A stretch of DNA of 64,000 nucleotides, taken from contig OY970368.1 in assembly GCA_963718615.1 (NCBI GenBank), forward strand, positions 5,856,001-5,920,000, written 5' to 3'. Source of the stretch: an uncultured cyanobacterium. Its GTDB lineage: Bacteria; Cyanobacteriota; Cyanobacteriia; PCC-9006; JAAUQQ01. The notes under the pieces are model-generated. The model was not told the DNA's origin. It searched no databases and saw nothing but the letters and a program-made list of their open reading frames with translations. Below are positions 1 through 64,000 of the stretch, piece by piece; positions within the stretch are counted from its first letter, which is position 1; each line of letters begins with the position of its first letter. Both the position numbers and the translations under genes were made by a program.

Positions 1-510
1 CAGACCTTTGAACAGGTCGCGCCCTATGCCGCATCGCTGGAGTCGCCGCGATCGCTTCCCCTCCTCTCCACCCTCCGCCAAGTGGCCAAAAGCCTGGAGC
101 CTCGATTACAAGACCGAGGGCACCGTCTAGAGATTGACGGGGATAACGCCATAGAAATCTGTAGCCATGGAGGGGCGATCGCCCAAGTCTTGAGCAACCT
201 CATCCTCAACTCCCTACAGCACGCCTATCCAGCGGGACAATCTGGACAGATCACTGTCTCCGTGGAGTCTCTACCGGAGGCGTTACAAATTCGTTACGCG
301 GATGATGGCCAAGGCATTGCTCCCGAACATTTGGGGCGGATTTTTGAACCGTTTTTTACGACAGCGCGATCGCAAGGCGGCAGCGGCCTAGGATTATCGA
401 TTGTTTATAATCTGGTTACTCAAACCCTCCAAGGCACCCTTCGCTGTGACAGTACAGTTGGAGAGGGAACCACCTTCTGGATCACCCTGCCTATCCGTTT
501 GGTCCACTGA
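1..510 (+). CDS. Sensor histidine kinase, C-terminal HATPase_c domain (5' end outside window)
   Basis: Frame 1 is open from base 1. N box [11 protein letters not shown]1 DDGQGI, F box IFEPFFTT, G2 GGSGLGL, GEGTTF. Confidence 0.9.
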
Positions 511-520
511 CCCTCTGTTT

Positions 521-1060
521 ATGCTCCCTTCCCCAATGCTCTCCATGCATTCCGACCTTTGGCCCGAGCCTGCTTTGGGTTCCCAACCCCAAAATCCCGA
601 CAGCCTTGGTGCCGATTCCGGCGAGGCTGCGCCGCCCTGGAAAGTCATGTTGGTGGATGATGATTTGCAAGTGCATCAAGTGACTAAGCTAGCCCTGCGG
701 CGCTTTCAGTTTGAAGGCCGACGGCTTTCGTTTCTGTCTGCCTATTCCGGTCAAGAAGCCATTGAGTTGCTCACCTCCCATCCGGATACGGCCCTGATTT
801 TGCTCGACATTGTGATGGAAACCAACGACGCTGGTTTACAGGTCATTGAGAAGATTCGCCAAGAAATTAAAAATCTCAAGATTCAGATTGTGGTTCGTAC
901 CGGACAACCTGGAGAAGCACCGGAAGAGTCTGTCGTCTTAAATTACGAAATCAATGACTACCGCACTAAACTGGAATTAACCCAGCAAAAACTCTTCACC
1001 ACCGTGATTACTAGTCTACGCGCCTACCGAACCCTGCAAGGACTCTGGGTCAACACCTGA
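521..1060 (+). CDS. Response regulator (receiver domain), probable partner of the upstream kinase
   Basis: WKVMLVDDD, LILLDIVME (phospho-Asp), RTGQPG, NDYRTK. ATG at 521, 10 nt after the kinase stop. Confidence 0.85.
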   Translation: MLPSPMLSMHSDLWPEPALGSQPQNPDSLGADSGEAAPPWKVMLVDDDLQVHQVTKLALRRFQFEGRRLSFLSAYSGQEAIELLTSHPDTALILLDIVMETNDAGLQVIEKIRQEIKNLKIQIVVRTGQPGEAPEESVVLNYEINDYRTKLELTQQKLFTTVITSLRAYRTLQGLWVNT

Positions 1061-1518
1061 ATTTCTAACGACAAGGCGTTGCTGAAGCTACAAAATGATG
1101 TTAATTTTGGTTTCAGATACGTCAATGGAATCTATTCGGGTTAGCCAGGTGACTTGCAAGGCTTCAATTCTGGGTGCTAAAAGCTACTCAAGTGAAGTCT
1201 GCATAAAGAGAAACAAAGGGCTAGCAGGATGAACAAGCCACGTGTTAACCTGAGCGATGGCTTGTGAGCCATGTTGACTCATCGATAAGATACGATTTAG
1301 GTTTTACAAACATTGCTTTTCAAAGTGAGCGATAAAAAACTGGCAGGCGCTCAGTTGGATGAAGTGCAAGAATCCTTTCAGCTTAATCGAGGATTTAGGA
1401 CAGGTAGACCCAGCCACGGGTGGTTTGGTCTGTCTCTTTCCGCAAGGTTCCGTGCAAAACGGAACATGTTTGTAATCGATTTTGAGTAAATTCCAAATCC
1501 ATACCGGGAGGATTGTCC

Positions 1519-2022
1519 GTGTCTATACGTCTTTATGTCGGCAATTTGCCAAAAGAGCTAGAGCGCCAAGAGTTAGAGGCCGTTTTTGCGGAAGCGGGGG
1601 ATTCAGTTTCCACGAAGCTGGTCACCGATCGCAAAACTGGCAAATGTCGCGGCTTTGGGTTCGTAACGGTCCCCACCGATGAAGAGGCAGATGCCATCAT
1701 CGAAAAGTTTAATGGCTACATGCTCAAGGATAGCGAGCTCAAAATTGAGAAGGCTTTACCCCGTGCTAAGGGTAAGGGCGAGGGCAATGAAGGGGGCAGC
1801 AGCAACAGCGGTGGTAGTGGTGGCAGTGGTGGCAGTGGTGGCGGCGGTGGCGGCGGTGGCGGTGCCCGTCGTCGTTCCGGTGGCGCTGGCAACAGCAACA
1901 ATAAAGGCTCTCGTGGGGCTCGTGTCATTTCCTCCGGTGGACCCGAAGGATTTCAGCCTGATCCGCGTTGGGCAGGTGATCTAGCTAAGCTCAAGGAAAT
2001 GTTAGCTGCGCAGAATTCCTAA
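1519..2022 (+). CDS. RRM RNA-binding protein, Rbp3/RbpG-like long class
   Basis: RNP2 LYVGNL, RNP1 RGFGFV, Gly-rich linker, conserved C-terminal QPDPRWA..L.KLKEML. GTG start after GGAGG. Confidence 0.9.
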   Translation: MSIRLYVGNLPKELERQELEAVFAEAGDSVSTKLVTDRKTGKCRGFGFVTVPTDEEADAIIEKFNGYMLKDSELKIEKALPRAKGKGEGNEGGSSNSGGSGGSGGSGGGGGGGGGARRRSGGAGNSNNKGSRGARVISSGGPEGFQPDPRWAGDLAKLKEMLAAQNS

Positions 2023-2059
2023 AGAATTGCCTGACATTATCCCTGAAATCATCAAACAG

Positions 2060-2091
2060 AAGCCTCCATGCAATCCGATGGAGGCTTTTTT
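2060..2091 (+). terminator. Rho-independent terminator after the rbp gene, possibly bidirectional with crtB
   Basis: Stem AAGCCTCCAT / ATGGAGGCTT followed by a T-run, between convergent genes. Confidence 0.8.
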
Positions 2092-2147
2092 ATCAGGGCT
2101 TTGCAAGCGCTAGGCAAGGGCGGAGAGCCTTAACCTTCTAGGCCTCT

Positions 2148-3080
2148 CTAGGAAACATTTGCCCGGAGCCAAGCAACCGGCAGGCTGACCATTTTTCGCG
2201 CATTGGACACATAGGCCCGCTGGGAAAACACATCGTAGTCATTGGCTTCGATCGCATCCAAAATCTGACTGTAAACCAAGAGCGAGGACCAAACGGGCCA
2301 GCGGGCGTTGCGACTCAGGGCACGAATACCGCGCTCCGCTTCGGTGTAATACTTGCGTGCCCGCTGGATCTGAAACCGCATGAGCGATCGCCAACGGTCA
2401 TCTACGACACCCCGCATCAAATCTTCTTCGGTATAGTTAAACAGGGCCAAATCTTCTAACGGTAAATAAATGCGGCCCCGGCGGGCATCTTCACCTACGT
2501 CCCGCAGGATGTTCGTCAATTGGTTGGCAATGCCGAGGGCGATCGCTTCATCAATCGGTCCCGTCTCGCTCAAAGCCTGCTGCGGATTCCAAGGCGTCGG
2601 CGCAGGCGGTTCCACCCCCATTACCACCGTAGACATTAAGCCCACCGTCCCAGCCACGCGGTAGCAGTAGAGCCAAAGGTCTTCAAAGCTTTCGTAGCGG
2701 TTACGCACCAGGTCCATGCGCTGCCCCTCGATCATGTCGCGGAAGGGCTGGATATCCAGGGGAAAACGCTCTAGGGTATCGACCAAGGCAACATCTTCGT
2801 CATCAATGGCATGACCGGCAAAATTTGCTTCCAACTGGTGTTCCCACTTGTCTAGGGTGTCCAGGGTTGTAAATTTGGCACCGGGACCATCGACCAATTC
2901 ATCTGTGCGACGACACCAGACATAGATAGCCCAGATCGCCTGACGCTTTTCCTCTGGCATGAGGAGTGTGGCGAGGTAAAACGACTTGGAATATTCAGCC
3001 GTCACCTGCCGACAAGCTTCATAGGCCTCTTCAAGCGAGACCAAGGTTTCCGTACATGGCGTTTCAGTCAGTTGGAGCAT
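2148..3080 (-). CDS. crtB: Phytoene synthase
   Basis: YSKSFYL, WCRRTDELVD, YCYRVAGTVG, LGIANQLTNILRDVGEDARRGRIYLP motifs. Confidence 0.96.
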   Translation of the reverse strand: MLQLTETPCTETLVSLEEAYEACRQVTAEYSKSFYLATLLMPEEKRQAIWAIYVWCRRTDELVDGPGAKFTTLDTLDKWEHQLEANFAGHAIDDEDVALVDTLERFPLDIQPFRDMIEGQRMDLVRNRYESFEDLWLYCYRVAGTVGLMSTVVMGVEPPAPTPWNPQQALSETGPIDEAIALGIANQLTNILRDVGEDARRGRIYLPLEDLALFNYTEEDLMRGVVDDRWRSLMRFQIQRARKYYTEAERGIRALSRNARWPVWSSLLVYSQILDAIEANDYDVFSQRAYVSNARKMVSLPVAWLRANVS

Positions 3081-3265
3081 TCGAGACAGACGATGGATAG
3101 GTCACTGTTCCAATCTGCATACGATGAACCCAACAGGCGTCAAACCTAAAGGCACCGCAGAGCGTGGAAATACCCGCGAAGGGAGTAGCACCACAAACCA
3201 AAACGCAGGAGCGCCCACAGCTTATGAGAAGGCTCCGGGGTCCAATCAGCCTTTGCCACACCGCC

Positions 3266-3362
3266 TTAATCGCAAAGGATAGAATAGCATTTGGCGATCG
3301 CCTGCGCTGTCAGCTTACCAGAAACCCAACCGCCTCCTCTCATTCCCTTCAGGGATGCTGGC
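3266..3362 (-). pseudogene. crtP: Decayed 3' remnant of cyanobacterial phytoene desaturase crtP (pds)
   Basis: Minus strand 3322-3293 reads SGKLTAQAIA exactly, preceded by indel-broken GCC AGC AT.. GAA GGG .. GCG GTT (A-S-M-E-G-A-V). This matches the CrtP C-terminus ASMEGAVLSGKLTAQAI and sits directly upstream of crtB, where crtP normally lies. Confidence 0.7.
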
Positions 3363-3535
3363 ATCTGAGGGAAATCGATGGTTGTGCAATGCAAAATGCC
3401 CGAGAGGCGGATTTTACAATCACTCCCAAGACCGATCTAAGACTGAGTTTTCGGATCCCTGTGACTTCGCTAACATGGTTCATTATACTTTGCATTTTGT
3501 AACATTCTGCGTTTTAGCAGATGGGGAAATCTGAG

Positions 3536-5044
3536 ATGAACATTATCGTGATCGGCAGCGGGTTTGGCGGACTAGCAGCAGCAAACCGTCTGCAAGCCCA
3601 AGGCCATCGGGTGCAGATTCTGGAAAAGCGGGATAGGGCGGGGGGGCGTGCCTACGTTTATGAGCAGGATGGTTTTAAGTTTGATGGGGGACCGACGATT
3701 ATTACGGCTCCCTACATCATTGACGACATCTTCAAGGCAGCGGGGAAACAGCGGCAGGACTATGTCCAACTGCAAAAGTTGGATCCCTTCTACAACATTC
3801 GCTTCCCCGACGGATCGGTGTTTCACTATGTCGATCGCGAAGAAGATTTAATCGATCAGATTAAAAAATTCAATGCTGCGGACCTGCCGGGCTACTACAA
3901 ACTCAAGAAAAAAGCCCAGGAAACCTACGAAAAGGCCATGCCGCTGATCGACAAGCCCTTTATCAAGCTAGGCGAAATGATGAAGGCGGCCCCGGATATG
4001 ATCAAGGTTCAGGCCTATCGTTCCGTCGCAGGCATCGTCAATAGCTACATCAAGGACGAGCGGCTGCGGCAAATTTTTAGTTTTCACCCCCTGTTTTTAG
4101 GGGGAAATCCCTTCCAGAGCAGCGCCATGTACACGATGATCCATCGCCTAGAGCAGGAGATGGGGGTGTGGTTCGCCATGGGGGGCACTGGGGCCTTAGT
4201 TCAGGGATTTGTGAAGCTGTTTGAAGACCAGGGGGGCGAGATTCGCTACAACTGCGAAGTGGATCAAATTCTCATGAACGAGGCCACGGGTAAAGCGCGG
4301 GGGGTGCGTCTGGCTAATGGCGAGGAACTGGCGGCGGATATCGTGGTTTGCAATGGGGAAATTGGCAATGCCTACCTGAACCTGGTGCCCAAGCAGTTCC
4401 GCAAGCGCAATACGGATCGTCGTGTAAAGGGCTTCAAATATTCCATGGGGGTGTTTGTTCTCTACTTCGGCACGGACCGCCAGTATGACAACATGGCCCA
4501 CCACGAAATCATCATGGGGCCGCGCTACAAGGAACTCCTGACGGATATCTTTAGCAAGAAACATCTGGCGGATGATTTTTCGCTGTATTTGCACCGGCCT
4601 ACGGCGACGGACCCGTCCATGGCTCCGGCGGGCTGTGACTGCTGGTATGCCCTAGCGCCGGTTCCCAACCTCCAGGCGGATGTGGACTGGACGACGAAGG
4701 CCAAGGACTATCGTGATGTCATCGTCAAGTTCTTGGAGGAGCGCTATATGCCGGATTTGTCGAAGCATATTATTTCCGAATACTCGATCGACCCGCTCCA
4801 TTTCCAGAATGTGCTGAATAGCTATCAGGGCAGCGCCTTTGCGATTGAACCGACGCTCACCCAATCGGCCTGGTTCCGCTTCCACAACCGCAGCGAAGAC
4901 ATCGACAATCTCTACTTTGTCGGGGCAGGTACCCATCCAGGGGCAGGGGTTCCGGGGGTTCTGAGCTCGGGCAAGATTGTGGCTGACATGATTGGCACGG
5001 CCCCCAAAACGGCTACGGCAGAACCCACGTTAGTGAGCGCATAA
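3536..5044 (+). CDS. crtI: Bacterial-type (CrtI) phytoene desaturase
   Basis: GSGFGGLAAA FAD motif, GGRAYVYEQDGFKFDGGPTIITAP, DDFSLYLHRPTATDPSMAP, C-terminal QSAWFR.HN...NLYFVGAGTHPGAGVPGV signature. Alternative start 3521. Confidence 0.85.
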   Translation: MNIIVIGSGFGGLAAANRLQAQGHRVQILEKRDRAGGRAYVYEQDGFKFDGGPTIITAPYIIDDIFKAAGKQRQDYVQLQKLDPFYNIRFPDGSVFHYVDREEDLIDQIKKFNAADLPGYYKLKKKAQETYEKAMPLIDKPFIKLGEMMKAAPDMIKVQAYRSVAGIVNSYIKDERLRQIFSFHPLFLGGNPFQSSAMYTMIHRLEQEMGVWFAMGGTGALVQGFVKLFEDQGGEIRYNCEVDQILMNEATGKARGVRLANGEELAADIVVCNGEIGNAYLNLVPKQFRKRNTDRRVKGFKYSMGVFVLYFGTDRQYDNMAHHEIIMGPRYKELLTDIFSKKHLADDFSLYLHRPTATDPSMAPAGCDCWYALAPVPNLQADVDWTTKAKDYRDVIVKFLEERYMPDLSKHIISEYSIDPLHFQNVLNSYQGSAFAIEPTLTQSAWFRFHNRSEDIDNLYFVGAGTHPGAGVPGVLSSGKIVADMIGTAPKTATAEPTLVSA

Positions 5045-5049
5045 AGTCT

Positions 5050-5132
5050 GTAGGTTGGCGTTGAGCGCAGCGAAACCCAACGGCATTGAGCCTAGACAGG
5101 GCTGTTGGGTTTCATGCTTCAACCCAACCTAC
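5050..5132. repeat. REP-like inverted-repeat element (GTAGGTTGG...CCAACCTAC), copy 1
   Basis: GTAGGTTGGCGTTGAGCGCAGCGAAACCCAAC ... GTTGGGTTTCATGCTTCAACCCAACCTAC between convergent genes; homologous copy at 28486. Confidence 0.85.
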
Positions 5133-5151
5133 GGGATTCATGACACTCTTG

Positions 5152-6708
5152 TTACATCGATCTCATAATTTTGGGCTTGAAGGCGATTCCCGCTGCTGGG
5201 GCTGCGCTCAGGCGGTTGAGGGCAATTTGCTGGTAACGGCGGGACAATTCGTTTTGTCCTGTAAGTTTTGCCCAGTCCGCGAACCAGGTGGAGTAGGTCG
5301 CAGCATTGGGCAGTTGTACAATCACCTGCTCCGAACTCTGCTGAATTTCCTGCCACACCTGGGGCTGGCTGAGGTATTCTCGCTGGTTGCCTTGGTGGTT
5401 GGCGATCGCCCCATGGATCACCGGCAACAGCATCGGCAAGGCACTATCACGGGGAGCCTCAGCCTGGGCCGCGCGCAAAAACTGGAGCGCCGCTTGGCCA
5501 CTGCCCGTTTTATCCTGGGCGACCAAGTAGGACGCTTTTTCCAAATGGGCTTGGAATGAGTGGGGCCAAACCTGATTGACCGCTTGAAATGCGGCTTCAA
5601 TCGTCTGGTTCCGTTGGGCACTGCCCAGCTTCGGGGCCTCTTTAGCTGGGGTACTGCCCTCCGGTACGACTCCCATTTTGGCCAACCGTAGCTTAGACAT
5701 TAGGGCCGCTGGATTTTTGGCATCAAGGGAAATCGCGATTTGGGTGTCGGTGAGACTGGTGGCTTCGAGGCGATCGCGATCCGCCTGGGTCGGAGGACAA
5801 TGCTTTCGCTGTTGCCCAGGGGTCAGCGCAACATCCTGCCAGAGGGACGCTTGGGTGAAATAGGCTCGCGTGGTATAAGCCATACTGCTACGCGGCGACT
5901 CGGTAACCCAATCGTTGAGCTTAGCCATCAGTTGCTTTGTCAACACAGCATCATCACTAGAAGCCGCATTCACCAAAACCGCATCGGCATAATCTAGGCC
6001 CTCGGGGGTCAATTGACGGGTTTGGGTGACCTGATTCAGAAACGCTTCTGCTTGTTTAAACTGGCCCTGCTGAATCCAGGACCGCAGTTGGTGAGCAGCA
6101 TTGTCCAGACTCTCGGGGGATGACTGGGCAGCGGAGTCTGCCGCAGGGTCTGAAAGCACATGGTAGCGATTTTGCACCACCGCAATATACTGCTCTTCAG
6201 CCCGCTTTAGCCCTGCCTGATAGATAGCCAGCTTGGTTTGGGCGTTGAGGTATTGCGGAGAATTCGGCTCGATTTCGCTGAGGAAATTAATGGCGGATTG
6301 CCATTGGCTGATGATCTGGTTCCAGTCGGTGTTGGTGATGGCGGATTGTTCGGCGATCGCCGCACTATGGGCCGCTGAAACCCCTGCATCCCAATACTTT
6401 TGCTGTCGCTTGAGCTGTTGCTCAGACCACTGAATTTTGGGGGCAGCCGTAACTGTATCGGGACTGCTTTCAGGCAGATTGACTTCCGGCACCGCAGATG
6501 GCACTGGAATTGCAGGAGCCCCGGTTCGGGCAGTGCGAGATCGGGCTTTTGTTTCGGAGCCCGCTGCATCGTTTATGGAGGAAGGTTTTGAGAACGATTC
6601 CGAGGACAAATGATCTTGGGTCAGCGACCAAGCCACCTTGGCGCAGCCGAGACCCGCCGTTGCCAGGACACAGGAGAGTGTCGTCAAAGAGAGGCTCTTA
6701 GACGTCAT
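5152..6708 (-). CDS. Exported helical-repeat hypothetical protein, possibly DUF4034-like C-terminal part
   Basis: N-terminal hydrophobic segment, Pro-rich linker, cyanobacterial helical module (DWNQIISQWQSAINFL..I.PNSPQY..AQ.K), LNDW....PRSS.AY..RA motif. Confidence 0.6.
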   Translation of the reverse strand: MTSKSLSLTTLSCVLATAGLGCAKVAWSLTQDHLSSESFSKPSSINDAAGSETKARSRTARTGAPAIPVPSAVPEVNLPESSPDTVTAAPKIQWSEQQLKRQQKYWDAGVSAAHSAAIAEQSAITNTDWNQIISQWQSAINFLSEIEPNSPQYLNAQTKLAIYQAGLKRAEEQYIAVVQNRYHVLSDPAADSAAQSSPESLDNAAHQLRSWIQQGQFKQAEAFLNQVTQTRQLTPEGLDYADAVLVNAASSDDAVLTKQLMAKLNDWVTESPRSSMAYTTRAYFTQASLWQDVALTPGQQRKHCPPTQADRDRLEATSLTDTQIAISLDAKNPAALMSKLRLAKMGVVPEGSTPAKEAPKLGSAQRNQTIEAAFQAVNQVWPHSFQAHLEKASYLVAQDKTGSGQAALQFLRAAQAEAPRDSALPMLLPVIHGAIANHQGNQREYLSQPQVWQEIQQSSEQVIVQLPNAATYSTWFADWAKLTGQNELSRRYQQIALNRLSAAPAAGIAFKPKIMRSM

Positions 6709-6949
6709 GGGGCGAATACCAATTTTGCTGAAAGACGGGCCGCTCTTCGAGATGGGGTTTCGGGATGGGGTAGTGCAGGGGAGAGGTGCTCAAGGCTCTC
6801 CGCAGCGGCTATAAGCTTAGACTTCCCGAAAAAATTGCAGGAAAAACGCTTGCGACAAAGGGGTACCCCGATAGGGCAAAGTTGATTGGGGCTGACAGCC
6901 CGATCCATAATGACAGGGCACCGCATTCGTCAGGACCATCGCTCCCGTA

Positions 6950-7582
6950 ATGAGTCTCGCCAGCGACCTCTGGAATCAGCATCAATCCCTCGCCCAAGCC
7001 TGTCTACACCACCCTTTTGTCCAAGGGATTGCCGACGGTACCCTGCCCAAGGCCAAATTTGCCTACTACGTTGGTCAAGACGCCTTCTTCCTTGATGCCT
7101 TCGCCCGTGCCTACAGCATTTGCGCCGCCAAGGCTCCAACCCTAGAGAGTTTTCAACTTTTTCATCAACTGGCAGGCGGAGTGCTCGAAGAACGCCAACT
7201 CCACTACCACTATGCCAAAGCTTGGGGCGTAGATCTCACCCAGGTGAGTCCCGGCATCACCACCCGTCGCTACGTCGATTTCCTCAGTGCCTCCGCCTGG
7301 AGCCAAGCCATTGGCCTAACCGCAACTGCCATGGCCCCTTGTATGCGGCTCTATGCCTATCTGGGCCAAGCCCTGACGACAGACGGTATTCCTGACCATG
7401 GCTATCGCGATTGGCTCACCACCTATCGCGAACCCCTATTTGAAGATTTGGCCCAGCAGCTCGAACATTTGTTGGATCAGTATGCCGCACCTTGGGATGG
7501 CGATCGCCTACAAGCCACCTACGGGTACGCTATGCAATGCGAGCTCGACTTCTTCCAAGCCGCCTGGGAGGCCCATCCATGA
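6950..7582 (+). CDS. tenA: TenA family thiaminase II / aminopyrimidine aminohydrolase
   Basis: HPFVQGIADGTL, YVGQDAFFL, MAPCMRLY (Cys), YRDWL.TY, ELDFF. Confidence 0.88.
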   Translation: MSLASDLWNQHQSLAQACLHHPFVQGIADGTLPKAKFAYYVGQDAFFLDAFARAYSICAAKAPTLESFQLFHQLAGGVLEERQLHYHYAKAWGVDLTQVSPGITTRRYVDFLSASAWSQAIGLTATAMAPCMRLYAYLGQALTTDGIPDHGYRDWLTTYREPLFEDLAQQLEHLLDQYAAPWDGDRLQATYGYAMQCELDFFQAAWEAHP

Positions 7583-8937
7583 CAGTTCCCCGCACCGTTT
7601 GCCTTGGCTTTCTAGGCGTGATTGCTGTGGGAACCTTGCTCTTGTTGCTACCGTTCTCCACCCTTGAAGCGGGCTGGGATCTCAGCGTCAATCCTCTTTT
7701 TACGGCAACATCCGCAGTCTGCGTGACAGGCCTCTCCGTCGTCGATGTTAGCCATTACTACAGCGGCATAGGACAATTCATCATCATGTTCCTGGCCCAG
7801 GTCGGTGGCTTGGGGTACATGACCGCAACCACCTTTTTGATTTTGATTCTGGGTCAGCGGTTCCGGCTGCGCGAAAAAATTGCCATTCAAAAAACCCTCG
7901 ATGCCCCTGGCATCAACGGCTCTAAACAGCTCATTCTTTCGATTATTAGTCTCACGGCACTGTTTGAGCTGACTGGGACTTTTTTGCTGATGGTGCAGTT
8001 TGTACCGGAATTTGGCTGGCAGCAAGGCATTTGGTTCTCCCTATTTCATAGCATTAGCGCCTTTAACAACGCCGGGTTCAGCCTCTTTTCCGATAGCCTA
8101 GTGGGCTATGCCCAATCCCCTTATCTCATCGGTGTCATCAGCATCTTGATCATTGCCGGAGGAATTGGTTACCAAGCTACGATGGAAGGATTTTTAGTCT
8201 TGCGAGACATATTCGGCAGGCTGCGCGCCAAAAACCTCACCAATCCACCGGGTCGATTTTGGGTTTCGCTTAACTTTAAAGTCGCGACCACGACCACCTG
8301 GGTTTTGCTGGTGGGTGGAACCCTGGCCTTCTTCGCCACAGAATTTGGGAATGCGGACACCTTAGGCGAGCTGAACTTTGGCCAGAAACTGCTGTCGGCT
8401 TGGTTTCAGTCGGTCACCACTCGGACGGCGGGCTTCAATAGCATCGACATTGGCGAAATGACCACAGCGGGTCTGTTTATTACGATCGCCCTAATGTTCA
8501 TTGGAGCCAGCCCCGGCGGCACGGGCGGCGGCGTCAAGACCACCACCATTCGCATTTTGGCAGGCTGTACCGCAGCGGTGTTGCGGGGAAAAGAGGAAGT
8601 CATTTGTTTCGATCGCCGTCTACCCACCGATGTGATTCTCAAGGCCGTGGGGGTGGTGTTTGGTTCGCTGATGACCGTAATCATTGTGACCATCTTGCTC
8701 TCCTGGACCGAACCTGATTTGCCCTTCATTGGCCTCTTTTTTGAAGCGGTGTCGGCCTTCGCCACGGTCGGCCTTTCGGCGAATCTGACCACCAGTCTGT
8801 CGTTGATGAGCAAGCTGATTATCATTGTGACGATGTACGTCGGACGGGTGGGGGTTTTGCTGATGATGTCGGCGATTTTGGGCGACCCAGAACCCAGCCA
8901 GATTCGCTACCCTGAAGATGAGCTTCTAGTCGGTTAA
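7579..8937 (+). CDS. ktrB: Ktr/Trk potassium uptake membrane subunit
   Basis: FTATSAVCVTGL, SAFNNAGF, TRTAGFN, SPGGTGGGVK, SAFATVGLS P-loops. ATG overlaps the tenA stop (ATGA). Confidence 0.92.
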   Translation: MTVPRTVCLGFLGVIAVGTLLLLLPFSTLEAGWDLSVNPLFTATSAVCVTGLSVVDVSHYYSGIGQFIIMFLAQVGGLGYMTATTFLILILGQRFRLREKIAIQKTLDAPGINGSKQLILSIISLTALFELTGTFLLMVQFVPEFGWQQGIWFSLFHSISAFNNAGFSLFSDSLVGYAQSPYLIGVISILIIAGGIGYQATMEGFLVLRDIFGRLRAKNLTNPPGRFWVSLNFKVATTTTWVLLVGGTLAFFATEFGNADTLGELNFGQKLLSAWFQSVTTRTAGFNSIDIGEMTTAGLFITIALMFIGASPGGTGGGVKTTTIRILAGCTAAVLRGKEEVICFDRRLPTDVILKAVGVVFGSLMTVIIVTILLSWTEPDLPFIGLFFEAVSAFATVGLSANLTTSLSLMSKLIIIVTMYVGRVGVLLMMSAILGDPEPSQIRYPEDELLVG

Positions 8938-9071
8938 TCGGTGGGTGAATCAGTGGCTCTAGCCTTCGCTACAAACTCGGATGCACACTTAGGTTCAAAC
9001 TCAGGTTCAAGCCATCGCTGAATCGCGTTAGCCATGGGGTAGGATTTTGATCACACTGAGGATTAACAATT

Positions 9072-9767
9072 GTGAATCTTCCCTCCCTCAACCTGCTGCG
9101 CAATCTCAAAAACGACAATCGGCAGTTCGCTGTCATTGGCTTAGGTCGTTTTGGGCGATCGGTTTGTAGCACCTTACACAAGATGGGCTACGACGTTTTG
9201 GGGCTCGACAGCAACGAAAAACTCGTGGCCCAGGCCATGGCCGAACAGATGACCGCCCACGCCATTCAGCTCGACTCCACCGAACCCATGGCCCTGCGCG
9301 AAGCCGGGGTGTTTGAGTTTGATACGGTGATTGTCGCCATCGGGAATTACATTCAAGAGAGCATTATCACGACACTCAATGTCAAAGAAGGGGGGGTGCC
9401 CTACGTGGTCGCCAAAGCCTCCAATGATATTCATGGCAAACTGCTGCAAAAGGTGGGGGCCGATCGCGTGGTCTTTCCCGAGTACGACATGGGGTGCAAC
9501 TTGGCGCGATCGCTCACCCGTCCCAATATCCTCGAACGCTTTATCCTCGACCCGGAACACAGCATCGTTGAGACCGCCGTTCCCAGCGAATTTGATGGCA
9601 AAACCATCGCCGAACTCAATTTGCGCGCTCGGTTTGGGCTCAATCTTCTAGCCGTGGGCGATGAGCAAAAGTTTGAAATCAACCCTGAACCCGGTCGGCG
9701 GCTGCACAAGGGCCAGATCATGGTGGTGATTGGAGACAATAACGCGATCGATCGACTGGTGAAATGA
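9072..9767 (+). CDS. ktrA: Ktr/Trk NAD-binding regulatory subunit
   Basis: [13 protein letters not shown] Rossmann motif, [13 protein letters not shown] domain. Confidence 0.92.
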
Positions 9768-9777
9768 GGACTCCCAC

Positions 9778-10938
9778 ATGACCAAAATCATCGGGTTGAT
9801 CAGCGGCACCTCCGTCGATGGGATTGATGCGGCGTTTGTAGAGATTTCGGGCACCCAAACGGATTTGCGCGTGGAACTGCTGGCGGGAGAAACCTTTGCC
9901 TATGAGGGGGGATTGCGCGATCGCATCCTCGCCCTTTGCAGCGGTGAACCCATCACCATGGAGGCTTTTGCGGCCCTGGATGATGACATTGCTCGGGCCT
10001 TTTCCCAGGCGGCGATCGCCCTCCAAACCGCCTATCCCCACCATGGCCCCGCCGAGCTTATCGGCTCCCATGGCCAAACGGTTTTCCATCGCCCTGCCCG
10101 AACTCCACAACTGGGGTATTCGCGTCAGCTCGGTCGGGGGGAACTGATCGCCCATCTAACCGGCATCACGACCCTCAGTAACTTCCGCGCCGCCGACATC
10201 GCTGCGGGAGGTCAAGGCGCGCCCCTGGTTCCCCCCGTGGATGCTTATTTATTGGGACATGCCAGCGAATCTCGCGCCGTCCAAAATATCGGTGGAATTG
10301 GCAATGTAACGTTTTTGCCCGCGCGCCAAACCCCTGACTGGCTCACCCAAGTGCGGGGCTGGGACACTGGACCGGGCAATACGCTACTGGATTTGGCCGT
10401 ACAGCGACTTTCCCAGGGCCAGCTCAGCTACGATGCCGATGGAGCCTGGGCCGCCCAGGGCCAAGCCTGTCTCTCCCTCGTGCAGCAATGGCTTCAGGAT
10501 CCCTACTTTCAACAGCCCCCCCCCAAATCCACCGGACGAGAGCGGTTTGGCTGGGCCTATTTGGAAGCACAGTGGAGTGATCTGGACGCCGAAGCACTCT
10601 CCTCGGCAGATATTTTAGCCACGCTCACCGAGTTTACCGCCGCGTCCATTGCCCAGGAATATCAGCGCTTTTTACCCCAATTACCCGATCGCATCCTCCT
10701 CTGTGGCGGCGGCAGTCGCAATGGCCATTTGCAGCATCGGTTGGCCCAGCATCTTCCCCATATCCCGGTGCAAACCACCGACGAGATGGGTCTCAGCGCC
10801 GACTTTAAGGAGGCGATCGCCTTCGCCGTCCTCGCCCACTGGCACCAGCAGGGTATTTCTGGCAACCTTCCCAGCGTTACCGGGGCTCAAACCCATCAGA
10901 TTCTCGGTGAGCGCCACCCGAGCTGCGTGCTAGCATAG
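9778..10938 (+). CDS. anmK: Anhydro-N-acetylmuramic acid kinase
   Basis: [57 protein letters not shown]. Confidence 0.95.
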
Positions 10939-10972
10939 TCCCCGAAGTCTCAGTCTTTGGACCTCGTGTTTG

Positions 10973-11419
10973 GTGGCGCATTCCTTTCTCATAGAACCGG
11001 GGAGTTGGACCCTTCAGGGCGACTGGATCGAAGGGGACGGGCAGGTGATTCCCGTCAAAGGTAAAACCTTGATCTCCTGGGGCAAGGACGATTGGTTTGT
11101 CATGGTAACCAAGCTGATTTTTGAAAGCGATCGCCATCCCGAAATCATCTGCCGCTACAAAGGACGTTTTGACGGGGAAACCCAGCATTACAACTTTGTC
11201 CTGGACCATAGCCTTTTGGGTAATCTTGAAGGGGAAGGCTGGCTGACCGAGCGGTCTGTGATTCAACGCTACTGGGTGTTGCAGGACAACCAGCGGCGCA
11301 CCGGGCTCGATACGATGACGTTGGGCGATCGCCAAGCCTACACCTTCAGCAGTACACTCATGACCGGCCATCGTCTCAACACAGTCCTAGAAGGCACCCT
11401 CGCCCGCGCTACCCACTAG
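10973..11419 (+). CDS. Conserved cyanobacterial hypothetical protein
   Basis: Clean ORF with host codon usage; (M)AHSFL.EPG.W, EGEGW, IQRYWVL.D..RRTG. Confidence 0.75.
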   Translation: MAHSFLIEPGSWTLQGDWIEGDGQVIPVKGKTLISWGKDDWFVMVTKLIFESDRHPEIICRYKGRFDGETQHYNFVLDHSLLGNLEGEGWLTERSVIQRYWVLQDNQRRTGLDTMTLGDRQAYTFSSTLMTGHRLNTVLEGTLARATH

Positions 11420-11680
11420 TTAAGCCAGCGTGACAATGCGGAGATTTAGTTCCCACAGGTCTTTGGGGAGTTGGTCAACGCTACTGAACCTGCCCTTCTA
11501 GATCCAGAGTAAACTTTGGATAGCGGGTAAACTTCATCACAGTTTTCTTGGAAGCTGTAGGGAAACCTTCATAAAACCACAGCGGTCTTCCGTAGTCATG
11601 CGGAATTGAGTGACTGGCGCTCCCCTTCCCTGATTTTGTTGAGGCAAACACCCTTGATCTCGCAAAGTGTCCATCGTGCC

Positions 11681-13267
11681 ATGACAGCACCAGATCCGAA
11701 TATTGGGCGGGTTTTAGACGATCGCTACGAGCTGATTGAGCTGGTAGGTAAAGGGGCTATGGGTCGGGTTTACCTGGCCAAGCATGTGCTGCTGGGGGGC
11801 GCGGTTGCCGTTAAGTTTTTGTCGCAAACGCTGCTGAGTAATAAGATGCGCGATCGCTTCTTTGCAGAAGCCCGCACCTGTGCCCAGCTGGGCCAAAAAA
11901 GCATCCACATTGTCCGCGTCAGTGACTTTGGCGTCGATGACACCGATATTCCGTTCTATGTGATGGAATATCTCCAAGGAGAAAATCTTAGCAGTCTCAT
12001 TCAAGCCCAGCCCCTCCCCTTGCCTCGGTTTTTGGGGATCATGCGTCAGACCTGTCTCGGCCTCAAGACGGCCCATGAAGGCATTTCTGTGGAAGGCAAG
12101 CTCTGCCCGATTATCCACCGCGACATCAAACCCAGCAATATTCTCGTCACCCCCGACGACACCATGGGGGAGCTTTCCAAAATTCTCGATTTCGGCATCG
12201 CCAAGCTCATCCAAGAAGACGCCAGCCAAACCCAAGGATTTATGGGAACCCTGGCCTACTCTTCACCGGAGCAGATGGAAGGCAAGGAGCTCGATAATCG
12301 CTCCGATATTTACAGTCTGGGCATTTTGATGTTCCAGAGCCTCACTGGCAAGCTGCCCATCTACACCGATAACCACACCTTCGGCGGTTGGTACAAGGCC
12401 CACCACTTCCAAGAACCGCGTCAACTGGCAGAAATTGCCCCTCAACTCAAGCTGCCAGGAAGCCTCACCCGTTTGATTAGCGCCTGCCTGGAAAAGAAAC
12501 CCGAGAACCGCCCACAAAACGTTGAGGAAATTCTTCGAGATCTTACGCCCCTGGAGCATCGCTTTGGCACGGGTCGGCAAATTGGTCATCGCATTCAGTC
12601 GACACTCGCTCGGCTGCCTGTGGTTCAGAAAAAGACCGATCACCCCCCCGATGTTCCAAACAAGGGGGTTAATTTTGATGAGGTTTGTTATCTCCAATCC
12701 TGGCCCAAAAACAAGCCCAATGCCCGTATCGTTTTTCCTCGTAAGATCAGAACCAGCGACGGTATCTTGCTGACGCTTTGGGTCATGTTGCCCAAGGAAG
12801 AAATCGAGCAGCTCAAGGTTAGTCGCCTCTACACGCGGGTCTATCGCAATTTCCTCTGCACCATGTCCCCCCATCCCATGGCCATGTGGATCACGGCACT
12901 CCACAATCGCCTCTGTCATGAAGCTCAGGAAGCGCGCTGGTTAACCTGTTTCTTGGATCTCAAAACCGAGCAGGGTCAAGAGTATTTACATTTGCTCAGT
13001 GACCAGGGCGACTATCGCATTTTGTTCTTCGCTCTCGAAGAGCCCAAACGCTGTGCCCATATTCTCACGACTCGGATTAATCCAGCCCAGTGCGAGCAAA
13101 TGAAGCAGTGGATTGTCAATGGTCGCGGTTGGCGCGGTCCGGAGCAGTCGACGCTGAGCAAAGAAATGCTGCGCCATGAGCTAGAACGCATTAAGCCCAA
13201 GGTCCAGGAAACGCTAAACGCTGCCGATGGGCAAAGCGGTACCTTGTTTCCCGGTTTTGAAGCTTAA
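11681..13267 (+). CDS. Hanks-type Ser/Thr protein kinase, SpkA-like
   Basis: GKGAMGRVY, VAVK, HRDIKPSN, DFG, SPEQ, cyanobacterial C-terminal domain (WPKNKP.A.IVFP). Confidence 0.9.
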   Translation: MTAPDPNIGRVLDDRYELIELVGKGAMGRVYLAKHVLLGGAVAVKFLSQTLLSNKMRDRFFAEARTCAQLGQKSIHIVRVSDFGVDDTDIPFYVMEYLQGENLSSLIQAQPLPLPRFLGIMRQTCLGLKTAHEGISVEGKLCPIIHRDIKPSNILVTPDDTMGELSKILDFGIAKLIQEDASQTQGFMGTLAYSSPEQMEGKELDNRSDIYSLGILMFQSLTGKLPIYTDNHTFGGWYKAHHFQEPRQLAEIAPQLKLPGSLTRLISACLEKKPENRPQNVEEILRDLTPLEHRFGTGRQIGHRIQSTLARLPVVQKKTDHPPDVPNKGVNFDEVCYLQSWPKNKPNARIVFPRKIRTSDGILLTLWVMLPKEEIEQLKVSRLYTRVYRNFLCTMSPHPMAMWITALHNRLCHEAQEARWLTCFLDLKTEQGQEYLHLLSDQGDYRILFFALEEPKRCAHILTTRINPAQCEQMKQWIVNGRGWRGPEQSTLSKEMLRHELERIKPKVQETLNAADGQSGTLFPGFEA

Positions 13268-13283
13268 ATGTCTTAGATGCGTC

Positions 13284-13316
13284 TAGACCAGGTCTAAGCC
13301 TGGTCTAAGCTTTTTT
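13284..13316 (+). terminator. Possible terminator after the Ser/Thr kinase
   Basis: TAGACCAGG / CCTGGTCTA stem, then AGCTTTTTT. Confidence 0.45.
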
Positions 13317-13370
13317 ACTCAAGGGAGAACCGATGCATGAGAAGATAAAAGACGGATCGATATCGATTGC

Positions 13371-15437
13371 ATGAGCATCTCGACTTCCACCTTAGCCACT
13401 TTACTGGAGTCCCTGAAGTCGAATTCGGGACACAGTTTAGTTCGACCTCAAATTTATTTCAAGTCTTCCCTGACGGCCTTGTCCCATGCCATGGAAGACC
13501 AGGCTTTGGCGGGGAGCGATCGCCCCTTAATTATCGCTACCTTTCAACAGGAACGATTTTATCGCCAAGAGGCTCATCGGTACGAGCGCATTGCGGCGCA
13601 AACCAATCAGGTCTACGTGTTGGCAGCTCCGGAAACGGATTTTACCAATGCATCCGGTATCTATGAAACCATCGCCTTTGGACAAACCGATAGCCTGACC
13701 CAGGAATGGAATTTGGTGGTGATCGGAGAGCATTACGCCAGTTGCTTGGTGTGCGAGGAGCGCCAGATTCGCCAGCGGTTGACCCCCCAGCACATGGATC
13801 CCAGTCGGCGATTTGAGGGCATTTGGACCTTTGATCGCGCCATCAGCACCCGTGCGGCAGAGTTATTGCTCGATCGCATCCTCCACTATCGGCCAGAACT
13901 GGCGGACAAGGTCCAAGCCGCCCGCACTCAACTGTCACTTCAGGTCGAAAATCCAGCCCATTTGGCTACCCCCGGTCCCTTTGCTGAACGACTGGTGACC
14001 TATCTTCAGGCGGGTCAGTACAAGCTGCTTAAGGCCTATCGCTCGATCTCCGCCAAAGAACGGCGGGAGCGTTTGGTCAATTCTATTACCGCAGCCATCC
14101 GCCAGTCCCTCGATATCGAAGCGATTTTTCAAATTGCAGCGAAGGAATTGGGGGAAGCCCTAGAGGCTTGTCGTTGTCTGATTTATCCCTGTCGAGCGGA
14201 CGATACCCAAGCCGAGCTGCGCTATGAGTTTTTGACGACGTCGGTGTCTGCTTTGGCGGGGCGATCGCTCCCCCTTGCCCAAAACCCACTCTTTCAGCAG
14301 GCCGTGGCCCAAGCAAGTCCCTTGTTTGTGGAATCGGTCAGAGAAGATCCCCGTGTGCAAACCCATCGCCTTTTGCAAAACTGGGTAGAACTGGGGCAAA
14401 TTGAAAGCTGGCTGATGGTACCGTTGCTCCATCAGGGAGAGCTCTTGGGGATGGTGGAGTTGCATCGCTGTGCGGGTCAAGCTTGCGAGGGTCCTCTTTG
14501 GAACGAGGCGGATTTGGCTTTGGTGGAGGCGATCGCCCCCCAAATCAGCGTTGCCCTCATTCAAGCCCGTGCCTATACCCATCTCGAAAACCTCAATCAG
14601 CAACTGGAGGAACTGGAGCGCACCCGCTATAACCTGACGGCGATCGTCGGTCACGAACTCCGCACCCCACTAGCAACGGTCAAAATTTGCTTGGAAAGCC
14701 TAGCGAGCGAACCCGATATGTCGGCAGAAGTGCGCCAGGTCATGCTCAATACTGCCCTAGGGGATGCGGAGCGACTGCGGGAATTGGTTCAGGACTTTTT
14801 GACCCTCTCACGGCTAGAAAGCGGACGGGTCAAGCTCACCCCAGAATCCCTGTCGCTGCAAGAATGCGTTAGCTTGGCCCTGAGCAATCTCAATGCCCGA
14901 CGGGATAAAGAGCGATTACCCGACATCAGCAGTGATGTCTCGGCGGATCTGCCCCTGGTGGAAGTTGATGGGGAGTGGCTAGTGGAGGTTTTGGCCAAGC
15001 TCCTGGATAATGCCTGTAAATTCACAGAACCCAATGGCACTGTGGTGATTCAGGCCCAGGCCATTGCAGGGTCGATGCTAGAAGTCACGATCGCGGACAC
15101 TGGACGAGGCATCGATCCAGAACGGCTAGAAACAATTTTTGAGCGATTTTATCAGGAAGAAGGCGCGCTGCGTCGAACAGCGGGCGGCACGGGATTGGGC
15201 CTAGCGATTTGCCGTCAAATCATTTCACGCCTAGGCGGTCGGATTTGGGCAGAGTCGGAAGGTCCCAATCGAGGGACTCAGTTTCACTTTACCATTCCCC
15301 TCGCTCCCAGCATGTCTCCAACCTCAAACAGTTCAAATAATTCAAATAGTTCAAATCGCTCTAAGACCAATTCTAAAGCTGCGGAAAAAAGCCCAACAAA
15401 GCGTAAACCCCGCACCAAGCGGCGGCCCTCAACCTGA
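13371..15437 (+). CDS. DICT-GAF histidine kinase, Hik2/CSK-like
   Basis: DICT start YFKSSLTALSHAMED..FQQERFY, GAF with Cys residues, H box GHELRTPL, HATPase_c GGTGLGL. Confidence 0.88.
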   Translation: MSISTSTLATLLESLKSNSGHSLVRPQIYFKSSLTALSHAMEDQALAGSDRPLIIATFQQERFYRQEAHRYERIAAQTNQVYVLAAPETDFTNASGIYETIAFGQTDSLTQEWNLVVIGEHYASCLVCEERQIRQRLTPQHMDPSRRFEGIWTFDRAISTRAAELLLDRILHYRPELADKVQAARTQLSLQVENPAHLATPGPFAERLVTYLQAGQYKLLKAYRSISAKERRERLVNSITAAIRQSLDIEAIFQIAAKELGEALEACRCLIYPCRADDTQAELRYEFLTTSVSALAGRSLPLAQNPLFQQAVAQASPLFVESVREDPRVQTHRLLQNWVELGQIESWLMVPLLHQGELLGMVELHRCAGQACEGPLWNEADLALVEAIAPQISVALIQARAYTHLENLNQQLEELERTRYNLTAIVGHELRTPLATVKICLESLASEPDMSAEVRQVMLNTALGDAERLRELVQDFLTLSRLESGRVKLTPESLSLQECVSLALSNLNARRDKERLPDISSDVSADLPLVEVDGEWLVEVLAKLLDNACKFTEPNGTVVIQAQAIAGSMLEVTIADTGRGIDPERLETIFERFYQEEGALRRTAGGTGLGLAICRQIISRLGGRIWAESEGPNRGTQFHFTIPLAPSMSPTSNSSNNSNSSNRSKTNSKAAEKSPTKRKPRTKRRPST

Positions 15438-15511
15438 TCTAGACAGAGCAATCTTTTTTTGAGGCAGTCTTTTGTTAAGCTAGTCTTATGGTGAGGCTAA
15501 AGCAGCGCACA

Positions 15512-18016
15512 CTACTGCGGAGCAGCCAAATGCTGTTCCAAAATCAACTCGATTTTTTCTAACTCAAATTGAGCTGCCAATCTAACTAACGGTTTGAGAA
15601 AAGGTCCATAATTTGCATTCTCTTCCCAGAGGCGTTCTGCGGTTTGGGTGAATTTTTGAGCTCGACCACATTGGGCCAATCCCAAAAGTTGTTCTAATGA
15701 ATTTGGCTCGGGCACCATCAAAGCGGTCTTCTCTGACTCTAGATACATCGTCGAAAGTTCGGTTAAATCGTTTGAGCTAGGCTTATAGGACCATCTCAAA
15801 TCGAGTAAACGTTCTAAGGTCGCTAGCAGCTCATCCCGCTGTATAGGCTTAGCCAAAAAACCATCTCCACCGGCGATCAGGCTCTTTTCTTGATCGGTTT
15901 TACTCACTGACGCAGATGCAACTAAAACCTTAATAGACTTAAGGCTTTCATCCCTACGCAGTTGATTTAAGAGTTCATAGCCATTCATGACGGGCATTGT
16001 CAAGTCGGTAATGATTAAATCCGGTTGAACTTTGCGGGCCTTGTCTAGCCCTTCTTTGCCGTCACAGGCTTCGATTACGCGAAATCCTAACGGAGTTAAA
16101 AGTCCTATCAAAATTTCACGATTCTGCCATTGATCATCAATAATTAAAAGGGTTTTGATTGAACCTTCATAGCCAACAACATCAGATTTTGCAGAGTCTA
16201 ATGCCGCTGCTTGCCATTCCCTAGAAAGAGGAAGAACGGCATCAAAGAAGAAACAGCTTCCTATCCCAAATTCACTCTGTACTTGAATTTGACTTCCCAT
16301 CAACGTCACGATTTTTTGGCTTATGGCTAGGCCCAAGCCAGTGCCTTCGGCTTGCTTATGGCTATCTCCTACCTGTTCAAAGGGTTGAAAAATATGGTCT
16401 AAATGCTCTGGCTTCATGCCAACCCCAGTATCTTGAACCCAGAACCGAAGTTTGACGCGATCGCCAGACAGATTTGGATCGCTCAAACATTCTACCTTTA
16501 ACGTAATCGTGCCTTGATCTGTAAACTTAACGGCGTTCCCTAAAAGATTAATCAAAACCTGCCGCAATCTTTTTTCATCGGCTTCGATCGCGAGAGGTAG
16601 TTGGGCATCCACCTCGTAGTTTAACGAGAGTCCTTTCTGCTGAATGCGGATCTGCATCATTTCAGTGATTCCCTGCAAAAAGGAACTTAAATGAATTGCC
16701 TGAGGCGTCAAATCCAATTTGCGTGCTTCGATTTTTGAAAGATCTAGAATGTCATTAATTAGCGTTAATAAATGCTGACCACACTGCGCAATTACCTGGA
16801 TTCCATTGCGTTCCTGCTGCCCCCAGTCCTCAGCACGACCAAGAATTTGAGCATAGCCTAAGATTCCATTGAGTGGCGTTCTGAGCTCGTGGCTCATGTT
16901 TGCTAAAAACTCACTTTTCGCAAGGCTAGCCATTTCTGCTTTTTGCTTCGCTTTCTGCAATTCTTCCTCAATTCCCTTGCGGACTGTAATATCCGTCAAC
17001 ATGCTTAAAATCCCCAAGACTGTCTGGGTTTGAGGGTGCCGAATCAAGGTACTATGAATCAAAATCCAGAGTTCCGTACCATCCTGGCGACGAAGCTTGA
17101 GGTCACAGGGCTGATGGTCGCCCTGATAGAGCTGCTGGAAGTGTTGTTGGGCAGCCTGAACCTGGAGATCGGAATCGAAAAAATCAAAGAATGATTGTTC
17201 AATTAACACTTCCTGAGACGAAGTACCCAACATTTCTACAATCTTGTGATTGACAAATGTACTTTTCCCTTGCGTATCAAATAGCCAGATGCCCTCTTCT
17301 GAGGTCTCCACAATCCGACGATATTGGGCTTCACTTTCATTCAGCGCTGACAATACCTTCTGTCGCTCTTGCACAAACTGAAGGGTTAAATAGGCCACTA
17401 ACAGCAGAAAAAAGAGTAATAAGATCGAGACGATCGCCAGCAGCTTTAAGGAGTTAGACCGAGCCGCAACCAAGGCTGAATATTGAGCATTATGCTGATG
17501 GAGGAGTACGCGCTTTCCGTCATTAATACCGACTTCTAGCTGATTCAGATCTTGAATAATTTTTTGTCTAGATTCTTGTTTAGATTCCTGACTGGATTCT
17601 GGGCTAGCTTTTGGGTTAGCTTCTGGGTTAGATAACTCCTGTCGCCATTGATTGAGGCGATCGCGAACTGCATACCATTGAGAAACCATCAAGGCCATCT
17701 TTTGTCGAAGCTCTGGACTCAAATCAGCAGCGACATGATGCTGTTGAATGATACGAATTCGGCTTTCCACCAAATCCATTTGAAAATCGATTGAATCAAA
17801 GGACTTAGGTACAGCTTGAGATTCTATGACAATCGAAAGACGCAAAATTTCCCGATGAAGTTGATCTAAAGAATGACTAGAAAGATTAAGACCACTGGTC
17901 AACAGCGCATCCTGTCTGCGAATCTGATTAACCAGATTGACACCAGTAGTCGCAATCCCTGCCACCAGGCTCAGAGCCACCGTAGCAACAATAACTACCC
18001 GTGCTCCAGCAGCCAT
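15512..18016 (-). CDS. Membrane hybrid histidine kinase (2 TM, extracytoplasmic helical domain, PAS, HisKA, HATPase_c, REC)
   Basis: Two hydrophobic segments, PAS (EGIW..D..G....VN), FLANMSHELRTPL, NLLGNAVKFT, GTGLGL, LIITDLTMP. Confidence 0.92.
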   Translation of the reverse strand: MAAGARVVIVATVALSLVAGIATTGVNLVNQIRRQDALLTSGLNLSSHSLDQLHREILRLSIVIESQAVPKSFDSIDFQMDLVESRIRIIQQHHVAADLSPELRQKMALMVSQWYAVRDRLNQWRQELSNPEANPKASPESSQESKQESRQKIIQDLNQLEVGINDGKRVLLHQHNAQYSALVAARSNSLKLLAIVSILLLFFLLLVAYLTLQFVQERQKVLSALNESEAQYRRIVETSEEGIWLFDTQGKSTFVNHKIVEMLGTSSQEVLIEQSFFDFFDSDLQVQAAQQHFQQLYQGDHQPCDLKLRRQDGTELWILIHSTLIRHPQTQTVLGILSMLTDITVRKGIEEELQKAKQKAEMASLAKSEFLANMSHELRTPLNGILGYAQILGRAEDWGQQERNGIQVIAQCGQHLLTLINDILDLSKIEARKLDLTPQAIHLSSFLQGITEMMQIRIQQKGLSLNYEVDAQLPLAIEADEKRLRQVLINLLGNAVKFTDQGTITLKVECLSDPNLSGDRVKLRFWVQDTGVGMKPEHLDHIFQPFEQVGDSHKQAEGTGLGLAISQKIVTLMGSQIQVQSEFGIGSCFFFDAVLPLSREWQAAALDSAKSDVVGYEGSIKTLLIIDDQWQNREILIGLLTPLGFRVIEACDGKEGLDKARKVQPDLIITDLTMPVMNGYELLNQLRRDESLKSIKVLVASASVSKTDQEKSLIAGGDGFLAKPIQRDELLATLERLLDLRWSYKPSSNDLTELSTMYLESEKTALMVPEPNSLEQLLGLAQCGRAQKFTQTAERLWEENANYGPFLKPLVRLAAQFELEKIELILEQHLAAPQ

Positions 18017-18106
18017 AGATCACCTTTAATCCTATGCATCATTACTTGAACAATCAAATTATCAAAGAAATACGAAGCGATAAGCGTAAAACACCAAAAT
18101 TTCTAA

Positions 18107-18185
18107 ACAGAAATTACCAGACAGAAATTACCAGACAGAAATTACCAGACAGAAATTACCAGACAGAAATTACCAGACAGAAATT
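18107..18185. repeat. Perfect tandem repeat, 14-bp unit ACAGAAATTACCAG, 5 copies plus 9 nt
   Basis: Read directly: units start at 18107, 18121, 18135, 18149, 18163, partial at 18177. Confidence 0.97.
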
Positions 18186-18222
18186 TTTAGAAACATTATG
18201 AATAGAAGTTGTTAGATAGAAA

Positions 18223-18783
18223 TTATTGAACTGCGAGAGACTTGATTTGCCAAACCCAATAAGAATCCGTTTGATTCGGATCAAACTTGTAATCATCGTA
18301 GGGAAAAACAAGCATGGCAGGTCCCCGATAGTCTTCCTTCATATACTTGCCGTCCTGCTGAAGGGCAAAGAGAACTGGATAATCTTGAACTAACTGAATC
18401 GGAACGCTGACTTTATAATCGTTGAGTGCGGTCACTTCCAAAGTGGTAGCATCCGGTTTAACCTGTAGAACCGCTAACAAATCTTTCATCAAAACTCCCC
18501 GAAAAGTTCGTTTTGCCTTTTCAAAGGGATCCGTCACAGTATATTCCACGACTCCAATGGATTCGATCGTAGATAAATCCATCACGACCTTATCCGCTTG
18601 ATTAGTTTTGCCCACGGCCCCGGTCACGGTCAGCAAGGGTTTGGATTGAGGCAGCGGAATAGGGCTATTCCCCTGAAGGGTTGCAGGGCTAATCCGCTGA
18701 TACACCTGATCAAAGGCAGGCTGCGTTGAGCAACCCGCGAGGGCTACGATGGTCGTGATGACCACTGGCATCAGATATCTCAT
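18223..18783 (-). CDS. Lipoprotein with degenerate molybdopterin-oxidoreductase (SUOX) fold, PruR-like putative pterin-binding protein
   Basis: Lipobox LAGC; LLTVTG, F.GV..KDLL, ALNDY, RGP..LVFPYD, WVWQIK.L; no Cys other than the lipobox Cys. Confidence 0.75.
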   Translation of the reverse strand: MRYLMPVVITTIVALAGCSTQPAFDQVYQRISPATLQGNSPIPLPQSKPLLTVTGAVGKTNQADKVVMDLSTIESIGVVEYTVTDPFEKAKRTFRGVLMKDLLAVLQVKPDATTLEVTALNDYKVSVPIQLVQDYPVLFALQQDGKYMKEDYRGPAMLVFPYDDYKFDPNQTDSYWVWQIKSLAVQ

Positions 18784-18882
18784 TGTTGTTACGCTTTGTC
18801 TTCACGCTGAGGATTTTATTCTTAAGGTTCCCAGCGCTGCGCTTGGCCTAACCCATAGAGATATTATGTGGAGGAAAGACGT

Positions 18883-20103
18883 CTAGGGGTGAGAATAACT
18901 GCGACCTTTCCAGGTTCCCCCCTTGCCCTGCCAGTGGCGGCGCGCGGAGTCAAGCGTCATGAGGCTGTAGAGGAGGGCGATCGCCGGTAATCCCAGACTC
19001 GCAAACCAAGGCTGGCGATAGAGGCGCAATGTGGGCCAGTAGGCGATCGCCATCAGTCCCCAGGTCAATAGCCCCAAACTCAACAAGGGTCCATTCATGC
19101 TTAAGGCTCCCCAAAGAACGGCTAGGGGAGCGACTAAATACACCAAACTCATTCCCACCAGCGTCCCCATTAGGAGCCAAGGGGAGTAGTACAACTGGGT
19201 GTAAGCGGTGCGGGCGACCATGTCCCAGATACTTTTGAGGGTAGGGTAGGGGCGCAGGCTGACGGTTTGGGTGCTGAGGCCCAGCCAAATGTGGCCCCCT
19301 CGGCGTTTGACCGCAGCGGCGAGGGAGCAATCGTCGATCAGGGCCTCGCGCACCACTTCAATGCCGCCGATGGCCTGGAGCATACTGGTGCGCAGCAGAA
19401 TACAGCCCCCCGCCGCCGCTGCAATTTTGCGCTGGGGTTGGTTAACCCAAGGAAAGGGGTAGAGTTTTTGGAAAAAGAAGATAAAGGCCGGAATCAGTTG
19501 CCGTTCCCAAAAGCTGTCGCAGCGGAGCTGAACCATCAGCGACGTCAGGTCCAGGGCTTCCCATTCCGCTTTGACGATTAGCTGTTCGAGGTTATGGGGC
19601 GCGTGGCGAATGTCGGCGTCGGTGAGCAGGATGTAGTCGGGTTGCTCAGATACGGAAGCATGGGGCAATTGCTGTGCCCAGTCAATGCCCTGCTTCAGCG
19701 CCCAGAGTTTGCCTGTCCAGCCAGAGGGGAGCGGTTGTCCTGGCAACACTGTCAGTTGGCGATGTGGGGCCTCACTAGGTCCCTGTTTGTGGAGTTGTTG
19801 GGCGAGATCCGTGGCGATCGCCCCTGTGCCATCGCTGCTCTGGTCGTCCACCAAGATGATCCGCAAAGGACCCGGATAGGTTTGGGCGAGGAGCGATCGC
19901 AAACTCTCCCCAATGACGCTGGCCTCGTTGCGGGCCGGAATCACAATGGCGACGGGGGGATATTTGTCGATGGGTTTTGGCAGAGAACCTTCGTCAAGTC
20001 GTTGGTCACAGCGCCAAAAGTTGCCCCAGCAAAAGACTAAAAATAGCCAAATGACAAAGGACAACGTGGCTAGGACGATGGCGATCGCCACAAAACTGTT
20101 CAT
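18883..20103 (-). CDS. hpnB: Hopanoid-associated GT2 glycosyltransferase
   Basis: IPARNEA, VDDQSSDGT, GWTGKLWAL, LTDADI, AAAAGGCIL, LIDDC.LA, WDMVARTAYTQL, WKGR; divergent from shc. Confidence 0.88.
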   Translation of the reverse strand: MNSFVAIAIVLATLSFVIWLFLVFCWGNFWRCDQRLDEGSLPKPIDKYPPVAIVIPARNEASVIGESLRSLLAQTYPGPLRIILVDDQSSDGTGAIATDLAQQLHKQGPSEAPHRQLTVLPGQPLPSGWTGKLWALKQGIDWAQQLPHASVSEQPDYILLTDADIRHAPHNLEQLIVKAEWEALDLTSLMVQLRCDSFWERQLIPAFIFFFQKLYPFPWVNQPQRKIAAAAGGCILLRTSMLQAIGGIEVVREALIDDCSLAAAVKRRGGHIWLGLSTQTVSLRPYPTLKSIWDMVARTAYTQLYYSPWLLMGTLVGMSLVYLVAPLAVLWGALSMNGPLLSLGLLTWGLMAIAYWPTLRLYRQPWFASLGLPAIALLYSLMTLDSARRHWQGKGGTWKGRSYSHP

Positions 20104-20426
20104 TAATTCCCCGCTCTCCCCGCTCATTTAGTTGTGCAATTCAATTGAGCTATAAACTTCAAAAATCCAGACAACGCCCATCAACAACGGCTTGACGGCG
20201 ATTCAATTGCTGACGGGTTCTGCGTTCATGGGTCAAGGGGAGATACAAAATGCTACTCAAATGACGTCCTTATCCTAGCAAGCTAGCGCAGCCTTGTCGC
20301 TTTTGGCATCCGGTGGAGCACTATTTTCCAATCGCCAATAATCTGAAACGATGTACAGAAAGAAAAAGGGCATCCTAATGCTGTAGAAAGCGTTAGATTG
20401 ACCCAACGTGTTGAGGAGTGAGGGAC

Positions 20427-22367
20427 ATGCAGACTCAGGATCGAAACCCCGGACAGCCCCCGGTTGCAGGCATTGCGCTGGATCAATTGGCAGCGGCGAT
20501 CGCCAGGAACCAAGCCTATTTGCTCTCCCAGCAGGATGAAACCGGCTACTGGCAAGCAGAGCTAGAATCCAACGTCACCATAGCCGCCGAGGTCGTGCTG
20601 CTCTACAAAATCTGGGGGACGGACCGGGAACGTCCGCTGGACAAAGTCGTTCCCTACCTGCTCGGCAAGCAAGTCCGCAGCGGTGGCTGGGAGCTATTCT
20701 ACGGCGATGGCGGTGACCTCAGCACTTCGATCGAAGCCTACATGGCGCTCAAGATTCTGGGGATGCCCGCCACGGACCCGGCCATGCAGAAAGCGCGGGC
20801 GTTTATTTTGTCTAAGGGCGGCGTTACTCAAAGCCGGATTTTTACCAAGTTTCACCTAGCGCTGATCGGTTGCTATAGCTGGCGCGGCATTCCCTCGATT
20901 CCGCCCTGGATTATGCTGCTGCCCTACTCCTTCCCGATCTACGAAATGTCGAGCTGGGCGCGGGGCAGCACGGTGCCGCTGTTGATTGTCTTTGACAAAA
21001 AGCCGGTTTTCCCGATAGATACGCCCATCACCCTTGATGAACTTTATACCGAAGGTTACGCCGCTGTGGGACCGCTGCCGAGTAACCACAACTGGTCTGA
21101 TATTTTCCTCCATCTCGATAACGTTTTCAAACTTGCGGAAGACTGGAACCTGGTGCCGTTCCGGCAAGAAGGGCTGCGAGCTGCGGAAAAGTGGGTGATA
21201 GAACGCCAAGAGGCCACAGGGGACTGGGGTGGGATTATTCCAGCGATGCTCAATTCTATGCTGGCGCTGAAGGCGTTGGATTATGACGTCCATGATCCGA
21301 TCGTACAGCGGGGGTTGCAGGCGATCGACAACTTTGCCGTCGAAACCGATGCGCAATATCGCATGCAGGCTTGTGTTTCACCGGTTTGGGACACCGCTTG
21401 GGTGGTGCGGGCTTTGGTGGAATCGGGGTGCGATCGCAACCATCCTGCGGTCGTCAAAGGAGCCCAGTGGTTGCTGGACAAACAGATCTTTGACTATGGC
21501 GACTGGGCGGTAAAAAACCGTGAGGGTCAACCAGGGGCCTGGGCCTTTGAATTTGATAATCGCTTTTACCCAGATTTGGACGACACCGCTGTGGTGGTGA
21601 TGACGCTCAACCAAGTGCGCATGGACAGCGACAAACAGGAAGCGATTAAATTGGCTGCTATGCAGCGGGCCGCCAACTGGTGCGCCACCATGCAATGCAA
21701 AGCGGGGGGCTGGGCTGCGTTTGATCTGGATAATGATCAAGACTGGCTCAACCAAGTGCCCTACGGCGATCTCAAGGCAATGATCGACCCCAACACAGCG
21801 GATGTGTCGTCGCGAGTGTTGGAGATGGTGGGTGAAACCCCGGTGACGATGGCAGCACATCGAGTTCGGCGTGGCCTAGACTATCTGTTGCAGGAACAAG
21901 AAGCTGATGGCAGTTGGTTTGGTCGTTGGGGCGTCAACTATATCTACGGCACCAGCGGCGCGCTGTCGGCGTTGGCCTTGGTGGAACCCGAGCGGCATCG
22001 CAGTAGCATCGACCGGGGAGCTCAATGGCTTGTGGGTTGTCAGAACAACGATGGCGGCTGGGGCGAGACCTGCGAAAGCTACAAAGATAAAAGCCTCAAG
22101 GGCCAAGGCGAAAGTACCGCCTCGCAAACGGCTTGGGCTTTGATTGGTCTGTTAGCAGCGGGTGAGGGGATAGGAGTGTTTGCCTGGGAGGCGATCGAGC
22201 GAGGGGTCATCTACTTGCTCAATACCCAACGCAGCGACGGCACCTGGGACGAAGAGTATTTTACTGGAACCGGATTTCCTTGTCATTTCTACCTGAAATA
22301 TCACTTATATCAGCAATATTTTCCGCTCCTCGCCATTGGTCGGTATGCAAGGCTGCGTCAAGGTTAA
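20427..22367 (+). CDS. shc: Squalene-hopene cyclase
   Basis: QW repeats (QE.DGSW, QNNDGGWGE, QRSDGTW), catalytic DLDDTAVV, GRWGVNYIYGT, TGTGFP. Confidence 0.96.
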   Translation: MQTQDRNPGQPPVAGIALDQLAAAIARNQAYLLSQQDETGYWQAELESNVTIAAEVVLLYKIWGTDRERPLDKVVPYLLGKQVRSGGWELFYGDGGDLSTSIEAYMALKILGMPATDPAMQKARAFILSKGGVTQSRIFTKFHLALIGCYSWRGIPSIPPWIMLLPYSFPIYEMSSWARGSTVPLLIVFDKKPVFPIDTPITLDELYTEGYAAVGPLPSNHNWSDIFLHLDNVFKLAEDWNLVPFRQEGLRAAEKWVIERQEATGDWGGIIPAMLNSMLALKALDYDVHDPIVQRGLQAIDNFAVETDAQYRMQACVSPVWDTAWVVRALVESGCDRNHPAVVKGAQWLLDKQIFDYGDWAVKNREGQPGAWAFEFDNRFYPDLDDTAVVVMTLNQVRMDSDKQEAIKLAAMQRAANWCATMQCKAGGWAAFDLDNDQDWLNQVPYGDLKAMIDPNTADVSSRVLEMVGETPVTMAAHRVRRGLDYLLQEQEADGSWFGRWGVNYIYGTSGALSALALVEPERHRSSIDRGAQWLVGCQNNDGGWGETCESYKDKSLKGQGESTASQTAWALIGLLAAGEGIGVFAWEAIERGVIYLLNTQRSDGTWDEEYFTGTGFPCHFYLKYHLYQQYFPLLAIGRYARLRQG

Positions 22368-22459
22368 CCTCTGAATCGATCGTCCGATAACTATCTGATG
22401 TCTAGGGCTATGTCAATGGCATGGCCCTCTGAAAGTTTGGTCTGAGTGGCCCCCATAGA

Positions 22460-22921
22460 CTAGGACTCACAAGCTGCGATCATGATGCTGCTCGATTTGA
22501 TCACTGCAAATACTTCTTTCCCTTGAATAAGTCCTAATTTATCAGCAGATGTCCGAGTGACAATGGCAACTAGCTCGACACCGGGGGCGATCGCCAGGAT
22601 GACTTCCACATTGACTCTATCTTTCATAATTCGCTTAACTTTTGCGCGCAACAGATTACGAGCACTCAGTTGTACAGATGCCAATGTCGCGATGGGCATT
22701 GATTTTAGCGTCTCCTCGTTCAGGATTTCCTGACTTGAAGATTCAATATCTGTATCTATAATGTCATGAGTTTGAAGGAGGGCCTGTTGTCCCATATTTC
22801 GAATCATTTCTCTTAATATGTCGGTCTTAGTGCGCTGGGTTTGTTTACAAAGCTTTTCCAAAATTCGCCGTTCTTCCCCCGAGGATTGAAACGTAATCCA
22901 GCCTTGCTCTTTTCTTGGCAT
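22460..22921 (-). CDS. RHH-like N-terminus plus TOBE (Mop, molybdate-binding) domain protein
   Basis: MPRKEQGWITFQ..EERRILE..C....RTKTDILRE; C-terminal SARN.L...V...L.GKEV.AVIKSS.I Mop motif. Confidence 0.8.
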   Translation of the reverse strand: MPRKEQGWITFQSSGEERRILEKLCKQTQRTKTDILREMIRNMGQQALLQTHDIIDTDIESSSQEILNEETLKSMPIATLASVQLSARNLLRAKVKRIMKDRVNVEVILAIAPGVELVAIVTRTSADKLGLIQGKEVFAVIKSSSIMIAACES

Positions 22922-23058
22922 CACAGAATACAGAAATTTTGATAGACCCTTGCTAAAGTAACCGGCCAAGTTTGAGTTTAGCCATCAACTCATGCAAGTA
23001 TTAATGATAGCAAATGATGCTCTTAGATCATTCTGGTCCAAGAGCATCTTGTGAACAA

Positions 23059-23931
23059 TCAAAGTGAATAGGAGCGAATCTTCTTGTTCAATGTAGTTTG
23101 ACTCCGTTGAAATACAATCCGTTTGTGAATAGTTTGAAGAAATTTTTGTTTGATAAAAATAGATTGAAGGAGTATTTCGATCTCGCTTTTTTCTAACGTG
23201 TTATTATATTTTATATAGGCTGGTTCAATGCGAATAAACTGATTGAATCTATTAGTAACTGTGCCGATACGGGCTTGCTCGCCATTGGTAAGGACTAGAA
23301 ATTCATTAAATGAGAAAAAGTGAGGAAGATGAGCTTGATAGTTCGTGAGCTGTAGGTAAGCAGCACGTAATGACCAAGCTTCAGGACCAATATGTAGTCC
23401 ATGGAAAATAGTGAGGGGTAACCCATTGATAAATACCACTAGGTCTAAGCAGTGTTGATGCTCTCCATCAATTACTGGAAAGCCATGGATGACAAGCCAG
23501 TCATTGTTGTAGGGATTTGAAAAATCGATAAATTGTAAAGACTTTGCCCTCTGTAAGCTGGAGACCCTAGATTTAACCGGAATACCCTCTAATAACCCCA
23601 AATGCCATAGACGATTGTGTTGCACTAGAGGAATGCTACAATCCCTCGTAAGTTTTTGCAGAACTGCCTCAATGTCTGAGACCGAACAACTAGGATTGAT
23701 GCGTTGAATCGCAAGACGAAAGCGATCGCCCAAGACTCCCCTTCGACAACTTTGTAATATGGTTTGGTGTTGTCCAGAGACAATATCAGTCTGAAGCAAA
23801 ACTGCATAACCCAGCTTCTCAAAATGGGTCAGCATTCGATCTGTTGTGGGTGCAATCGATGGAGGGCTATAGGACCATAGGGAAACGGAGTCGTTCGGTC
23901 CGGTGACTGTTTGATTGAGGGTTCTATTCAT
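23059..23931 (-). CDS. Stand-alone HsdR N-terminal-like domain, no helicase, nuclease motif degenerate
   Basis: IDFSNPYNNDWLVI..F, DLVVFINGLPL, AY.QL..Y, LVLTNG..ARIGT. Ends before any DEAD/helicase region. Confidence 0.7.
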   Translation of the reverse strand: MNRTLNQTVTGPNDSVSLWSYSPPSIAPTTDRMLTHFEKLGYAVLLQTDIVSGQHQTILQSCRRGVLGDRFRLAIQRINPSCSVSDIEAVLQKLTRDCSIPLVQHNRLWHLGLLEGIPVKSRVSSLQRAKSLQFIDFSNPYNNDWLVIHGFPVIDGEHQHCLDLVVFINGLPLTIFHGLHIGPEAWSLRAAYLQLTNYQAHLPHFFSFNEFLVLTNGEQARIGTVTNRFNQFIRIEPAYIKYNNTLEKSEIEILLQSIFIKQKFLQTIHKRIVFQRSQTTLNKKIRSYSL

Positions 23932-24326
23932 GAACGTAAGAGGGTGTGAGTAGGAAGACGTCAGTCAGGATGATGATCGTCGAGATGCTGCCTTTGCCAA
24001 CTACATTTACCAACTATATTGGTATCACACCCTTCGGGGAGGTAGTCTTAAATCAACCACTGATTAGTTAATTAGCAATGTACTGATTGCTTGTAGCCCA
24101 TGCCCAGTGGTGCATTGAAATTTCTTTAAAGGTGACGTATACGTATTTTGGGGTTGGGGCGCTAGTATTTTCTCGTTGAGAGAGGAGATCCGCTAGCCGT
24201 CGTTTCCGCTAGCCGTCGTTACGGTGCCGTTGCTTGATACCACAGCACAGCGATGAAGGGGCGAGACCTGTGAAAGCTATCAGGACAAAAGCCTAGGAAT
24301 TACTGATTTTAGGTATGAATTCTCTA

Positions 24327-24354
24327 TAGGAACATGGCAATGCCATGCTCCTAC
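24327..24354. repeat. Short REP-like palindrome (GTAGG-type); degenerate sister copy at about 22403-22428
   Basis: TAGGAACATGGCA-A-TGCCATGCTCCTAC. Confidence 0.55.
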
Positions 24355-24462
24355 ATTGGCGATCGCAACCAGCACATGCATTCTTTAGTTCAACAAAACC
24401 AGGTTGAGAAACAACGGTAAGCCATGGCCCAGATTGCCGACAACCCTGACTTTGGCTATTGT

Positions 24463-26481
24463 CTAAATCCGCTGCAGACTTCCCGGCTTGGGTTCGGTTG
24501 GGCTATTGGCTAGCAAGATTTCCCGAATTAGACGGGCTGCGGTCTTTTGGGCCAGATTTCCCGCCACCTGTTGCCCCATGGTTTGTAGCTCCGGCTTGGA
24601 GAGCAAGCGGGGAATGAGGGGCAGGACCTTGAAGAGGTCAAAGCCTTGGGTTTCCCGTAAAATGCCCAGGATTCGCTGGAACCGCTCTAGGCTCTCGGCC
24701 TGTTCCAGCGGCAGGGGTGAGACTTCTTGCGGATGACTTTCGGGTTTGCTGCCCGTGGTGAATTCCCGCAGGCGATCCTGCGGCGTTTGGCGTAGCCAAT
24801 CGCGCAGGCTCAAAAAGCCTGAAGTCATTTGCTGAAGCGTGTTGCGGCCTAGGGCGTCAAGACCATTGACGATTTCGTCGACGAGGCGATCGCGAATAAA
24901 TTCCCCCCGTTCCGAAAACAGAAAATCAATGGTTTGATCCAAGACATTTTCAATGTCATAGTCATCACTATCCCGCGCATTGCTGAGCAAATTTTCCAGA
25001 CGATTCCAGCGGAACGAGCCGTCTTTGAACAGCAGGTCTCGCAGCGAGGCCCGCAGCGCTGGCGCAGGATCCGTCAACAATCGTTTGGAAATATAGGGAT
25101 AGGCTTTGCTCAGGACTTTGAACTCGGGATCCACATTGATGGCAATGCCTTCGAGGGTGACGAGGGAACGAATAATCAGTGCGTAGTAGGCCGGAACCCG
25201 GAAAGGATATTCGTACATCAGCTCCGAAAGCTGATCGGTCATGCTCTTAAAATTCAGCTCGGCGACGCTGCTGCCAAGGGCGTTGTTAAACACCGAGGCC
25301 AAGGCCGGAATAATCGGTTGCAGGTCGGTGTCGGGGGTCAAAAAGTCGAGCTTGACGTAGTCCTGGGCCAACATATCAAAGTCGCGATTGACCAGGTGAA
25401 CCACTGCCTCGATCAGGCCATAGCGCTGGTAGGGCTTGATCTCGCTCATCATGCCAAAGTCGAGATAGGCCAAACGACCATCGGGCATGGCTAACAAATT
25501 ACCAGGGTGAGGATCCGCATGGAAGAAGCCATGTTCGAGCAACTGCCGCAGGGAACACTGCACCCCCACTTCGATCAGCTTGGTGGGGTCATTGCCCTGG
25601 GCTTCGATCTGGGCCATTTGGGTGAGCTTGAGCCCGGTGATCCATTCCATCGTCAGGACCCGTCGTCCGCTGTAGTCCCAGTAAATCTTAGGAACATAAA
25701 TATCCTTGAGATGGCCGTAGAGGTTGGCAAAGCGCTCGGCGTTGCGGCCTTCTTGCTGGTAGTCCATCTCGTCGAAGATGCGATCGCCAAACTCATCCAT
25801 GATCGCCACTAGATCACTCTTGATCCGCGATCCCAGACGATTCATCGCCCACACCGCCAGCCCCCGTAGGATATAAATATCCAGCGTAATCTTCTCCGCC
25901 AGCCCCGGTCGCTGCACCTTCACCGCCACGTCTTCGCCCGTCTTGAGCCGACCCCGATAGACTTGGCCCAGGGAAGCCGCTGACACCGGAGAAGGCGTCA
26001 ATTCCGCATAGATTTCATGGGGAGGGGCTCCCAATTCTTCTTCGATAAACTGAAAGGCAATTTCATTGGGAAAGGCCGGCAGCTGATCCTGGAGCCGGGT
26101 CATCTCTTCTAGGTACACCGGCGGCAACAGGTCGGGTCGGGTTGATAACGCTTGGCCAATTTTGATGAAAGCCGGTCCCAATTCGGTCAAAATATCCCGC
26201 AACCGCACCGCTCGCTTGTGCTCATTGCGTTTTACCTGCCCGGTTTGCTTGTCCAAAAATAAACTGAGTACAAACGTCAAAATCGGCCATAGCACCCCAA
26301 GACAGCGGAATAGGACCTGGGTGGGACGATCTTTGTAATGGTTGGCGATCGCCTCCGGGTCATACCGCCGCAACATCGCATCCTCACCGGTCAAAACGGG
26401 GACCTCGGCGATCGGCTGACTCGGGACAGTGACCACCGACAAGCGGGGCGAAACATCAACAGGAGCATTGGCAACGGTCAT
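24463..26481 (-). CDS. ABC1/AarF/UbiB atypical kinase
   Basis: LGPAFIKIGQALSTRPD, AASLGQVY, VAVKVQRP, FHADPHPGN, DFGMM. Confidence 0.93.
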   Translation of the reverse strand: MTVANAPVDVSPRLSVVTVPSQPIAEVPVLTGEDAMLRRYDPEAIANHYKDRPTQVLFRCLGVLWPILTFVLSLFLDKQTGQVKRNEHKRAVRLRDILTELGPAFIKIGQALSTRPDLLPPVYLEEMTRLQDQLPAFPNEIAFQFIEEELGAPPHEIYAELTPSPVSAASLGQVYRGRLKTGEDVAVKVQRPGLAEKITLDIYILRGLAVWAMNRLGSRIKSDLVAIMDEFGDRIFDEMDYQQEGRNAERFANLYGHLKDIYVPKIYWDYSGRRVLTMEWITGLKLTQMAQIEAQGNDPTKLIEVGVQCSLRQLLEHGFFHADPHPGNLLAMPDGRLAYLDFGMMSEIKPYQRYGLIEAVVHLVNRDFDMLAQDYVKLDFLTPDTDLQPIIPALASVFNNALGSSVAELNFKSMTDQLSELMYEYPFRVPAYYALIIRSLVTLEGIAINVDPEFKVLSKAYPYISKRLLTDPAPALRASLRDLLFKDGSFRWNRLENLLSNARDSDDYDIENVLDQTIDFLFSERGEFIRDRLVDEIVNGLDALGRNTLQQMTSGFLSLRDWLRQTPQDRLREFTTGSKPESHPQEVSPLPLEQAESLERFQRILGILRETQGFDLFKVLPLIPRLLSKPELQTMGQQVAGNLAQKTAARLIREILLANSPTEPKPGSLQRI

Positions 26482-26659
26482 AGGACGGCGTGACGGGATG
26501 GGTGGATAGCTTAAAACATTGTAACAATCTAGCTGAGATTGCCCGGTCGGTCAGGAGGAGGAAGATCGTTCCGGTGAGAACCTGGCAAAATGACGTAAGG
26601 TTCTTGAGTGCGAATGTTCCACTTCGCTGCGGTGCTGCCATCGCTATGCTGGCCTTGCT

Positions 26660-28450
26660 ATGTTGCAATCCCTGGTTATTCAAAATTTTGCGCTGGTCGA
26701 TCGCCTGGACCTCCAACTGGGTGAAGGTTTGCATGTGTTGACCGGCGAGACGGGTGCAGGTAAATCGATTATTTTAGATGCCCTGGATGCGGTGCTGGGG
26801 GGACGGGTGCCGGGGCGGGTGGTCCGCACGGGGGAGACTCGGGCCACGCTAGAAGCGACGTTTAAGCTTCTGCCTACGCTCCAAATCTGGCTTCAGGAAC
26901 AGGACATTGATCCCCTGGAGGGCGAACAGCTCGTTTGTAGCCGAGAGATTGTTGCCTACGAGAATGGGGTCCGCAGTCGATCGCGCGTCAATGGCGTTTT
27001 GGTCAATAAACAGCAGATGGAGAGTCTGCGGGAACGCCTGGTGGAGATCACGGCCCAGGGGCAAACGGTGCAACTCGGTCAAGCGGCTCGACAGCGGGAC
27101 TGGCTCGATAGCTTTGGCGGGGAAGCGGTCCTGGCCCAACGGCAGCGGGTCGCCACGGACTATGGTCAGTATCAAACCGCCCGCAAACGTCTAGAACAAC
27201 GCCGCAAGGCGGAAGGACAACGGTTGCAGCAATTGGATATGTATCGCTTCCAGGCGAAGGAGCTGGCGGAGGCGAACCTTGAAAATCCCGACGAACTGGA
27301 CCAGCTCCAGCAGGAACACCAGCGGCTTGGCCATGCGGTGGAATTGCAGCAGCAAAGTTTCCAGATTTACAGCCTGCTCTATGAGAATGATGGCGATCGC
27401 AACGGCAGAGGCGGCACCGCCTGCGCTGACCGACTAGGCCAAGCGGAAGCGATTCTTCAGGATATGTTGCCCTATGATTCCAGTCTGCAAAGTCTGCTGG
27501 ACTTGGTGAACGAAGCCATTACCCAGGTTCAAGAAGCAGGACTCCAGATCAACAGCTATGGCAGCGGTTTGGAAACGGATCCGGAACGCCTCGAAGAAAT
27601 CGATGAACGGATTCGGGAACTCAAGCAAATTTGCCGTAAGTATGGACCCAGCTTGGGGGATGCGATCGCCTATTTTGAAAAAATCAATGCCGAACTGGCT
27701 AGCTTTGACGACGAGAGCCAAAGCCTCGAAGCCCTCGAAGCTGCTGCCCAAGTCGCCGAAACCCAGCTCAAAAAATCCTGCGGGCAGTTGCGATCGCTCC
27801 GCCAAACCGCCGCTCAAGCCCTGGAAACACGGTTGCTGGTCGAACTCAAACCCTTGGCGATGGAAAAGGTTAAGTTCCAAGTGCAACTGACGCCGATTAC
27901 TCCCACGGCCAGCGGAGCCGACGGCATTTGTTTTCTCCTCAGCCCTAATCCTGGCGAACCCCTGCAACCCCTGAGCGAAACGGCCTCCGGTGGGGAAATG
28001 AGCCGGTTTTTGCTGGCGCTCAAATCCTGTTTTTCCCAAATTGATCCGGTGGGTACGCTGGTGTTTGATGAAATTGATACGGGGGTTTCCGGGCGGGTGT
28101 CCCAGGCGATCGCCGACAAACTACGCCAACTGGGCGAACGGCATCAGGTGCTCTGCGTGACCCATCAACCGCTCATTGCGGCTGTGGCAAATTTACATTT
28201 TCGGGTGCAGAAGGAGGTGTTGGATAGCGATCGCACGGTCATCCGCGTCATTCCGCTGATTGAACGGGATCAGCGGCGGCAGGAGTTGGCGGAGCTGGCG
28301 GGGGGGAAATCGGCTCAGGAGGCGATCGCTTTTGCGGAGTCGTTGCTCAACCAGGCGCTGGATCCAGCGCTGAACACAGTTGCTGATCCATCTTCTCTGG
28401 TTTCTCCTGCTCCTAAGCGCGATCGGCGTCAGCGTCGTGCTCCGGCCTAG
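26660..28450 (+). CDS. recN: DNA repair protein RecN
   Basis: TGETGAGKS, coiled coil, ASGGEMSR, FDEIDTGVSG, CVTHQP. Confidence 0.96.
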   Translation: MLQSLVIQNFALVDRLDLQLGEGLHVLTGETGAGKSIILDALDAVLGGRVPGRVVRTGETRATLEATFKLLPTLQIWLQEQDIDPLEGEQLVCSREIVAYENGVRSRSRVNGVLVNKQQMESLRERLVEITAQGQTVQLGQAARQRDWLDSFGGEAVLAQRQRVATDYGQYQTARKRLEQRRKAEGQRLQQLDMYRFQAKELAEANLENPDELDQLQQEHQRLGHAVELQQQSFQIYSLLYENDGDRNGRGGTACADRLGQAEAILQDMLPYDSSLQSLLDLVNEAITQVQEAGLQINSYGSGLETDPERLEEIDERIRELKQICRKYGPSLGDAIAYFEKINAELASFDDESQSLEALEAAAQVAETQLKKSCGQLRSLRQTAAQALETRLLVELKPLAMEKVKFQVQLTPITPTASGADGICFLLSPNPGEPLQPLSETASGGEMSRFLLALKSCFSQIDPVGTLVFDEIDTGVSGRVSQAIADKLRQLGERHQVLCVTHQPLIAAVANLHFRVQKEVLDSDRTVIRVIPLIERDQRRQELAELAGGKSAQEAIAFAESLLNQALDPALNTVADPSSLVSPAPKRDRRQRRAPA

Positions 28451-28485
28451 TGGGCAAGTCCACGATGATGAGATCCATCGCAATT

Positions 28486-28593
28486 CGTAGGTTGGGTTGA
28501 GCCTTGCGAAACCCAACAGGGCCAAGGCGTTGGGTTTTTGCCTCAACCCAACAGGGCCGAGGCGTTGGGTTTCGTGCCTCAACCCAACCTACG
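28486..28593. repeat. REP-like inverted-repeat element, copy 2, with an internal ~35-bp tandem duplication
   Basis: CGTAGGTTGGGTTGAG...CTCAACCCAACCTACG; AACAGGGCC(A/G)AGGCGTTGGGTTT..TGCCTCAACCC occurs twice. Confidence 0.88.
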
Positions 28594-28681
28594 CAACTGG
28601 TACCCGATAATGAATTCTTGAAAACCTCATTCCTTCGTTGTTAGGAACTTGAAAATAAAAATTTAAGAACGGCTGAAGTGC

Positions 28682-30712
28682 TTATCTGCTACAGTCTACA
28701 AGTCTTGACGCGACAGAAGACAACGGAAACGGAATCCACGCCACCGCACCAAGCCTCCACACAAAACGAACGACGACAACAAAAGGGAGGTGGCCTCTCG
28801 GTGCATTCAAGTCAAAATTCAGTTGTGAATATGACAACCAGTCACCCCCCTCCATTTTCGACCGCCAACCGACCTGAACGCCAAACTTTTCCCAATCCTT
28901 ATTATATTCGGTTGGGCTACCGCAGCTTTCCCAGATTTTCTTTTGCACCGTAAAGCCAAACCTACCCTGACTATACGTCACCCACAGGCGATCAATATTA
29001 CCTAGGTCCAAGCAGGGGAATTTCTGGATGTCTTCTACTCGCAGCCAACCTTTCTTCTGCCGATTCATCACTTCACACATCCGGTCAGCGGTTTCTTTGT
29101 CAGCCGCTTTCCAGTCCTTGGCCGCGAGCAAGTCGCGCAGTTTGACATAGTAGTTCGCCCCAAACCGTGCTGAACTGAGGTCGTCGGTGTCAAGCTGGGG
29201 TTGCTTCGCAGCGGCTTGTTTTTGTCGTTCTGCTTCGGCTTGTTTCTGTCGCTCCGCCTCCCGTTGCCGTTGGGCTTCCGCTTCCCGTCGTTTATGCTCC
29301 GCTACAGCCTGTTCTCGCTGCTTTTGTTCTTGCTGTCGTCGTTCTTGCTGCTGCTTATATTTCACCTCCTTTGGCGCTAACAACGGTTGTTCAATTTGGG
29401 CTACGACTTCATCGCTTAAGCCCAGAGATGCCTGAAACTGTTGCAAGCCCTGCCGCACAAAGTCATCCAGTGGATAGCCTGCTGCTAGCGCGCGCTCGAA
29501 TTCTTTCCCGTAGCGCTGTCTTTTTTTATGATCCTGCTCGTGCCGCTGTTGTGCTTCTGCTTCCTGGCGCTGGCGGTCGGCTTCTGCCTGCTGCTGGGCT
29601 TGGGCCTGCTGCTGGCGCTCTAGCTCAGCCACATATCCCGCCAAATCATAGCCATCCAACACCGCCCACTCGATCTGGGCCACATCCTCCGGCTTCAGCC
29701 GCAGGTGGGCGCGATAGTCTTTCAGATCATCCAGCGTGCGCGAACCCAAGGGCGATTCCTGCGCCAAGCACTGACGGAACGTCTCCTCGTAGTCCTGCCG
29801 CTTGCGCTGATACTCCCGATAGGGCTTCAGCACCTCCGCTTCAATCGCCTCCGCCTCCGCCTCAGCAATCTGTAGCTCCACCCGCAGCCCCATCAACAAT
29901 CGCTGCGCCGGAATCGTAAACACGCCTGCTGTCGCTCGACGCTCGACTTCCTTGCGATACTTCAACCTCGGGTCATCCTGGGGAGACCGGGCCAACCGAA
30001 TCTGATACCCTTCCCCCTTGAGATGAATAATGTCAGGACTCATCACCGGCGAAGTCTCCCGGACCTTGCGCCCCGCATAGCGGTGCAGCTCATCCACCGT
30101 GATCACCCCATCCCCATCGGCATCAGCGGCTCCGCTGGCAATCCCCTCCACCAGGTAGCGGGTGTAGATCGACAACTCCGCGCCCTTTTCTTCAAAGGAA
30201 TAATCCACCGCACTGGTCGAAGTCAGCACCACCCGCCCCTCGGCCCCGAGCTGCTCCTTCAGATCAATTGCGCCATCATCCCGCGCCACCAGCTCCCCAA
30301 AGGCCCCGCTAAAGCAGCAGTCGAGAATCAGCACCTGATATTTAGCCTTGCAACCGCGAATGCAGTCATGCAGAAACCGAGCCGGGGTGGCCGTGGAGCG
30401 GATTAGACCATGGCGCTGTTTTTCCGTATTCGCAGCGGCAAAATAGAGATCGCGGCGATCGTCCTTCACCCCATGCCCCGAAAAGAACAACAGCACCAAA
30501 TCCTCCGGCTGCCGATCCTGAAACCACAGCTCAATCTCCCGCGCCATCTCCGGCTGGGTCGGGTTAACCACAGGTTTCGCTTCATCAAAGCCCCCCATCT
30601 GCGGATTCAGCAACACCTCCCGCAACGCCGCCACATCCCGAGACGCAGCCGGTAACGGTTGCAACCCCTCGCCATAGGTATCAACGCCGATTAAGAGTGC
30701 ATACTTTCCCAT
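28682..30712 (-). CDS. Caspase-like (C14) protease with helical/coiled-coil linker and C-terminal GUN4-like domain
   Basis: ALLIGV..Y, FFSGHG (His), LDCCFSG (Cys), EF-hand-like DADGDGVITVDEL; GUN4-like LRDLLAAKDWKAADKET, FPC.DL..IDRLW..YSQGRFGF.VQK.IW, APRGHLP. Confidence 0.9.
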   Translation of the reverse strand: MGKYALLIGVDTYGEGLQPLPAASRDVAALREVLLNPQMGGFDEAKPVVNPTQPEMAREIELWFQDRQPEDLVLLFFSGHGVKDDRRDLYFAAANTEKQRHGLIRSTATPARFLHDCIRGCKAKYQVLILDCCFSGAFGELVARDDGAIDLKEQLGAEGRVVLTSTSAVDYSFEEKGAELSIYTRYLVEGIASGAADADGDGVITVDELHRYAGRKVRETSPVMSPDIIHLKGEGYQIRLARSPQDDPRLKYRKEVERRATAGVFTIPAQRLLMGLRVELQIAEAEAEAIEAEVLKPYREYQRKRQDYEETFRQCLAQESPLGSRTLDDLKDYRAHLRLKPEDVAQIEWAVLDGYDLAGYVAELERQQQAQAQQQAEADRQRQEAEAQQRHEQDHKKRQRYGKEFERALAAGYPLDDFVRQGLQQFQASLGLSDEVVAQIEQPLLAPKEVKYKQQQERRQQEQKQREQAVAEHKRREAEAQRQREAERQKQAEAERQKQAAAKQPQLDTDDLSSARFGANYYVKLRDLLAAKDWKAADKETADRMCEVMNRQKKGWLRVEDIQKFPCLDLGNIDRLWVTYSQGRFGFTVQKKIWESCGSPTEYNKDWEKFGVQVGWRSKMEGGDWLSYSQLNFDLNAPRGHLPFVVVVRFVWRLGAVAWIPFPLSSVASRLVDCSR

Positions 30713-30768
30713 GGAACTGGTTTCAAAGGCTACGGCTGCGGGTCAGGGTGAGTTTGCTCAGACCAAGC

Positions 30769-31200
30769 CTACTCAGGCTTGTTTGGTCCAGACGGGTTTT
30801 GCTGCTCCCGTATCTTAACCCGCAAGTTTGCCAGCCGCTCAATCGTGTCCGCCGCCTGATCCAACTCCTGTTTGTTGCGATACTCGATGTTGTAGGTCAT
30901 GCCATCCATTTCGCCCGACAGCGTTAGAGTCTTGCCATACCGCAAATTTCCCAGGTAATCCATCAGCTTCCCCAGATTCTTGCGGTTAATCTCTGTGGTC
31001 AGCACTCCCATTAAAAACGCTGCCGCCCCAGATTTAGCAGCCTCCGGGATATCCTCCTCACGGGCCAGACGAGCAGATTGTACCCAGTCGCCAGACTCCA
31101 GTTCGTCGGCGATCGTTAACAAAAAACTTTCTAACTCAACCCGATCAAGGTCAAGACCAGCTTCGCTAAAGTCGATTAAGACAGCAGACGCTTCAGGCAT
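30769..31200 (-). CDS. EACC1-like small adaptor protein upstream of the caspase
   Basis: LD...LE.....L..EL, IPE.AKS..AFL.GVLT.EIN..N pattern typical of small proteins that precede cyanobacterial caspases. Confidence 0.6.
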   Translation of the reverse strand: MPEASAVLIDFSEAGLDLDRVELESFLLTIADELESGDWVQSARLAREEDIPEAAKSGAAAFLMGVLTTEINRKNLGKLMDYLGNLRYGKTLTLSGEMDGMTYNIEYRNKQELDQAADTIERLANLRVKIREQQNPSGPNKPE

Positions 31201-31392
31201 GGTGGCTCATCCGTAGACTAAGGCTCCGCCCATCATAATGATTCAGACAGAGGACGTCCAGGCTAGGACTGCACGTCGCTTCGTGCCTGCTTAGGGGCCA
31301 TCTCACACTGATACTCAACCCCTGCTGCGATCGACTCTTTCCTTACTTCGTTGTCGAGCATCTCGATATTTACGATTGCTCCCTATTGCTCC

Positions 31393-32589
31393 CTATTGGT
31401 CATGCGACCCTTCACCACTTCTTAAAGTCTTAACCCAGCGAATTACATCCTCAGGCAAACGCCGCGCCCAAGCACGACAATAATCAATTCGAGCCCTAGG
31501 CTCCTGCCAAACACTAAAATAAAAGCGATGGTCATACTTGCGAAAATGAGGAAAGAAAAACCCTGCCCCATAATCAACCTGAGGACCCACAAGTCGTTGA
31601 AGAATTTGACAGGACAGAACTTCTAACTCAGCGTCCTGGTATTGCTCTTGATAGGGTCCGGCGATAATCGCTTGAGGAACTTCTAAATTAAATAGAATTT
31701 CAAGTAGCTTGAGTTGCAGTAAAAGCAATCGTACACACTCGAACATTTCTACGGTTTCTAAAATGCTTTTCCAGTCAAGACAAGGGTGGCTCTTCACTAA
31801 TGCCATAGCATCAACAAGCTGGCATAGCTTTAACTTTAAACAACAATGGTCCTTAGCTAGATATAAGCACAATAGAACAAAGAGATCTTCCGGTTGCAAG
31901 CAAGGAACTTCAAGATTTTCCCCTTCCGATAGGTTTAATTGCAGTTGAGTCAACCGTGCGATCAAAAAATCAGCACCCAAGACCTGTGAAAATTCTGGAG
32001 GAACCAAGGACTGATGCAGATCGACCTCAACCTTGAGCTGCGGGTGGAAAAAGCTCTCCTCCCAACCATAGGACTCCTTACGGGAGTAGCCTTGAGATAA
32101 GAGAAACTCACCAGCCTGCCTAAAGTCCTCAGGCTTAACCAGTAGATCCAGATCCGTAAACTTTCTTAGGCCTAGATCCTGATAGGCAAGTTGAGCAAGG
32201 GTAGGACCTTTATAAGGAATCGCAATAAGGTTCCTTTGCCCCATACCCTCCAAGAGTCGAGCCAATTCTCGGGTCAGAAAAACCGTTCGCATTCGATTGG
32301 CCAGAAAACTAGTCTGTAAAGTTCTAGAAACGGATGATGGCAACACATGCGGATAAAAGACCCTGAGATTATGACTCACTAACGCCGTTACACCCTGTTG
32401 AAGTGCCAAATGTAAGAAAGCTTGCCAATCGAGATCACGAAACAACTCAGGTTCTAGCTCTTGGGCTGGGGCAACCGAGAACGTACTCAAGGATAGCCGA
32501 AAGAGAAGTTGCCATTCCTGGCTTAGGTGAGGATTCTGCTGGAATGGATTGTAGGGAGTTGGGCGATCGCCTGACCCAGTCGTTTTCAT
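31393..32589 (-). CDS. Nucleotidyltransferase (NTP_transf_5-like), intact motif
   Basis: YKGPTLAQLAY.D.GLRKFTDLDLLV, VDLH, LCQLVD. Confidence 0.85.
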   Translation of the reverse strand: MKTTGSGDRPTPYNPFQQNPHLSQEWQLLFRLSLSTFSVAPAQELEPELFRDLDWQAFLHLALQQGVTALVSHNLRVFYPHVLPSSVSRTLQTSFLANRMRTVFLTRELARLLEGMGQRNLIAIPYKGPTLAQLAYQDLGLRKFTDLDLLVKPEDFRQAGEFLLSQGYSRKESYGWEESFFHPQLKVEVDLHQSLVPPEFSQVLGADFLIARLTQLQLNLSEGENLEVPCLQPEDLFVLLCLYLAKDHCCLKLKLCQLVDAMALVKSHPCLDWKSILETVEMFECVRLLLLQLKLLEILFNLEVPQAIIAGPYQEQYQDAELEVLSCQILQRLVGPQVDYGAGFFFPHFRKYDHRFYFSVWQEPRARIDYCRAWARRLPEDVIRWVKTLRSGEGSHDQ

Positions 32590-32669
32590 ATTAAAAATTC
32601 AATATTATTGACGTCAATCTTTGAACGATTAAATACCATCGACGCAAAATCTCCCTAGACAGCCTCCTT

Positions 32670-33833
32670 TTAAGCTGAGTATGGATTTCCCCAATTATTT
32701 CGAAGCCTACGCCAAAAATGCCCAAGCTGACGCTGTAGGCCATAGGGCACAACCGTAAAGATAGATTTAATTTGCCAGCTATCCCGAAGAAACTGTAAGA
32801 ATGCTAACCAAGATTCATTCTGTTCTAAGACCGAGGCTTGCCGCTGATATTGAACATATCGACGCACAATTCGAGCCATAAGATGATAATTCTGATTCAC
32901 GACAAACATTGTCTCCCATTGCTCAAGTCTTGTAGGAACTGCGGATTCAACTAAATTCGACCATTTTGTACAATCTGGTAGAGAAATTTCTAACTGGCGT
33001 AGATCAGAAAAGAGTAATTGTAGAGGCGCTAAAAGCTTATACTGGATTGCAGACTTCAGCAAATCTTGCCCATCGACTTCACTGGCTTGTAATAGCGCAA
33101 TAAGTTCTACAAAATCTAACAGTAAAGATTCCCGGTTATCGACCATAGCCACAACTCGATACAAAATCTGATCCGTCAGAGACCAAGTTCGGCTGCTGAC
33201 TTCGCCCATGTTTCCATCTAAATCATAGGCAATCGAACGCTCCCAAAGCTTCTGCACAATCGCGGGAGAAGGACTCCAATGACTCAACTGACGATACAAC
33301 AATAACGGTGGATAGGTATCATGGATAAACCAGAGACACCCTGCCCACCGTAGTGTCTCTAGGGGATTTAAGGAATTGCTCTTCCATCCCAACTGCTGTA
33401 ATTGGGTTGCGATCGCCGTACAGTGTTCGAGGTGAATTTGGAACCGTAGATCCCTGATCGGAGCAAGACCCTTATCATAGGGGTTTTCAGCTTGCCATAA
33501 GCCTCGGTTGAGCCAAACAATCGGAACTTTAGACTCATGACAAAATTGAAACAGAGATCTTAACGCTAACAGAATCGTCTGGTTTTTACACCAGGAAAGT
33601 CGTTGTACTCCCTTAATTCGAGGTAGAAGAGGGGTTTGAATCCCTGAGGCTATGAGTTTTCTATGAATGTTTGGAAGGAGCTGATAGGTTTGTCCATCCA
33701 GATCTTCAAAGTCAATTTTATTTAACCATTTTTTCCATAAAATATCTGCCGAGACATCAGATGAATAAAGAAACTTTAATAGATATTGATGTTCTAAATT
33801 CAAGTTCTTCAACAAAGACTGCATGATAGCCAT
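32670..33833 (-). CDS. Nucleotidyltransferase-like protein with degenerate active site
   Basis: W..W....DFEDLD...YQLLP, RIKGV.R.SW.KNQ N-terminus of the same family; the KG and DxD positions read NRG and DLR. Confidence 0.65.
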   Translation of the reverse strand: MAIMQSLLKNLNLEHQYLLKFLYSSDVSADILWKKWLNKIDFEDLDGQTYQLLPNIHRKLIASGIQTPLLPRIKGVQRLSWCKNQTILLALRSLFQFCHESKVPIVWLNRGLWQAENPYDKGLAPIRDLRFQIHLEHCTAIATQLQQLGWKSNSLNPLETLRWAGCLWFIHDTYPPLLLYRQLSHWSPSPAIVQKLWERSIAYDLDGNMGEVSSRTWSLTDQILYRVVAMVDNRESLLLDFVELIALLQASEVDGQDLLKSAIQYKLLAPLQLLFSDLRQLEISLPDCTKWSNLVESAVPTRLEQWETMFVVNQNYHLMARIVRRYVQYQRQASVLEQNESWLAFLQFLRDSWQIKSIFTVVPYGLQRQLGHFWRRLRNNWGNPYSA

Positions 33834-33905
33834 GATGGATAGAAGTTTACAAATGCTAGAAGTTTAATGATGCGGGACTAAAGCCCCTACAGAATAGGAA
33901 GATCG

Positions 33906-35615
33906 TTAAGCAGATAGACTATCGGGTGAAGTGGATGCTTGAGGAGAGAAGGCTGAATAGGGGAGGAGTTGGCGATCGCGCAACTCATAAATCTCGTCTG
34001 CCTCTTCAAGTACTTCTGGATTATGGCTAATTATTAAGATTGCAGGCATATTTTCCAACTGTCTCAGATTCTTTAGAAGGGTTTTGATGGCTTGAATATC
34101 AAGATGATTGGTCGGTTCGTCTAGGAGTAGTAGCTTGGGCTGAGTGATTAGGGCGCGGGCGATCGCCAATCTCTGACGCTGCCCTCCCGAGAGTCGCACA
34201 CCCCGTTCTCCAACTAACGTCTCATAACCTAGCTCCAAACCACAAATAAACTCATGGGCCATTGCAAGCTTACAAATCTGAACGAGCCGCTCATCATCAA
34301 TCCCAGAAACACCATAAAGAATATTTTCCCGAACCGAACCCTCAAAAATAGAACCATCCTGCATAACAACTCCAATCTGTTTGCGAAAATGTCTAATATC
34401 GAGAACTTGATAGGGATAGCCATCGGCCCAAAGACTGCCGCAAGTCGGCTCATGGAATCCAATTATTAGCGAGAGCAACGTACTCTTGCCTATGCCATTC
34501 GGGCCAATAATCACAATCACTCTGCCTGGCCAAGTCACTAGATTAACATGATGGAACAATGCTGCACTCGATTGACTAGAATAGGAGAATTCTACATCTC
34601 TCAATTCTATATGACCTGTAAAATCAATCTGTGTTTTTCCCTTATAAGGCGTGAAAGAGACTTCCGAAAACATTACCTCATAGAGCTTTAAGAGTGACTC
34701 ATGACCTTCAAGAATATCAGGTAAAAGCTGGAGAACTCGGAACGCATGTTCTTTTGCCAACCAAGCTGTACCCAAAAAGGCCAAGGTCTCTCCAGGCGTT
34801 GTTTGCCCCTGACTCAACAGAAAGCTGCTCGTTACCAAGACAAGCATGATTAATGTCGTCATCATCAGGTTATTCACTTGACCGTGAAATGCACCCAGCC
34901 AAACAAAATTCAAGTGGGTAACGTGTTCTTGTCGGACAAGCTGCATTTGTCGGGAAATTTCTTCTTCTTCTGCTCCGCGTAAGCGAGTCAGATCGATTTG
35001 TTGAAAAACGAAACGAGATCCTCGAGCATAGTCTTCACAAGCGCGATGATATCGACTAATTCGCCCTTGAATACGTTTCCCAATCCAGAAGTTTACACCA
35101 TAGACTAAGGGAATTAGAATAAAGGCTAACAAAGATAGAATTAAATTTAGTTTAACGAGAATGCCAACAAAAATAATCGTTATCAGAAAAGAGGGAATGA
35201 CCTGAGAGATCAGGTTAATCATCATGACATCTAATCGACGAGTATCTTGGTTGATGATAGTATGGAGTCGATTTTGATCGGCTTGGCTATAATAAGTTTT
35301 TGAAAAGCTATATAATCGCCTTAGTAGAGCTATCCAAAACTTTCGAATTGCGGTCTTACCAATTTTCAGCATATTGTAGCGGCTCCAAAGAATCGCCACG
35401 CTATTAAGCAGATAGAGAAGCATAATGCTGCCGGTTGCTAGCCCTAGTTGTTTATAATTCTGGCTAGGCAAAACTGAATCAGCAACGTACTTCATGATTA
35501 GTGGAATCGGAAGTAGGATTAAAACCTGAAAAACTGATATCAGAATAGAGAAGGCTAGCCAAACATAATGACCTCGATAAAACTGGAGATAGTACAGCCA
35601 TGGATTTGATTTCAT
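33906..35615 (-). CDS. ABC exporter, fused TMD plus ATPase (no C39 peptidase domain)
   Basis: About six hydrophobic helices; GPNGIGKST, LSGGQRQR, LLLDEPT, IISH. Confidence 0.93.
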   Translation of the reverse strand: MKSNPWLYYLQFYRGHYVWLAFSILISVFQVLILLPIPLIMKYVADSVLPSQNYKQLGLATGSIMLLYLLNSVAILWSRYNMLKIGKTAIRKFWIALLRRLYSFSKTYYSQADQNRLHTIINQDTRRLDVMMINLISQVIPSFLITIIFVGILVKLNLILSLLAFILIPLVYGVNFWIGKRIQGRISRYHRACEDYARGSRFVFQQIDLTRLRGAEEEEISRQMQLVRQEHVTHLNFVWLGAFHGQVNNLMMTTLIMLVLVTSSFLLSQGQTTPGETLAFLGTAWLAKEHAFRVLQLLPDILEGHESLLKLYEVMFSEVSFTPYKGKTQIDFTGHIELRDVEFSYSSQSSAALFHHVNLVTWPGRVIVIIGPNGIGKSTLLSLIIGFHEPTCGSLWADGYPYQVLDIRHFRKQIGVVMQDGSIFEGSVRENILYGVSGIDDERLVQICKLAMAHEFICGLELGYETLVGERGVRLSGGQRQRLAIARALITQPKLLLLDEPTNHLDIQAIKTLLKNLRQLENMPAILIISHNPEVLEEADEIYELRDRQLLPYSAFSPQASTSPDSLSA

Positions 35616-35619
35616 AAAG

Positions 35620-36501
35620 CTATCTGTTATGAATGGGAACAGTTCTATGCATTAACGACAATCCTGAGTCAATCTTTAGAACCGTTCCTGTCGTATATTG
35701 TGAAAAATAGTTTGATGCTAAATAAATGGCTGCACGTGCTATATATTGAGGAGGAATTTTTGTCCCATAAAGTTGACCTTTATGATCAGGTATTGGAGTA
35801 TTATTGTCATCCAGACCTATCCAACCAGGTGCAATACCATTAACTCGAATATTCATCGGTGCTAGTTCAACCGCAAGTTCTTGGATAATCATACCGATCG
35901 CAGCCTTAGAAGAGCTATAACAGGCATAGCCTAAAGGGATCCATTGGTGGATAGAAGACAGAAAAATCATGTTGCCCATGATCTGCTTTTGTATCATTTC
36001 TTGAGCCAATAGATGTGTCAGGTATACAGGGCCAAGAATATTAGTCTGATATGTTGTCTGCCACTCAGCAAGAGCAAATTTTTTGATGGAGCTGGGTAAG
36101 GTAATGCCTACATTATTGATTAACACATCAATAGTGACATCTATTTCCGTTAAGCCTTGAAAGACTTGATCAATTTGTGCGAAGTTTGTAATGTCACAGA
36201 CAAATCCTTGACAGAAGCCTCCTATCGCTTTTAAGTCTTGCTCAAGCTTTTGCTTAAGCTCTTGGTCGATTTCGATAAAATAGATATTGGCTCCTTGTTG
36301 TATGCATTCGAGGGCGATCGCCCTACCAATATTACGTCCAGCTCCCGTAATCAAAACATTTTTTCCCTTCAATAAACTTCCCATGGCTACGAGCTGAATA
36401 TCTGGCGGATATTGAATGGAGCAAACGTTTGTTTGACTTTGAGATTCTGGCGGTGACATAAAAGCGTGAACAGCAGCTCTAATTCTAGGAAATGTAAACA
36501 T
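35620..36501 (-). CDS. Short-chain dehydrogenase/reductase
   Basis: TGAGRNIG, NNVG, SS, YSSSK, NGIAPG. Confidence 0.9.
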   Translation of the reverse strand: MFTFPRIRAAVHAFMSPPESQSQTNVCSIQYPPDIQLVAMGSLLKGKNVLITGAGRNIGRAIALECIQQGANIYFIEIDQELKQKLEQDLKAIGGFCQGFVCDITNFAQIDQVFQGLTEIDVTIDVLINNVGITLPSSIKKFALAEWQTTYQTNILGPVYLTHLLAQEMIQKQIMGNMIFLSSIHQWIPLGYACYSSSKAAIGMIIQELAVELAPMNIRVNGIAPGWIGLDDNNTPIPDHKGQLYGTKIPPQYIARAAIYLASNYFSQYTTGTVLKIDSGLSLMHRTVPIHNR

Positions 36502-36546
36502 AATTGATTTCCCTATCTTCTATTTCCTATTCTCTTTTATACATTT

Positions 36547-39027
36547 TCAACTTACATCATGTTTTGACAAAACTTTCCGAATTAACCCCAAGTAGCTCTC
36601 TATCATCTGCTTCTCTCGAAAGACGGTCTCTGCTCTTTGCTTACAAGCCGCTCCAAGCTGCGGCAGCAGCTCTGGCCGATTGGCCCAACTTGCTAGGGTG
36701 TCTGCTAATGCTCTAACTGTCGCTTCAGAATCAACCGCCGGGTCCGGTAGTAAGACTCCAGTATTTCCTAACTCTTCAGGGATTCCGCTGACGGCAGAGG
36801 CAATCACAGGCACTCCTTTAGCCATGGCTTCCATAATTGCAAGGGGCATGCCTTCAAATTGAGAAGGTAAAATAAAGATATCTGCCGCATCTAGTAAATC
36901 GGGTATATCGTTACGCTCACCGAGAAATTGGATGCGATTTTGGAATCCTAAATCCCTGACTAGTTTTGTGAGACGGGCATCATCGTTGCCAGTACCTGCC
37001 CACAAAAAGTGCAGATAATTAAAGACTGCATGCTCCTGTAACTGCTGAAGTGCTTTTAGTTGATATTGATAGCCTTTACAAGGATCTAATCGAGCAGTTG
37101 TAAGACAGGCTATTGCATCGTGAGGCACATTCAAGCTTTCACGAATTCTCTTACGATTTTGCTTGTCTTTTTGTTCAAAATAAATATTAGGCCTACCGTT
37201 ATAGATAACTTGTCCAAAATTCTGATTTAGAGCGAATTTTTGATGCAACAAATCAAGATTTTCCTGAGAAACTGTAACAATAGCTTCTGCATGCTTATGA
37301 ATTTTAGAGATTCGTTCGATATAAGGACTTAATAGATCAGCCCAAGTCCTTGTTACACAGTGAATGACTACAATAAAAGGGATTTTTAAATCTCGTGCAA
37401 CTTCCATCGCCGTTAAATTGGATGAAGGTTCCCCATTAGAAAAAACTATTAGTTCTGGCCTGATCTTTTGAAAAATTTTGAAGGACTCAGACCAATCGCA
37501 AAGCTCACGATCCGTAGTGATTGTGAGATATTGACCGGGCTTGAGCCAATGGTGATAGATCCCTAGTTGCTCTCGTTCCAGAAAAAGAGAATCATCTAAC
37601 TGAGGCTGCACACAAGAAATCTGAAAATTCTCTTCGGACAATGCTAAAAGTAGACGATGATTCCACTGCCCAACACCATAGATCCCCGTCCGATTACTAT
37701 AGAGTAAAATGTTTCTGGCCGTAGAAGATTTTTCTCCTTTCAATGATTCACTAGAACAGCTAGGTTTAATAACACCTAGGTTTACAAGCTGCTGACTATT
37801 TTTAAAACAAATAGAGATTTCCTGGTCATAAAGGCTGAGATTATGACATTCACGAAGTTTTTTAGCGTATTGTTTATATTGAAATGCTCCTTCATGATGT
37901 TCCTGTCTAAGAACTTCGCGTTCAACATAATCAATAAAGTTTCTAATATATTTAAAATGCAATACTGCTCCAGTTTCAGTTGAAATTTGATCTTCAAATG
38001 TCCCGATAAAATGTTGACCACCACTCAATAACATAGAAGAATGGTACTTGATGAGCGGAATTTTATTGAGATAATAATCACCCTCCTCTCCAAATACTCT
38101 TGCTCGCATTCCTCCTGTATAGCGTATTTGACCTGTATAGGGAGGCTGGGTTTCAGTAATTTTTCTATGGAAAGGCACTTTATCAAAATAGGGACAAACA
38201 TCTAAAAAGTCCTGACCTGCTTGATAGGTTGTTTCCTGGATTGGGCGATCGCTATACATATCCAACAAAATAGCAGGAAAAGCTCGCTTGTATTGACGAT
38301 CTAAATCTGCACAAAGATCTTTGATGCTACGTGTTTCACAATCGGGATAGATAAGTACTTCATCGGCATCAATCGTAAGACACCAGTGGTCAATTCCATA
38401 TTTCTGAAGTAAAAGTTCAAACCAAGCAGAACCGAAGTTGACCTGGTTAAATGAATAATTGCTGTTCCAAACCATTACATCAGCTTGGGTTTGTAAATAA
38501 GAGCCGGTCTCATCACTTGAGTTGTTGTTGACAATCAGAAACCGATCTACACCCTTTTGACGATAGTATTGAAGCAGATAAGGTAGCCGAAGACTTTCAT
38601 TTCGCACTACAATACAGCACAAAATATCATCCTGTTTAATCTCTAGGGCTTCCCCACTCATTCGTCGTAAGTCGTAGTGCTCAAATGCAGCCTCAAATCC
38701 CTTGACCTTAATCAGCAGATGACTCAGTTGCTTATGAAATTGCTCAACATTAGAATAATAAGATAATGCCTGACTATAATGTTGAATTGCCTCTTCCAGG
38801 CATCCTTGCTTTATGAGTAAAGGTCCACAGCGTGCGTATGCTTCCAGGCAGTTAGGTTGGAGTTGAATAACCTGACGATAGCCCGTGATCGCTTGTTCAA
38901 TGCGCCCAGTCAAACTCCAGGCATGAGACAACTTCAATCGAGCCTGAGCCTGCTCGGTGAGCTCTTGTTCTCCAAACGTCTTCCCACAAAGCTTTTGGAT
39001 ATCGTCAAATGAATCTAGCATGGCCAT
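36547..39027 (-). CDS. TPR + GT2-like + GT4 multidomain glycosyltransferase
   Basis: N-terminal TPRs; VRNE..RLPY....YR..GV, WCLTIDADE (GT-A); C-terminal GT-B with PSQFEGMPLAIMEAMAKG. Confidence 0.88.
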   Translation of the reverse strand: MAMLDSFDDIQKLCGKTFGEQELTEQAQARLKLSHAWSLTGRIEQAITGYRQVIQLQPNCLEAYARCGPLLIKQGCLEEAIQHYSQALSYYSNVEQFHKQLSHLLIKVKGFEAAFEHYDLRRMSGEALEIKQDDILCCIVVRNESLRLPYLLQYYRQKGVDRFLIVNNNSSDETGSYLQTQADVMVWNSNYSFNQVNFGSAWFELLLQKYGIDHWCLTIDADEVLIYPDCETRSIKDLCADLDRQYKRAFPAILLDMYSDRPIQETTYQAGQDFLDVCPYFDKVPFHRKITETQPPYTGQIRYTGGMRARVFGEEGDYYLNKIPLIKYHSSMLLSGGQHFIGTFEDQISTETGAVLHFKYIRNFIDYVEREVLRQEHHEGAFQYKQYAKKLRECHNLSLYDQEISICFKNSQQLVNLGVIKPSCSSESLKGEKSSTARNILLYSNRTGIYGVGQWNHRLLLALSEENFQISCVQPQLDDSLFLEREQLGIYHHWLKPGQYLTITTDRELCDWSESFKIFQKIRPELIVFSNGEPSSNLTAMEVARDLKIPFIVVIHCVTRTWADLLSPYIERISKIHKHAEAIVTVSQENLDLLHQKFALNQNFGQVIYNGRPNIYFEQKDKQNRKRIRESLNVPHDAIACLTTARLDPCKGYQYQLKALQQLQEHAVFNYLHFLWAGTGNDDARLTKLVRDLGFQNRIQFLGERNDIPDLLDAADIFILPSQFEGMPLAIMEAMAKGVPVIASAVSGIPEELGNTGVLLPDPAVDSEATVRALADTLASWANRPELLPQLGAACKQRAETVFREKQMIESYLGLIRKVLSKHDVS

Positions 39028-39030
39028 AAC

Positions 39031-39750
39031 TTACTGCTCCGGTAAGGTATTGCTTGAGGACATTCTATCTCCTGCACGACGGCGATCGAGCGAAGCCTTA
39101 ATTGCATGCAGGTATTGATTGCGATCCTCCCGATTGGTTAGGCCTACATTCGTTTTATGTAATCGCCGCTTTGCTAGGACATCAGGTAATGTCAAGCTTT
39201 TTAAGCTTGCATCCTGAGCACGAATTAACCACTCTACAAATTCCCCCGCTGTCAAACACTCGTTAAAATTTCCAACGGTTTGAAAGACCGAGTGACGAGC
39301 CATCATGGTTGTAGCATTATGGCCTACTACTGGAGATGGCGGACAATAGAGGCGAGTCTTTGCTTCCGGTTCTAAGTCTGGACTTACAAAACACTGAAGA
39401 TGGGTGAAAATCAGATCCGTAGAGGGCTGATCAAGAATGGCTTGCACTTGCCGTTCTATTTTAGTCGGCATCCACAGGTCATCTGCATCTAAAAAGGCTA
39501 TCCAGTTGCCACTGGCCCTTGCAAGTCCAAGATTGCGAGATGCAGGTGCACCTTGGTGAGAATTTTGAATTGGAGTAACTTGGGGGAATTGGCTGGCGAT
39601 CGCCAAACTCCTATCCGTAGAACCATCGTCTACCACAAGAATCTCATGCACAGGAAAACTTTGAGCCAAGACGCTTTCAATCGTCTGTCCTAGATAGCGT
39701 TCTCCGTTATAAACAGGAATAATGGCACTAATGGAGAGTTTGTTGTTCAT
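39031..39750 (-). CDS. GT2 glycosyltransferase
   Basis: ISAIIPVYNG, VDDGSTD, RN.G, FLDADDLW. Confidence 0.9.
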   Translation of the reverse strand: MNNKLSISAIIPVYNGERYLGQTIESVLAQSFPVHEILVVDDGSTDRSLAIASQFPQVTPIQNSHQGAPASRNLGLARASGNWIAFLDADDLWMPTKIERQVQAILDQPSTDLIFTHLQCFVSPDLEPEAKTRLYCPPSPVVGHNATTMMARHSVFQTVGNFNECLTAGEFVEWLIRAQDASLKSLTLPDVLAKRRLHKTNVGLTNREDRNQYLHAIKASLDRRRAGDRMSSSNTLPEQ

Positions 39751-39777
39751 TTTTCTCGAGCAACCAAGGAAACATAA

Positions 39778-40557
39778 TCAATTTATCAATTCACTACCAT
39801 GTCCAACATATGCCGAAACACTTGGAAAGTTAGGAGGTGGGGGAACCTGAAGCGTAGCATCCTGTCGTATTCGATTGAGACGACGCTTATAAATTTGAAC
39901 AGTGCCTAACTCGATTTGATTTTTGTTGCGAGTCATATTCGCTTCATGTCGTTGATAATGCAGGACTACATCCTCTATCTCAAGCTTCCATACTCTCTTT
40001 TCCCAAGCCCTCAAAAACCAGTCAATATCTTCTCCATACAGCAACGTCGAATCAAATAAACCAACCCGCTCGAACACGGATTTGCGATAGAGTGAGCTAC
40101 CTATGTTAACAAATCTATAAGTTTCTGAAGAAAACGCTCTATTTTCTGCTTCTTGATTGAGAGATTCGGTTGATCTGGCCTTCCAAACTTTCTGAAGTAT
40201 CAGTCCTTGAATAATATCAAACGATGGGTTTTGCTGTAAGCAAAGTGCCATCTTTGTGAGAATTTTATCTCCCCACAGATCATCAACATCAAGAAAAGCA
40301 ATCAAGTCTCCACTGGCAACTTGAATGCCATGATTTCTAGCAGCCGCAGGTCCTTGATTTTCCTGATATAAATATTTAATTTCATCTTGAAGGCTGAGTG
40401 CAATGTTCTCAGTGGAGTCAGTCGAACCATCATTCACAACGATAATCTCCAAAGGAGAATACCTCTGAGCTTGAATATTCTGAATGGTACCTCGCAGAAA
40501 TTTCTCGCCGTTATAAACTGGAAGCACAACGCTAATTAGGGGTAGAGGCACAGTCAT
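39778..40557 (-). CDS. GT2 glycosyltransferase
   Basis: ISVVLPVYNG, VNDGSTD, FLDVDDLW, GEDIDW. Confidence 0.9.
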   Translation of the reverse strand: MTVPLPLISVVLPVYNGEKFLRGTIQNIQAQRYSPLEIIVVNDGSTDSTENIALSLQDEIKYLYQENQGPAAARNHGIQVASGDLIAFLDVDDLWGDKILTKMALCLQQNPSFDIIQGLILQKVWKARSTESLNQEAENRAFSSETYRFVNIGSSLYRKSVFERVGLFDSTLLYGEDIDWFLRAWEKRVWKLEIEDVVLHYQRHEANMTRNKNQIELGTVQIYKRRLNRIRQDATLQVPPPPNFPSVSAYVGHGSELIN

Positions 40558-40559
40558 TT

Positions 40560-41657
40560 TTATTGCCTCTCTAGAAGGAATCTTTTGATCAACTGGTGTA
40601 TTGCTTGGCTGTCTGTTCCAACATTCAGATAGAAACAGGGCAACTGAGACAATGTTTGTGTAATTAAGTCACAGGCGGCTTTACCGGCCCCCCCTAACTG
40701 CATAATGGTACTGGGTATCAATGCCACAAGACTCTCCTCTAGCGTGGCCTGAGTCATGGTAGTATTCAGTTTTCCGGTCACTCGCGGAATGAAAATAGCG
40801 TGAATTGGAGCAGATTTTAGAAGTTTTTCTGGCATCCACTCATGAATAAAATAAACGGCCTTCTCTTTATCTAGTTGTTCTGGATTGCTAATGTAGGGCT
40901 TCAGAAAGGGTAAGCGATCGAGATCGTTTGCGTTCTTTTTGCCCGTATTATAAATACTAAATACAGTTGGCTTAGGTTCTGCTGTGATCAAACAATAGTC
41001 ATCGCTGACATACCTCAAGTCCGAATTCAAACTGGATAATGCCGTCGTTGACTTTCCCGATCCCCCTTTTCCAACTAACAGTATACAGCCCTCAGGATAT
41101 CCAATTGATGCTGCATGCACTAGCTGAATCTTTTGCGCACTTAACCATACATTCAAAATACTTTGAAAAGGTGCCCCCCTTTCCCAATAGGGAATTAAAG
41201 TATGATCTTCAACCCAATACAGCGCAAGATTCTGTTGTTTATCTACAATTACAAGCGCGTTTGATTCCCATTGCCGAGCCGTGTAAATACGTTCATTGAC
41301 AAAACCACGGACCTCACCTCGCTTCTGATATTGGTACTCTTCCCAGACTGGTGCAGGTCGGGAGATGCCAGTTTCTTGGCTGCTGATGAGGCAAATGGTG
41401 AGGTCAGGAGTTTCAGCCGGTGAGACCTCTAGATGGGCGATCGCCCGCGTTAACAAATTAATCAGCGCTTCCCCGGTAAAGCGTAAACAAACAATAAAAT
41501 TAGCAATTTGAAAGTACCGAACTGTTAAGTTTTGACTTTCTAGTTCTGCCTTCTGATAGGTTTGATAAACCTGCTCAAAATATTCGATTGAGCGCGATTG
41601 CTGCAACTCTGCGCTGCTTTCCAATAGTGAGCTAGTCATTGAGTCTTGAGGGATCAA
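40560..41657 (-). CDS. HPr-kinase-like (PEPCK/HprK fold) serine kinase
   Basis: VHAAS, Walker A GKGGSGKSTT, YVSDD. TTG start overlaps the pqqD stop; alternative ATG at 41639. Confidence 0.85.
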   Translation of the reverse strand: MIPQDSMTSSLLESSAELQQSRSIEYFEQVYQTYQKAELESQNLTVRYFQIANFIVCLRFTGEALINLLTRAIAHLEVSPAETPDLTICLISSQETGISRPAPVWEEYQYQKRGEVRGFVNERIYTARQWESNALVIVDKQQNLALYWVEDHTLIPYWERGAPFQSILNVWLSAQKIQLVHAASIGYPEGCILLVGKGGSGKSTTALSSLNSDLRYVSDDYCLITAEPKPTVFSIYNTGKKNANDLDRLPFLKPYISNPEQLDKEKAVYFIHEWMPEKLLKSAPIHAIFIPRVTGKLNTTMTQATLEESLVALIPSTIMQLGGAGKAACDLITQTLSQLPCFYLNVGTDSQAIHQLIKRFLLERQ

Positions 41658-42100
41658 GCAGCTACATCCTTGGATACATTAGGCCAGCCTGACTCATCTA
41701 CATCATGAATAGGATCGACCAGCAACAACTCTTGCATATCGTTATACTTATTGAGTTCAGCTGGAATGAAGGCTAATCGATTATTACTCAAGTCTTGACT
41801 CAAATCTAGGCTCTGATCTGGAGCGGCTATCCCATCACTCTTTGAAACTAACCCTTCGTTTTCTAAAGACAGAACTAAAGCAGTGAGCGATGCCTGAATT
41901 TCCTCGGGTGAAGATATATATTTTTTCTCAAGTCTATCGCTGATCTCAGCCAACGAGCAGCCATGAATTAGCATTTCCCAAATCTCCGCGCCAGTCTCGA
42001 CAAGACTATAATAGTCTCCCGTCATCATGTTGATAATGACGACTTCTCCTGAGATAGTTTCTTGCAAAACTTGGGGAGCAACTTTAAATCTAGATTCCAT
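41654..42100 (-). CDS. PqqD-family RiPP recognition element with C-terminal peptide tail (DMQELLLVDPIHDVDESGWP)
   Basis: E.I.GEVVIIN..TG.YYSL..TGAEIWE.L..G......I...L...Y.......L..EGLV RRE fold, then a low-complexity linker and a compact tail. Confidence 0.85.
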   Translation of the reverse strand: MESRFKVAPQVLQETISGEVVIINMMTGDYYSLVETGAEIWEMLIHGCSLAEISDRLEKKYISSPEEIQASLTALVLSLENEGLVSKSDGIAAPDQSLDLSQDLSNNRLAFIPAELNKYNDMQELLLVDPIHDVDESGWPNVSKDVAA

Positions 42101-42498
42101 GTATTATATAAACTCCAAAAACACAAACCCAAAAAACGACTTGTCTCACTTCAATCCATAACTCTTAATGAATAGTAATGGGAAATGAGCAGTAATGGGA
42201 GCTTAAAATAGCCTAGAGAATGCAGAACAATTATTTTAGGCGATAATACAGGCTAACCGTAATAAAAGCAACAATATCGCCTGTTTTATTAAATAATGTA
42301 AAATTGGCCTGAGATTAATTTCACATTATTGCTCGTCATGATGTACAAGAAAGAATAAGATTTTGCGGCACAAGGCGTGATAGCACTCCTTCTGTCAGGG
42401 CAAGACTATGTCTCATTGCGACACCAAGTGTGCCGTCTTTTAAGGTTCTCTAAGATACAGTGTGTTTTGCGGTTGATTTCCTTACACAAAAAAGTTGT

Positions 42499-43779
42499 AT
42501 GATCGATCTTTTTGCGATCTGTCTTTTCGTTCTATTTTTGATTATCTGTATTCCGATTATACGAATTTTCTGGAAATTTATTATACTATTACGCTCTTTT
42601 AACCGCTCTCCCATAGATTTGAGTAGTTATCCCAAAGCTGCAATTGTCCTTAGCATTCGTGGCGTTGATCCATCTTTGCAATCATGTCTTGAAACGTTGT
42701 TCAATCAAGATTACCCCGATTATTATGTGTCTATTGTTGTAGATAGTGAAGAAGGTGAGGCTTGGCAAGATGTTAATTCGATTGTCCGTCAAGCTGCTCA
42801 AAGGAATATCCAAGTGTCTCCCCTACGCGATCGCTCTAACGCTTGCAGTCTTAAATGTAGTGCTCTAGTCCAAGCAATTTCAGAGCTGGATTCCTCCTAT
42901 GAAATTATTGCCATTATCGATGCAGATGTGGTCACTCACTCTTCTTGGCTGAGAGAACTTGCGACACCGTTAATTGACAATAGTCAGATCGGTATCACCT
43001 CAGGCATCCGGTGGTATGTACCGACTCTTAAAGCAATGGGTTCACTCAAAATGGGCTCGGTAGTTCGTTACCTATGGAATGTTTCTGCCGCGATCAGTAT
43101 GTTTTATTACAACTGTCCTTGGGGCGGATCTATGGCAATGCGGCGATCGCTCTTGCATGAAGGAGGACTTTTAGAGCTTTGGAAAAGAGTTCTATCCGAT
43201 GACAATACGGCTGCCACAACGGCTCAAGGTCTTGGACAGACTATCCAGTTTGTTCCTAGTGTCATTATGCTCAACCGTGAATCTTGTGATTTGTTGGGAT
43301 GTTGGCGCTTTATAAAACGGCAATTTCTATGGTCATGCCTCTATCATCCCCAATGGAATGAAATCATTGTGCGGGTATGGTTGAGAATTATTCTGCTTGG
43401 CATAGCGGCGATTCTTCTGCCCATTGCTCTGTTTACGCAGCAGTGGTCCACGGTATTGTGGACCCTAGGGGGAGTGCTTCTCTATAGCCTGACAATTATT
43501 GCTGCATTGGTCATCTCAGAAGTCGAAATTCGTAAGATTGTACAGTTTCGAGGGGAGAGGATTGAAAACTTTTCGATTGCCCAGATGATTCCCCTTGTTT
43601 TTCCCCTTGTCCTCGCCCATATCGTCTCTTTGGCTGGAGCGGTTGCAGCAACGACTATGCACCAAGTTGAGTGGCGAGGAATTAGGTACGACATCCAGAA
43701 TCCATTCCAGGTAAGCCTTCTCAACTACAAGCCCTATGGCACTGTATCTGTTGAGCGCAGTAATCGATCCATTCTGTAG
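42499..43779 (+). CDS. Membrane GT2 glycosyltransferase (ceramide glucosyltransferase/HpnI-like)
   Basis: N-terminal TM, LSIRGVDP.L..CL..L..QDYP, CSLKCSAL, DAD, WGGSMA, SDD, RQ..W, C-terminal TMs, WRGI.Y. Confidence 0.85.
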   Translation: MIDLFAICLFVLFLIICIPIIRIFWKFIILLRSFNRSPIDLSSYPKAAIVLSIRGVDPSLQSCLETLFNQDYPDYYVSIVVDSEEGEAWQDVNSIVRQAAQRNIQVSPLRDRSNACSLKCSALVQAISELDSSYEIIAIIDADVVTHSSWLRELATPLIDNSQIGITSGIRWYVPTLKAMGSLKMGSVVRYLWNVSAAISMFYYNCPWGGSMAMRRSLLHEGGLLELWKRVLSDDNTAATTAQGLGQTIQFVPSVIMLNRESCDLLGCWRFIKRQFLWSCLYHPQWNEIIVRVWLRIILLGIAAILLPIALFTQQWSTVLWTLGGVLLYSLTIIAALVISEVEIRKIVQFRGERIENFSIAQMIPLVFPLVLAHIVSLAGAVAATTMHQVEWRGIRYDIQNPFQVSLLNYKPYGTVSVERSNRSIL

Positions 43780-43812
43780 TGAAATCCCTGAAAATACTTA
43801 TCTAGTTTTGGT

Positions 43813-44814
43813 TTATATCTCTTCCCTGTCACTATGATTAGGTAAATTATTCTGATTACTGTAGCGAAGAGAAACTCTCAATTTGAAGATTTCTATGGGA
43901 GTTAGCCAACGCTGTGTCTTTTTCATTTGTTTATAGTGTACGCATGACGTGCAGGGAATATCTTCTCTTTCCTCTTTTTTCCCCAACAACATATCTCTGG
44001 CGTAGGAGATTTTGGAACCCGTAAGAACTTCCTCTAAATCATCTTTAAACGCATTGCCAAAATCTCCCCAAAAATTTACACAACATCCCAATACACGGCC
44101 ATCCCAGTTGATTTGAGGAATATTCCAGAGCTGACTACAGGCTTCCTGATGCAAGATATCTTCTGAGAGCGTCTCTACGGCTATCGACTCCTCACATTCA
44201 CCCGAAGACAAATCTTCATCCCAGGAAGGTTTTAGAAAGAATCGCATCCCCAGCGACTTCGCTAAATCATGTGCTTTTTGAATCTCATGTTGATTATGCT
44301 TAAAACTAACAAACTGCCAGCCCAGATCAGGAAATAGAGTACGATACTTTTTCTTGTAAAAGTTTAATCTTTCGATGTTTGCTATAACTCTATTGAAGTC
44401 TCCTTCCCTTCGATACAAACTATAAGTTTCTGGGGTTGCACCGTCGATTGAACAAGTGATTGCGTAAAACTTATATTTACACAGTCCTTCCAAGACTTCT
44501 TCTTTTACCGTATTAAAGTTTACGCCATTCCTGGCTGTCAATCTAATGCTGTGCTCATGTGCGTATTTCATAATGTCAAGAATCTGCGGATTTAAGAATA
44601 TCTCTCCCCAGTTTGACAGTTCTATGGACAGGATTTGAGGATTTTTATCCAATAAAGTTTTAAAATCATCGAATTTGAGAAATCCTCCTCCAAGATGCTT
44701 CTTGATTTCGCCCATGGCTGTCGGACAAGAAGGACATTTTAATTGGCAGTTTGACGATGCTTCTAATCGAATATTTTGAAATTGATTATGGGATTGCATA
44801 GATTTTGTTGTCAC
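43813..44814 (-). CDS. Radical SAM protein with SPASM/Twitch domain
   Basis: CQLKCPSC (CxxxCxxC), NWGEIFLN, SIDG; C..LW....INWDG.V.GCC...GN...C..C. Confidence 0.9.
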   Translation of the reverse strand: MTTKSMQSHNQFQNIRLEASSNCQLKCPSCPTAMGEIKKHLGGGFLKFDDFKTLLDKNPQILSIELSNWGEIFLNPQILDIMKYAHEHSIRLTARNGVNFNTVKEEVLEGLCKYKFYAITCSIDGATPETYSLYRREGDFNRVIANIERLNFYKKKYRTLFPDLGWQFVSFKHNQHEIQKAHDLAKSLGMRFFLKPSWDEDLSSGECEESIAVETLSEDILHQEACSQLWNIPQINWDGRVLGCCVNFWGDFGNAFKDDLEEVLTGSKISYARDMLLGKKEEREDIPCTSCVHYKQMKKTQRWLTPIEIFKLRVSLRYSNQNNLPNHSDREEI

Positions 44815-45030
44815 ACTTGTGTTTATATAGATTCTCGCGGCTAGGCTTTGAGTGCTAGATGCTGGAAAATTGAAAACAGTAAACCCACGACTCCTTAGGA
44901 ATGGGTCATCAAGTATCTCAAAGAGACCAAGCTAAAGAATACATCAATCGCTCAGTGATCCTTGTATTCTACCAGACTAGTTGATAGGGTACCAAAGCAC
45001 TCGCCTCTACAGAGGCTAACTCTCTCGTCG

Positions 45031-45948
45031 TTATTTATCTCGTTGGAACCTTGCACTTAGGGAATAAATCAGCAATCCTGTCCAAATCAAGCCAAACGTA
45101 AGTCCATGGGCTGATGTAAACGGTTCATGATACAACAAAACTCCTAGCGCTAGCTGTAGACTGGGCGCGAGATATTGAAAGAGGCCCAGGGTTGAAAGTC
45201 GCAGCCGCTTTGCCGCATTGTTAAACCAGAGCAACGGCAGGGACGTGACTAACCCAGACCCCACAAACAAAAGCGTGAATCCTGGTGTTTGGGTAAAATG
45301 CCCCGTCCCTGTGGCTTGCCAATGGAGCGCAAAGGCAAGCGCTACTGGCATGAGCAGCATTGTTTCCACTGCTAGCCCCACCATTGGAGCCACGGGAACG
45401 AGCTTGCGGAGCAGCCCATAGAAAGCAAATGAAATCGCCAAAATCAGCGCAATCCAAGGGACTTGTCCCAGTTGCCAAATAAACAAGCCAACGCCTAAGG
45501 TTGCTAAACCAACCGCAATTTGTTGCCAGCGGGTGAAGCGTTCTTGCATGAAGAGAAAGCCTAAAACCACTGTCACCAAGGGATTGATAAAATAGCCCAG
45601 ACTGGTTTCGACGACGCGATCGCTATTCACCCCGTAAATATAAATTCCCCAATTGCAGGCCAACAGCGACGCACTCAAAAACAGCATGAAAACGAGGCGG
45701 GGCGATCGCCACACCCCCAGCAGTTCCCGCCAACGCCCCAGCCCCATTAGCAAAAGCAAGAGCAATCCCGTAGACCAAATCATTCGATGACTCAAGACTT
45801 CCGCCGCCGGAATGCCCTTGCCAAACAACTTCCAGTACATTGGGAACAAACCCCAAGCTCCGTAGGCCAGGATGGCGTAGAGGGGGCCGAAGCGATCGCC
45901 CGGTAAAGGTTGAGCGGCCTGGGAGAGCAGCGGAGAAGAAGAAGCCAA
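45031..45948 (-). CDS. rarD: EamA family transporter RarD
   Basis: AY..WG..P.YWK, HR.IWS, NW..YI, SLGYFINPL, YGLLRK, G..QYLAPS. Confidence 0.9.
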   Translation of the reverse strand: MASSSPLLSQAAQPLPGDRFGPLYAILAYGAWGLFPMYWKLFGKGIPAAEVLSHRMIWSTGLLLLLLMGLGRWRELLGVWRSPRLVFMLFLSASLLACNWGIYIYGVNSDRVVETSLGYFINPLVTVVLGFLFMQERFTRWQQIAVGLATLGVGLFIWQLGQVPWIALILAISFAFYGLLRKLVPVAPMVGLAVETMLLMPVALAFALHWQATGTGHFTQTPGFTLLFVGSGLVTSLPLLWFNNAAKRLRLSTLGLFQYLAPSLQLALGVLLYHEPFTSAHGLTFGLIWTGLLIYSLSARFQRDK

Positions 45949-46125
45949 AGGACGGACCCCATGGAATATCAGTGATCATGAGCCTTCACCCTAGCGATCG
46001 ACTCTGCCCTTCGCCAAGGCACAGCTCAGCCCGATTTTCGCCAACACAGATGCCAATGGCCCTAAATCCACCGTAATCGCGCTAAAAATGGACTACTGAC
46101 CTTTTATCGAACTCTAGCTATCCCC

Positions 46126-46365
46126 ATGTCTGGACTGGCGATTTTGATCGCGATCATTGTCATCGTCTTGCTCTGGTCTCAGTTTCGCCCAGGCCGTAGC
46201 AGCCCCTTGGGCCGAGGCAATAGCGCCAGGCAGCTAAGCAAACGCGTGGGTAAACAGGCGGCCAAGCGTCTGATCCAGCAGGTGCAGCGCAGCCATCCCG
46301 ATCGATCGCGCGACTGGTGTGCCGATAAAGCACTGTTTGATCTAGAGCGCGATCGCCGCTATTAG
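46126..46365 (+). CDS. Small membrane-anchored hypothetical protein
   Basis: N-terminal TM; A.RLI......HPDRS.DWC.DKA..DLERDR C-terminal motif seen in cyanobacterial small proteins. Confidence 0.65.
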   Translation: MSGLAILIAIIVIVLLWSQFRPGRSSPLGRGNSARQLSKRVGKQAAKRLIQQVQRSHPDRSRDWCADKALFDLERDRRY

Positions 46366-46510
46366 ACGCTGAGTAAGAATTTTTTGTATTGATTTCAACA
46401 AATCCCATTAAAGCCCGTTGCCGAAAAATTCCGATCCCTTAAGATAAAGCCTGCAACCCCGATCATTAGTACTGTGCTTGTCCGCCGTTTTTCACGGGTG
46501 CCATCTTCCT

Positions 46511-46966
46511 ATGACTAACCTTGAACTCGATGCTTTTCTGGCACAATGTTGTCAGCAGCTAGAGCGACGTCAAGCCTATCTCGTGCAGGAGTTTGGGCTG
46601 GGGCAGTGCGAGCGCTTTATCTTGGATTTAGAGCGGGGCTTACTGTCGGGATGCGATCGCCAACAGGTTCGCCTCCAAGCGAATATCACCCCCATTGGCT
46701 CCTACTGCCTGCGGCAGCGGCAGTGGCGGTGGGCTTGGGCTGATCAGAAGGTATCGCCCAGCCTCAAGGCAGAAGCAGCCTATCTCAAAGGCTTAGCCCA
46801 TCAGACAGGCTTAGCATTTTTTCAAGCAGAATCGTTCGAATCCGATGAACAATTGACCTGGGAACTCACGGCCATGGCCTGCCATTACCTGGACGCGGCA
46901 GGCTGGTATCGCATGGCGTCGGATGAGGGATTTTGGATTCTGGCACTCAACTCCATAGAGGGTTAG
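46511..46966 (+). CDS. Hypothetical protein, DUF6882-like
   Basis: Q..L...FGLG....F.LD...G.L, IGSY......W.WAWA, WELTAMA...L.A.G.YR. Confidence 0.65.
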   Translation: MTNLELDAFLAQCCQQLERRQAYLVQEFGLGQCERFILDLERGLLSGCDRQQVRLQANITPIGSYCLRQRQWRWAWADQKVSPSLKAEAAYLKGLAHQTGLAFFQAESFESDEQLTWELTAMACHYLDAAGWYRMASDEGFWILALNSIEG

Positions 46967-46987
46967 CACAAACCTTAAACATAGACC

Positions 46988-47716
46988 TTAAGTATAAATC
47001 TTAAACAGCGTCCCCTGGGCCGGGGGCCTCGCTTCTTGCAGGGTCACTGCCTGTTTTTCAAACCGGAGCTGAGTCGCTTTCAATTGTGTTTCAAACTGGG
47101 CTTGATAGGGACGATTTGGATCGATCAACCAGCATTGTCCCTGAGGTTTTAACACCGACTGAATGAGACCTAGTAAGGGTTCAATATTTCGCGTTTCGTA
47201 AATAACATCTGAAGCCAGCAGGAGATCAACTTCTAGACCTGCCGGGGGAACGCGCCAGTCCAGGGGGAGAGTCTCGAATTGTTCGCAGGGATGGAAGCCG
47301 TTGGCGATCGCATTCTCCGCCGCAAACCTCAACGCCGCGCTGTCATAGTCACTAAAGCAAACCCAAAACCCTTGCGCTAGGGCCGCGACACCGGGTAGAC
47401 CGACGCCACAACCGATTTCCAGCGCCCTGAGACCCATAGGCCAGCGGTTCAAAAGGATCGCTTGGGCGAGCATTTGGGCGGAGGGCCAGAGGTCGGCCCA
47501 ATAAGGCATATATTCGTCCCGCTCAAAGGCTTGATGGGTCGCGGGGTGGTCGAGCAGGGCGTCAATATTGCCGGGGTAGCGGATAGAAAAGGGGCGATCG
47601 CCCCGCCAATGACCATTGGAATCTTCCCATCCCAAGGTTTCAAACGTCAGAATTCGTTCTACAACCGAGCCTAAGGCTTCAGTTGGCGTCTCATGGAGAA
47701 AGGGTTGGGAGGGCAT
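46988..47716 (-). CDS. Class I SAM methyltransferase (METTL21/family 16-like)
   Basis: MPYWADLWPSA, LEIGCGVGL, SDYD, LDW, ASDVIYE. Confidence 0.88.
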   Translation of the reverse strand: MPSQPFLHETPTEALGSVVERILTFETLGWEDSNGHWRGDRPFSIRYPGNIDALLDHPATHQAFERDEYMPYWADLWPSAQMLAQAILLNRWPMGLRALEIGCGVGLPGVAALAQGFWVCFSDYDSAALRFAAENAIANGFHPCEQFETLPLDWRVPPAGLEVDLLLASDVIYETRNIEPLLGLIQSVLKPQGQCWLIDPNRPYQAQFETQLKATQLRFEKQAVTLQEARPPAQGTLFKIYT

Positions 47717-47780
47717 AACCAAACAGCCATACAATAACGGTCATTCCAAGCAGACAAAAACAACAGGTAAAAAAGAATCC

Positions 47781-47826
47781 AAAAAAACAGGGACAATAGA
47801 CTATCTTAGAATAGCCCATTGTCCTG
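47781..47826 (-). terminator. Rho-independent terminator downstream of csbD
   Basis: Minus strand GGACAATGGGCTAT-loop-ATAGTCTATTGTCC, then CTG and T7. Confidence 0.65.
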
Positions 47827-47966
47827 CGATTCATTATTCCTCAATTCTCCTGTTGAGAACTTCCCTGTCGAAGATATTGGATTAATGATTGACCGATTGT
47901 CAAACACCCGTTAAATGCGCGTTTAATAGTATACCGAGAGTATTTCGTCAAACGCTAATCGATGAG

Positions 47967-48149
47967 TTAATCGATAACTCTTTTGGCTTGGTCCTTAACA
48001 TCTTCGACGGCATGACGGCCTTCCGCTTCCGCTTGCTTCCCTTGACCTTCAATCTGGTCTTTCTCGCTACCGGTGACTTTGCCTACTGTCTCTTGGATTT
48101 TACCTTCGACATTCTTAGCCGTTGCTTTGGCGCGATCTTCTAAACTCAT
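47967..48149 (-). CDS. csbD: CsbD family stress protein
   Basis: MSLEDRAKATAKNVEGKIQE.VG.VTG...Q.EG..KQ.E. Confidence 0.9.
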   Translation of the reverse strand: MSLEDRAKATAKNVEGKIQETVGKVTGSEKDQIEGQGKQAEAEGRHAVEDVKDQAKRVID

Positions 48150-48453
48150 GACTGGTCGTCTCCTAATTGATAGGGTTGAAACCTTGGATTTCGTCTTGTT
48201 CAACCTAAACCTAAATTTAGATGAAAACCAAGCCCCTGAATATCGCCCTAAGGAGTTGTTTGTTACTATGATTGACTCTTTCTAAAGATGCAGGCCATGG
48301 AATTTTGCAAAATCCAAAGATACAGAAGCCCAAAGATATGCTCAAAGAGATAAAGGTATTGAGCGTTACACACCTGCCCCCACAGCACGCTGGCCCGATC
48401 CCCTATCACCCTTTAGTCTGGTGGGACTGAGTTGATTCTAGCGAGGCAGCACC

Positions 48454-49134
48454 ATGGTTCCGTCGATTCAACAAGAGCGCAAGCGTTCAGGAAAGCTCCT
48501 CATGCGGGGTCTAAAGCACAGCTTGGTGCTGGCCAAGATGCGAGTCCATGCCATCGGGACTCGACTCTCCCGTCGGTTGCAGAGGGCAGTCTTCACATGG
48601 CCTTCGCGGGTGGGCTGGATTGATACGGTGATTGTGACGCTGCTTTATGGTTGTATTGCTCTCGTGGTAGGGTTTGCGTCAGGTTTAGTGAATCCGCCTA
48701 TTCCCAGCGAAATTTCCCGCGAGCTGTTTGCACCCAAAGCCTTGGTTGCGGCGCTTCTACCCGACCATTTTTGGACCTTTGCGGGAATATCGTTTTTGCT
48801 GCCTGCGCTGGCGGAGGAGTTGGTGTTTCGGGTTTTGTGGGTGCCTCGCCGGGAGGAGCGATCGCCCCGCTGGCGAAAATGGGCCTGGGCGGCCTTGGCC
48901 TTGGGTGCTTTTGTCCTCTGGCATCCGCTCAATGCAAGATTCTTTTTAACCGATGCCCAATCGGTTTTCACGCAACCCAGCTTTCTCGGTCTAGCCGCAC
49001 TTTTAGGCTTGGCCTGTACGGTGTTGTATCAGCGGACGGGTTCAGTTTGGAGTCCGGTGGTGTTTCATTGGTTGGTTGGAGTGGGCTGGAAACTGTTGGG
49101 TGGGTTTGCTTGGCTAGAATCCCTAGGACGCTAG
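48454..49134 (+). CDS. CPBP (Abi/CAAX) intramembrane metalloprotease
   Basis: PALAEELVFR, FVLWH, GS.W.PV..HW. Confidence 0.85.
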   Translation: MVPSIQQERKRSGKLLMRGLKHSLVLAKMRVHAIGTRLSRRLQRAVFTWPSRVGWIDTVIVTLLYGCIALVVGFASGLVNPPIPSEISRELFAPKALVAALLPDHFWTFAGISFLLPALAEELVFRVLWVPRREERSPRWRKWAWAALALGAFVLWHPLNARFFLTDAQSVFTQPSFLGLAALLGLACTVLYQRTGSVWSPVVFHWLVGVGWKLLGGFAWLESLGR

Positions 49135-49178
49135 CAAACGCCAAATTCGTAAACGCTAAATTGATATGGGCATCAAGA

Positions 49179-50582
49179 CTACCAAGGACTACTCACCATG
49201 GTAAAGCTTGCCCAATAGAAAGGATTGGACAAGTCATCCGTTGTCGGAATTTCCAAGGCATCTGGCAAATCAACTGCGCCCCTAGACAACTGTAGTCGAA
49301 TGCCTTGGGATGTTGTAGCGCTGTTCTCTTCAAACCGCACTTCTCCTCGCAGCATCCGCAATTGGGCTTGCCGCAGCGCCTCGGCTTTAGTCGATGCCGT
49401 CCCTAGTTGGCTATAGAACTCTCCCATGAGTGCCAGCGTTTCCGCATCATTGACATTCCACAAACTTGCGACAGCCGATTTAACGCCTGATTGGAGCGCC
49501 ATCCCGGCAAACCCAAGCTCTGCTTGGTCATCCCCCAAAGCCGTTGAGCAGGCACTCAGCACCAAGAGCTCCAGCGGACGCCAGTGCAAATGATGCATGT
49601 GATCTAGAGCCAAGGGTTGATCCCACAACTGAATATAGGATTGTGCCGGTTTGCCTGTTCGGAAGGCGGCGTGGGTTGCGAGATGCGCCACATCAAAGGC
49701 TTGGGAGCTGAGGGCATTGCGTAGGTTTTTGAGCGTGAACGTTTCGTTTAAAAAGGACTGGCCTTGCCAAGGGCGTTGAGAGGTTTTAGTCGTCTGTAGT
49801 TCTTCAATAATGGTATTTAATTCCAGCGGAACGGCTGGCAATGGATCTTGTGTTTGAAACTTAGATGCTCCCATGGCCAAAATTTTTCGTTCTGGCAAAC
49901 CCGTATAATGGGTGTCAATGAGATTAAATGCCGGAATTCGCGTTAGCGCATACTTTTCAATTAAATATTGCTGACCGTCATGGAGGGCTGCGATCGGTAT
50001 CCCTCGTAACCCTTGGCCTAAACAGACGAGGATTGTATCGATGTTTTGTGCCTGCAAATAGTCCGCCTCAAAGGGCTTAATGATCCAATCATGCAACTTC
50101 TGAGCAGCAGCCAGCCGCACGATGGGCCGAGGGCTCACCACATCGCGATAAAACCGATGCACTGTGGTATCCAGTTGGGGACGAGCGGCCTCGGCTAAAT
50201 CTCGCACAATTGGTGCTTGCCCTGGTGTAATTAAAACCAAATGCAGTTCTTTTTCCCGAGGCATGACCCAGAGGACTGCGGGTTTTGTGCTGGTTTGTTC
50301 GCCAACCTGGGTGAGGGTCTGGGCGATCGCCGCTGGATCCTGGGTCACCTCTGTCAAATCCCGCCCAAAATAATCCTCAAACTCGGTCTCTAGACGTCGC
50401 TCCATGGCTAAGACTTGGTTGGATAGGCTGACTTCGGCGGCGATCGCCTCTCCCGGTCGGAGAAGATTAGGCACAAGACTAGGCCCTAAACCGACCCCAA
50501 GCACGAATACAAAGCTCAAGATTGCCCAAATCCATCTACGGCTTTTGCCCCTCAATGTCATTTTCATGAATGCCATTGCCAT
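49179..50582 (-). CDS. Secreted stand-alone CHAT-domain protease
   Basis: Signal peptide (AIA-AE), IPIAALHDG.QYLIE.Y, HLATHA (His), LVLSACSTA (Cys), ASLWNV.D, PFYWASF. Confidence 0.88.
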   Translation of the reverse strand: MAMAFMKMTLRGKSRRWIWAILSFVFVLGVGLGPSLVPNLLRPGEAIAAEVSLSNQVLAMERRLETEFEDYFGRDLTEVTQDPAAIAQTLTQVGEQTSTKPAVLWVMPREKELHLVLITPGQAPIVRDLAEAARPQLDTTVHRFYRDVVSPRPIVRLAAAQKLHDWIIKPFEADYLQAQNIDTILVCLGQGLRGIPIAALHDGQQYLIEKYALTRIPAFNLIDTHYTGLPERKILAMGASKFQTQDPLPAVPLELNTIIEELQTTKTSQRPWQGQSFLNETFTLKNLRNALSSQAFDVAHLATHAAFRTGKPAQSYIQLWDQPLALDHMHHLHWRPLELLVLSACSTALGDDQAELGFAGMALQSGVKSAVASLWNVNDAETLALMGEFYSQLGTASTKAEALRQAQLRMLRGEVRFEENSATTSQGIRLQLSRGAVDLPDALEIPTTDDLSNPFYWASFTMVSSPW

Positions 50583-50757
50583 GATCGTGTCCCTTCTCCG
50601 GAGAAACCTTGAGCATGATCGTTGTAATTATTACTAGCATTAAAATCTGCCTTTGGGTAGAGATTGAAGGCAGAGGTAGACAATTATGCTTGGGTCGTTT
50701 CTGCAATGGCTGGGTAAAATGCTTCTACATCCTTCAAAGAGCGTTGATAGATGTTCT

Positions 50758-53199
50758 TCAATTACGGTTTTGAGTTAAAAACAAATTTTCTAAAAGCTGT
50801 TGCCGTTTCTCCTGAGGAAAGTAATTACGAGTGCGAATACAGTGACACAGTAATGTGCAGCCGTGGTAATAGTTGCTTAAACCAGCAACAGCCGATGCTT
50901 CCCCATAGGCAGTGGTGGGAAACTGAAATTGTTGCGATTCTAAAAATTGATTTTGTTCCTTGTCGGGTTGCGATACAGCCCCAACCTGTTGACTCATGGC
51001 TTGGATAGCGATCGCCCCTCCCAATCCCCCCCGTTGCCGAAGCTGTTGCTGCGTTGCTCGAAACAAATCCACGACATCCTGCCGAAAATCCTGAGGATGC
51101 TCTAATACATAGTCAAAAAACAGGGCTCGTACTTCATCTACGCTATGGGCTGCTTGGATTCTATTGTGCAAGCTTGAATTCTGCCACACTTGACGCAATG
51201 CATCCCCAAAGTCAAAGGTATTACCCTGTTGTAATGCCTGTTGCGTTTGCCCATTGAGATTGCATTTAAAGCAATGGGCGAGGACTAAATCATGGCTAAA
51301 ATGATAATCTACCGCTAACACTCGGCTAATGCGTCGAGCTGGATCAAACGTATAGTGATAATCTGCACAAAAGGCACTGATTACAAGCCTAGGTTCTAGG
51401 GGAGATTGCTCCAGAATCTTGCGAGCCTGGGCTGGACTTGCGTCAGTGACTTGATAGTAGGTAATGATTTTTTGAGCGATCGCCCCCCCTGCACTAATTT
51501 GCGTTTGTACAACGGAGTCCTGATCTCCTAAATAAATCTGTAACTGTTGGGCGATAAATTCACAAAAGCGCCAATGCTGATCCTTAGAAAGCATCTCCGC
51601 CAAAAATAGAAAAACATCGTACCAATCTCGTCGAAACAGGCGATCCGGTTGAATCACCGGGTTTACCGCTTGGTCTGAGCCAGGAAGAGCCATGATTTGC
51701 TCAAACAGAGACAAGGCAATGAGATATTCGTGAAAAGACAAATGGGAAAAACGATAATTATTCCAGCCCTCTTGAATAATCAGACCACAGAAAACTTCAA
51801 TTTCATGAATAAACGACTGAACGGACACCTGATCCAGATTGGTAGGGATTAACGCAGCACATTGTAAGCGATCGTCCGAGGCGGAAAAGCATTTTCCAGG
51901 ATTCTCAAAGGTGGCTTGGGCGATCGCCTTCAAGATCCGCAGCTTCTCTCCATAGGATTGACGACTAAAATGATTACTCGGATCTAAAACATGACTTTTA
52001 TTCCAGTCCTCTAATAAACCATGTAAGGCCATTTCGTAAAGTTTGGCCTTGCCCTGGGGTAAAAAGTTAGAGCTTTGAAAAACGATGCAAAGGAGGGCCA
52101 ATAAGAGCGGAATTTCTGCTAAGGCTTGGTCTGCTTTTGGCCCTTGCCGAATTTGGTCAATCCAACCGAGAAATTGTCCAATGGTCTGGGAATTGGACTG
52201 AAACCAGCTATCGATAAAGGCTCGGATTTGCTCACCTGAGAAATTCTGAATGGTGGCTTGGGTGAACTGGCTATAGCTGTGCTGATGGGCTGCGGTTCGA
52301 CAACTTACGACAATATGGTTTTGATAGAAAACATCAAAATTGGTCAGGAGTAATGTCTTGGAAACCGCTTCGGAAATTTCATCTTCGCCATCGAGCAATA
52401 GGAGCACTGAACCCGAGCGAAATAGCTCTAGAACGGTTTCAGATTCCAATTGACAAGTGATTCCATAAATTTCTGCGATACAGTCAATGAGTGATTGATG
52501 CTCAAGCGCCTTGGAAATGTCCCGAAGGGCAACGAACAGTGGCACTAAATTTGGCTTAAATAGACCTTCAATACATTGAGTCGCCAGATACTTTAAAAAG
52601 GTGCTTTTTCCGGAACCCGGCAAACCTAAAACATAGAGATGCTGGTATTTGTCAACCGCCTCTTCTCCCGATAGGCTGGGCTGGGCTGGGCTGGGCGTTG
52701 CAAGAATTGCGCTTGAATCGGGGGTTGAGTTGAGGCTTGAGTTGAGGCTTGAATCAATAAATGCATAGGTACTGCTGCTGTCCTGAATCTTGAGTCGCGT
52801 GGGGACAGCCTGAAAATGTTGAGGCAAAACGGCCCCTAGCAGATGCATCATCTGGCAGCGCTGGCGAATATAGGGCCGGATGCGATCGCGGACCGATTGC
52901 ACCTCTGAATTCACCCCCTTAACTGGATGTTCTGGATTAACCGCAGCCGTTGCAGGGACTGGCATCGCCTCGGCAATTAACTCCTGCCAAGACAACCCTA
53001 AAAATGTAGAGATTTCTTTGAATTTCGGCGACCAGACAGGTTCTCCCCGCAGGAATTTTCCCACGACCGATCGATCGACCTGTAGCGCTTCCGCAACGGA
53101 CTGGCGGGTCAGCAGACGCTGTTGAAAGATCTGTAGTGCTTGCTCGACCCCTTGTGCAGAGGCCCTGAGAGAGGGCTTACCCCGTCGTGACGACTTCAT
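50758..53199 (-). CDS. HTH-NACHT STAND NTPase
   Basis: N-terminal XRE-like HTH (RQSVAEALQVDRSVV.KFL.G), Walker A GLPGSGKST, Walker B LLLLDG.DE, SCR, PLLL.LLC, FSHLSFHEYL. Confidence 0.88.
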   Translation of the reverse strand: MKSSRRGKPSLRASAQGVEQALQIFQQRLLTRQSVAEALQVDRSVVGKFLRGEPVWSPKFKEISTFLGLSWQELIAEAMPVPATAAVNPEHPVKGVNSEVQSVRDRIRPYIRQRCQMMHLLGAVLPQHFQAVPTRLKIQDSSSTYAFIDSSLNSSLNSTPDSSAILATPSPAQPSLSGEEAVDKYQHLYVLGLPGSGKSTFLKYLATQCIEGLFKPNLVPLFVALRDISKALEHQSLIDCIAEIYGITCQLESETVLELFRSGSVLLLLDGEDEISEAVSKTLLLTNFDVFYQNHIVVSCRTAAHQHSYSQFTQATIQNFSGEQIRAFIDSWFQSNSQTIGQFLGWIDQIRQGPKADQALAEIPLLLALLCIVFQSSNFLPQGKAKLYEMALHGLLEDWNKSHVLDPSNHFSRQSYGEKLRILKAIAQATFENPGKCFSASDDRLQCAALIPTNLDQVSVQSFIHEIEVFCGLIIQEGWNNYRFSHLSFHEYLIALSLFEQIMALPGSDQAVNPVIQPDRLFRRDWYDVFLFLAEMLSKDQHWRFCEFIAQQLQIYLGDQDSVVQTQISAGGAIAQKIITYYQVTDASPAQARKILEQSPLEPRLVISAFCADYHYTFDPARRISRVLAVDYHFSHDLVLAHCFKCNLNGQTQQALQQGNTFDFGDALRQVWQNSSLHNRIQAAHSVDEVRALFFDYVLEHPQDFRQDVVDLFRATQQQLRQRGGLGGAIAIQAMSQQVGAVSQPDKEQNQFLESQQFQFPTTAYGEASAVAGLSNYYHGCTLLCHCIRTRNYFPQEKRQQLLENLFLTQNRN

Positions 53200-53652
53200 G
53201 GTGAGATTTATCTTGAATCTTGCTTGACTTGTGGATATTTTGCTGGTTTTATAAATTCAAGAGCGTATTCTGTTTAACGAATTTCTCAGCAATTCTGATT
53301 GGTTCTAAGCCTAACCACCAAACAGCGGGATTCCCCTGGGGAGATTGATGCTGTCTTGGTCCAGAGACCGTTCCTTATTTTGTCCTCATTGGTCCTGAGT
53401 GGGTCAAAAAGGGGCCGATAAAATCATCATAATCCAGGATTTGATGGATGGGGCGATCGCCGACCGGAAGGAACTGCTGCAGAACGATGACCCAGAACGA
53501 TGACAGTTTAAGGCTAACGACTTAAGGCTAACGACAGTTGCGCCTAGTCCTGTGGAGATAATGCTGGGCGTTTGGGGGAGATATCAGCCCCGCACCCCAT
53601 TCATGTCCCCAAAGGGCTGTCCCTTCATCGTCATTTTGGATGACCCTCGATC

Positions 53653-54036
53653 ATGTCACAGGATTTTCTATCGCCTCGCTTTGACCTGTCCGCATTTCCG
53701 TCCGTATCTTTAGACGAGCAGCTTCAGCAGCTTCTGCAACTGCCGGTCCAGAGTCTCGATCGCTCAAAAGCGCTGACTCAGTTGATTATTGCCATACAAA
53801 AGTCTGGCAATATTGGGGTTGGTCTGGGTGTTGAAGATCAGGCGGAAGGTTATGCGATCGCCCTCCAAAAAACCTGGCTCCATTTTTGCCAACATCCGGA
53901 ATGCTATGGGCGAGGGGTTATCGAGCATTTCAATCAAAGGTTATGGGTCAATCTTCAGTGCGCTTGTTTTAGTACAACTGCTTTTAACGTTCCCCCAGCG
54001 CTGCGCGTTACCATATTTGAGGACCGAGTTTCCTAG
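53653..54036 (+). CDS. Truncated/diverged cyanobacterial sigma-70-like protein (N-terminal part only)
   Basis: LDEQL.QL....P..S..R...LTQLI..IQ.SG, Y..ALQKTW..FC, VI..FN..L resemble the start of cyanobacterial ECF-like sigma factors; no region 4 HTH. Confidence 0.5.
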   Translation: MSQDFLSPRFDLSAFPSVSLDEQLQQLLQLPVQSLDRSKALTQLIIAIQKSGNIGVGLGVEDQAEGYAIALQKTWLHFCQHPECYGRGVIEHFNQRLWVNLQCACFSTTAFNVPPALRVTIFEDRVS

Positions 54037-54097
54037 AACGCGTGAGTAGTTCTGCAAACCGTCCTGCAAAATCCCCTGTGAATTGAGGAGTCTCGCT

Positions 54098-54328
54098 ATG
54101 TTTTTTGATGAACTCTCCCCCTTTGTAAAAGAGCTGACCCAAAATCCCATTGCCTTCCTCGGGGGCTTCGCCGCAGGCATTCTGCGCCTTGACCTCAATC
54201 AAGACCCCGTTAAAACCTGGCTCGAACAGCAAGGAGCAACCCCCACTCCACCGGCAGGGGGCTCCGGCGGCAACTCCGGCGGCAACTCTGGCAATGGCAA
54301 CGGCCCCCAATCGATTTCAATTGATTAG
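54098..54328 (+). CDS. Conserved small cyanobacterial protein
   Basis: MF.DEL.P...EL.Q.PIAF.GGF..G.LRL.L..DPV..WL..QG...GPQSI.ID; GAGGAG RBS. Confidence 0.8.
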   Translation: MFFDELSPFVKELTQNPIAFLGGFAAGILRLDLNQDPVKTWLEQQGATPTPPAGGSGGNSGGNSGNGNGPQSISID

Positions 54329-54339
54329 AGGGAATCTCC

Positions 54340-55434
54340 ATGGCGTTTTCTGCTGCACATCCCCTTGGGGTCGCCATCGTTGGCACTGGATTTGGTCAAA
54401 AGGTACATATTCCGGGGTTTCAGGCTTTCCCGAAGACTCAGGTGGTGGCGGTTTATCATCGCGATCGCCCCAAGGCCGAAGCCATCGCCACCACCCACCA
54501 AATCCCCCACGCCTGCACCGATCTCGATCGCCTGCTCGAACTTCCTGAGGTTCAAGCCGTTAGCCTGTCTACGCCGCCCTTTGCTCATTTTGAGATGGCC
54601 AAAGCGGTCCTCAAGGCGGGCAAGCATTTGCTCCTGGAAAAACCCACTGCGCTCAATGCCAACGAAGCCAGGGCGCTGTTGGATTTGGCCACCGCTCAAG
54701 GGGTCATGGCGACGCTGGATTTTGAATATCGGTTTGTCCCGGCTTGGCAATACCTGGCGGAGCTGCTGGAATCGGGGTTTGTGGGGCAAAAATACCTGGT
54801 GCGCATCGATTGGCTGATGTCTAGCCGTGCCGATAAGAGCCGTCCCTGGAATTGGTATGCCCAAAAATCCATGGGAGGCGGAGCGTTGGGGGCCTTGGGT
54901 TCCCATACCTTTGACTATATTTCCTGGCTCTTTGGGCCGGTGCAGCGGCTGTCGGCCCGGTTGTCCACGGCGATCGCCGAACGCACCGATCCCAGGACTG
55001 GCCAGCCCCGCCCCGTGGATGCTGATGATACCTGTTTGATTCATCTCGATTTAGCGGATGGCACGCCGGTTCAGGTGGCGCTGAGTTCAGTCAGTCGCAA
55101 TGGCCGGGGGCATTGGGTGGAGGTGTATGGCGATCGCGGTACCCTCGTTCTCGGCAGCAGCAACCAGCAGGACTACGTTCACGGGTTTCAACTTTGGAGT
55201 GCCCAGGCCGGCGAAGACCTGAGCGAAATGCCGATTCCAGCACGCTTTGCCTTTGAGAAGGACTATCCCGATGGTCGGCTCGCACCGTTTATCCGCGTCG
55301 TCGAAAACTGGGTCCGCAGCATTGAGCAAAACACGCCCAGCACACCGACGCTGCGAGAGGGGCTCTATTCTCAGATCCTGATGGATGCCACCCATCGCTC
55401 CCAGGAGACGGGGCAGTGGATCACGGTCGGCTAA
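54340..55434 (+). CDS. Gfo/Idh/MocA family oxidoreductase
   Basis: VGTGFG, TPP..H, EKP, DFEYRF, GGGALG..GSH..D. Confidence 0.9.
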   Translation: MAFSAAHPLGVAIVGTGFGQKVHIPGFQAFPKTQVVAVYHRDRPKAEAIATTHQIPHACTDLDRLLELPEVQAVSLSTPPFAHFEMAKAVLKAGKHLLLEKPTALNANEARALLDLATAQGVMATLDFEYRFVPAWQYLAELLESGFVGQKYLVRIDWLMSSRADKSRPWNWYAQKSMGGGALGALGSHTFDYISWLFGPVQRLSARLSTAIAERTDPRTGQPRPVDADDTCLIHLDLADGTPVQVALSSVSRNGRGHWVEVYGDRGTLVLGSSNQQDYVHGFQLWSAQAGEDLSEMPIPARFAFEKDYPDGRLAPFIRVVENWVRSIEQNTPSTPTLREGLYSQILMDATHRSQETGQWITVG

Positions 55435-55477
55435 AGCTGTGATCCAAAGGTTAGAGTGCCTTAGAGCACTTCTGTAC

Positions 55478-55816
55478 TTAGCTCACCGCAAAGTCCGTAT
55501 ACTGTCGGAGATGGGGAGCATGATAGGCTAAAACAATATCCTGCTTGGGTACTCCTAATTCGGCTAATTGGTCTGCGATCGCAACCTCAGACCCATCATG
55601 TTGCACCCAGATCTTCCCGTCTTTAATATCAACATGCACGACACAGCCATAAATACGGGTGCTGTTATCCTTCCAACCTGTGTGGACAATTTGGTAATGG
55701 TCCCGTTCCGTATCAAAAACGAGCTCCGTTTCTATGGATGAGTTCGAAGATTGAACTTGAGCTCTTTGCTGAAGTAAATCTTGGATATAGTGGCGATAAA
55801 GATTTAGTTTATCCAT
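55478..55816 (-). CDS. xisI: XisI family protein
   Basis: MDKL..YR..IQ, FD..RDHYQ....GW, H.DIKDGKIW.Q.DG.E..IA..L...GVPK.DIVL. Confidence 0.92.
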   Translation of the reverse strand: MDKLNLYRHYIQDLLQQRAQVQSSNSSIETELVFDTERDHYQIVHTGWKDNSTRIYGCVVHVDIKDGKIWVQHDGSEVAIADQLAELGVPKQDIVLAYHAPHLRQYTDFAVS

Positions 55817-56220
55817 TGAATGATCCTTGGGGTTAACGTGCTATGAACAATTAAAGGAACTTGGTTACGCCGAACAGATTTCTGAACGAATGGATAGATA
55901 AAAAAACGTTTATAAATGTCTTCAGGTACAGCTAGATAAAGTCGCCTTTCGGGCTCTTCATCCTCTAGAGCAAGCCGATAGTTGATAAATTGGCCAATAG
56001 CTGCATGAAACTCAGAAATCGTTGAAGGTGCCAAAAAAGTCTTAATTTCAACGGCTATCTTTTCTGTATTGCGTTCCGCTGCAATCAGACGTTCTGCACC
56101 CAAATCGATATAAAGATCGGTAAAACCCAACTCAATTCGATACGGGTCATGAGTAATGCTCCAGCCTTCATCAAACAAAGCGTTTTTGACTAACTCATGG
56201 AAGAGATCCTTGGCCGACAT
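55804..56220 (-). CDS. xisH: XisH family protein
   Basis: MSAKDLFH..VK.AL...GW.IT.DP, IDLGAE, IAVEIK.F, A.GQ..NYR..L....P.R.LYLAVP. Confidence 0.92.
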   Translation of the reverse strand: MSAKDLFHELVKNALFDEGWSITHDPYRIELGFTDLYIDLGAERLIAAERNTEKIAVEIKTFLAPSTISEFHAAIGQFINYRLALEDEEPERRLYLAVPEDIYKRFFIYPFVQKSVRRNQVPLIVHSTLTPRIIQWIN

Positions 56221-56380
56221 TCGCGACGCACCCCTAGCAGCGAGATAGATGTAGATCCTTTATCATCTTAACAATAAGAGTTCTTTCTACTGTGCAGGCA
56301 GTTGACTTTTCCTGGGAGGGGAACGAATTTCCGGCAATGGACGACTAAAATAGAAGCACTTTTTCGTTCCAGGGATTCAT

Positions 56381-59164
56381 ATGCCGCTGCGTTTTGCCTC
56401 GTTATCCGCTCGCCCGTTTGGTGGAGTTGCCCGTCTGTTGTGGGTTCTGGTGCTAACACCCCTGGGGGCAATGGCGATCGCAACCGGTACCCCAGCCCAG
56501 GAAACCTCCCCCAGCCCAACCCTCTCCCCCAACCCCTCCAGCCGCTCCAGCAGCGATCCCAGCAAGTTACGAAAAACCGCTGAGGACCAATACGCCGAGG
56601 GACAGTTCTCCGAAGCCCTGAAAACATTGCAAACGCTCTTGGCTGAGCAACAAAAGCTGCGTCAGCCCCAACAGGAAGCCGAAACCTTAAATCTCATTGG
56701 CTTAGTTCAAGACCGGCTGCAACAGTTTGAAGCGGCTTCCATGTCCTACCAAAAAGCTTTAGAGTTGTATGGCAATCTCAAGGCGACTCAGCCAGACATT
56801 GCTAAGCAGGGGGAAGCGCGGACGCTGAATAACCTGGGGACGCTCTATGCCTCAACGGCTAAAACTCCAGAAGCCCTCGGTTTTTTGGAACGAGCCTTGG
56901 GCCTGTTTCGTGAGCTTAAAAACCGCGAAAGCGAAGCCGTGACGCTGCGGAATCTGGGCAATTTGTATTTGCGGGCCAATCGGGGAGAAGAGGCGATCGC
57001 CGCTCTGGAAAAATCCCTCGCCCTCGAAACCGAACTCAAACGCCCGGTGCCCATGGTCGAAATTCTCGATCGCCTCAGTACGCTCTATCTCAGCGCCGGA
57101 GCCCCAAGCCAATCCTTGGCAGCGCTCCAACAGGCCTATGCAATTGTTGAGCCTACACCCGATCTAGAAACTAAACTGGCGTTGCTCACACGGATTGGGC
57201 AACTGTTTGAAAGCGGGGGACGACCGGACAAATCTGTTGAAGCCTATCAAACGGCTTTAGACTTAGTGCTCAAGGCCAGCACCGATCAAATTGGCGAAGC
57301 AAAACGCCCCCTAGAAGGTCGCCTGCGCAACCGCATTGCCGAAGTGTTTGCCGATGCGGGAGAAACGGAACGGGCCTTGGCTCAGTATGAGAAAGTGTTG
57401 GCGATCGCCCAGGATCTCAAAGACCCCTTCGGCCAAGCCCAAATCCTCACCAGTATTGGTGATCTTCAGCGTCGAGTCCAAAATCTTCCGGCGGCTCGCG
57501 ATCGCTACCAGCAAGCCCTCACCCTCATTCAACCCCTCAAACGTCCGATTGCTGAAGGACGTTTGCTCAGCGGTCTTGCCGTTGTGGCCCAGGAAGAGGG
57601 CCAAGTCCCCGAGGCGCTGAAACTGGCTAAGCAGGCCCTCGCGATGCAGGAGCAACCAACAGCTAATGAGGAAGAAGCCGACCTACAGCGGGCGGGAAAA
57701 GCCGTGACGCTCAGCTTGCTAGGGGATCTCTATCGCACTCAGAATCAATATGAACCTGCCGCAGCGGCCTATCAACAAGCACTAGTGGCCCTCGGTCCCC
57801 AGGGGAACTTGCTCTTACAAGGCGAGAACTTGACCCATCTCGGTGCCATGCTAATGCAACTTAAGAAGCCCGAGGACGCGGTCAAACCGTTGCAGCAGGC
57901 GATCGCGCTCTGGGAGGCCGTAGGGCTAGAATCGGCCCAGGGAGGCGATCGCGATCCCATCGAAGCATCCTACCGGTTGCTAACGGATGCCTTTTTGCTG
58001 CAAGAGCAACCGGACCAGGCTTTGGGGGTCGTGGAACAGGGGCGATCGCGCCTCTATCGCACCTTGCTAGACCTGCGCCAACCCACCCAAGCTCCACCGA
58101 TCAAGTCGCTCAGTCTGGAACAAATCAAACAAAGCGTTACTGAACAAAAGGCAACCGCACTCATTTACGATCTTGCCCAAACGGAGCAAGCATCCTCCAG
58201 ACCCTCACAGCCCCCAAGCTTGAATGCCACAACGTTAAGAATTTGGTTAATTCAATCGGATGGTACCGTTCGGTTTACGCCCGTGGCACTGACGCCTGAC
58301 CAGGCCAAGCTCCTGAAAACCCCGCCAGCAGTCACCCGTGAGGTCCTTCAGCAACTGGCCGTCCTCTTGCTAGATCCGATCGCAGAGCAGTTGCCCAAAT
58401 CCGGTAAAACTCCGCTACTGATTCAGCCATTGCCAAGCCTACAAAATTTGCCCTGGGCTGCCCTGCCCCTGGGCCAAAAACCGTTGTTAGAGTACCAGGC
58501 GATCGCCATCATCCCCAGCCTACAAATGCTGGTGCAACCTACCCTGGCAAAAACAACCACGACGTCCAGGGGAACGGCCCTGGTGGTTGGCAATCCCCAA
58601 TTTCCCAAGGGGGCAAATCATCCCGTTGCAGCGGAAGAAGCGGAGGCGATCGCCCAACTGCTCAATACCCAAGCCTTGACCGGCAAAGCAGCGACGTTGC
58701 AGGCGATCGCACCAGCCTTATCCCAGGCCAAAATCATCCATCTGGCGGTCCCAGAACTCAAGGTTGAAGACGTGGGGGAAGCCCTGATCTTTGCTTCAGA
58801 GCAGGAGCTCAAAGGCATTACCCCTGCTGATATTTTGGCCCTCAATCTGCAAGCGGATCTGGTGACCCTCCATGGTCTCCCTGGAAATCTTGATCAACCC
58901 GCCCAAGCCCCAATGAGCATCGCCCAAGCCTTTCGCGCTGCCGGTGCAACCACCGTGATCCACGACCCAGGTCAGGCTTCAGATGAAGCAACGCGGGATA
59001 TTCTGAAAGGATTTTATACCAACCTTAAATCAGGACAAACCACCGCCGAGGCCCTACGTCAGGCCATGCTGGCGGCCCGTAATCAGTATCCAAATCCCCA
59101 GGATTGGGCTGGACTGGCGCTGATGGGATCGTTTGCCCAAACGATCGCGATGCCGCAGTCCTAA
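56381..59164 (+). CDS. Secreted TPR + CHAT-fold protein with degenerate catalytic dyad
   Basis: Signal peptide, many TPRs (EA.TL..LG..Y), LPWAAL, LVVGNP, EA.AIA, P..WAG..L.G; His/Cys motifs replaced by HLAVP and LVTLHG. Confidence 0.85.
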   Translation: MPLRFASLSARPFGGVARLLWVLVLTPLGAMAIATGTPAQETSPSPTLSPNPSSRSSSDPSKLRKTAEDQYAEGQFSEALKTLQTLLAEQQKLRQPQQEAETLNLIGLVQDRLQQFEAASMSYQKALELYGNLKATQPDIAKQGEARTLNNLGTLYASTAKTPEALGFLERALGLFRELKNRESEAVTLRNLGNLYLRANRGEEAIAALEKSLALETELKRPVPMVEILDRLSTLYLSAGAPSQSLAALQQAYAIVEPTPDLETKLALLTRIGQLFESGGRPDKSVEAYQTALDLVLKASTDQIGEAKRPLEGRLRNRIAEVFADAGETERALAQYEKVLAIAQDLKDPFGQAQILTSIGDLQRRVQNLPAARDRYQQALTLIQPLKRPIAEGRLLSGLAVVAQEEGQVPEALKLAKQALAMQEQPTANEEEADLQRAGKAVTLSLLGDLYRTQNQYEPAAAAYQQALVALGPQGNLLLQGENLTHLGAMLMQLKKPEDAVKPLQQAIALWEAVGLESAQGGDRDPIEASYRLLTDAFLLQEQPDQALGVVEQGRSRLYRTLLDLRQPTQAPPIKSLSLEQIKQSVTEQKATALIYDLAQTEQASSRPSQPPSLNATTLRIWLIQSDGTVRFTPVALTPDQAKLLKTPPAVTREVLQQLAVLLLDPIAEQLPKSGKTPLLIQPLPSLQNLPWAALPLGQKPLLEYQAIAIIPSLQMLVQPTLAKTTTTSRGTALVVGNPQFPKGANHPVAAEEAEAIAQLLNTQALTGKAATLQAIAPALSQAKIIHLAVPELKVEDVGEALIFASEQELKGITPADILALNLQADLVTLHGLPGNLDQPAQAPMSIAQAFRAAGATTVIHDPGQASDEATRDILKGFYTNLKSGQTTAEALRQAMLAARNQYPNPQDWAGLALMGSFAQTIAMPQS

Positions 59165-59194
59165 CGGCGATATTCCTAACAGCAATCCCGGTCC

Positions 59195-60169
59195 TTAGGG
59201 TTTTGAAGCTTCGTACTGTTCATAGGCCGCCACGATTTGTTGGACTAGCGGATGGCGAACCACGTCGGCCTGGGTAAACGAGCAAAAGGCAATGCCTTCG
59301 ACATGGCGCAAAATCCGATGGGCCACGGCCAGACCCGAAGTTTGGTGCTCCGCCAAATCCGTTTGCGTTAGGTCTCCGGTGACCACCATGCGCGACTTAA
59401 AGCCCAAGCGGGTCAACACCATCTTCATTTGGGCAGGTGTCGTGTTTTGGGCTTCATCCAGGATCACAAAGGCATTGTTGAGCGTGCGTCCCCGCATGTA
59501 GGCCAGCGGAGCGACTTCAATGATGCCGCGCTCCATCAAGTTGGCAATCTTTTCTGGGTCCACAATCTCATAGAGCGCATCGTAAAGCGGGCGCAGATAG
59601 GGATTCACCTTTTGCTGCAAATCCCCCGGCAAAAAGCCTAGCCGCTCCCCCGCTTCCACCGCAGGACGGGTCAGGATGAGCCGTTCGTACTCCCCCTCCA
59701 TCAAGGATTGAATGCCCAGAATCGCCGCTAAATAGGTTTTGCCCGTGCCTGCAGGCCCCACACAGACCGTTAGGGCATGGCTGCGGATGGCCTTGAGATA
59801 GCGTCGCTGATGGAAAGTTTTGGCTCGGACCGCTTCTCCCCGACGGGTGCGGGCGATCGCATCTTGCCGCAGGGCTTTCAGCTCATCCTGCTGTTCGGTA
59901 TCAATGGCGTGCCGAGCAGTCAGAATGTCAACGGGCGTGACTAATGTACCGACTTCCCAGAGCGCCGATAGCGCCGTCAGTAATTTCTGGGTCAGTTCAA
60001 CCTGGCTCGGGGTTCCGGCCATGTGAAGGGATTGACCTCGCAGAACCAACTTTGCCCCCGTTTGTCGGGAAAGTAGCTTGAGGGTTTCTTCCTGTTCACC
60101 GGCTAGGGCGATCGCACTTTCAATCGTGGGCAGTTCTAGAACAGCAGTTTCGGGATTGCTCTGAGCCAT
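59195..60169 (-). CDS. phoH: PhoH-like ATPase
   Basis: GPAGTGKT, RPAVEAGE.LGFLPG, APLAYMRGRT, DEAQN, DVVRHPLV. Confidence 0.95.
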   Translation of the reverse strand: MAQSNPETAVLELPTIESAIALAGEQEETLKLLSRQTGAKLVLRGQSLHMAGTPSQVELTQKLLTALSALWEVGTLVTPVDILTARHAIDTEQQDELKALRQDAIARTRRGEAVRAKTFHQRRYLKAIRSHALTVCVGPAGTGKTYLAAILGIQSLMEGEYERLILTRPAVEAGERLGFLPGDLQQKVNPYLRPLYDALYEIVDPEKIANLMERGIIEVAPLAYMRGRTLNNAFVILDEAQNTTPAQMKMVLTRLGFKSRMVVTGDLTQTDLAEHQTSGLAVAHRILRHVEGIAFCSFTQADVVRHPLVQQIVAAYEQYEASKP

Positions 60170-60177
60170 GGTGGGGA

Positions 60178-60564
60178 TCAACCGTCACGACGGCGAGGCT
60201 TGGGAGGTGCGATCGAGCGGCGAGGGCGATCCTCTGGCTGCTGCCGAGGTGCTCGATCGGCAGAGGCTTCGTCCTCATGGAGGTCACCGTGATGGTCGCC
60301 ATGGTGCTCACCCCCGAAGATTTCCAGGGTGATGTGCTGGGAAGCATTTTGGGCCGCAGCTTGTAGGATGGCACGGACAGCCCGAATATTGCGTCCGCCT
60401 CGACCGAAGAAACGACCGCGATCGGCATCTCCCTCCAGAGCAATCCGCACCCACACCCTTGTGCCACCCCCTAGGATTTCACAGCTAACTTTGAGGTGAT
60501 CCGCAGAGCCCACCAGGGGCTCCATCAGAAACCGGGTGAGCTGAATATAGTTGGGAGAAGCCAT
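60178..60564 (-). CDS. khpA: KH-domain RNA-binding protein
   Basis: Y..L.RFL.EPL, DRGRFFGRGGRNIRA; follows rpsP. Confidence 0.85.
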   Translation of the reverse strand: MASPNYIQLTRFLMEPLVGSADHLKVSCEILGGGTRVWVRIALEGDADRGRFFGRGGRNIRAVRAILQAAAQNASQHITLEIFGGEHHGDHHGDLHEDEASADRAPRQQPEDRPRRSIAPPKPRRRDG

Positions 60565-60570
60565 GGATAA

Positions 60571-60819
60571 TTAGGAGTTGACCTGTTCAAACACGTTTGC
60601 TTTGGTCAAAATCTTACGCACGGTATCGGAAGGCTGAGCCCCTTGCTTCAGGCGGGTGACGATGGCGGGAACGTCAAGGCGAGTTTCGTCGGTGCGGGGA
60701 TTGTAAAAGCCCAGTTCTTCAATGGGGCGACCATCCCGGCGGGAGGTGCTGTTGGTGACCACCAGGCGGTAGCTGGCCTCGCGCTTTTTACCAAATCGCT
60801 TGAGTCGGATTTTGAGCAT
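60571..60819 (-). CDS. rpsP: 30S ribosomal protein S16
   Basis: [17 protein letters not shown]...[16 protein letters not shown]...GAQPS.TV. Confidence 0.98.
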
Positions 60820-61135
60820 GGTCTTTCGGAGTTCGCTATCTTCTTAGGGTATTCGGAGCTGGAAAGGTTCGCGTTCTCAGCGTTTTTCTCAGCGTTTTTC
60901 GGGGCTTGCTTGGCGGCTAGAGGGTGTTTTGCCAGATCAATCCGTCAGTCACCGCGATGGCCACCAAATATGAAATGGTAGCACAGGATGCAGCCTTAGC
61001 CCAAGGCCACGTTCCCAACTGTTTGACAACGCCGTAACAATCACGCTTTTGTGACAATCACGCTTGCCAAGGCTAGAAACGCAGCTCCCTGCCAAGGTTT
61101 TCTCAGTTTAGCGTTTCCAGTTTAGTGTTGATGGC

Positions 61136-61678
61136 TCAAAACCCTGATCGCTGATGGGCGATCGCAATCATCCCATCCACCGTCAAATCATCAAAAATGT
61201 CCAATGTGGGTAAACGATCCGAGCCAGCATAAATTCTAGGCAGTTCTGCTCCCTGCCAAACCCAAATTTGCTGTTGCTGAATATCGATTAACCAAGCGAG
61301 TTTTGTGCCGTTGCCCAAGCAATGGAGAATCTTGTTTTGCAAATCCAAGGTGCTCTGCCCCGGTGATCGAATTTCAATCATCCAATCTGGTGCCTCTGGA
61401 AACGGGCCATCCTCTTGGGGTAATCGCTCAACCGCAATGACTACAATATCTGGAACCGGTGAAAGGGGCGGAACAATACAGCGTAGCTCCTGAATTGCCT
61501 CGTATTCGTCTGTTTGGCTATTAATCAGATTGACGAAATCACGCTGCAAACGGGAGTGAAATAACGTTGGCATTGGTTTTTGCTGCGATCGCCCATCAAT
61601 AAATTCCCAAGCCGGAGAACTTTCAATGTAGTCCTCCTTGAGAAATTCAGTCAGTGCACTAGTGGTCACGGATAGCAT
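61136..61678 (-). CDS. Uma2 family endonuclease
   Basis: E..PA.E.IDG...QKPMP...HS.LQ, ELRC, VPDI, PDW.IEI.SP.Q, G..L.WLID. Confidence 0.9.
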   Translation of the reverse strand: MLSVTTSALTEFLKEDYIESSPAWEFIDGRSQQKPMPTLFHSRLQRDFVNLINSQTDEYEAIQELRCIVPPLSPVPDIVVIAVERLPQEDGPFPEAPDWMIEIRSPGQSTLDLQNKILHCLGNGTKLAWLIDIQQQQIWVWQGAELPRIYAGSDRLPTLDIFDDLTVDGMIAIAHQRSGF

Positions 61679-61726
61679 GGCGTTACTCCCTCAACCCAGA
61701 ACTATGCAATACAACGCTCCAAAGCA

Positions 61727-63208
61727 TCACAACTCTCCAAAGCCCTTTTTCTTCTTATTTTTGTTCTTATTTTTCTTCGATGCACCGCCTTGCCCGCGCC
61801 AACCGGGCTGAGGCTGACCCCCGCCAAACATGCCGCCCATACCGGGCATGCCACCGCCCATACCGGGCATTCCCATACCGGGCATGCCGCCCATCCCTGG
61901 AATGCCACCGCCCATGCCCATTTGCTGCATCATCGACCGCATGCGCTGAAAGTTGCGAATCAGGTCGCTGACTTCCTTCTCGGGGTGGCCCGAGCCCTTG
62001 GCGATGCGGCGGCGGCGACTGGGGGAATTAGACAGTAAATCTGGGTTCTTGCGTTCCTCAGCGGTCATGGACCCGATCATGGCTTCGACGCGCTTGAGCT
62101 GAACTTCGCCCTTTTCGAGCATGTCCGTGGGAATTTTGTTCATCCCCGGAATCATTTTCATAATGCTGCCCAGGGAGCCCATGTTTTTGAGCAGGCGCAT
62201 CTGCTTGACGAAGTCCGTGAAGTCGAACTGAGCCGTGAGGATTTTCTCCTGCATTTTCTCAGCGTCGGCCAGGTCGAATTCTTCCTGGGCTTTCTCGACG
62301 AGGGTGAGAACATCGCCCATGCCGAGGATGCGGGAGGCCATGCGATCGGGGAAGAAGGGCTGGAGGGCCTCGACTTTTTCGCCAACGCCGATGAATTTGA
62401 TCGGCTGACCGGAAATTTGCCGCACGGACAGCGCCGCACCCCCTCGGGCATCACCGTCCATTTTGGTGAGAATTGCGCCGGTAATGCCGATTTTTTCGTG
62501 GAAGGAGCGGGTGAGGTTCGCTGCTTCTTGGCCGGTCATCGCATCGACAACCAGCAGCACTTCGTCGGGATTGATGGCCGCTTTGATCTGGGCCAGTTCG
62601 TCCATGAGGTTTTCGTCGATTTGCAGACGACCAGCGGTGTCTACGATGACGGTGTCAATGCCGTCAGCCTTGGCTTTTTCGACGCCTTGGCGGGCAATCT
62701 CGACGGGGTTGGCGTCGCTCCCGAGTTCAAAGACCGGAACGTTGATTTGTTTGCCCAGGGTGATGAGCTGATCAATGGCTGCCGGTCGGTAAACGTCGGT
62801 GGCAACCATCAGGGTTGAGCGTTCTTCCTTACGCAGATGTAGGGCGAGTTTGGCCGTCGCGGTCGTTTTACCCGTCCCCTGCAATCCGGCCATCAGGACG
62901 ACGGTGGGTCCGTTGCCATCCCGATGGGCTAGGGGAGCGTTGCTGTCGCCCATGAGGCGCACGAGTTCTTCGTGGACGACTTGGACAAATTTCTGTTCGG
63001 GCTTAATGCCCTTGATGACTTCGACGCCCTGGGCTTTTTCTTTGACTTCAGCGACAAATTCCTTGACGACTTCAAGATTGACGTCCGCTTCCAGGAGTGC
63101 CCGCCGTACTTCGCGGAGGGCCTCTTGAATGTTGGAGTCGGTGATTTTGTCCTGGCCGCGCAGCTTAACCCAGGCTTGCTCCAGACGTTCGGAAAGGGCG
63201 TCAAACAT
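61727..63208 (-). CDS. ffh: Signal recognition particle protein
   Basis: ALLEADV, GLQGTGKTT, DTAGR, TKMDGDARGG, M domain, GM-rich tail. Confidence 0.98.
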   Translation of the reverse strand: MFDALSERLEQAWVKLRGQDKITDSNIQEALREVRRALLEADVNLEVVKEFVAEVKEKAQGVEVIKGIKPEQKFVQVVHEELVRLMGDSNAPLAHRDGNGPTVVLMAGLQGTGKTTATAKLALHLRKEERSTLMVATDVYRPAAIDQLITLGKQINVPVFELGSDANPVEIARQGVEKAKADGIDTVIVDTAGRLQIDENLMDELAQIKAAINPDEVLLVVDAMTGQEAANLTRSFHEKIGITGAILTKMDGDARGGAALSVRQISGQPIKFIGVGEKVEALQPFFPDRMASRILGMGDVLTLVEKAQEEFDLADAEKMQEKILTAQFDFTDFVKQMRLLKNMGSLGSIMKMIPGMNKIPTDMLEKGEVQLKRVEAMIGSMTAEERKNPDLLSNSPSRRRRIAKGSGHPEKEVSDLIRNFQRMRSMMQQMGMGGGIPGMGGMPGMGMPGMGGGMPGMGGMFGGGQPQPGWRGQGGASKKNKNKNKKKKGFGEL

Positions 63209-63421
63209 TGCTGAATTCTGATCGAAATGAAGGACAAGAGTGCTTTAGATCTCTTGTCCATTCTAAGCCGGGGACACCCTCCCCAGGGAGGGTCAACGTT
63301 TTGTGATACAAAATACCAGCTTTGTCGTCGCGAGAGGGCTGCAAAAAATTAAGATGCTAGCAGGGGATTTATCCGTCTCCTACCCCTAACCCTTTCGCAT
63401 CGGTCCCCAGAGGAACGTTCC

Positions 63422-64000
63422 ATGAAGTTGGCTGCCCGCATTCAGCAAGTGTCCCCCTCCATGACCTTGGAAATTGCCGCCAAGGCTAAATCCATGCAGG
63501 CCGAGGGCTTAGATGTCTGTAGTTTTAGTGCGGGGGAGCCGGATTTTGGCACGCCGGAGCATATTAAAAATGCGGCCAAAGCGGCGCTGGATGCGGGGAA
63601 AACCGGCTATGGTCCGGCGGCGGGGGAACCGAAACTGCGGGAGGCGATCGCCCAAAAACTCCGCACCGACAACCAACTCGACTACACCGCCCAAAACGTC
63701 ACCGTCACCAACGGCGGTAAGCAATCCCTCTATAACCTCATGCAGGTCTTACTCGACCCCGGCGATGAGGTGATTATTCCTTCCCCTTTCTGGCTGAGCT
63801 ATCCCGAAATGGTCAAGCTAGCGGACGGAGTACCGGTGATCGTTTCCACGACCGCTGAGCAAGGGTTTCGCATGTCTCCGGCCCAGCTCGAAGCCGCGAT
63901 TACGCCGAAGACCCGGCTGGTGATTCTCAATTCTCCCTCCAACCCGACGGGGATGGTCTATTCACCCGACGAAATCCGGGCCTTGGCCAAGGTCATTGTC
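63422..64000 (+). CDS. aspC: PLP-dependent aspartate aminotransferase (3' end outside window)
   Basis: Not in the ORF track because it has no stop. Translated by eye: [38 protein letters not shown]...[35 protein letters not shown]. Confidence 0.92.

Follow-up and report, generated by a model that had tools for sequence, protein, structure and literature searches.

Probable replacement of the plant-type crtP route by a bacterial-type CrtI at the crtP-crtB locus of a cyanobacterial family

Introduction

Which enzyme desaturates phytoene in a cyanobacterium whose crtB gene has a bacterial-type crtI as its neighbour, at the place where crtP would be expected? A 2025 article (PMC11857680) and a 2021 preprint (10.1101/2021.02.18.431691) regard the plant-type route as characteristic of oxygenic phototrophs and name Gloeobacter as the sole cyanobacterial CrtI user; for the CrtI route of Gloeobacter violaceus, both point to Tsuchiya et al. 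2005 and Steiger et al. 2005. Our literature search, which included PMC9907078 and PMC2889829 and covered mainly open-access main texts, returned no CrtI-for-CrtP replacement in a crown-group cyanobacterium. Here we analysed a window of 64,000 nucleotides from an uncultured cyanobacterium, for which a sequence-only reading had proposed a non-orthologous displacement of the crtP route by CrtI.

Materials and Methods

The genome containing the window (6.1 Mb, one contig, 100% complete) was searched for carotenoid genes, with Synechococcus elongatus as the positive control. The family set comprised this genome and seven relatives (8 genomes, three genera). The class-wide survey covered 401 cyanobacterial species, and its crtP and CrtI tables were tallied by hand. 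CrtI trees were quick searches with SH-aLRT support.

Results

The features of the locus were as follows (window coordinates).

2148..3080, minus strand: crtB, cyanobacterial-type 15-cis-phytoene synthase, 310 aa (NF045686, PF00494)
3081..3520, no strand: crtB-crtI divergent spacer, 440 bp, holding the crtP remnant
about 3284..3334, minus strand: crtP remnant corresponding to the final conserved motif at the CrtP C-terminus (residues about 446-462), outside any long frame (tblastn)
3293..3324, minus strand: core of the remnant (32 nt), almost unchanged across the family, with a HIP1 octamer (3294..3301) inside
3342..3386, minus strand: possible second fragment of crtP (CrtP residues about 101-115), in the same frame as the first and collinear with it
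3461..3489, plus strand: sigma-70-like promoter candidate (GTGACT, 17 nt, TATACT) upstream of crtI, from a consensus scan
3521..5044, plus strand: crtI, predicted bacterial-type FAD-dependent phytoene desaturase, 507 aa (TIGR02734, PDB 4dgk)

The layout agreed with the sequence-only reading: a full-length CrtI-family gene diverges from crtB, and the spacer between them presumably contains both promoters. In the profile search CrtB reached 558.3 bits on the equivalog NF045686 (cut-off 550), aligned over residues 1-309 of 310, and 265.1 bits on PF00494; its identity to the family relatives was 75-83%. For crtI, the second ATG (3536) is a possible alternative start, since the alignments of its relatives begin at residue 5-6. 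The consensus scan upstream of crtI returned one site against 0.6 expected in shuffles, a count that is not evidence of promoter function. A search of sequencing runs for window 2000-5200 listed none from RNA, and the highest share among DNA runs was 0.19. The longest frame of the spacer had no match in Pfam, and no Rfam family was found in the spacer, with just one sub-threshold chance match over 1..9000.

The crtI product scored 603.8 bits on TIGR02734 (cut-off 238.1), its residues 8-497 corresponding to profile positions 1-494 of 504. Against PDB 4dgk, the Pantoea CrtI, it scored 508.7 bits (query 9-490 on chain 4dgk_A 5-486), and both the N-terminal GxGxxG FAD-binding fold (VIGSGFGGLA) and the C-terminal motif (GAGTHPGAG) were kept, collinear with 4dgk_A. 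Other members of the superfamily fitted less well: the two CrtD models, with cut-offs of 500 and 580 bits, gave 233 and 214 bits, the CrtO and CrtH models 113 and 111 bits, both far below their cut-offs, and the CrtD-like structure 4rep 219.7 bits. The Pantoea ananatis enzyme, characterised in structure and biochemistry, aligned over the full length at 48% identity; its gene belongs to a plasmid crtY-crtI-crtB operon, whereas the window crtI stands alone and diverges from a cyanobacterial crtB. The CrtI-like protein of Nostoc sp. PCC 7120, a CrtQa candidate, is likewise cyanobacterial and of the CrtI superfamily, but only 31.0% identical to the window protein; the accessible part of PMC2889829 describes its gene as plasmid-borne. 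It paired with a staphylococcal CrtN-like protein (31.6% identical to the window CrtI), and both fell outside the clade of the window CrtI. Identification of the window protein as CrtD, CrtQa or CrtN was ruled out by profile scores, structure match, identity and tree, and the proposed phylogenetic check placed it with CrtI in the quick tree. By sequence, the protein is nearest to the characterised phytoene desaturases.

In crtP-bearing relatives, crtP lies directly upstream of crtB on the same strand in 6/6 loci. All six CrtP proteins taken from relatives matched 3334..3284 on the minus strand, with identities from 11/14 to 11/17 and 24.3 bits (tblastn). About 17 codons were recognisable, with no intact gene, and the remnant was present in the crtB-crtI spacer, on the crtB strand, of all eight family genomes, which bears out the crtP fossil postulated earlier. 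The match is short (17 residues) and contains a HIP1 copy, and the 48-residue translation of the scar had no match in NCBIfam, for which this query is too short; chance, or similarity through the HIP1 palindrome, might therefore be suspected. However, among 1000 spacer shuffles that preserved dinucleotides, only 4 reached 24.3 bits on any strand and with any part of CrtP, and the strand, the place and the end of the protein are those expected. At the nucleotide level, a 31-nt stretch of the core matched the 3' end of crtP in one sampled genome (G029) without a mismatch, and the core occurs once in the window genome. A 20-nt pattern taken from it was found in 157/401 genomes of the class, about once per genome, with no occurrence of the reversed control, and in 10/10 genomes compared by coordinates its position coincided with the 3' terminus of the crtP match. 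A match without crtP ancestry is next to negligible as an explanation, and we treat the segment as a crtP relic. The second piece (3342..3386) gave E values of 0.06-0.25 in a 601-bp database and showed no recognisable conservation in relatives; its assignment to crtP is unproven.

The genes of the poly-cis route (CrtP, CrtQ, Z-ISO and CrtH) were absent from the genome, none of the four exceeding its family cut-off. The best scores were 43.7 bits for crtP (cut-off 569), 51.9 for crtQ (622) and 156.7 for crtH (587), and Z-ISO (PF07298) had no match in the genome, with the S. elongatus control positive. The loss of crtQ and crtH had been predicted and extends to Z-ISO; the complete crtP/crtQ set elsewhere that would have contradicted displacement was searched for in the genome, and none was found. 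A CrtL-type lycopene cyclase (270.6 bits) and CrtD (TIGR02733, 774 bits) were present, together with an unclassified CrtI-superfamily paralogue at C1:4148320-4149774 (best family score 138.7 bits). Since the other four genes are absent and a lycopene cyclase is present, the window CrtI is predicted to carry out all four steps from phytoene to lycopene without CrtQ, Z-ISO or CrtH.

Homologues of the window-type CrtI (60-64% identity) also occurred alongside crtP in 14 sampled cyanobacteria, so this CrtI type alone does not imply replacement. Proteins in this identity range and in the same clade (support 95) are carried by Arthrospira platensis PCC 7345, Calothrix sp. PCC 7103, Oscillatoria princeps and Planktothricoides raciborskii, although the count of 14 refers to sampled genomes and not to these named records. 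Their crtI had carotenoid neighbours in 0/3 inspected loci. With these genomes in mind, and given the unclassified paralogue, CrtI could be merely an accessory enzyme, its presumed role where crtP is also present, with phytoene being desaturated by the paralogue or by a divergent CrtP-like protein. We consider this quite improbable: the CrtP and CrtQ matches in the complete genome were limited to the N-terminal nucleotide-binding fold, crtP has been destroyed at its own locus, and the loss of Z-ISO and crtH is consistent with an all-trans route.

The replacement is a property of the whole family. All seven relatives lacked crtP and had the same CrtI type, and Z-ISO was found in 0/8 genomes. 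The divergent crtB-crtI pair of the window recurred in five of the relatives, while the contigs of the remaining two stop within the spacer, with the scar present; the crtI orthologues beside crtB were 72-75% identical. One or two CrtISO-like paralogues (276-363 bits, cut-off 587) occurred in relatives and not in the window genome. The replacement is older than the divergence of the three genera. No synteny anchor was found for its far boundary, as the genes to the right of crtI vary between genera; ligA follows crtI in relatives, but lies at 4.39 Mb in the window genome. In other families, the ORFs that precede crtP had no homologue in the window. Rhodopsin (PF01036) gave no match in the family genomes, and the control was likewise without a match anywhere.

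In the trees the family CrtIs formed one clade (support 100), nested among sequences of Acidobacteriota, Chloroflexota and Gemmatimonadota (support 95); Acidobacteriota were the sister group with support of 80 in one quick tree, and the sister was left open in the other. This placement, the crtP remnant in its canonical position, which means that crtP was once there, and the nucleotide identity of the remnant core to crown-group crtP argue against CrtI having been ancestral and retained in a lineage where crtP never functioned. Such retention would fit the state common to the whole family, and public MAG titles label the family Pseudanabaenaceae or Synechococcales, groups frequently placed early in the crown; it is nevertheless very improbable indeed beside the evidence for displacement.

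Base composition was not decisive as a sign of foreign origin. The GC content of crtI was 0.541 (genome 0.523), and its GC3 of 0.679 was merely at the 94.8th percentile among long ORFs, which gives no clear foreign signal. HIP1 octamers numbered two in crtB (2384 and 2539), one in the spacer (3294) and none in crtI. With 8832 copies in the genome (1.45 per kb), 2.2 would be expected in 1524 bp, and the Poisson probability of none is 0.11, which is not significant; the sequence-only reading was right both in its counts for the two genes and in calling them weak evidence.

Why should the end of a lost gene persist? In the spacer alignment the block 3293..3324 was conserved in 8/8 genomes with unalignable flanks, and we infer that the scar owes its survival to a cis-acting signal for expression of crtB, the 32-nt core being the candidate element. 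According to the commentary PMC11663576 and the review PMC13421787, crtB of Synechocystis has its own promoter, bound by RppA; as crtB lies directly behind crtP, this promoter would be located within the crtP 3' end or close to it. A second crtP-less family also has a crtP relic, which two of its genomes keep as an intact 101-codon frame.

A small peptide or an RNA, rather than a crtB promoter or operator, might instead account for the conservation. Short frames cross the scar in each genome, no sigma-70-like promoter was detected by the scan of the crtB strand at the block, and the 101-codon frame of the second family fits a peptide. Yet the frames, starts and stops across the scar vary between genera, the few substitutions in the block are non-synonymous (A to P, Q to R), and the Rfam search was negative; the Synechocystis promoter also favours a regulatory role. 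We therefore judge a peptide or RNA unlikely, and keep the candidate cis-element as the preferred reading.

Among the 401 species surveyed, 54 genomes lacked crtP, and 49 of these had a CrtI match; the carriers belong to several families and have two CrtI types, which suggests that a switch to CrtI was repeated within Cyanobacteria. Gloeobacter violaceus resembles the window organism in having a cyanobacterial CrtB and one CrtI-type desaturase without crtP, crtQ or crtH, and a Gloeobacter-like sampled family (f16; crtP-less and KaiA-less) shares this gene content. The Gloeobacter-like CrtI, however, is of the other subtype (45% identity), in a separate clade (support 100) that includes Thermus CrtI, and in the Gloeobacter-like genome G022 crtI lies about 0.93 Mb from crtB, whereas in the window it is beside crtB at the crtP scar. 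The presence of KaiA and the abundance of HIP1 place the window organism outside the Gloeobacter lineage. Crown-group genomes of the Nodosilinea / Leptothoe type (31 sampled) are also crtP-less with CrtI, and crtQ and crtH were absent in the two checked; their CrtI is again of the other subtype, 75-76% identical to Meiothermus proteins, and a crtP relic upstream of crtB was found in 0/2 genomes checked.

Discussion

In conclusion, gene content, the scar and CrtI family membership support the proposed non-orthologous displacement. Very probably, an acquired bacterial crtI replaced crtP at the crtP-crtB locus and the poly-cis route was then lost. The family ancestor would have gained crtI through horizontal transfer, and the gene would have landed, or become fixed, in reverse orientation where crtP and crtB lay, after which crtP would have been lost save for its final few dozen bases. 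As a single FAD enzyme, CrtI would convert 15-cis-phytoene to all-trans-lycopene, so that CrtQ, Z-ISO and CrtH were no longer needed and their genes disappeared. From lycopene the pathway would continue through the retained CrtL-type cyclase and through the myxol branch of CrtD. The order of events follows from the scar left where crtP had been, crtP first and CrtI second.

Such a route is predicted to be independent of plastoquinone and of light-assisted isomerisation. As a class, CrtI enzymes are insensitive to norflurazon-type bleaching herbicides, and the same may be expected of the window CrtI. The target of norflurazon is PDS, according to the accessible part of PMC5703498.

More tentatively, and with rather less than even confidence, the survey and the scar may be read together: CrtI replacement would be recurrent (about 1 in 8 sampled species, several families, two unrelated CrtI subtypes), and the crtP 3' end, surviving upstream of crtB in two independent lineages, would double as an indispensable cis-signal of crtB.

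Judged from gene content, CrtI use in Cyanobacteria is broader than the published accounts. A thylakoid-type, clock-bearing, HIP1-rich cyanobacterium appears to have made the CrtI switch, from four enzymes to one, and the conserved scar points to a candidate, so far unmapped regulatory element before crtB. The family may serve as a natural experiment on why oxygenic phototrophs normally retain a four-enzyme, plastoquinone-linked and partly light-dependent pathway, on how carotenoid synthesis is regulated after uncoupling from that pathway, and on the norflurazon sensitivity of environmental cyanobacteria.

Results

At the locus under study, a 440-bp spacer separates crtB and crtI, which point away from each other, with the following genes around it.

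1513..2022, plus strand, RRM-type RNA-binding protein with a long glycine-rich tail
2148..3080, minus strand, crtB, 310 aa
3521..5044, plus strand, CrtI-family gene (crtI), 507 aa
5152..6708, minus strand, 518-aa ORF directly downstream of crtI, with only a marginal DUF4034 match (22.1 bits)

The host is a cyanobacterium, judging by its CrtB, which exceeds the threshold of the cyanobacterial CrtB equivalog NF045686 (558.3 bits against 550). The left-flank order of response regulator, RNA-binding protein and crtB is kept in the family, and the right flank of crtI showed no conservation among the family loci compared. The RRM-type gene lies beside crtB in five of the seven family loci examined, the other two contigs ending in the spacer; the 518-aa ORF was not found beside crtI in the relatives, where ligA occupies that place. 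As the sequence-only reading had counted, crtB holds two HIP1 octamers and crtI none. It had rated this absence as weak evidence, and at the genome-wide 1.45 copies per kb the chance of zero in 1524 bp is 0.11; the absence carries no weight. In genome G001 (locus L065), crtI matches the gene of another genus at 94% identity and its congener's at 80%, and the adjoining crtB is 87% identical to the congener and 76% to the other genus (compared with L063 from G003 and L066 from G005). Either the MAG contig is chimeric, or recombination took place with its breakpoint inside the spacer.

The window protein scored 603.8 bits on TIGR02734 (cut-off 238.1) and fell far under the CrtD, CrtO, CrtH and CrtP cut-offs in the profile search. 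Among solved structures, Pantoea CrtI (4dgk) matched best, at 508.7 bits. The alignment runs collinearly through residues 9-490 and includes the FAD fold at the N terminus as well as the C-terminal motif, whereas the CrtD-like structure 4rep reached only 219.7 bits. Identities were computed against plasmid records.

Identity of reference proteins to the window CrtI
Pantoea ananatis CrtI (crtY-crtI-crtB cluster): 48%
Thermus CrtI: 43%
Staphylococcal CrtN-like gene: 31.6%
Nostoc PCC 7120 plasmid CrtI-like gene (CrtQa candidate): 31.0%

Pantoea CrtI, whose gene sits in a crtY-crtI-crtB cluster, is thus the closest characterised match. In a quick tree of 46 rows, with the genome's own CrtD as outgroup, the distant Nostoc protein and the staphylococcal one pair outside the CrtI clade that holds the window protein. 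Profile scores, structures, identities and tree together rule out CrtD or CrtQa; the grouping with these, named beforehand as refuting, was not seen. Judged by its sequence, this is a typical CrtI, and the CrtI family is well known.

The genome is a single contig of 6,095,823 bp rated 100% complete, and was searched reading through stops; the Synechococcus elongatus control was positive in each missing-gene search. Across the whole genome the best scores were 43.7 bits for crtP (cut-off 569), 51.9 bits for crtQ (cut-off 622) and 156.7 bits for crtH (cut-off 587), the last match being CrtD, and Z-ISO (NnrU family) gave no match at its cut-off of 24.7. The predicted loss of crtQ and crtH was thus borne out, and no complete crtP/crtQ set exists elsewhere in the genome. 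Lycopene has an outlet, as the genome encodes a lycopene cyclase of the CrtL type (270.6 bits) together with a CrtD of cyanobacterial type (774 bits). An unclassified CrtI/CrtISO-superfamily paralogue lies outside the window at G000:C1:4148320-4149774 (plus strand; L006), its best NCBIfam score of 138.7 bits being under every cut-off.

In all six loci from crtP-bearing relatives, crtB directly follows crtP on the same strand. Six of six CrtP proteins matched one minus-strand site of the window, 3334..3284, within the spacer (3081..3520), which corresponds to the conserved CrtP C-terminal motif at residues about 446-462 (GGWVSGKLTAQAIA versus GAVLSGKLTAQAIA); only 4 of 1000 dinucleotide-preserving spacer shuffles reached this score anywhere. 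The scar lies in the spacer, on the crtB strand, in 8/8 family genomes. Between these genomes the spacer cannot be aligned except for one block of some 32 nt (3293..3324), which hardly varies. This block occurs only once in the window's genome and agrees base for base, over 31 nt, with the 3' end of crtP in an unrelated genome that has the gene. Of the 401 cyanobacterial genomes sampled, 157 contain the pattern TCTGGTAAGCTNACNGCNCA, in roughly one copy per genome (reversed control, 0), and in 10/10 genomes compared by coordinates it lies where the crtP match reaches its 3' end. The crtP fossil is therefore genuine, and CrtI stands at the crtP position, since the scar is on the crtB strand beside crtB, where the relatives have crtP. 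With the CrtI identity and the absence of crtP, crtQ, crtH and Z-ISO, the proposed displacement stands.

The seven other family genomes (62-93% complete, two further genera) all lack crtP and carry a window-type CrtI (72-75% identity). Z-ISO was found in none of them and CrtH above cut-off in none, and family relatives keep one or two CrtISO-like paralogues (276-363 bits) that the window's genome lacks. Because crtP absence, CrtI and left flank are shared, the switch predates the family radiation. KaiA is present, so the window's genome is not of the Gloeobacter kind; KaiA was not found in two genomes tested, G022 (crtP-less, from another cyanobacterial family, f16) and G161 (crtP-bearing, family f36). 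In the quick tree, the family CrtIs form a clade (SH-aLRT 100) inside a larger one (95) that also holds Acidobacteriota (Pyrinomonadaceae), Ktedonobacterales, Gemmatimonadaceae and other cyanobacterial CrtIs; no donor is named because this tree settles no immediate sister.

The region upstream of crtB was inspected in five other crtP-less genomes, and only G022 had a crtP relic there, the other four having none.

L156 1182..1487 (G022:C1), plus strand, crtP relic, 101-codon frame ending about the crtB start

Among all NCBIfam families, the C-terminal end of this frame matched the CrtP model best, at positions 418-452 with E 7e-7, and the frame recurs in 3/5 other f16 genomes searched (L157, L158, L159), once with a TGA stop. 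The relic is direct physical evidence that the f16 lineage once had crtP too. In G022, crtI is ~0.93 Mb away from crtB.

The class sample of 401 species was tallied by hand (crtP match E <= 1e-120, CrtI match E <= 1e-80). crtP occurs in 347 genomes and is missing in 54; CrtI matches occur in 66, comprising 49 of the 54 crtP-less genomes and 17 alongside crtP. Five genomes (67-99% complete) have neither, G018 (99%) and G368 (97%) among them. Type A, the window's CrtI, occurs without crtP in the window's family, G026, G172 and G081, and together with crtP in 14 genomes; further crtP-bearing genomes have 52%-identical relatives of type A (two) or a 34%-identical match (one). Type-A records named Arthrospira PCC 7345 and Calothrix PCC 7103 come from another collection, outside the crtP tally. 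Type B, the type of f16, is 42-48% identical to the window CrtI and groups with Thermus. A further 31 genomes, crown-group and crtP-less, with Nodosilinea, Leptothoe and Leptolyngbya sp. KIOST-1 as close relatives, carry it too; the Thermus/Meiothermus-like CrtI of these 31 is 75-76% identical to Meiothermus proteins. crtQ and crtH were absent in all five other crtP-less genomes checked, two being from this 31-genome set. A crtP-bearing 7.8-Mb genome holds a decayed window-type crtI (L039, G033:C10:133989-134465), a C-terminal fragment only (residues 340-498, 68% identity) with one in-frame TAA.

Of the 298 invariant degenerate residues in six crtP genes from six families (L023-L028), only 29 use the same codon in all six. 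In the scar-block segment encoding SGKLTAQ, 18/21 bases are invariant, tied for the highest 21-nt window of crtP, which suggests nucleotide-level constraint on this segment within crtP. Because of this conservation and the second scar in G022, we tentatively propose that the crtP 3' end may carry a signal for crtB. The crtP 3' end survives in G022 with a distant crtI, thus independently of a neighbouring crtI. A consensus scan gave no promoter consensus at the conserved block; Synechocystis crtB is reported to have its own promoter, bound by RppA (PMC11663576, PMC13421787).

Discussion

The Takaichi 2025 review (PMC11857680) and the Anthocerotibacter preprint (10.1101/2021.02.18.431691) give Gloeobacter as the only cyanobacterial CrtI user, and the main texts searched, an incomplete coverage including PMC9907078 and PMC2889829, report no crown-group case. 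The same kind of event is already known in Gloeobacter; what adds interest here is that the scar stands in place and is conserved, and that the pattern is broad.

In conclusion, we established gene content, position, scar and enzyme family for this locus. Pantoea CrtI is an FAD-dependent oxidase/isomerase. From established CrtI biochemistry, one CrtI enzyme would carry out four desaturations to all-trans-lycopene, Z-ISO and CrtH would then be dispensable, desaturation would no longer be coupled to plastoquinone, and the organism is predicted to tolerate norflurazon.

Follow-up and report, generated by a model that had tools for sequence, protein, structure and literature searches.

Class-independent genome mining of RiPPs relies chiefly on RRE domains and assumes that a separate precursor is encoded nearby. 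The domain itself is defined as a winged helix in which three strands are followed by three helices (PMC12710340). The closest known system to the one considered here is the LPP cluster LppA/K/B/S/D/N of Bacillota (Popov 2026, PMC13381572). [quoted passage not shown] The same account has lasso and LPP RREs recognising a [Y/W]xxPx[L/V/I/F/A] leader motif, and crystal structures that show the RRE sheet extended by the residues that come next (PMC13381572). HprK-like RiPP kinases are described as having a P-loop with a His-Lys-Asp-Asp catalytic set, the PadeK/ThcoK kinases as Ser-specific, and the PF14907-type 'nucleotidyltransferase' of phosphorylated/glycosylated lasso peptides as adding a hexose to the phosphate (PMC9266682).

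All four members of the LPP gene set, the RRE, the HprK-like kinase, the NTP-transferase and the MsbA-like transporter, are present in an operon of an uncultured cyanobacterium and recur in related loci. The operon lies in a window of 64,000 nucleotides (the whole stretch of DNA analysed, taken from contig OY970368.1), and at the head of this widespread, unstudied set of kinase and sugar-transferase genes stands an RRE protein with a C-terminal tail (Table 1). The gene is single-copy in its own genome, and the kinase start overlaps its stop by 4 nt. The first-pass annotation had read the product as an RRE of about 85 aa, a 25-aa linker and then a tail, a layout borne out by the Pfam PqqD match and the coordinates of the ORF. 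Phe111 starts at base 41770 and the stop codon ends at base 41654, so that the tail runs from F111 to A148, as originally quoted.

Table 1. Coordinates within the window of the RRE-tail gene, its segments and the other genes of the operon
Feature	Position	Strand	Basis
RRE-tail gene	41654..42100	-	148-aa ORF
RRE (PqqD-type winged helix), residues 1-85	41846..42100	-	Pfam PF05402, AlphaFold, Foldseek
Variable linker, residues 86-110 (25 aa)	41771..41845	-	information, occupancy, pLDDT
Leader-like segment FIPAELNKYN, predicted to dock, residues 111-120	41741..41770	-	conservation, pLDDT, MI-APC
Invariant segment DMQELLLVDPIHDVDESGWP, residues 121-140	41681..41740	-	mean information 3.75 bits
Short variable C-terminal end NVSKDVAA, residues 141-148, and stop codon	41654..41680	-	
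HprK-like P-loop kinase, 365 aa	40560..41657	-	weak family matches; 74/80 loci
GT2 glycosyltransferase, 259 aa	39778..40557	-	PF00535, E 7.7e-32
GT2 glycosyltransferase, 239 aa	39031..39750	-	PF00535, E 6.7e-33
TPR-GT2-GT4 fusion glycosyltransferase, 826 aa, accessory	36547..39027	-	Pfam domains; homologues in 20/80 loci
Short-chain dehydrogenase, accessory	35620..36501	-	adh_short, E 2.8e-42; homologues in 7/80 loci
MsbA/HlyB-type ABC exporter, 569 aa	33906..35615	-	ABC_membrane and ABC_tran only, no peptidase domain
Diverged PF14907-type nucleotidyltransferase paralogue, 387 aa	32670..33833	-	family scan of homologues
PF14907 nucleotidyltransferase, 398 aa	31393..32589	-	NTP_transf_5, E 2.4e-50

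The Pfam PqqD family covers residues 19-85 above its gathering score (E 1.6e-13; 51.2 bits against a cut-off of 23.4). AlphaFold models of the window protein (from a 34-sequence alignment) and of its homologue P0018 (148 sequences) both give the order b1-b4, a1-a3, b5 at pLDDT 83-97, and with Foldseek they place the domain in the winged-helix topology that defines an RRE. The top Foldseek matches are the TbiB1-leader complexes 5v1v/5v1u (E 2e-6) and 6jx3, RRE-leader complexes being matched at TM 0.87-0.93 on the target, while the RRE profile matches TbiB1 (2.5e-15), PbaB1 (9x90, 1.2e-12) and LppB (9x8z, 7e-5). By structure and profile together the nearest relatives are TbiB1, PbaB1, TfuB1 and LppB.

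Between positions 85 and 111 the linker varies from 18 to 32 residues (median 25), with an occupancy of 0.62 and an AlphaFold pLDDT of 54-67. It was considered as an alternative acceptor region, and its Ser plus Thr content, 0.18 against 0.12 in the RRE, was not decisive. Beyond it the tail opens with F111 (236 of 250 aligned sequences), P114 (242) and L116 (225), giving an exact FxxPxL consensus, in its longer form FxxPxLxKY[ST], that belongs to the lasso/LPP leader motif class. A leader-like motif with its Pro shifted by one had been reported at the outset; this describes the window protein, which has P113 and A114 and is one of the few, rare exceptions in the family, and does not describe the family as a whole.

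The AlphaFold check that the first-pass annotation had proposed places the residues FxxPxLxKY confidently in both models (pLDDT 92 in the window protein and 93 in P0018), and not the rest of the tail. A strand is predicted directly after the Leu, at residues 117-119, in agreement with the sheet extension seen in crystals as PMC13381572 describes it. Among all pairs in the protein, MI-APC ranks V34-N117, E82-K118 and D29-Q123 first to third, tying the post-Leu strand to RRE strand beta4 as in the solved lasso and LPP leader complexes, and the sums i+j near 151 in the top pairs indicate antiparallel pairing with that strand. Mean-field DCA on 114 well-occupied columns, a noisy run whose top ranks are held by artefact pairs (F5, P94, D135), puts the same three pairs at ranks 15, 17 and 27 and S71-F111 at rank 26 of 6014; a run on all columns was discarded, as the gap-rich linker and end columns dominated it. 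The suggestion that a leader-type motif opens the tail and docks on the protein's own RRE is thus upheld at the level of prediction by pLDDT, the post-Leu strand, MI-APC and the matches to lasso B1-leader complexes, together with the failure to find a precursor gene. Cis docking is predicted for residues 111-123, with a geometry that comes from pLDDT, DSSP and coevolution, the last of which reads cis docking and trans docking between subunits alike.

The following 20 residues have the consensus DMQELLLxDPIHDVDxxGWP, in which D129, P130, G138 and W139 are each found in 250 of 250 sequences and H132 in 249. Mean information is 3.75 bits at 121-140, higher than the 2.45 bits of the RRE domain and the 1.27 bits of the linker; conservation across homologues, on which the original reading had been made to depend, makes the tail a hallmark of the family, more conserved than the RRE. 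With a pLDDT of about 60, the 20-mer is predicted not to be docked on the RRE. It is as conserved as an active site, and it finds no Pfam family at E<=10, no NCBIfam model and no PDB sequence. In the literature library searched, neither the architecture nor the motif strings are described; the LPP paper speaks of 'fused' proteins only for laboratory tags, and its supplementary data could list related clusters (PMC13381572).

Residues that might accept a phosphate follow a different pattern. The Ser of the putative core, S137, to which attention had first been drawn, is not conserved (A in 117, S in 48 and T in 47 of 249 sequences). A Ser occurs somewhere within 117-140 in 223 of 329 sequences, and the C-terminal residue is Ser in only 14 of 248. 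The residue before DMQ is S or T in 192 of 239 and D or E in 29, and the window protein has N there. Counted from the motif, the invariant Asp129 falls where LppA has its phospho-Ser. After GWP come another 2-91 aa (median 8), with many Pro and Lys residues. In two loci, L066 and L017, the WPxPK-type end is present as short repeats.

Among 1.84 billion representatives, a full scan found 4895 matches at E<=1e-3 and 1865 at E<=1e-10, the latter number being one of 50%-identity clusters, and among the 150 full-scan matches listed all reach query residue 135-148. Likewise 280 of 308 candidates match at E<=1e-3, with a query coverage of 91-100% among the 120 matches listed. The family comprises 328 genome loci in at least 15 phyla. 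The exhaustive search also found two fusions of three RREs with HprK (P0155 and P0219), in which the invariant motif is internal and is followed by two more RREs and then the kinase; in tandem-RRE proteins a looser [FY]xxPx[LVIF]-like segment follows each extra RRE. A word-index search, weak evidence by its nature, returned no longer fused homologue at E<=1e-5; the fusions cited are those of the exhaustive search.

Partners were counted in 80 related loci. The kinase has weak family matches (TIGR04355, 2.3e-5; TIGR04352, 4.2e-5; Hpr_kinase_C, 2.8e-3), its profile aligns H..GKS..DD with HPr kinase/phosphatase 1knx, and H181, K202, D219 and D220 are invariant in 27 sequences; by sequence, the predicted kinase has the His-Lys-Asp-Asp set of the HprK-like RiPP kinases. 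GT2 homologues are present in 75 of the 80 loci, often fused to the kinase, and an HprK-GT2 fusion was found in six of six long ORFs checked. The ABC exporter has MsbA-related NCBIfam matches and homologues in 40 of the 80 loci, many of these loci being cut by contig ends. The 398-aa protein is the only PF14907 match over cut-off in the genome. Its 387-aa paralogue has no Pfam match of its own, and BLASTP of the two window paralogues against each other gave nothing; the link comes from scans of the homologue family, in which 17 of 18 aligned sequences match NTP_transf_5, the window copy being the sole miss, and PF14907-type homologues of this paralogue occur in 44 of the 80 loci. A radical SAM/SPASM enzyme, mentioned earlier and tried as a partner, drops out, with a homologue in one locus of the 80.

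Positions 42100-42460 had been said to hold no precursor ORF, and they hold only same-strand ORFs of 26 and 27 aa, neither with a [YFW]xxPx[LV] motif. A separate precursor turned up neither in the window or its own genome nor in the 80 related loci, where the only conserved small ORFs are shadows of real genes and where the gap upstream of the RRE gene is 110 bp or less in about 33 of 74 loci. One tail-only short protein was found among 5.8 billion, on a 505-bp contig. Neither a protease or peptidase family nor a cyclase gene is conserved in the 80 loci, and the archaeal-type signal peptidase model TIGR02228 has no match over cut-off in the genome, its three weak matches lying outside the window. 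A caspase-like peptidase at 30001-30712, considered as the missing protease, has homologues in none of the 80 loci. With no conserved protease, the product would stay attached to the 16-kDa protein unless an unlinked protease acts.

In light of these results, we propose a self-leadered RRE that presents its tail to the enzymes of the cassette, most likely as their substrate, a reading to which we give an even chance. The PqqD-type domain would have a peptide groove like that of lasso B1 and LppB; the FxxPxL of the same protein, on its tether of 18-32 residues, would occupy this groove, and just after the Leu the chain would pair with beta4 as an extra strand, in the manner of a leader peptide. 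Docking would fix the 20-mer beside the RRE and leave it free to be engaged by the HprK-like kinase, the PF14907 nucleotidyltransferases and two or three GT2s, alongside the MsbA-like exporter. If the tail is also the acceptor, the protein would be a precursor fused to its own recognition element, and the tail might be decorated with a phosphate-linked sugar, as in phosphorylated/glycosylated lasso peptides and LPPs; engagement of the enzymes by the tail, its modification and the chemistry involved are suggested by analogy with those systems alone. In its fullest form the proposal makes the 148-aa protein a ribosomal precursor whose recognition domain stays bound to its own leader for good; the kinase, the PF14907 enzymes and the GT2s would together phosphorylate the invariant tail and then build a sugar chain on it, and the pump would handle the product. 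In this form it is tentative and has rather less than an even chance. The RRE-substrate fusion first suggested finds support in one part, the leader motif predicted to dock in cis, and meets evidence against it in the other, a modified 'core' in the rest of the tail, which is nearly invariant across phyla, has no conserved Ser, is accompanied by no conserved protease and lies internally in some fusion proteins.

The lack of a conserved Ser in the tail leaves the substrate role unproven, the characterised kinases being Ser-specific; the near-invariance of the 20-mer across phyla, unlike the hypervariable LPP cores, and its internal position in P0155 and P0219 also count against it. These features would suit a tail that acts as a built-in activator or adaptor, in which the cis leader keeps the RRE permanently 'leader-bound' and the 20-mer recruits or switches on enzymes acting on another acceptor, either an unlinked peptide or protein, or a glycan or lipid exported by the MsbA-like pump. 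Invariance across at least 15 phyla is what would be expected of a docking motif read by conserved enzymes, and neither a conserved Ser for a Ser-specific kinase family nor a protease conserved in 80 loci would be called for; an internal motif in the RRE x3-HprK fusions fits as well. Engineered fusions of leader and enzyme (LctM, LynD) reportedly yield leader-independent enzymes, which counts on the same side. So does the description of LPP and paeninodin clusters as sitting in polysaccharide loci, and of LppN as lacking a known partner or substrate (PMC13381572). Against this stands the finding that no alternative acceptor gene is conserved in the 80 loci, and in the relatives of the enzyme set whose experimental characterisation is described in these reports it is the peptide bearing the RRE-binding motif that is modified. 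The WPxPK-type repeats also resemble multiplied acceptor sites. An activator or adaptor is possible but on the unlikely side.

A groove-filling motif on a flexible linker, as predicted here, could instead be an autoinhibitory leader mimic that blocks the groove until a true precursor from elsewhere displaces it, thereby gating the enzymes, and lasso-type RREs are described as able to bind non-cognate [Y/W]xxP leaders (PMC13381572). This is improbable: the window, its own genome and the 80 loci yielded no candidate for a trans precursor, a ligand that is tethered and so locally concentrated is not easily displaced, and the reading offers no reason for conservation in the protein to peak at the 20 residues that follow the mimic. 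The FxxPxL of one molecule might also dock in the RRE of another, forming dimers or chains that scaffold the enzymes. Coevolution does not separate the two arrangements, the linker is long, and there are tandem proteins in which each RRE has a leader-like segment of its own; both AlphaFold monomer models nevertheless put the segment confidently in cis, and the linker length suffices for this, which makes trans docking very unlikely. That the tail is a chance resemblance or a functionless low-complexity extension, for which only the imperfect motif of the window protein speaks (P113 instead of P114), is refuted by four positions invariant in 250 sequences and by an information content above that of the RRE domain, and is hardly tenable.

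If the docking prediction is right, the self-leadered family shows that an RRE can naturally carry its leader as part of itself, and this would explain thousands of 'orphan' PqqD/kinase/glycosyltransferase loci that have no precursor. It provides a defined 38-residue tail as a candidate acceptor or docking peptide, and widens the range of the LPP/paeninodin type of phospho-glycosylation enzyme set beyond Bacillota to cyanobacteria, Acidobacteriota, Nitrospirota, Chloroflexota, Gemmatimonadota and others. Should the precursor reading hold, at least 15 bacterial phyla would have a glycoconjugate pathway primed by a peptide or protein, with an undescribed product class, no leader peptidase and possibly a non-Ser acceptor.

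Among known systems, the lasso B1 proteins (TbiB1-TbiA 5V1V/5V1U, TfuB1 6JX3, PbaB1 9X90) share the motif class and the predicted binding mode, but they are of about 85-120 aa, bind a separate precursor and have a B2 protease and a C cyclase as partners. Neither B2 protease nor C macrolactam synthetase is found in the operon (31393-42100) or among the conserved clusters of the 80 loci, the lasso PqqD models stay below cut-off (NF033536, lasso_PqqD_Bac, 43.6 against 80; NF033530, 32.2 against 70), and a true B1-B2-C locus in a relative (L088) looks different from the cassette. The NCBIfam HPr-rel-A system, like the cassette, pairs a PqqD-type chaperone with an HprK-related kinase outside lasso clusters; its cut-offs are not reached (TIGR04352, 22.8 against 200; TIGR04353, 18.7 against 35), and the TIGR04353 model, of 74 positions, has no tail, whereas the family protein has one. 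In the LctM and LynD constructs, as in the family, the leader is covalently tethered to the protein that recognises it, but those are laboratory-made and the family is natural and widespread. Paeninodin (PadeK/ThcoK) and pseudomycoidin (PsmK, PsmN) have, as described, an HprK-like kinase with His-Lys-Asp-Asp and a PF14907-type 'nucleotidyltransferase', as here (PMC9266682); the enzymes of those systems are described as modifying the C-terminal Ser of a separate lasso precursor, whereas in the family Ser is rarely C-terminal and there is no lasso machinery.

The LPP system remains the nearest, on the published description of it (PMC13381572). Common to both are a [Y/W/F]xxPx[L/V] motif, after which a strand is added to the RRE sheet (predicted here), a conserved stretch after the motif without RRE contact (again predicted here), and clusters that contain no macrolactam cyclase. 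The differences begin with the precursor, which is separate in LPPs, while in the family the motif is on the RRE protein itself and no precursor gene was found; the separate YxxPxVLxHQxIxFETxxS precursor with a phosphorylated Ser by which LPPs are recognised is not seen. The aromatic residue of the motif is Phe in the family and Tyr in LPPs, the sequences downstream are unrelated (DMQELLLxDPIHDVDxxGWP and HQxIxFETxxS, respectively), and the family has no conserved phospho-acceptor Ser. LPP clusters have an SpI-like leader peptidase, LppS, which the family cassette does not, whereas GT2 enzymes, often fused to the kinase, are core members of the family cassette, unlike in LPPs. Finally, LPPs are described as restricted to Bacillota, whereas the self-leadered RRE family extends over at least 15 phyla.

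The C-terminal tail of the RRE protein, which the first-pass annotation had described as leader- and core-like at coordinates that coincide exactly with F111-A148, is confirmed and, by its conservation, is a hallmark of the family. A word-indexed search gave E<=1e-3 for 280 of 308 candidates, with lengths of 141-158 aa and query coverage of 91-100% among the 120 matches listed, and when 1.84 billion representatives were scanned exhaustively, 4895 matched at E<=1e-3 (1865 at E<=1e-10), query residue 135-148 being reached by all 150 matches listed. The tail is indeed conserved across homologues: mean information is 3.75 bits over residues 121-140, against 2.51 over 108-120, 2.45 in the RRE, 1.27 in the linker and 1.67 in the last eight residues. 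In 250 aligned sequences of the family, D129, P130, G138 and W139 are each present in all, and H132 (249), P114 (242), F111 (236) and L116 (225) in most. The consensus reads FxxPxLxKY[ST]DMQELLLxDPIHDVDxxGWP, followed by 2-91 variable residues (median 8); the window protein, with P113/A114, is among the few members departing from FxxPxL, as the proline shift noted earlier had indicated. No Pfam model matches the tail at E<=10, nor does any PDB sequence, and its motif strings led to no relevant paper in the literature searched. The best NCBIfam matches of the protein are lasso-type PqqD chaperones, every one under its cut-off.

Two AlphaFold runs, one on the window protein (34 sequences) and one on a homologue, P0018 (148 sequences), both returned a confident RRE topology, b1-b4/a1-a3/b5. 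Of the docking proposed for the tail, the predictions support the leader-like part, with the FxxPxLxKY block at pLDDT 92-93 and a three-residue strand immediately after the Leu in both runs, whereas the invariant part reached only 56-78 (linker, 54-69). All six Foldseek matches at E<=1e-3 are lasso B1-leader complexes (5v1v, 5v1u, 6jx3), and the family profile matches TbiB1, PbaB1 (9x90), TfuB1 and LppB (9x8z), never beyond position 91. The crystal structures described in PMC13381572 place [Y/W]xxPx[L/V] in a cleft between beta4 and the helices, the residues that follow lengthening the antiparallel RRE sheet, and the two models predict this docking mode here. The geometry is inferred from pLDDT, DSSP and coevolution, and docking in cis and in trans are indistinguishable; coevolution, which likewise does not separate the two, is independent support for the predicted docking. 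Among 329 sequences (effective number 204), V34-N117, E82-K118 and D29-Q123 are the top three MI-APC pairs of all positions, and their index sums of 151-152 are what an antiparallel pairing between 117-123 and beta4 should give. In a noisy mean-field DCA over 114 well-occupied columns, the top MI-APC pairs rank 15, 17 and 27 of 6014, and S71-F111 ranks 26.

The RRE-tail gene heads a tight minus-strand operon (intergenic gaps of -4 to 80 nt), where it is followed by genes for an HprK-like protein, two GT2s, a TPR-GT2-GT4 fusion, a short-chain dehydrogenase, an MsbA-type ABC exporter that lacks a peptidase domain and two PF14907-type nucleotidyltransferases. One of the latter, the 387-aa gene, has diverged beyond Pfam and NCBIfam detection: in the alignment of its homologues PF14907 is matched by 17 of 18 sequences, the sole miss being the window copy, and scores elsewhere reach E 8.5e-46 among its homologues. 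When one genome per species was scanned for the pattern, 552 matches were obtained, 328 of them encoding a relative, and 80 loci were kept. Clustering of all their ORFs revealed no further family in more than 13 loci. Accessory genes recur in subsets of the cassettes, with a sulfotransferase in 4 loci, a GlcNAc 2-epimerase-like protein in 13 and a GT4 in 11. The radical SAM/SPASM gene flanking the operon, a type of enzyme that the first-pass annotation had mentioned beside the kinase, lies outside the conserved cassette, as does the divergent membrane GT21/HpnI-like glycosyltransferase.

Coordinates of the features, with the number of the 80 related loci, many cut by contig ends, that hold a homologue
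Feature	Position	Strand	Detail	Loci
RRE-tail gene	41654..42100	-	148 residues	
PqqD (Pfam)	residues 19-85		E 1.6e-13	
Linker	residues 86-110		25 aa	
Tail	F111-A148	-	41770, base 1 of Phe111; 41654, last stop-codon base	
Operon	31393-42100	-		
HprK-like kinase		-		74/80
GT2		-		75/80
Short-chain dehydrogenase		-		7/80
ABC exporter		-		40/80
Diverged PF14907-type gene	32670-33833	-	387 aa	44/80
Radical SAM/SPASM	43813-44814	-	flanks operon	1/80
GT21/HpnI-like	42460-43779	+	divergent	0/80
Caspase-like peptidase C14	30001-30712	-	EF-hand match; just downstream of operon	0/80
ORF without any family	30769-31200	-	143 aa; just downstream of operon	0/80
HprK-GT2 fusions	L009:6916-8709; L017:11707-13515; L037:8500-10317; L058:4660-7227; L074:12321-14396; L076:12787-14619			
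Accessory genes	L012:2799-3653; L003:11414-12730; L051:9583-10791			
Second full-length RRE-tail copy	G025:C24:25502-25915	-	in-frame TAG	
Lasso B1-B2-C locus (L088)	G033:C32:41568-44798		104-aa B1; 152-aa B2-like protein; asparagine-synthase-like C	

Gene fusions tie the parts of the cassette together. All six long 'kinase' ORFs checked have an HprK-GT2 or HprK-GT2-GT2 architecture, and two proteins of about 785 aa (P0155, P0219) consist of three RREs and then an HprK-like domain; tandem double or triple RREs make up P0121, P0142, P0148, P0238, P0245 and P0259. In such proteins a looser [FY]xxPx[LVIF]-type segment stands after each RRE, the full invariant motif being single per protein in most. 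Kinase residues H181, K202, D219 and D220, kept in 27 of 27 aligned sequences, align with H..GKS..DD of HPr kinase/phosphatase and fit the His-Lys-Asp-Asp motif of lasso-tailoring kinases (PMC9266682).

The related loci come from Acidobacteriota, Nitrospirota, Chloroflexota, Cyanobacteria, Gemmatimonadota, Desulfobacterota, Methylomirabilota, Binatia, Lentisphaerae, Verrucomicrobia, Planctomycetes, Bacteroidota, Ignavibacteriae, Actinobacteriota, Proteobacteria, Omnitrophota and one Eubacteriales MAG. Among 40 relatives of the window's own genome, in which the RRE-tail gene is single-copy, one (G025) holds a full-length tail-bearing match and seven others RRE-only proteins, and the distribution is therefore patchy. 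The RRE-only case inspected (L088) is a canonical lasso locus, whose B1 is a tail-less kin of the window RRE.

We propose that the RRE-tail protein is a self-leadered RRE and that the cassette's kinase, nucleotidyltransferases and GT2s are the enzymes to which it presents the invariant 20-mer. The family should interest those who work on RiPPs and glycoconjugates. Of the RRE-precursor fusion suggested earlier, the cis leader is well supported by models and coevolution; that the tail is also the acceptor of the cassette enzymes, a putative substrate, is plausible. No other acceptor gene is conserved in the 80 loci. Nor did a separate precursor emerge there, the small conserved ORFs all being other-frame shadows of conserved genes. 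Between 42100 and the divergent gene at 42460 the same strand holds only 26-aa and 27-aa ORFs without a leader-type motif, in agreement with the first-pass annotation, and in about 33 of 74 measurable loci the RRE gene has an upstream gap of <=110 bp. Among 5.8 billion proteins the one short tail-only protein has 66 aa and lies on a 505-bp contig. Every characterised relative modifies the motif-bearing peptide, and in two loci (L066, L017) the end after GWP is duplicated as a second WPxPK- or WPxRN-type unit, a hint from sequence at a site that can be repeated.

Against the tail as acceptor, however, its sequence is invariant rather than hypervariable, no protease is conserved in the 80 loci, and no Ser is conserved, whereas Ser is the sole residue accepted by the kinase LppK (PMC13381572). 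Ser occurs within 117-140 in 223 of 329 sequences and at the C-terminal residue in 14 of 248; immediately before DMQ stands S/T in 192 of 239 and D/E in 29, and Asn in the window protein.

The nearest described system is the linear polyphosphorylated peptide (LPP) family (PMC13381572); the authors of that paper confine LPPs and paeninodins to Bacillota. The LPP set comprises LppB, a discrete RRE that is insoluble without its leader; LppK, an HprK-like kinase; LppN, an NTP-transferase; LppD, an MsbA-like pump; and LppS, an SpI-like leader peptidase. The RRE-tail family has four of these five enzyme types, lacking the peptidase. The LPP precursor is separate, with YxxPxVLxHQxIxFETxxS and a polyphosphorylated core Ser3, whereas the RRE-tail family carries the recognition motif in cis on the RRE protein, with Phe in place of the Tyr or Trp of LPP and lasso leaders. 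Past the motif, the conserved sequence also differs; in LPPs the leader part that corresponds to the invariant 20-mer likewise makes no RRE contact, and a role in addressing the enzymes has been proposed for it. By our count, with motifs aligned, the invariant Asp129 follows the motif Leu at a distance of 13 residues, as LppA Ser3 does Val-11, a coincidence or a lead rather than evidence. LPP clusters sit in glycosyltransferase-rich capsule loci, whereas in the RRE-tail family GT2s are core members of the cassette.
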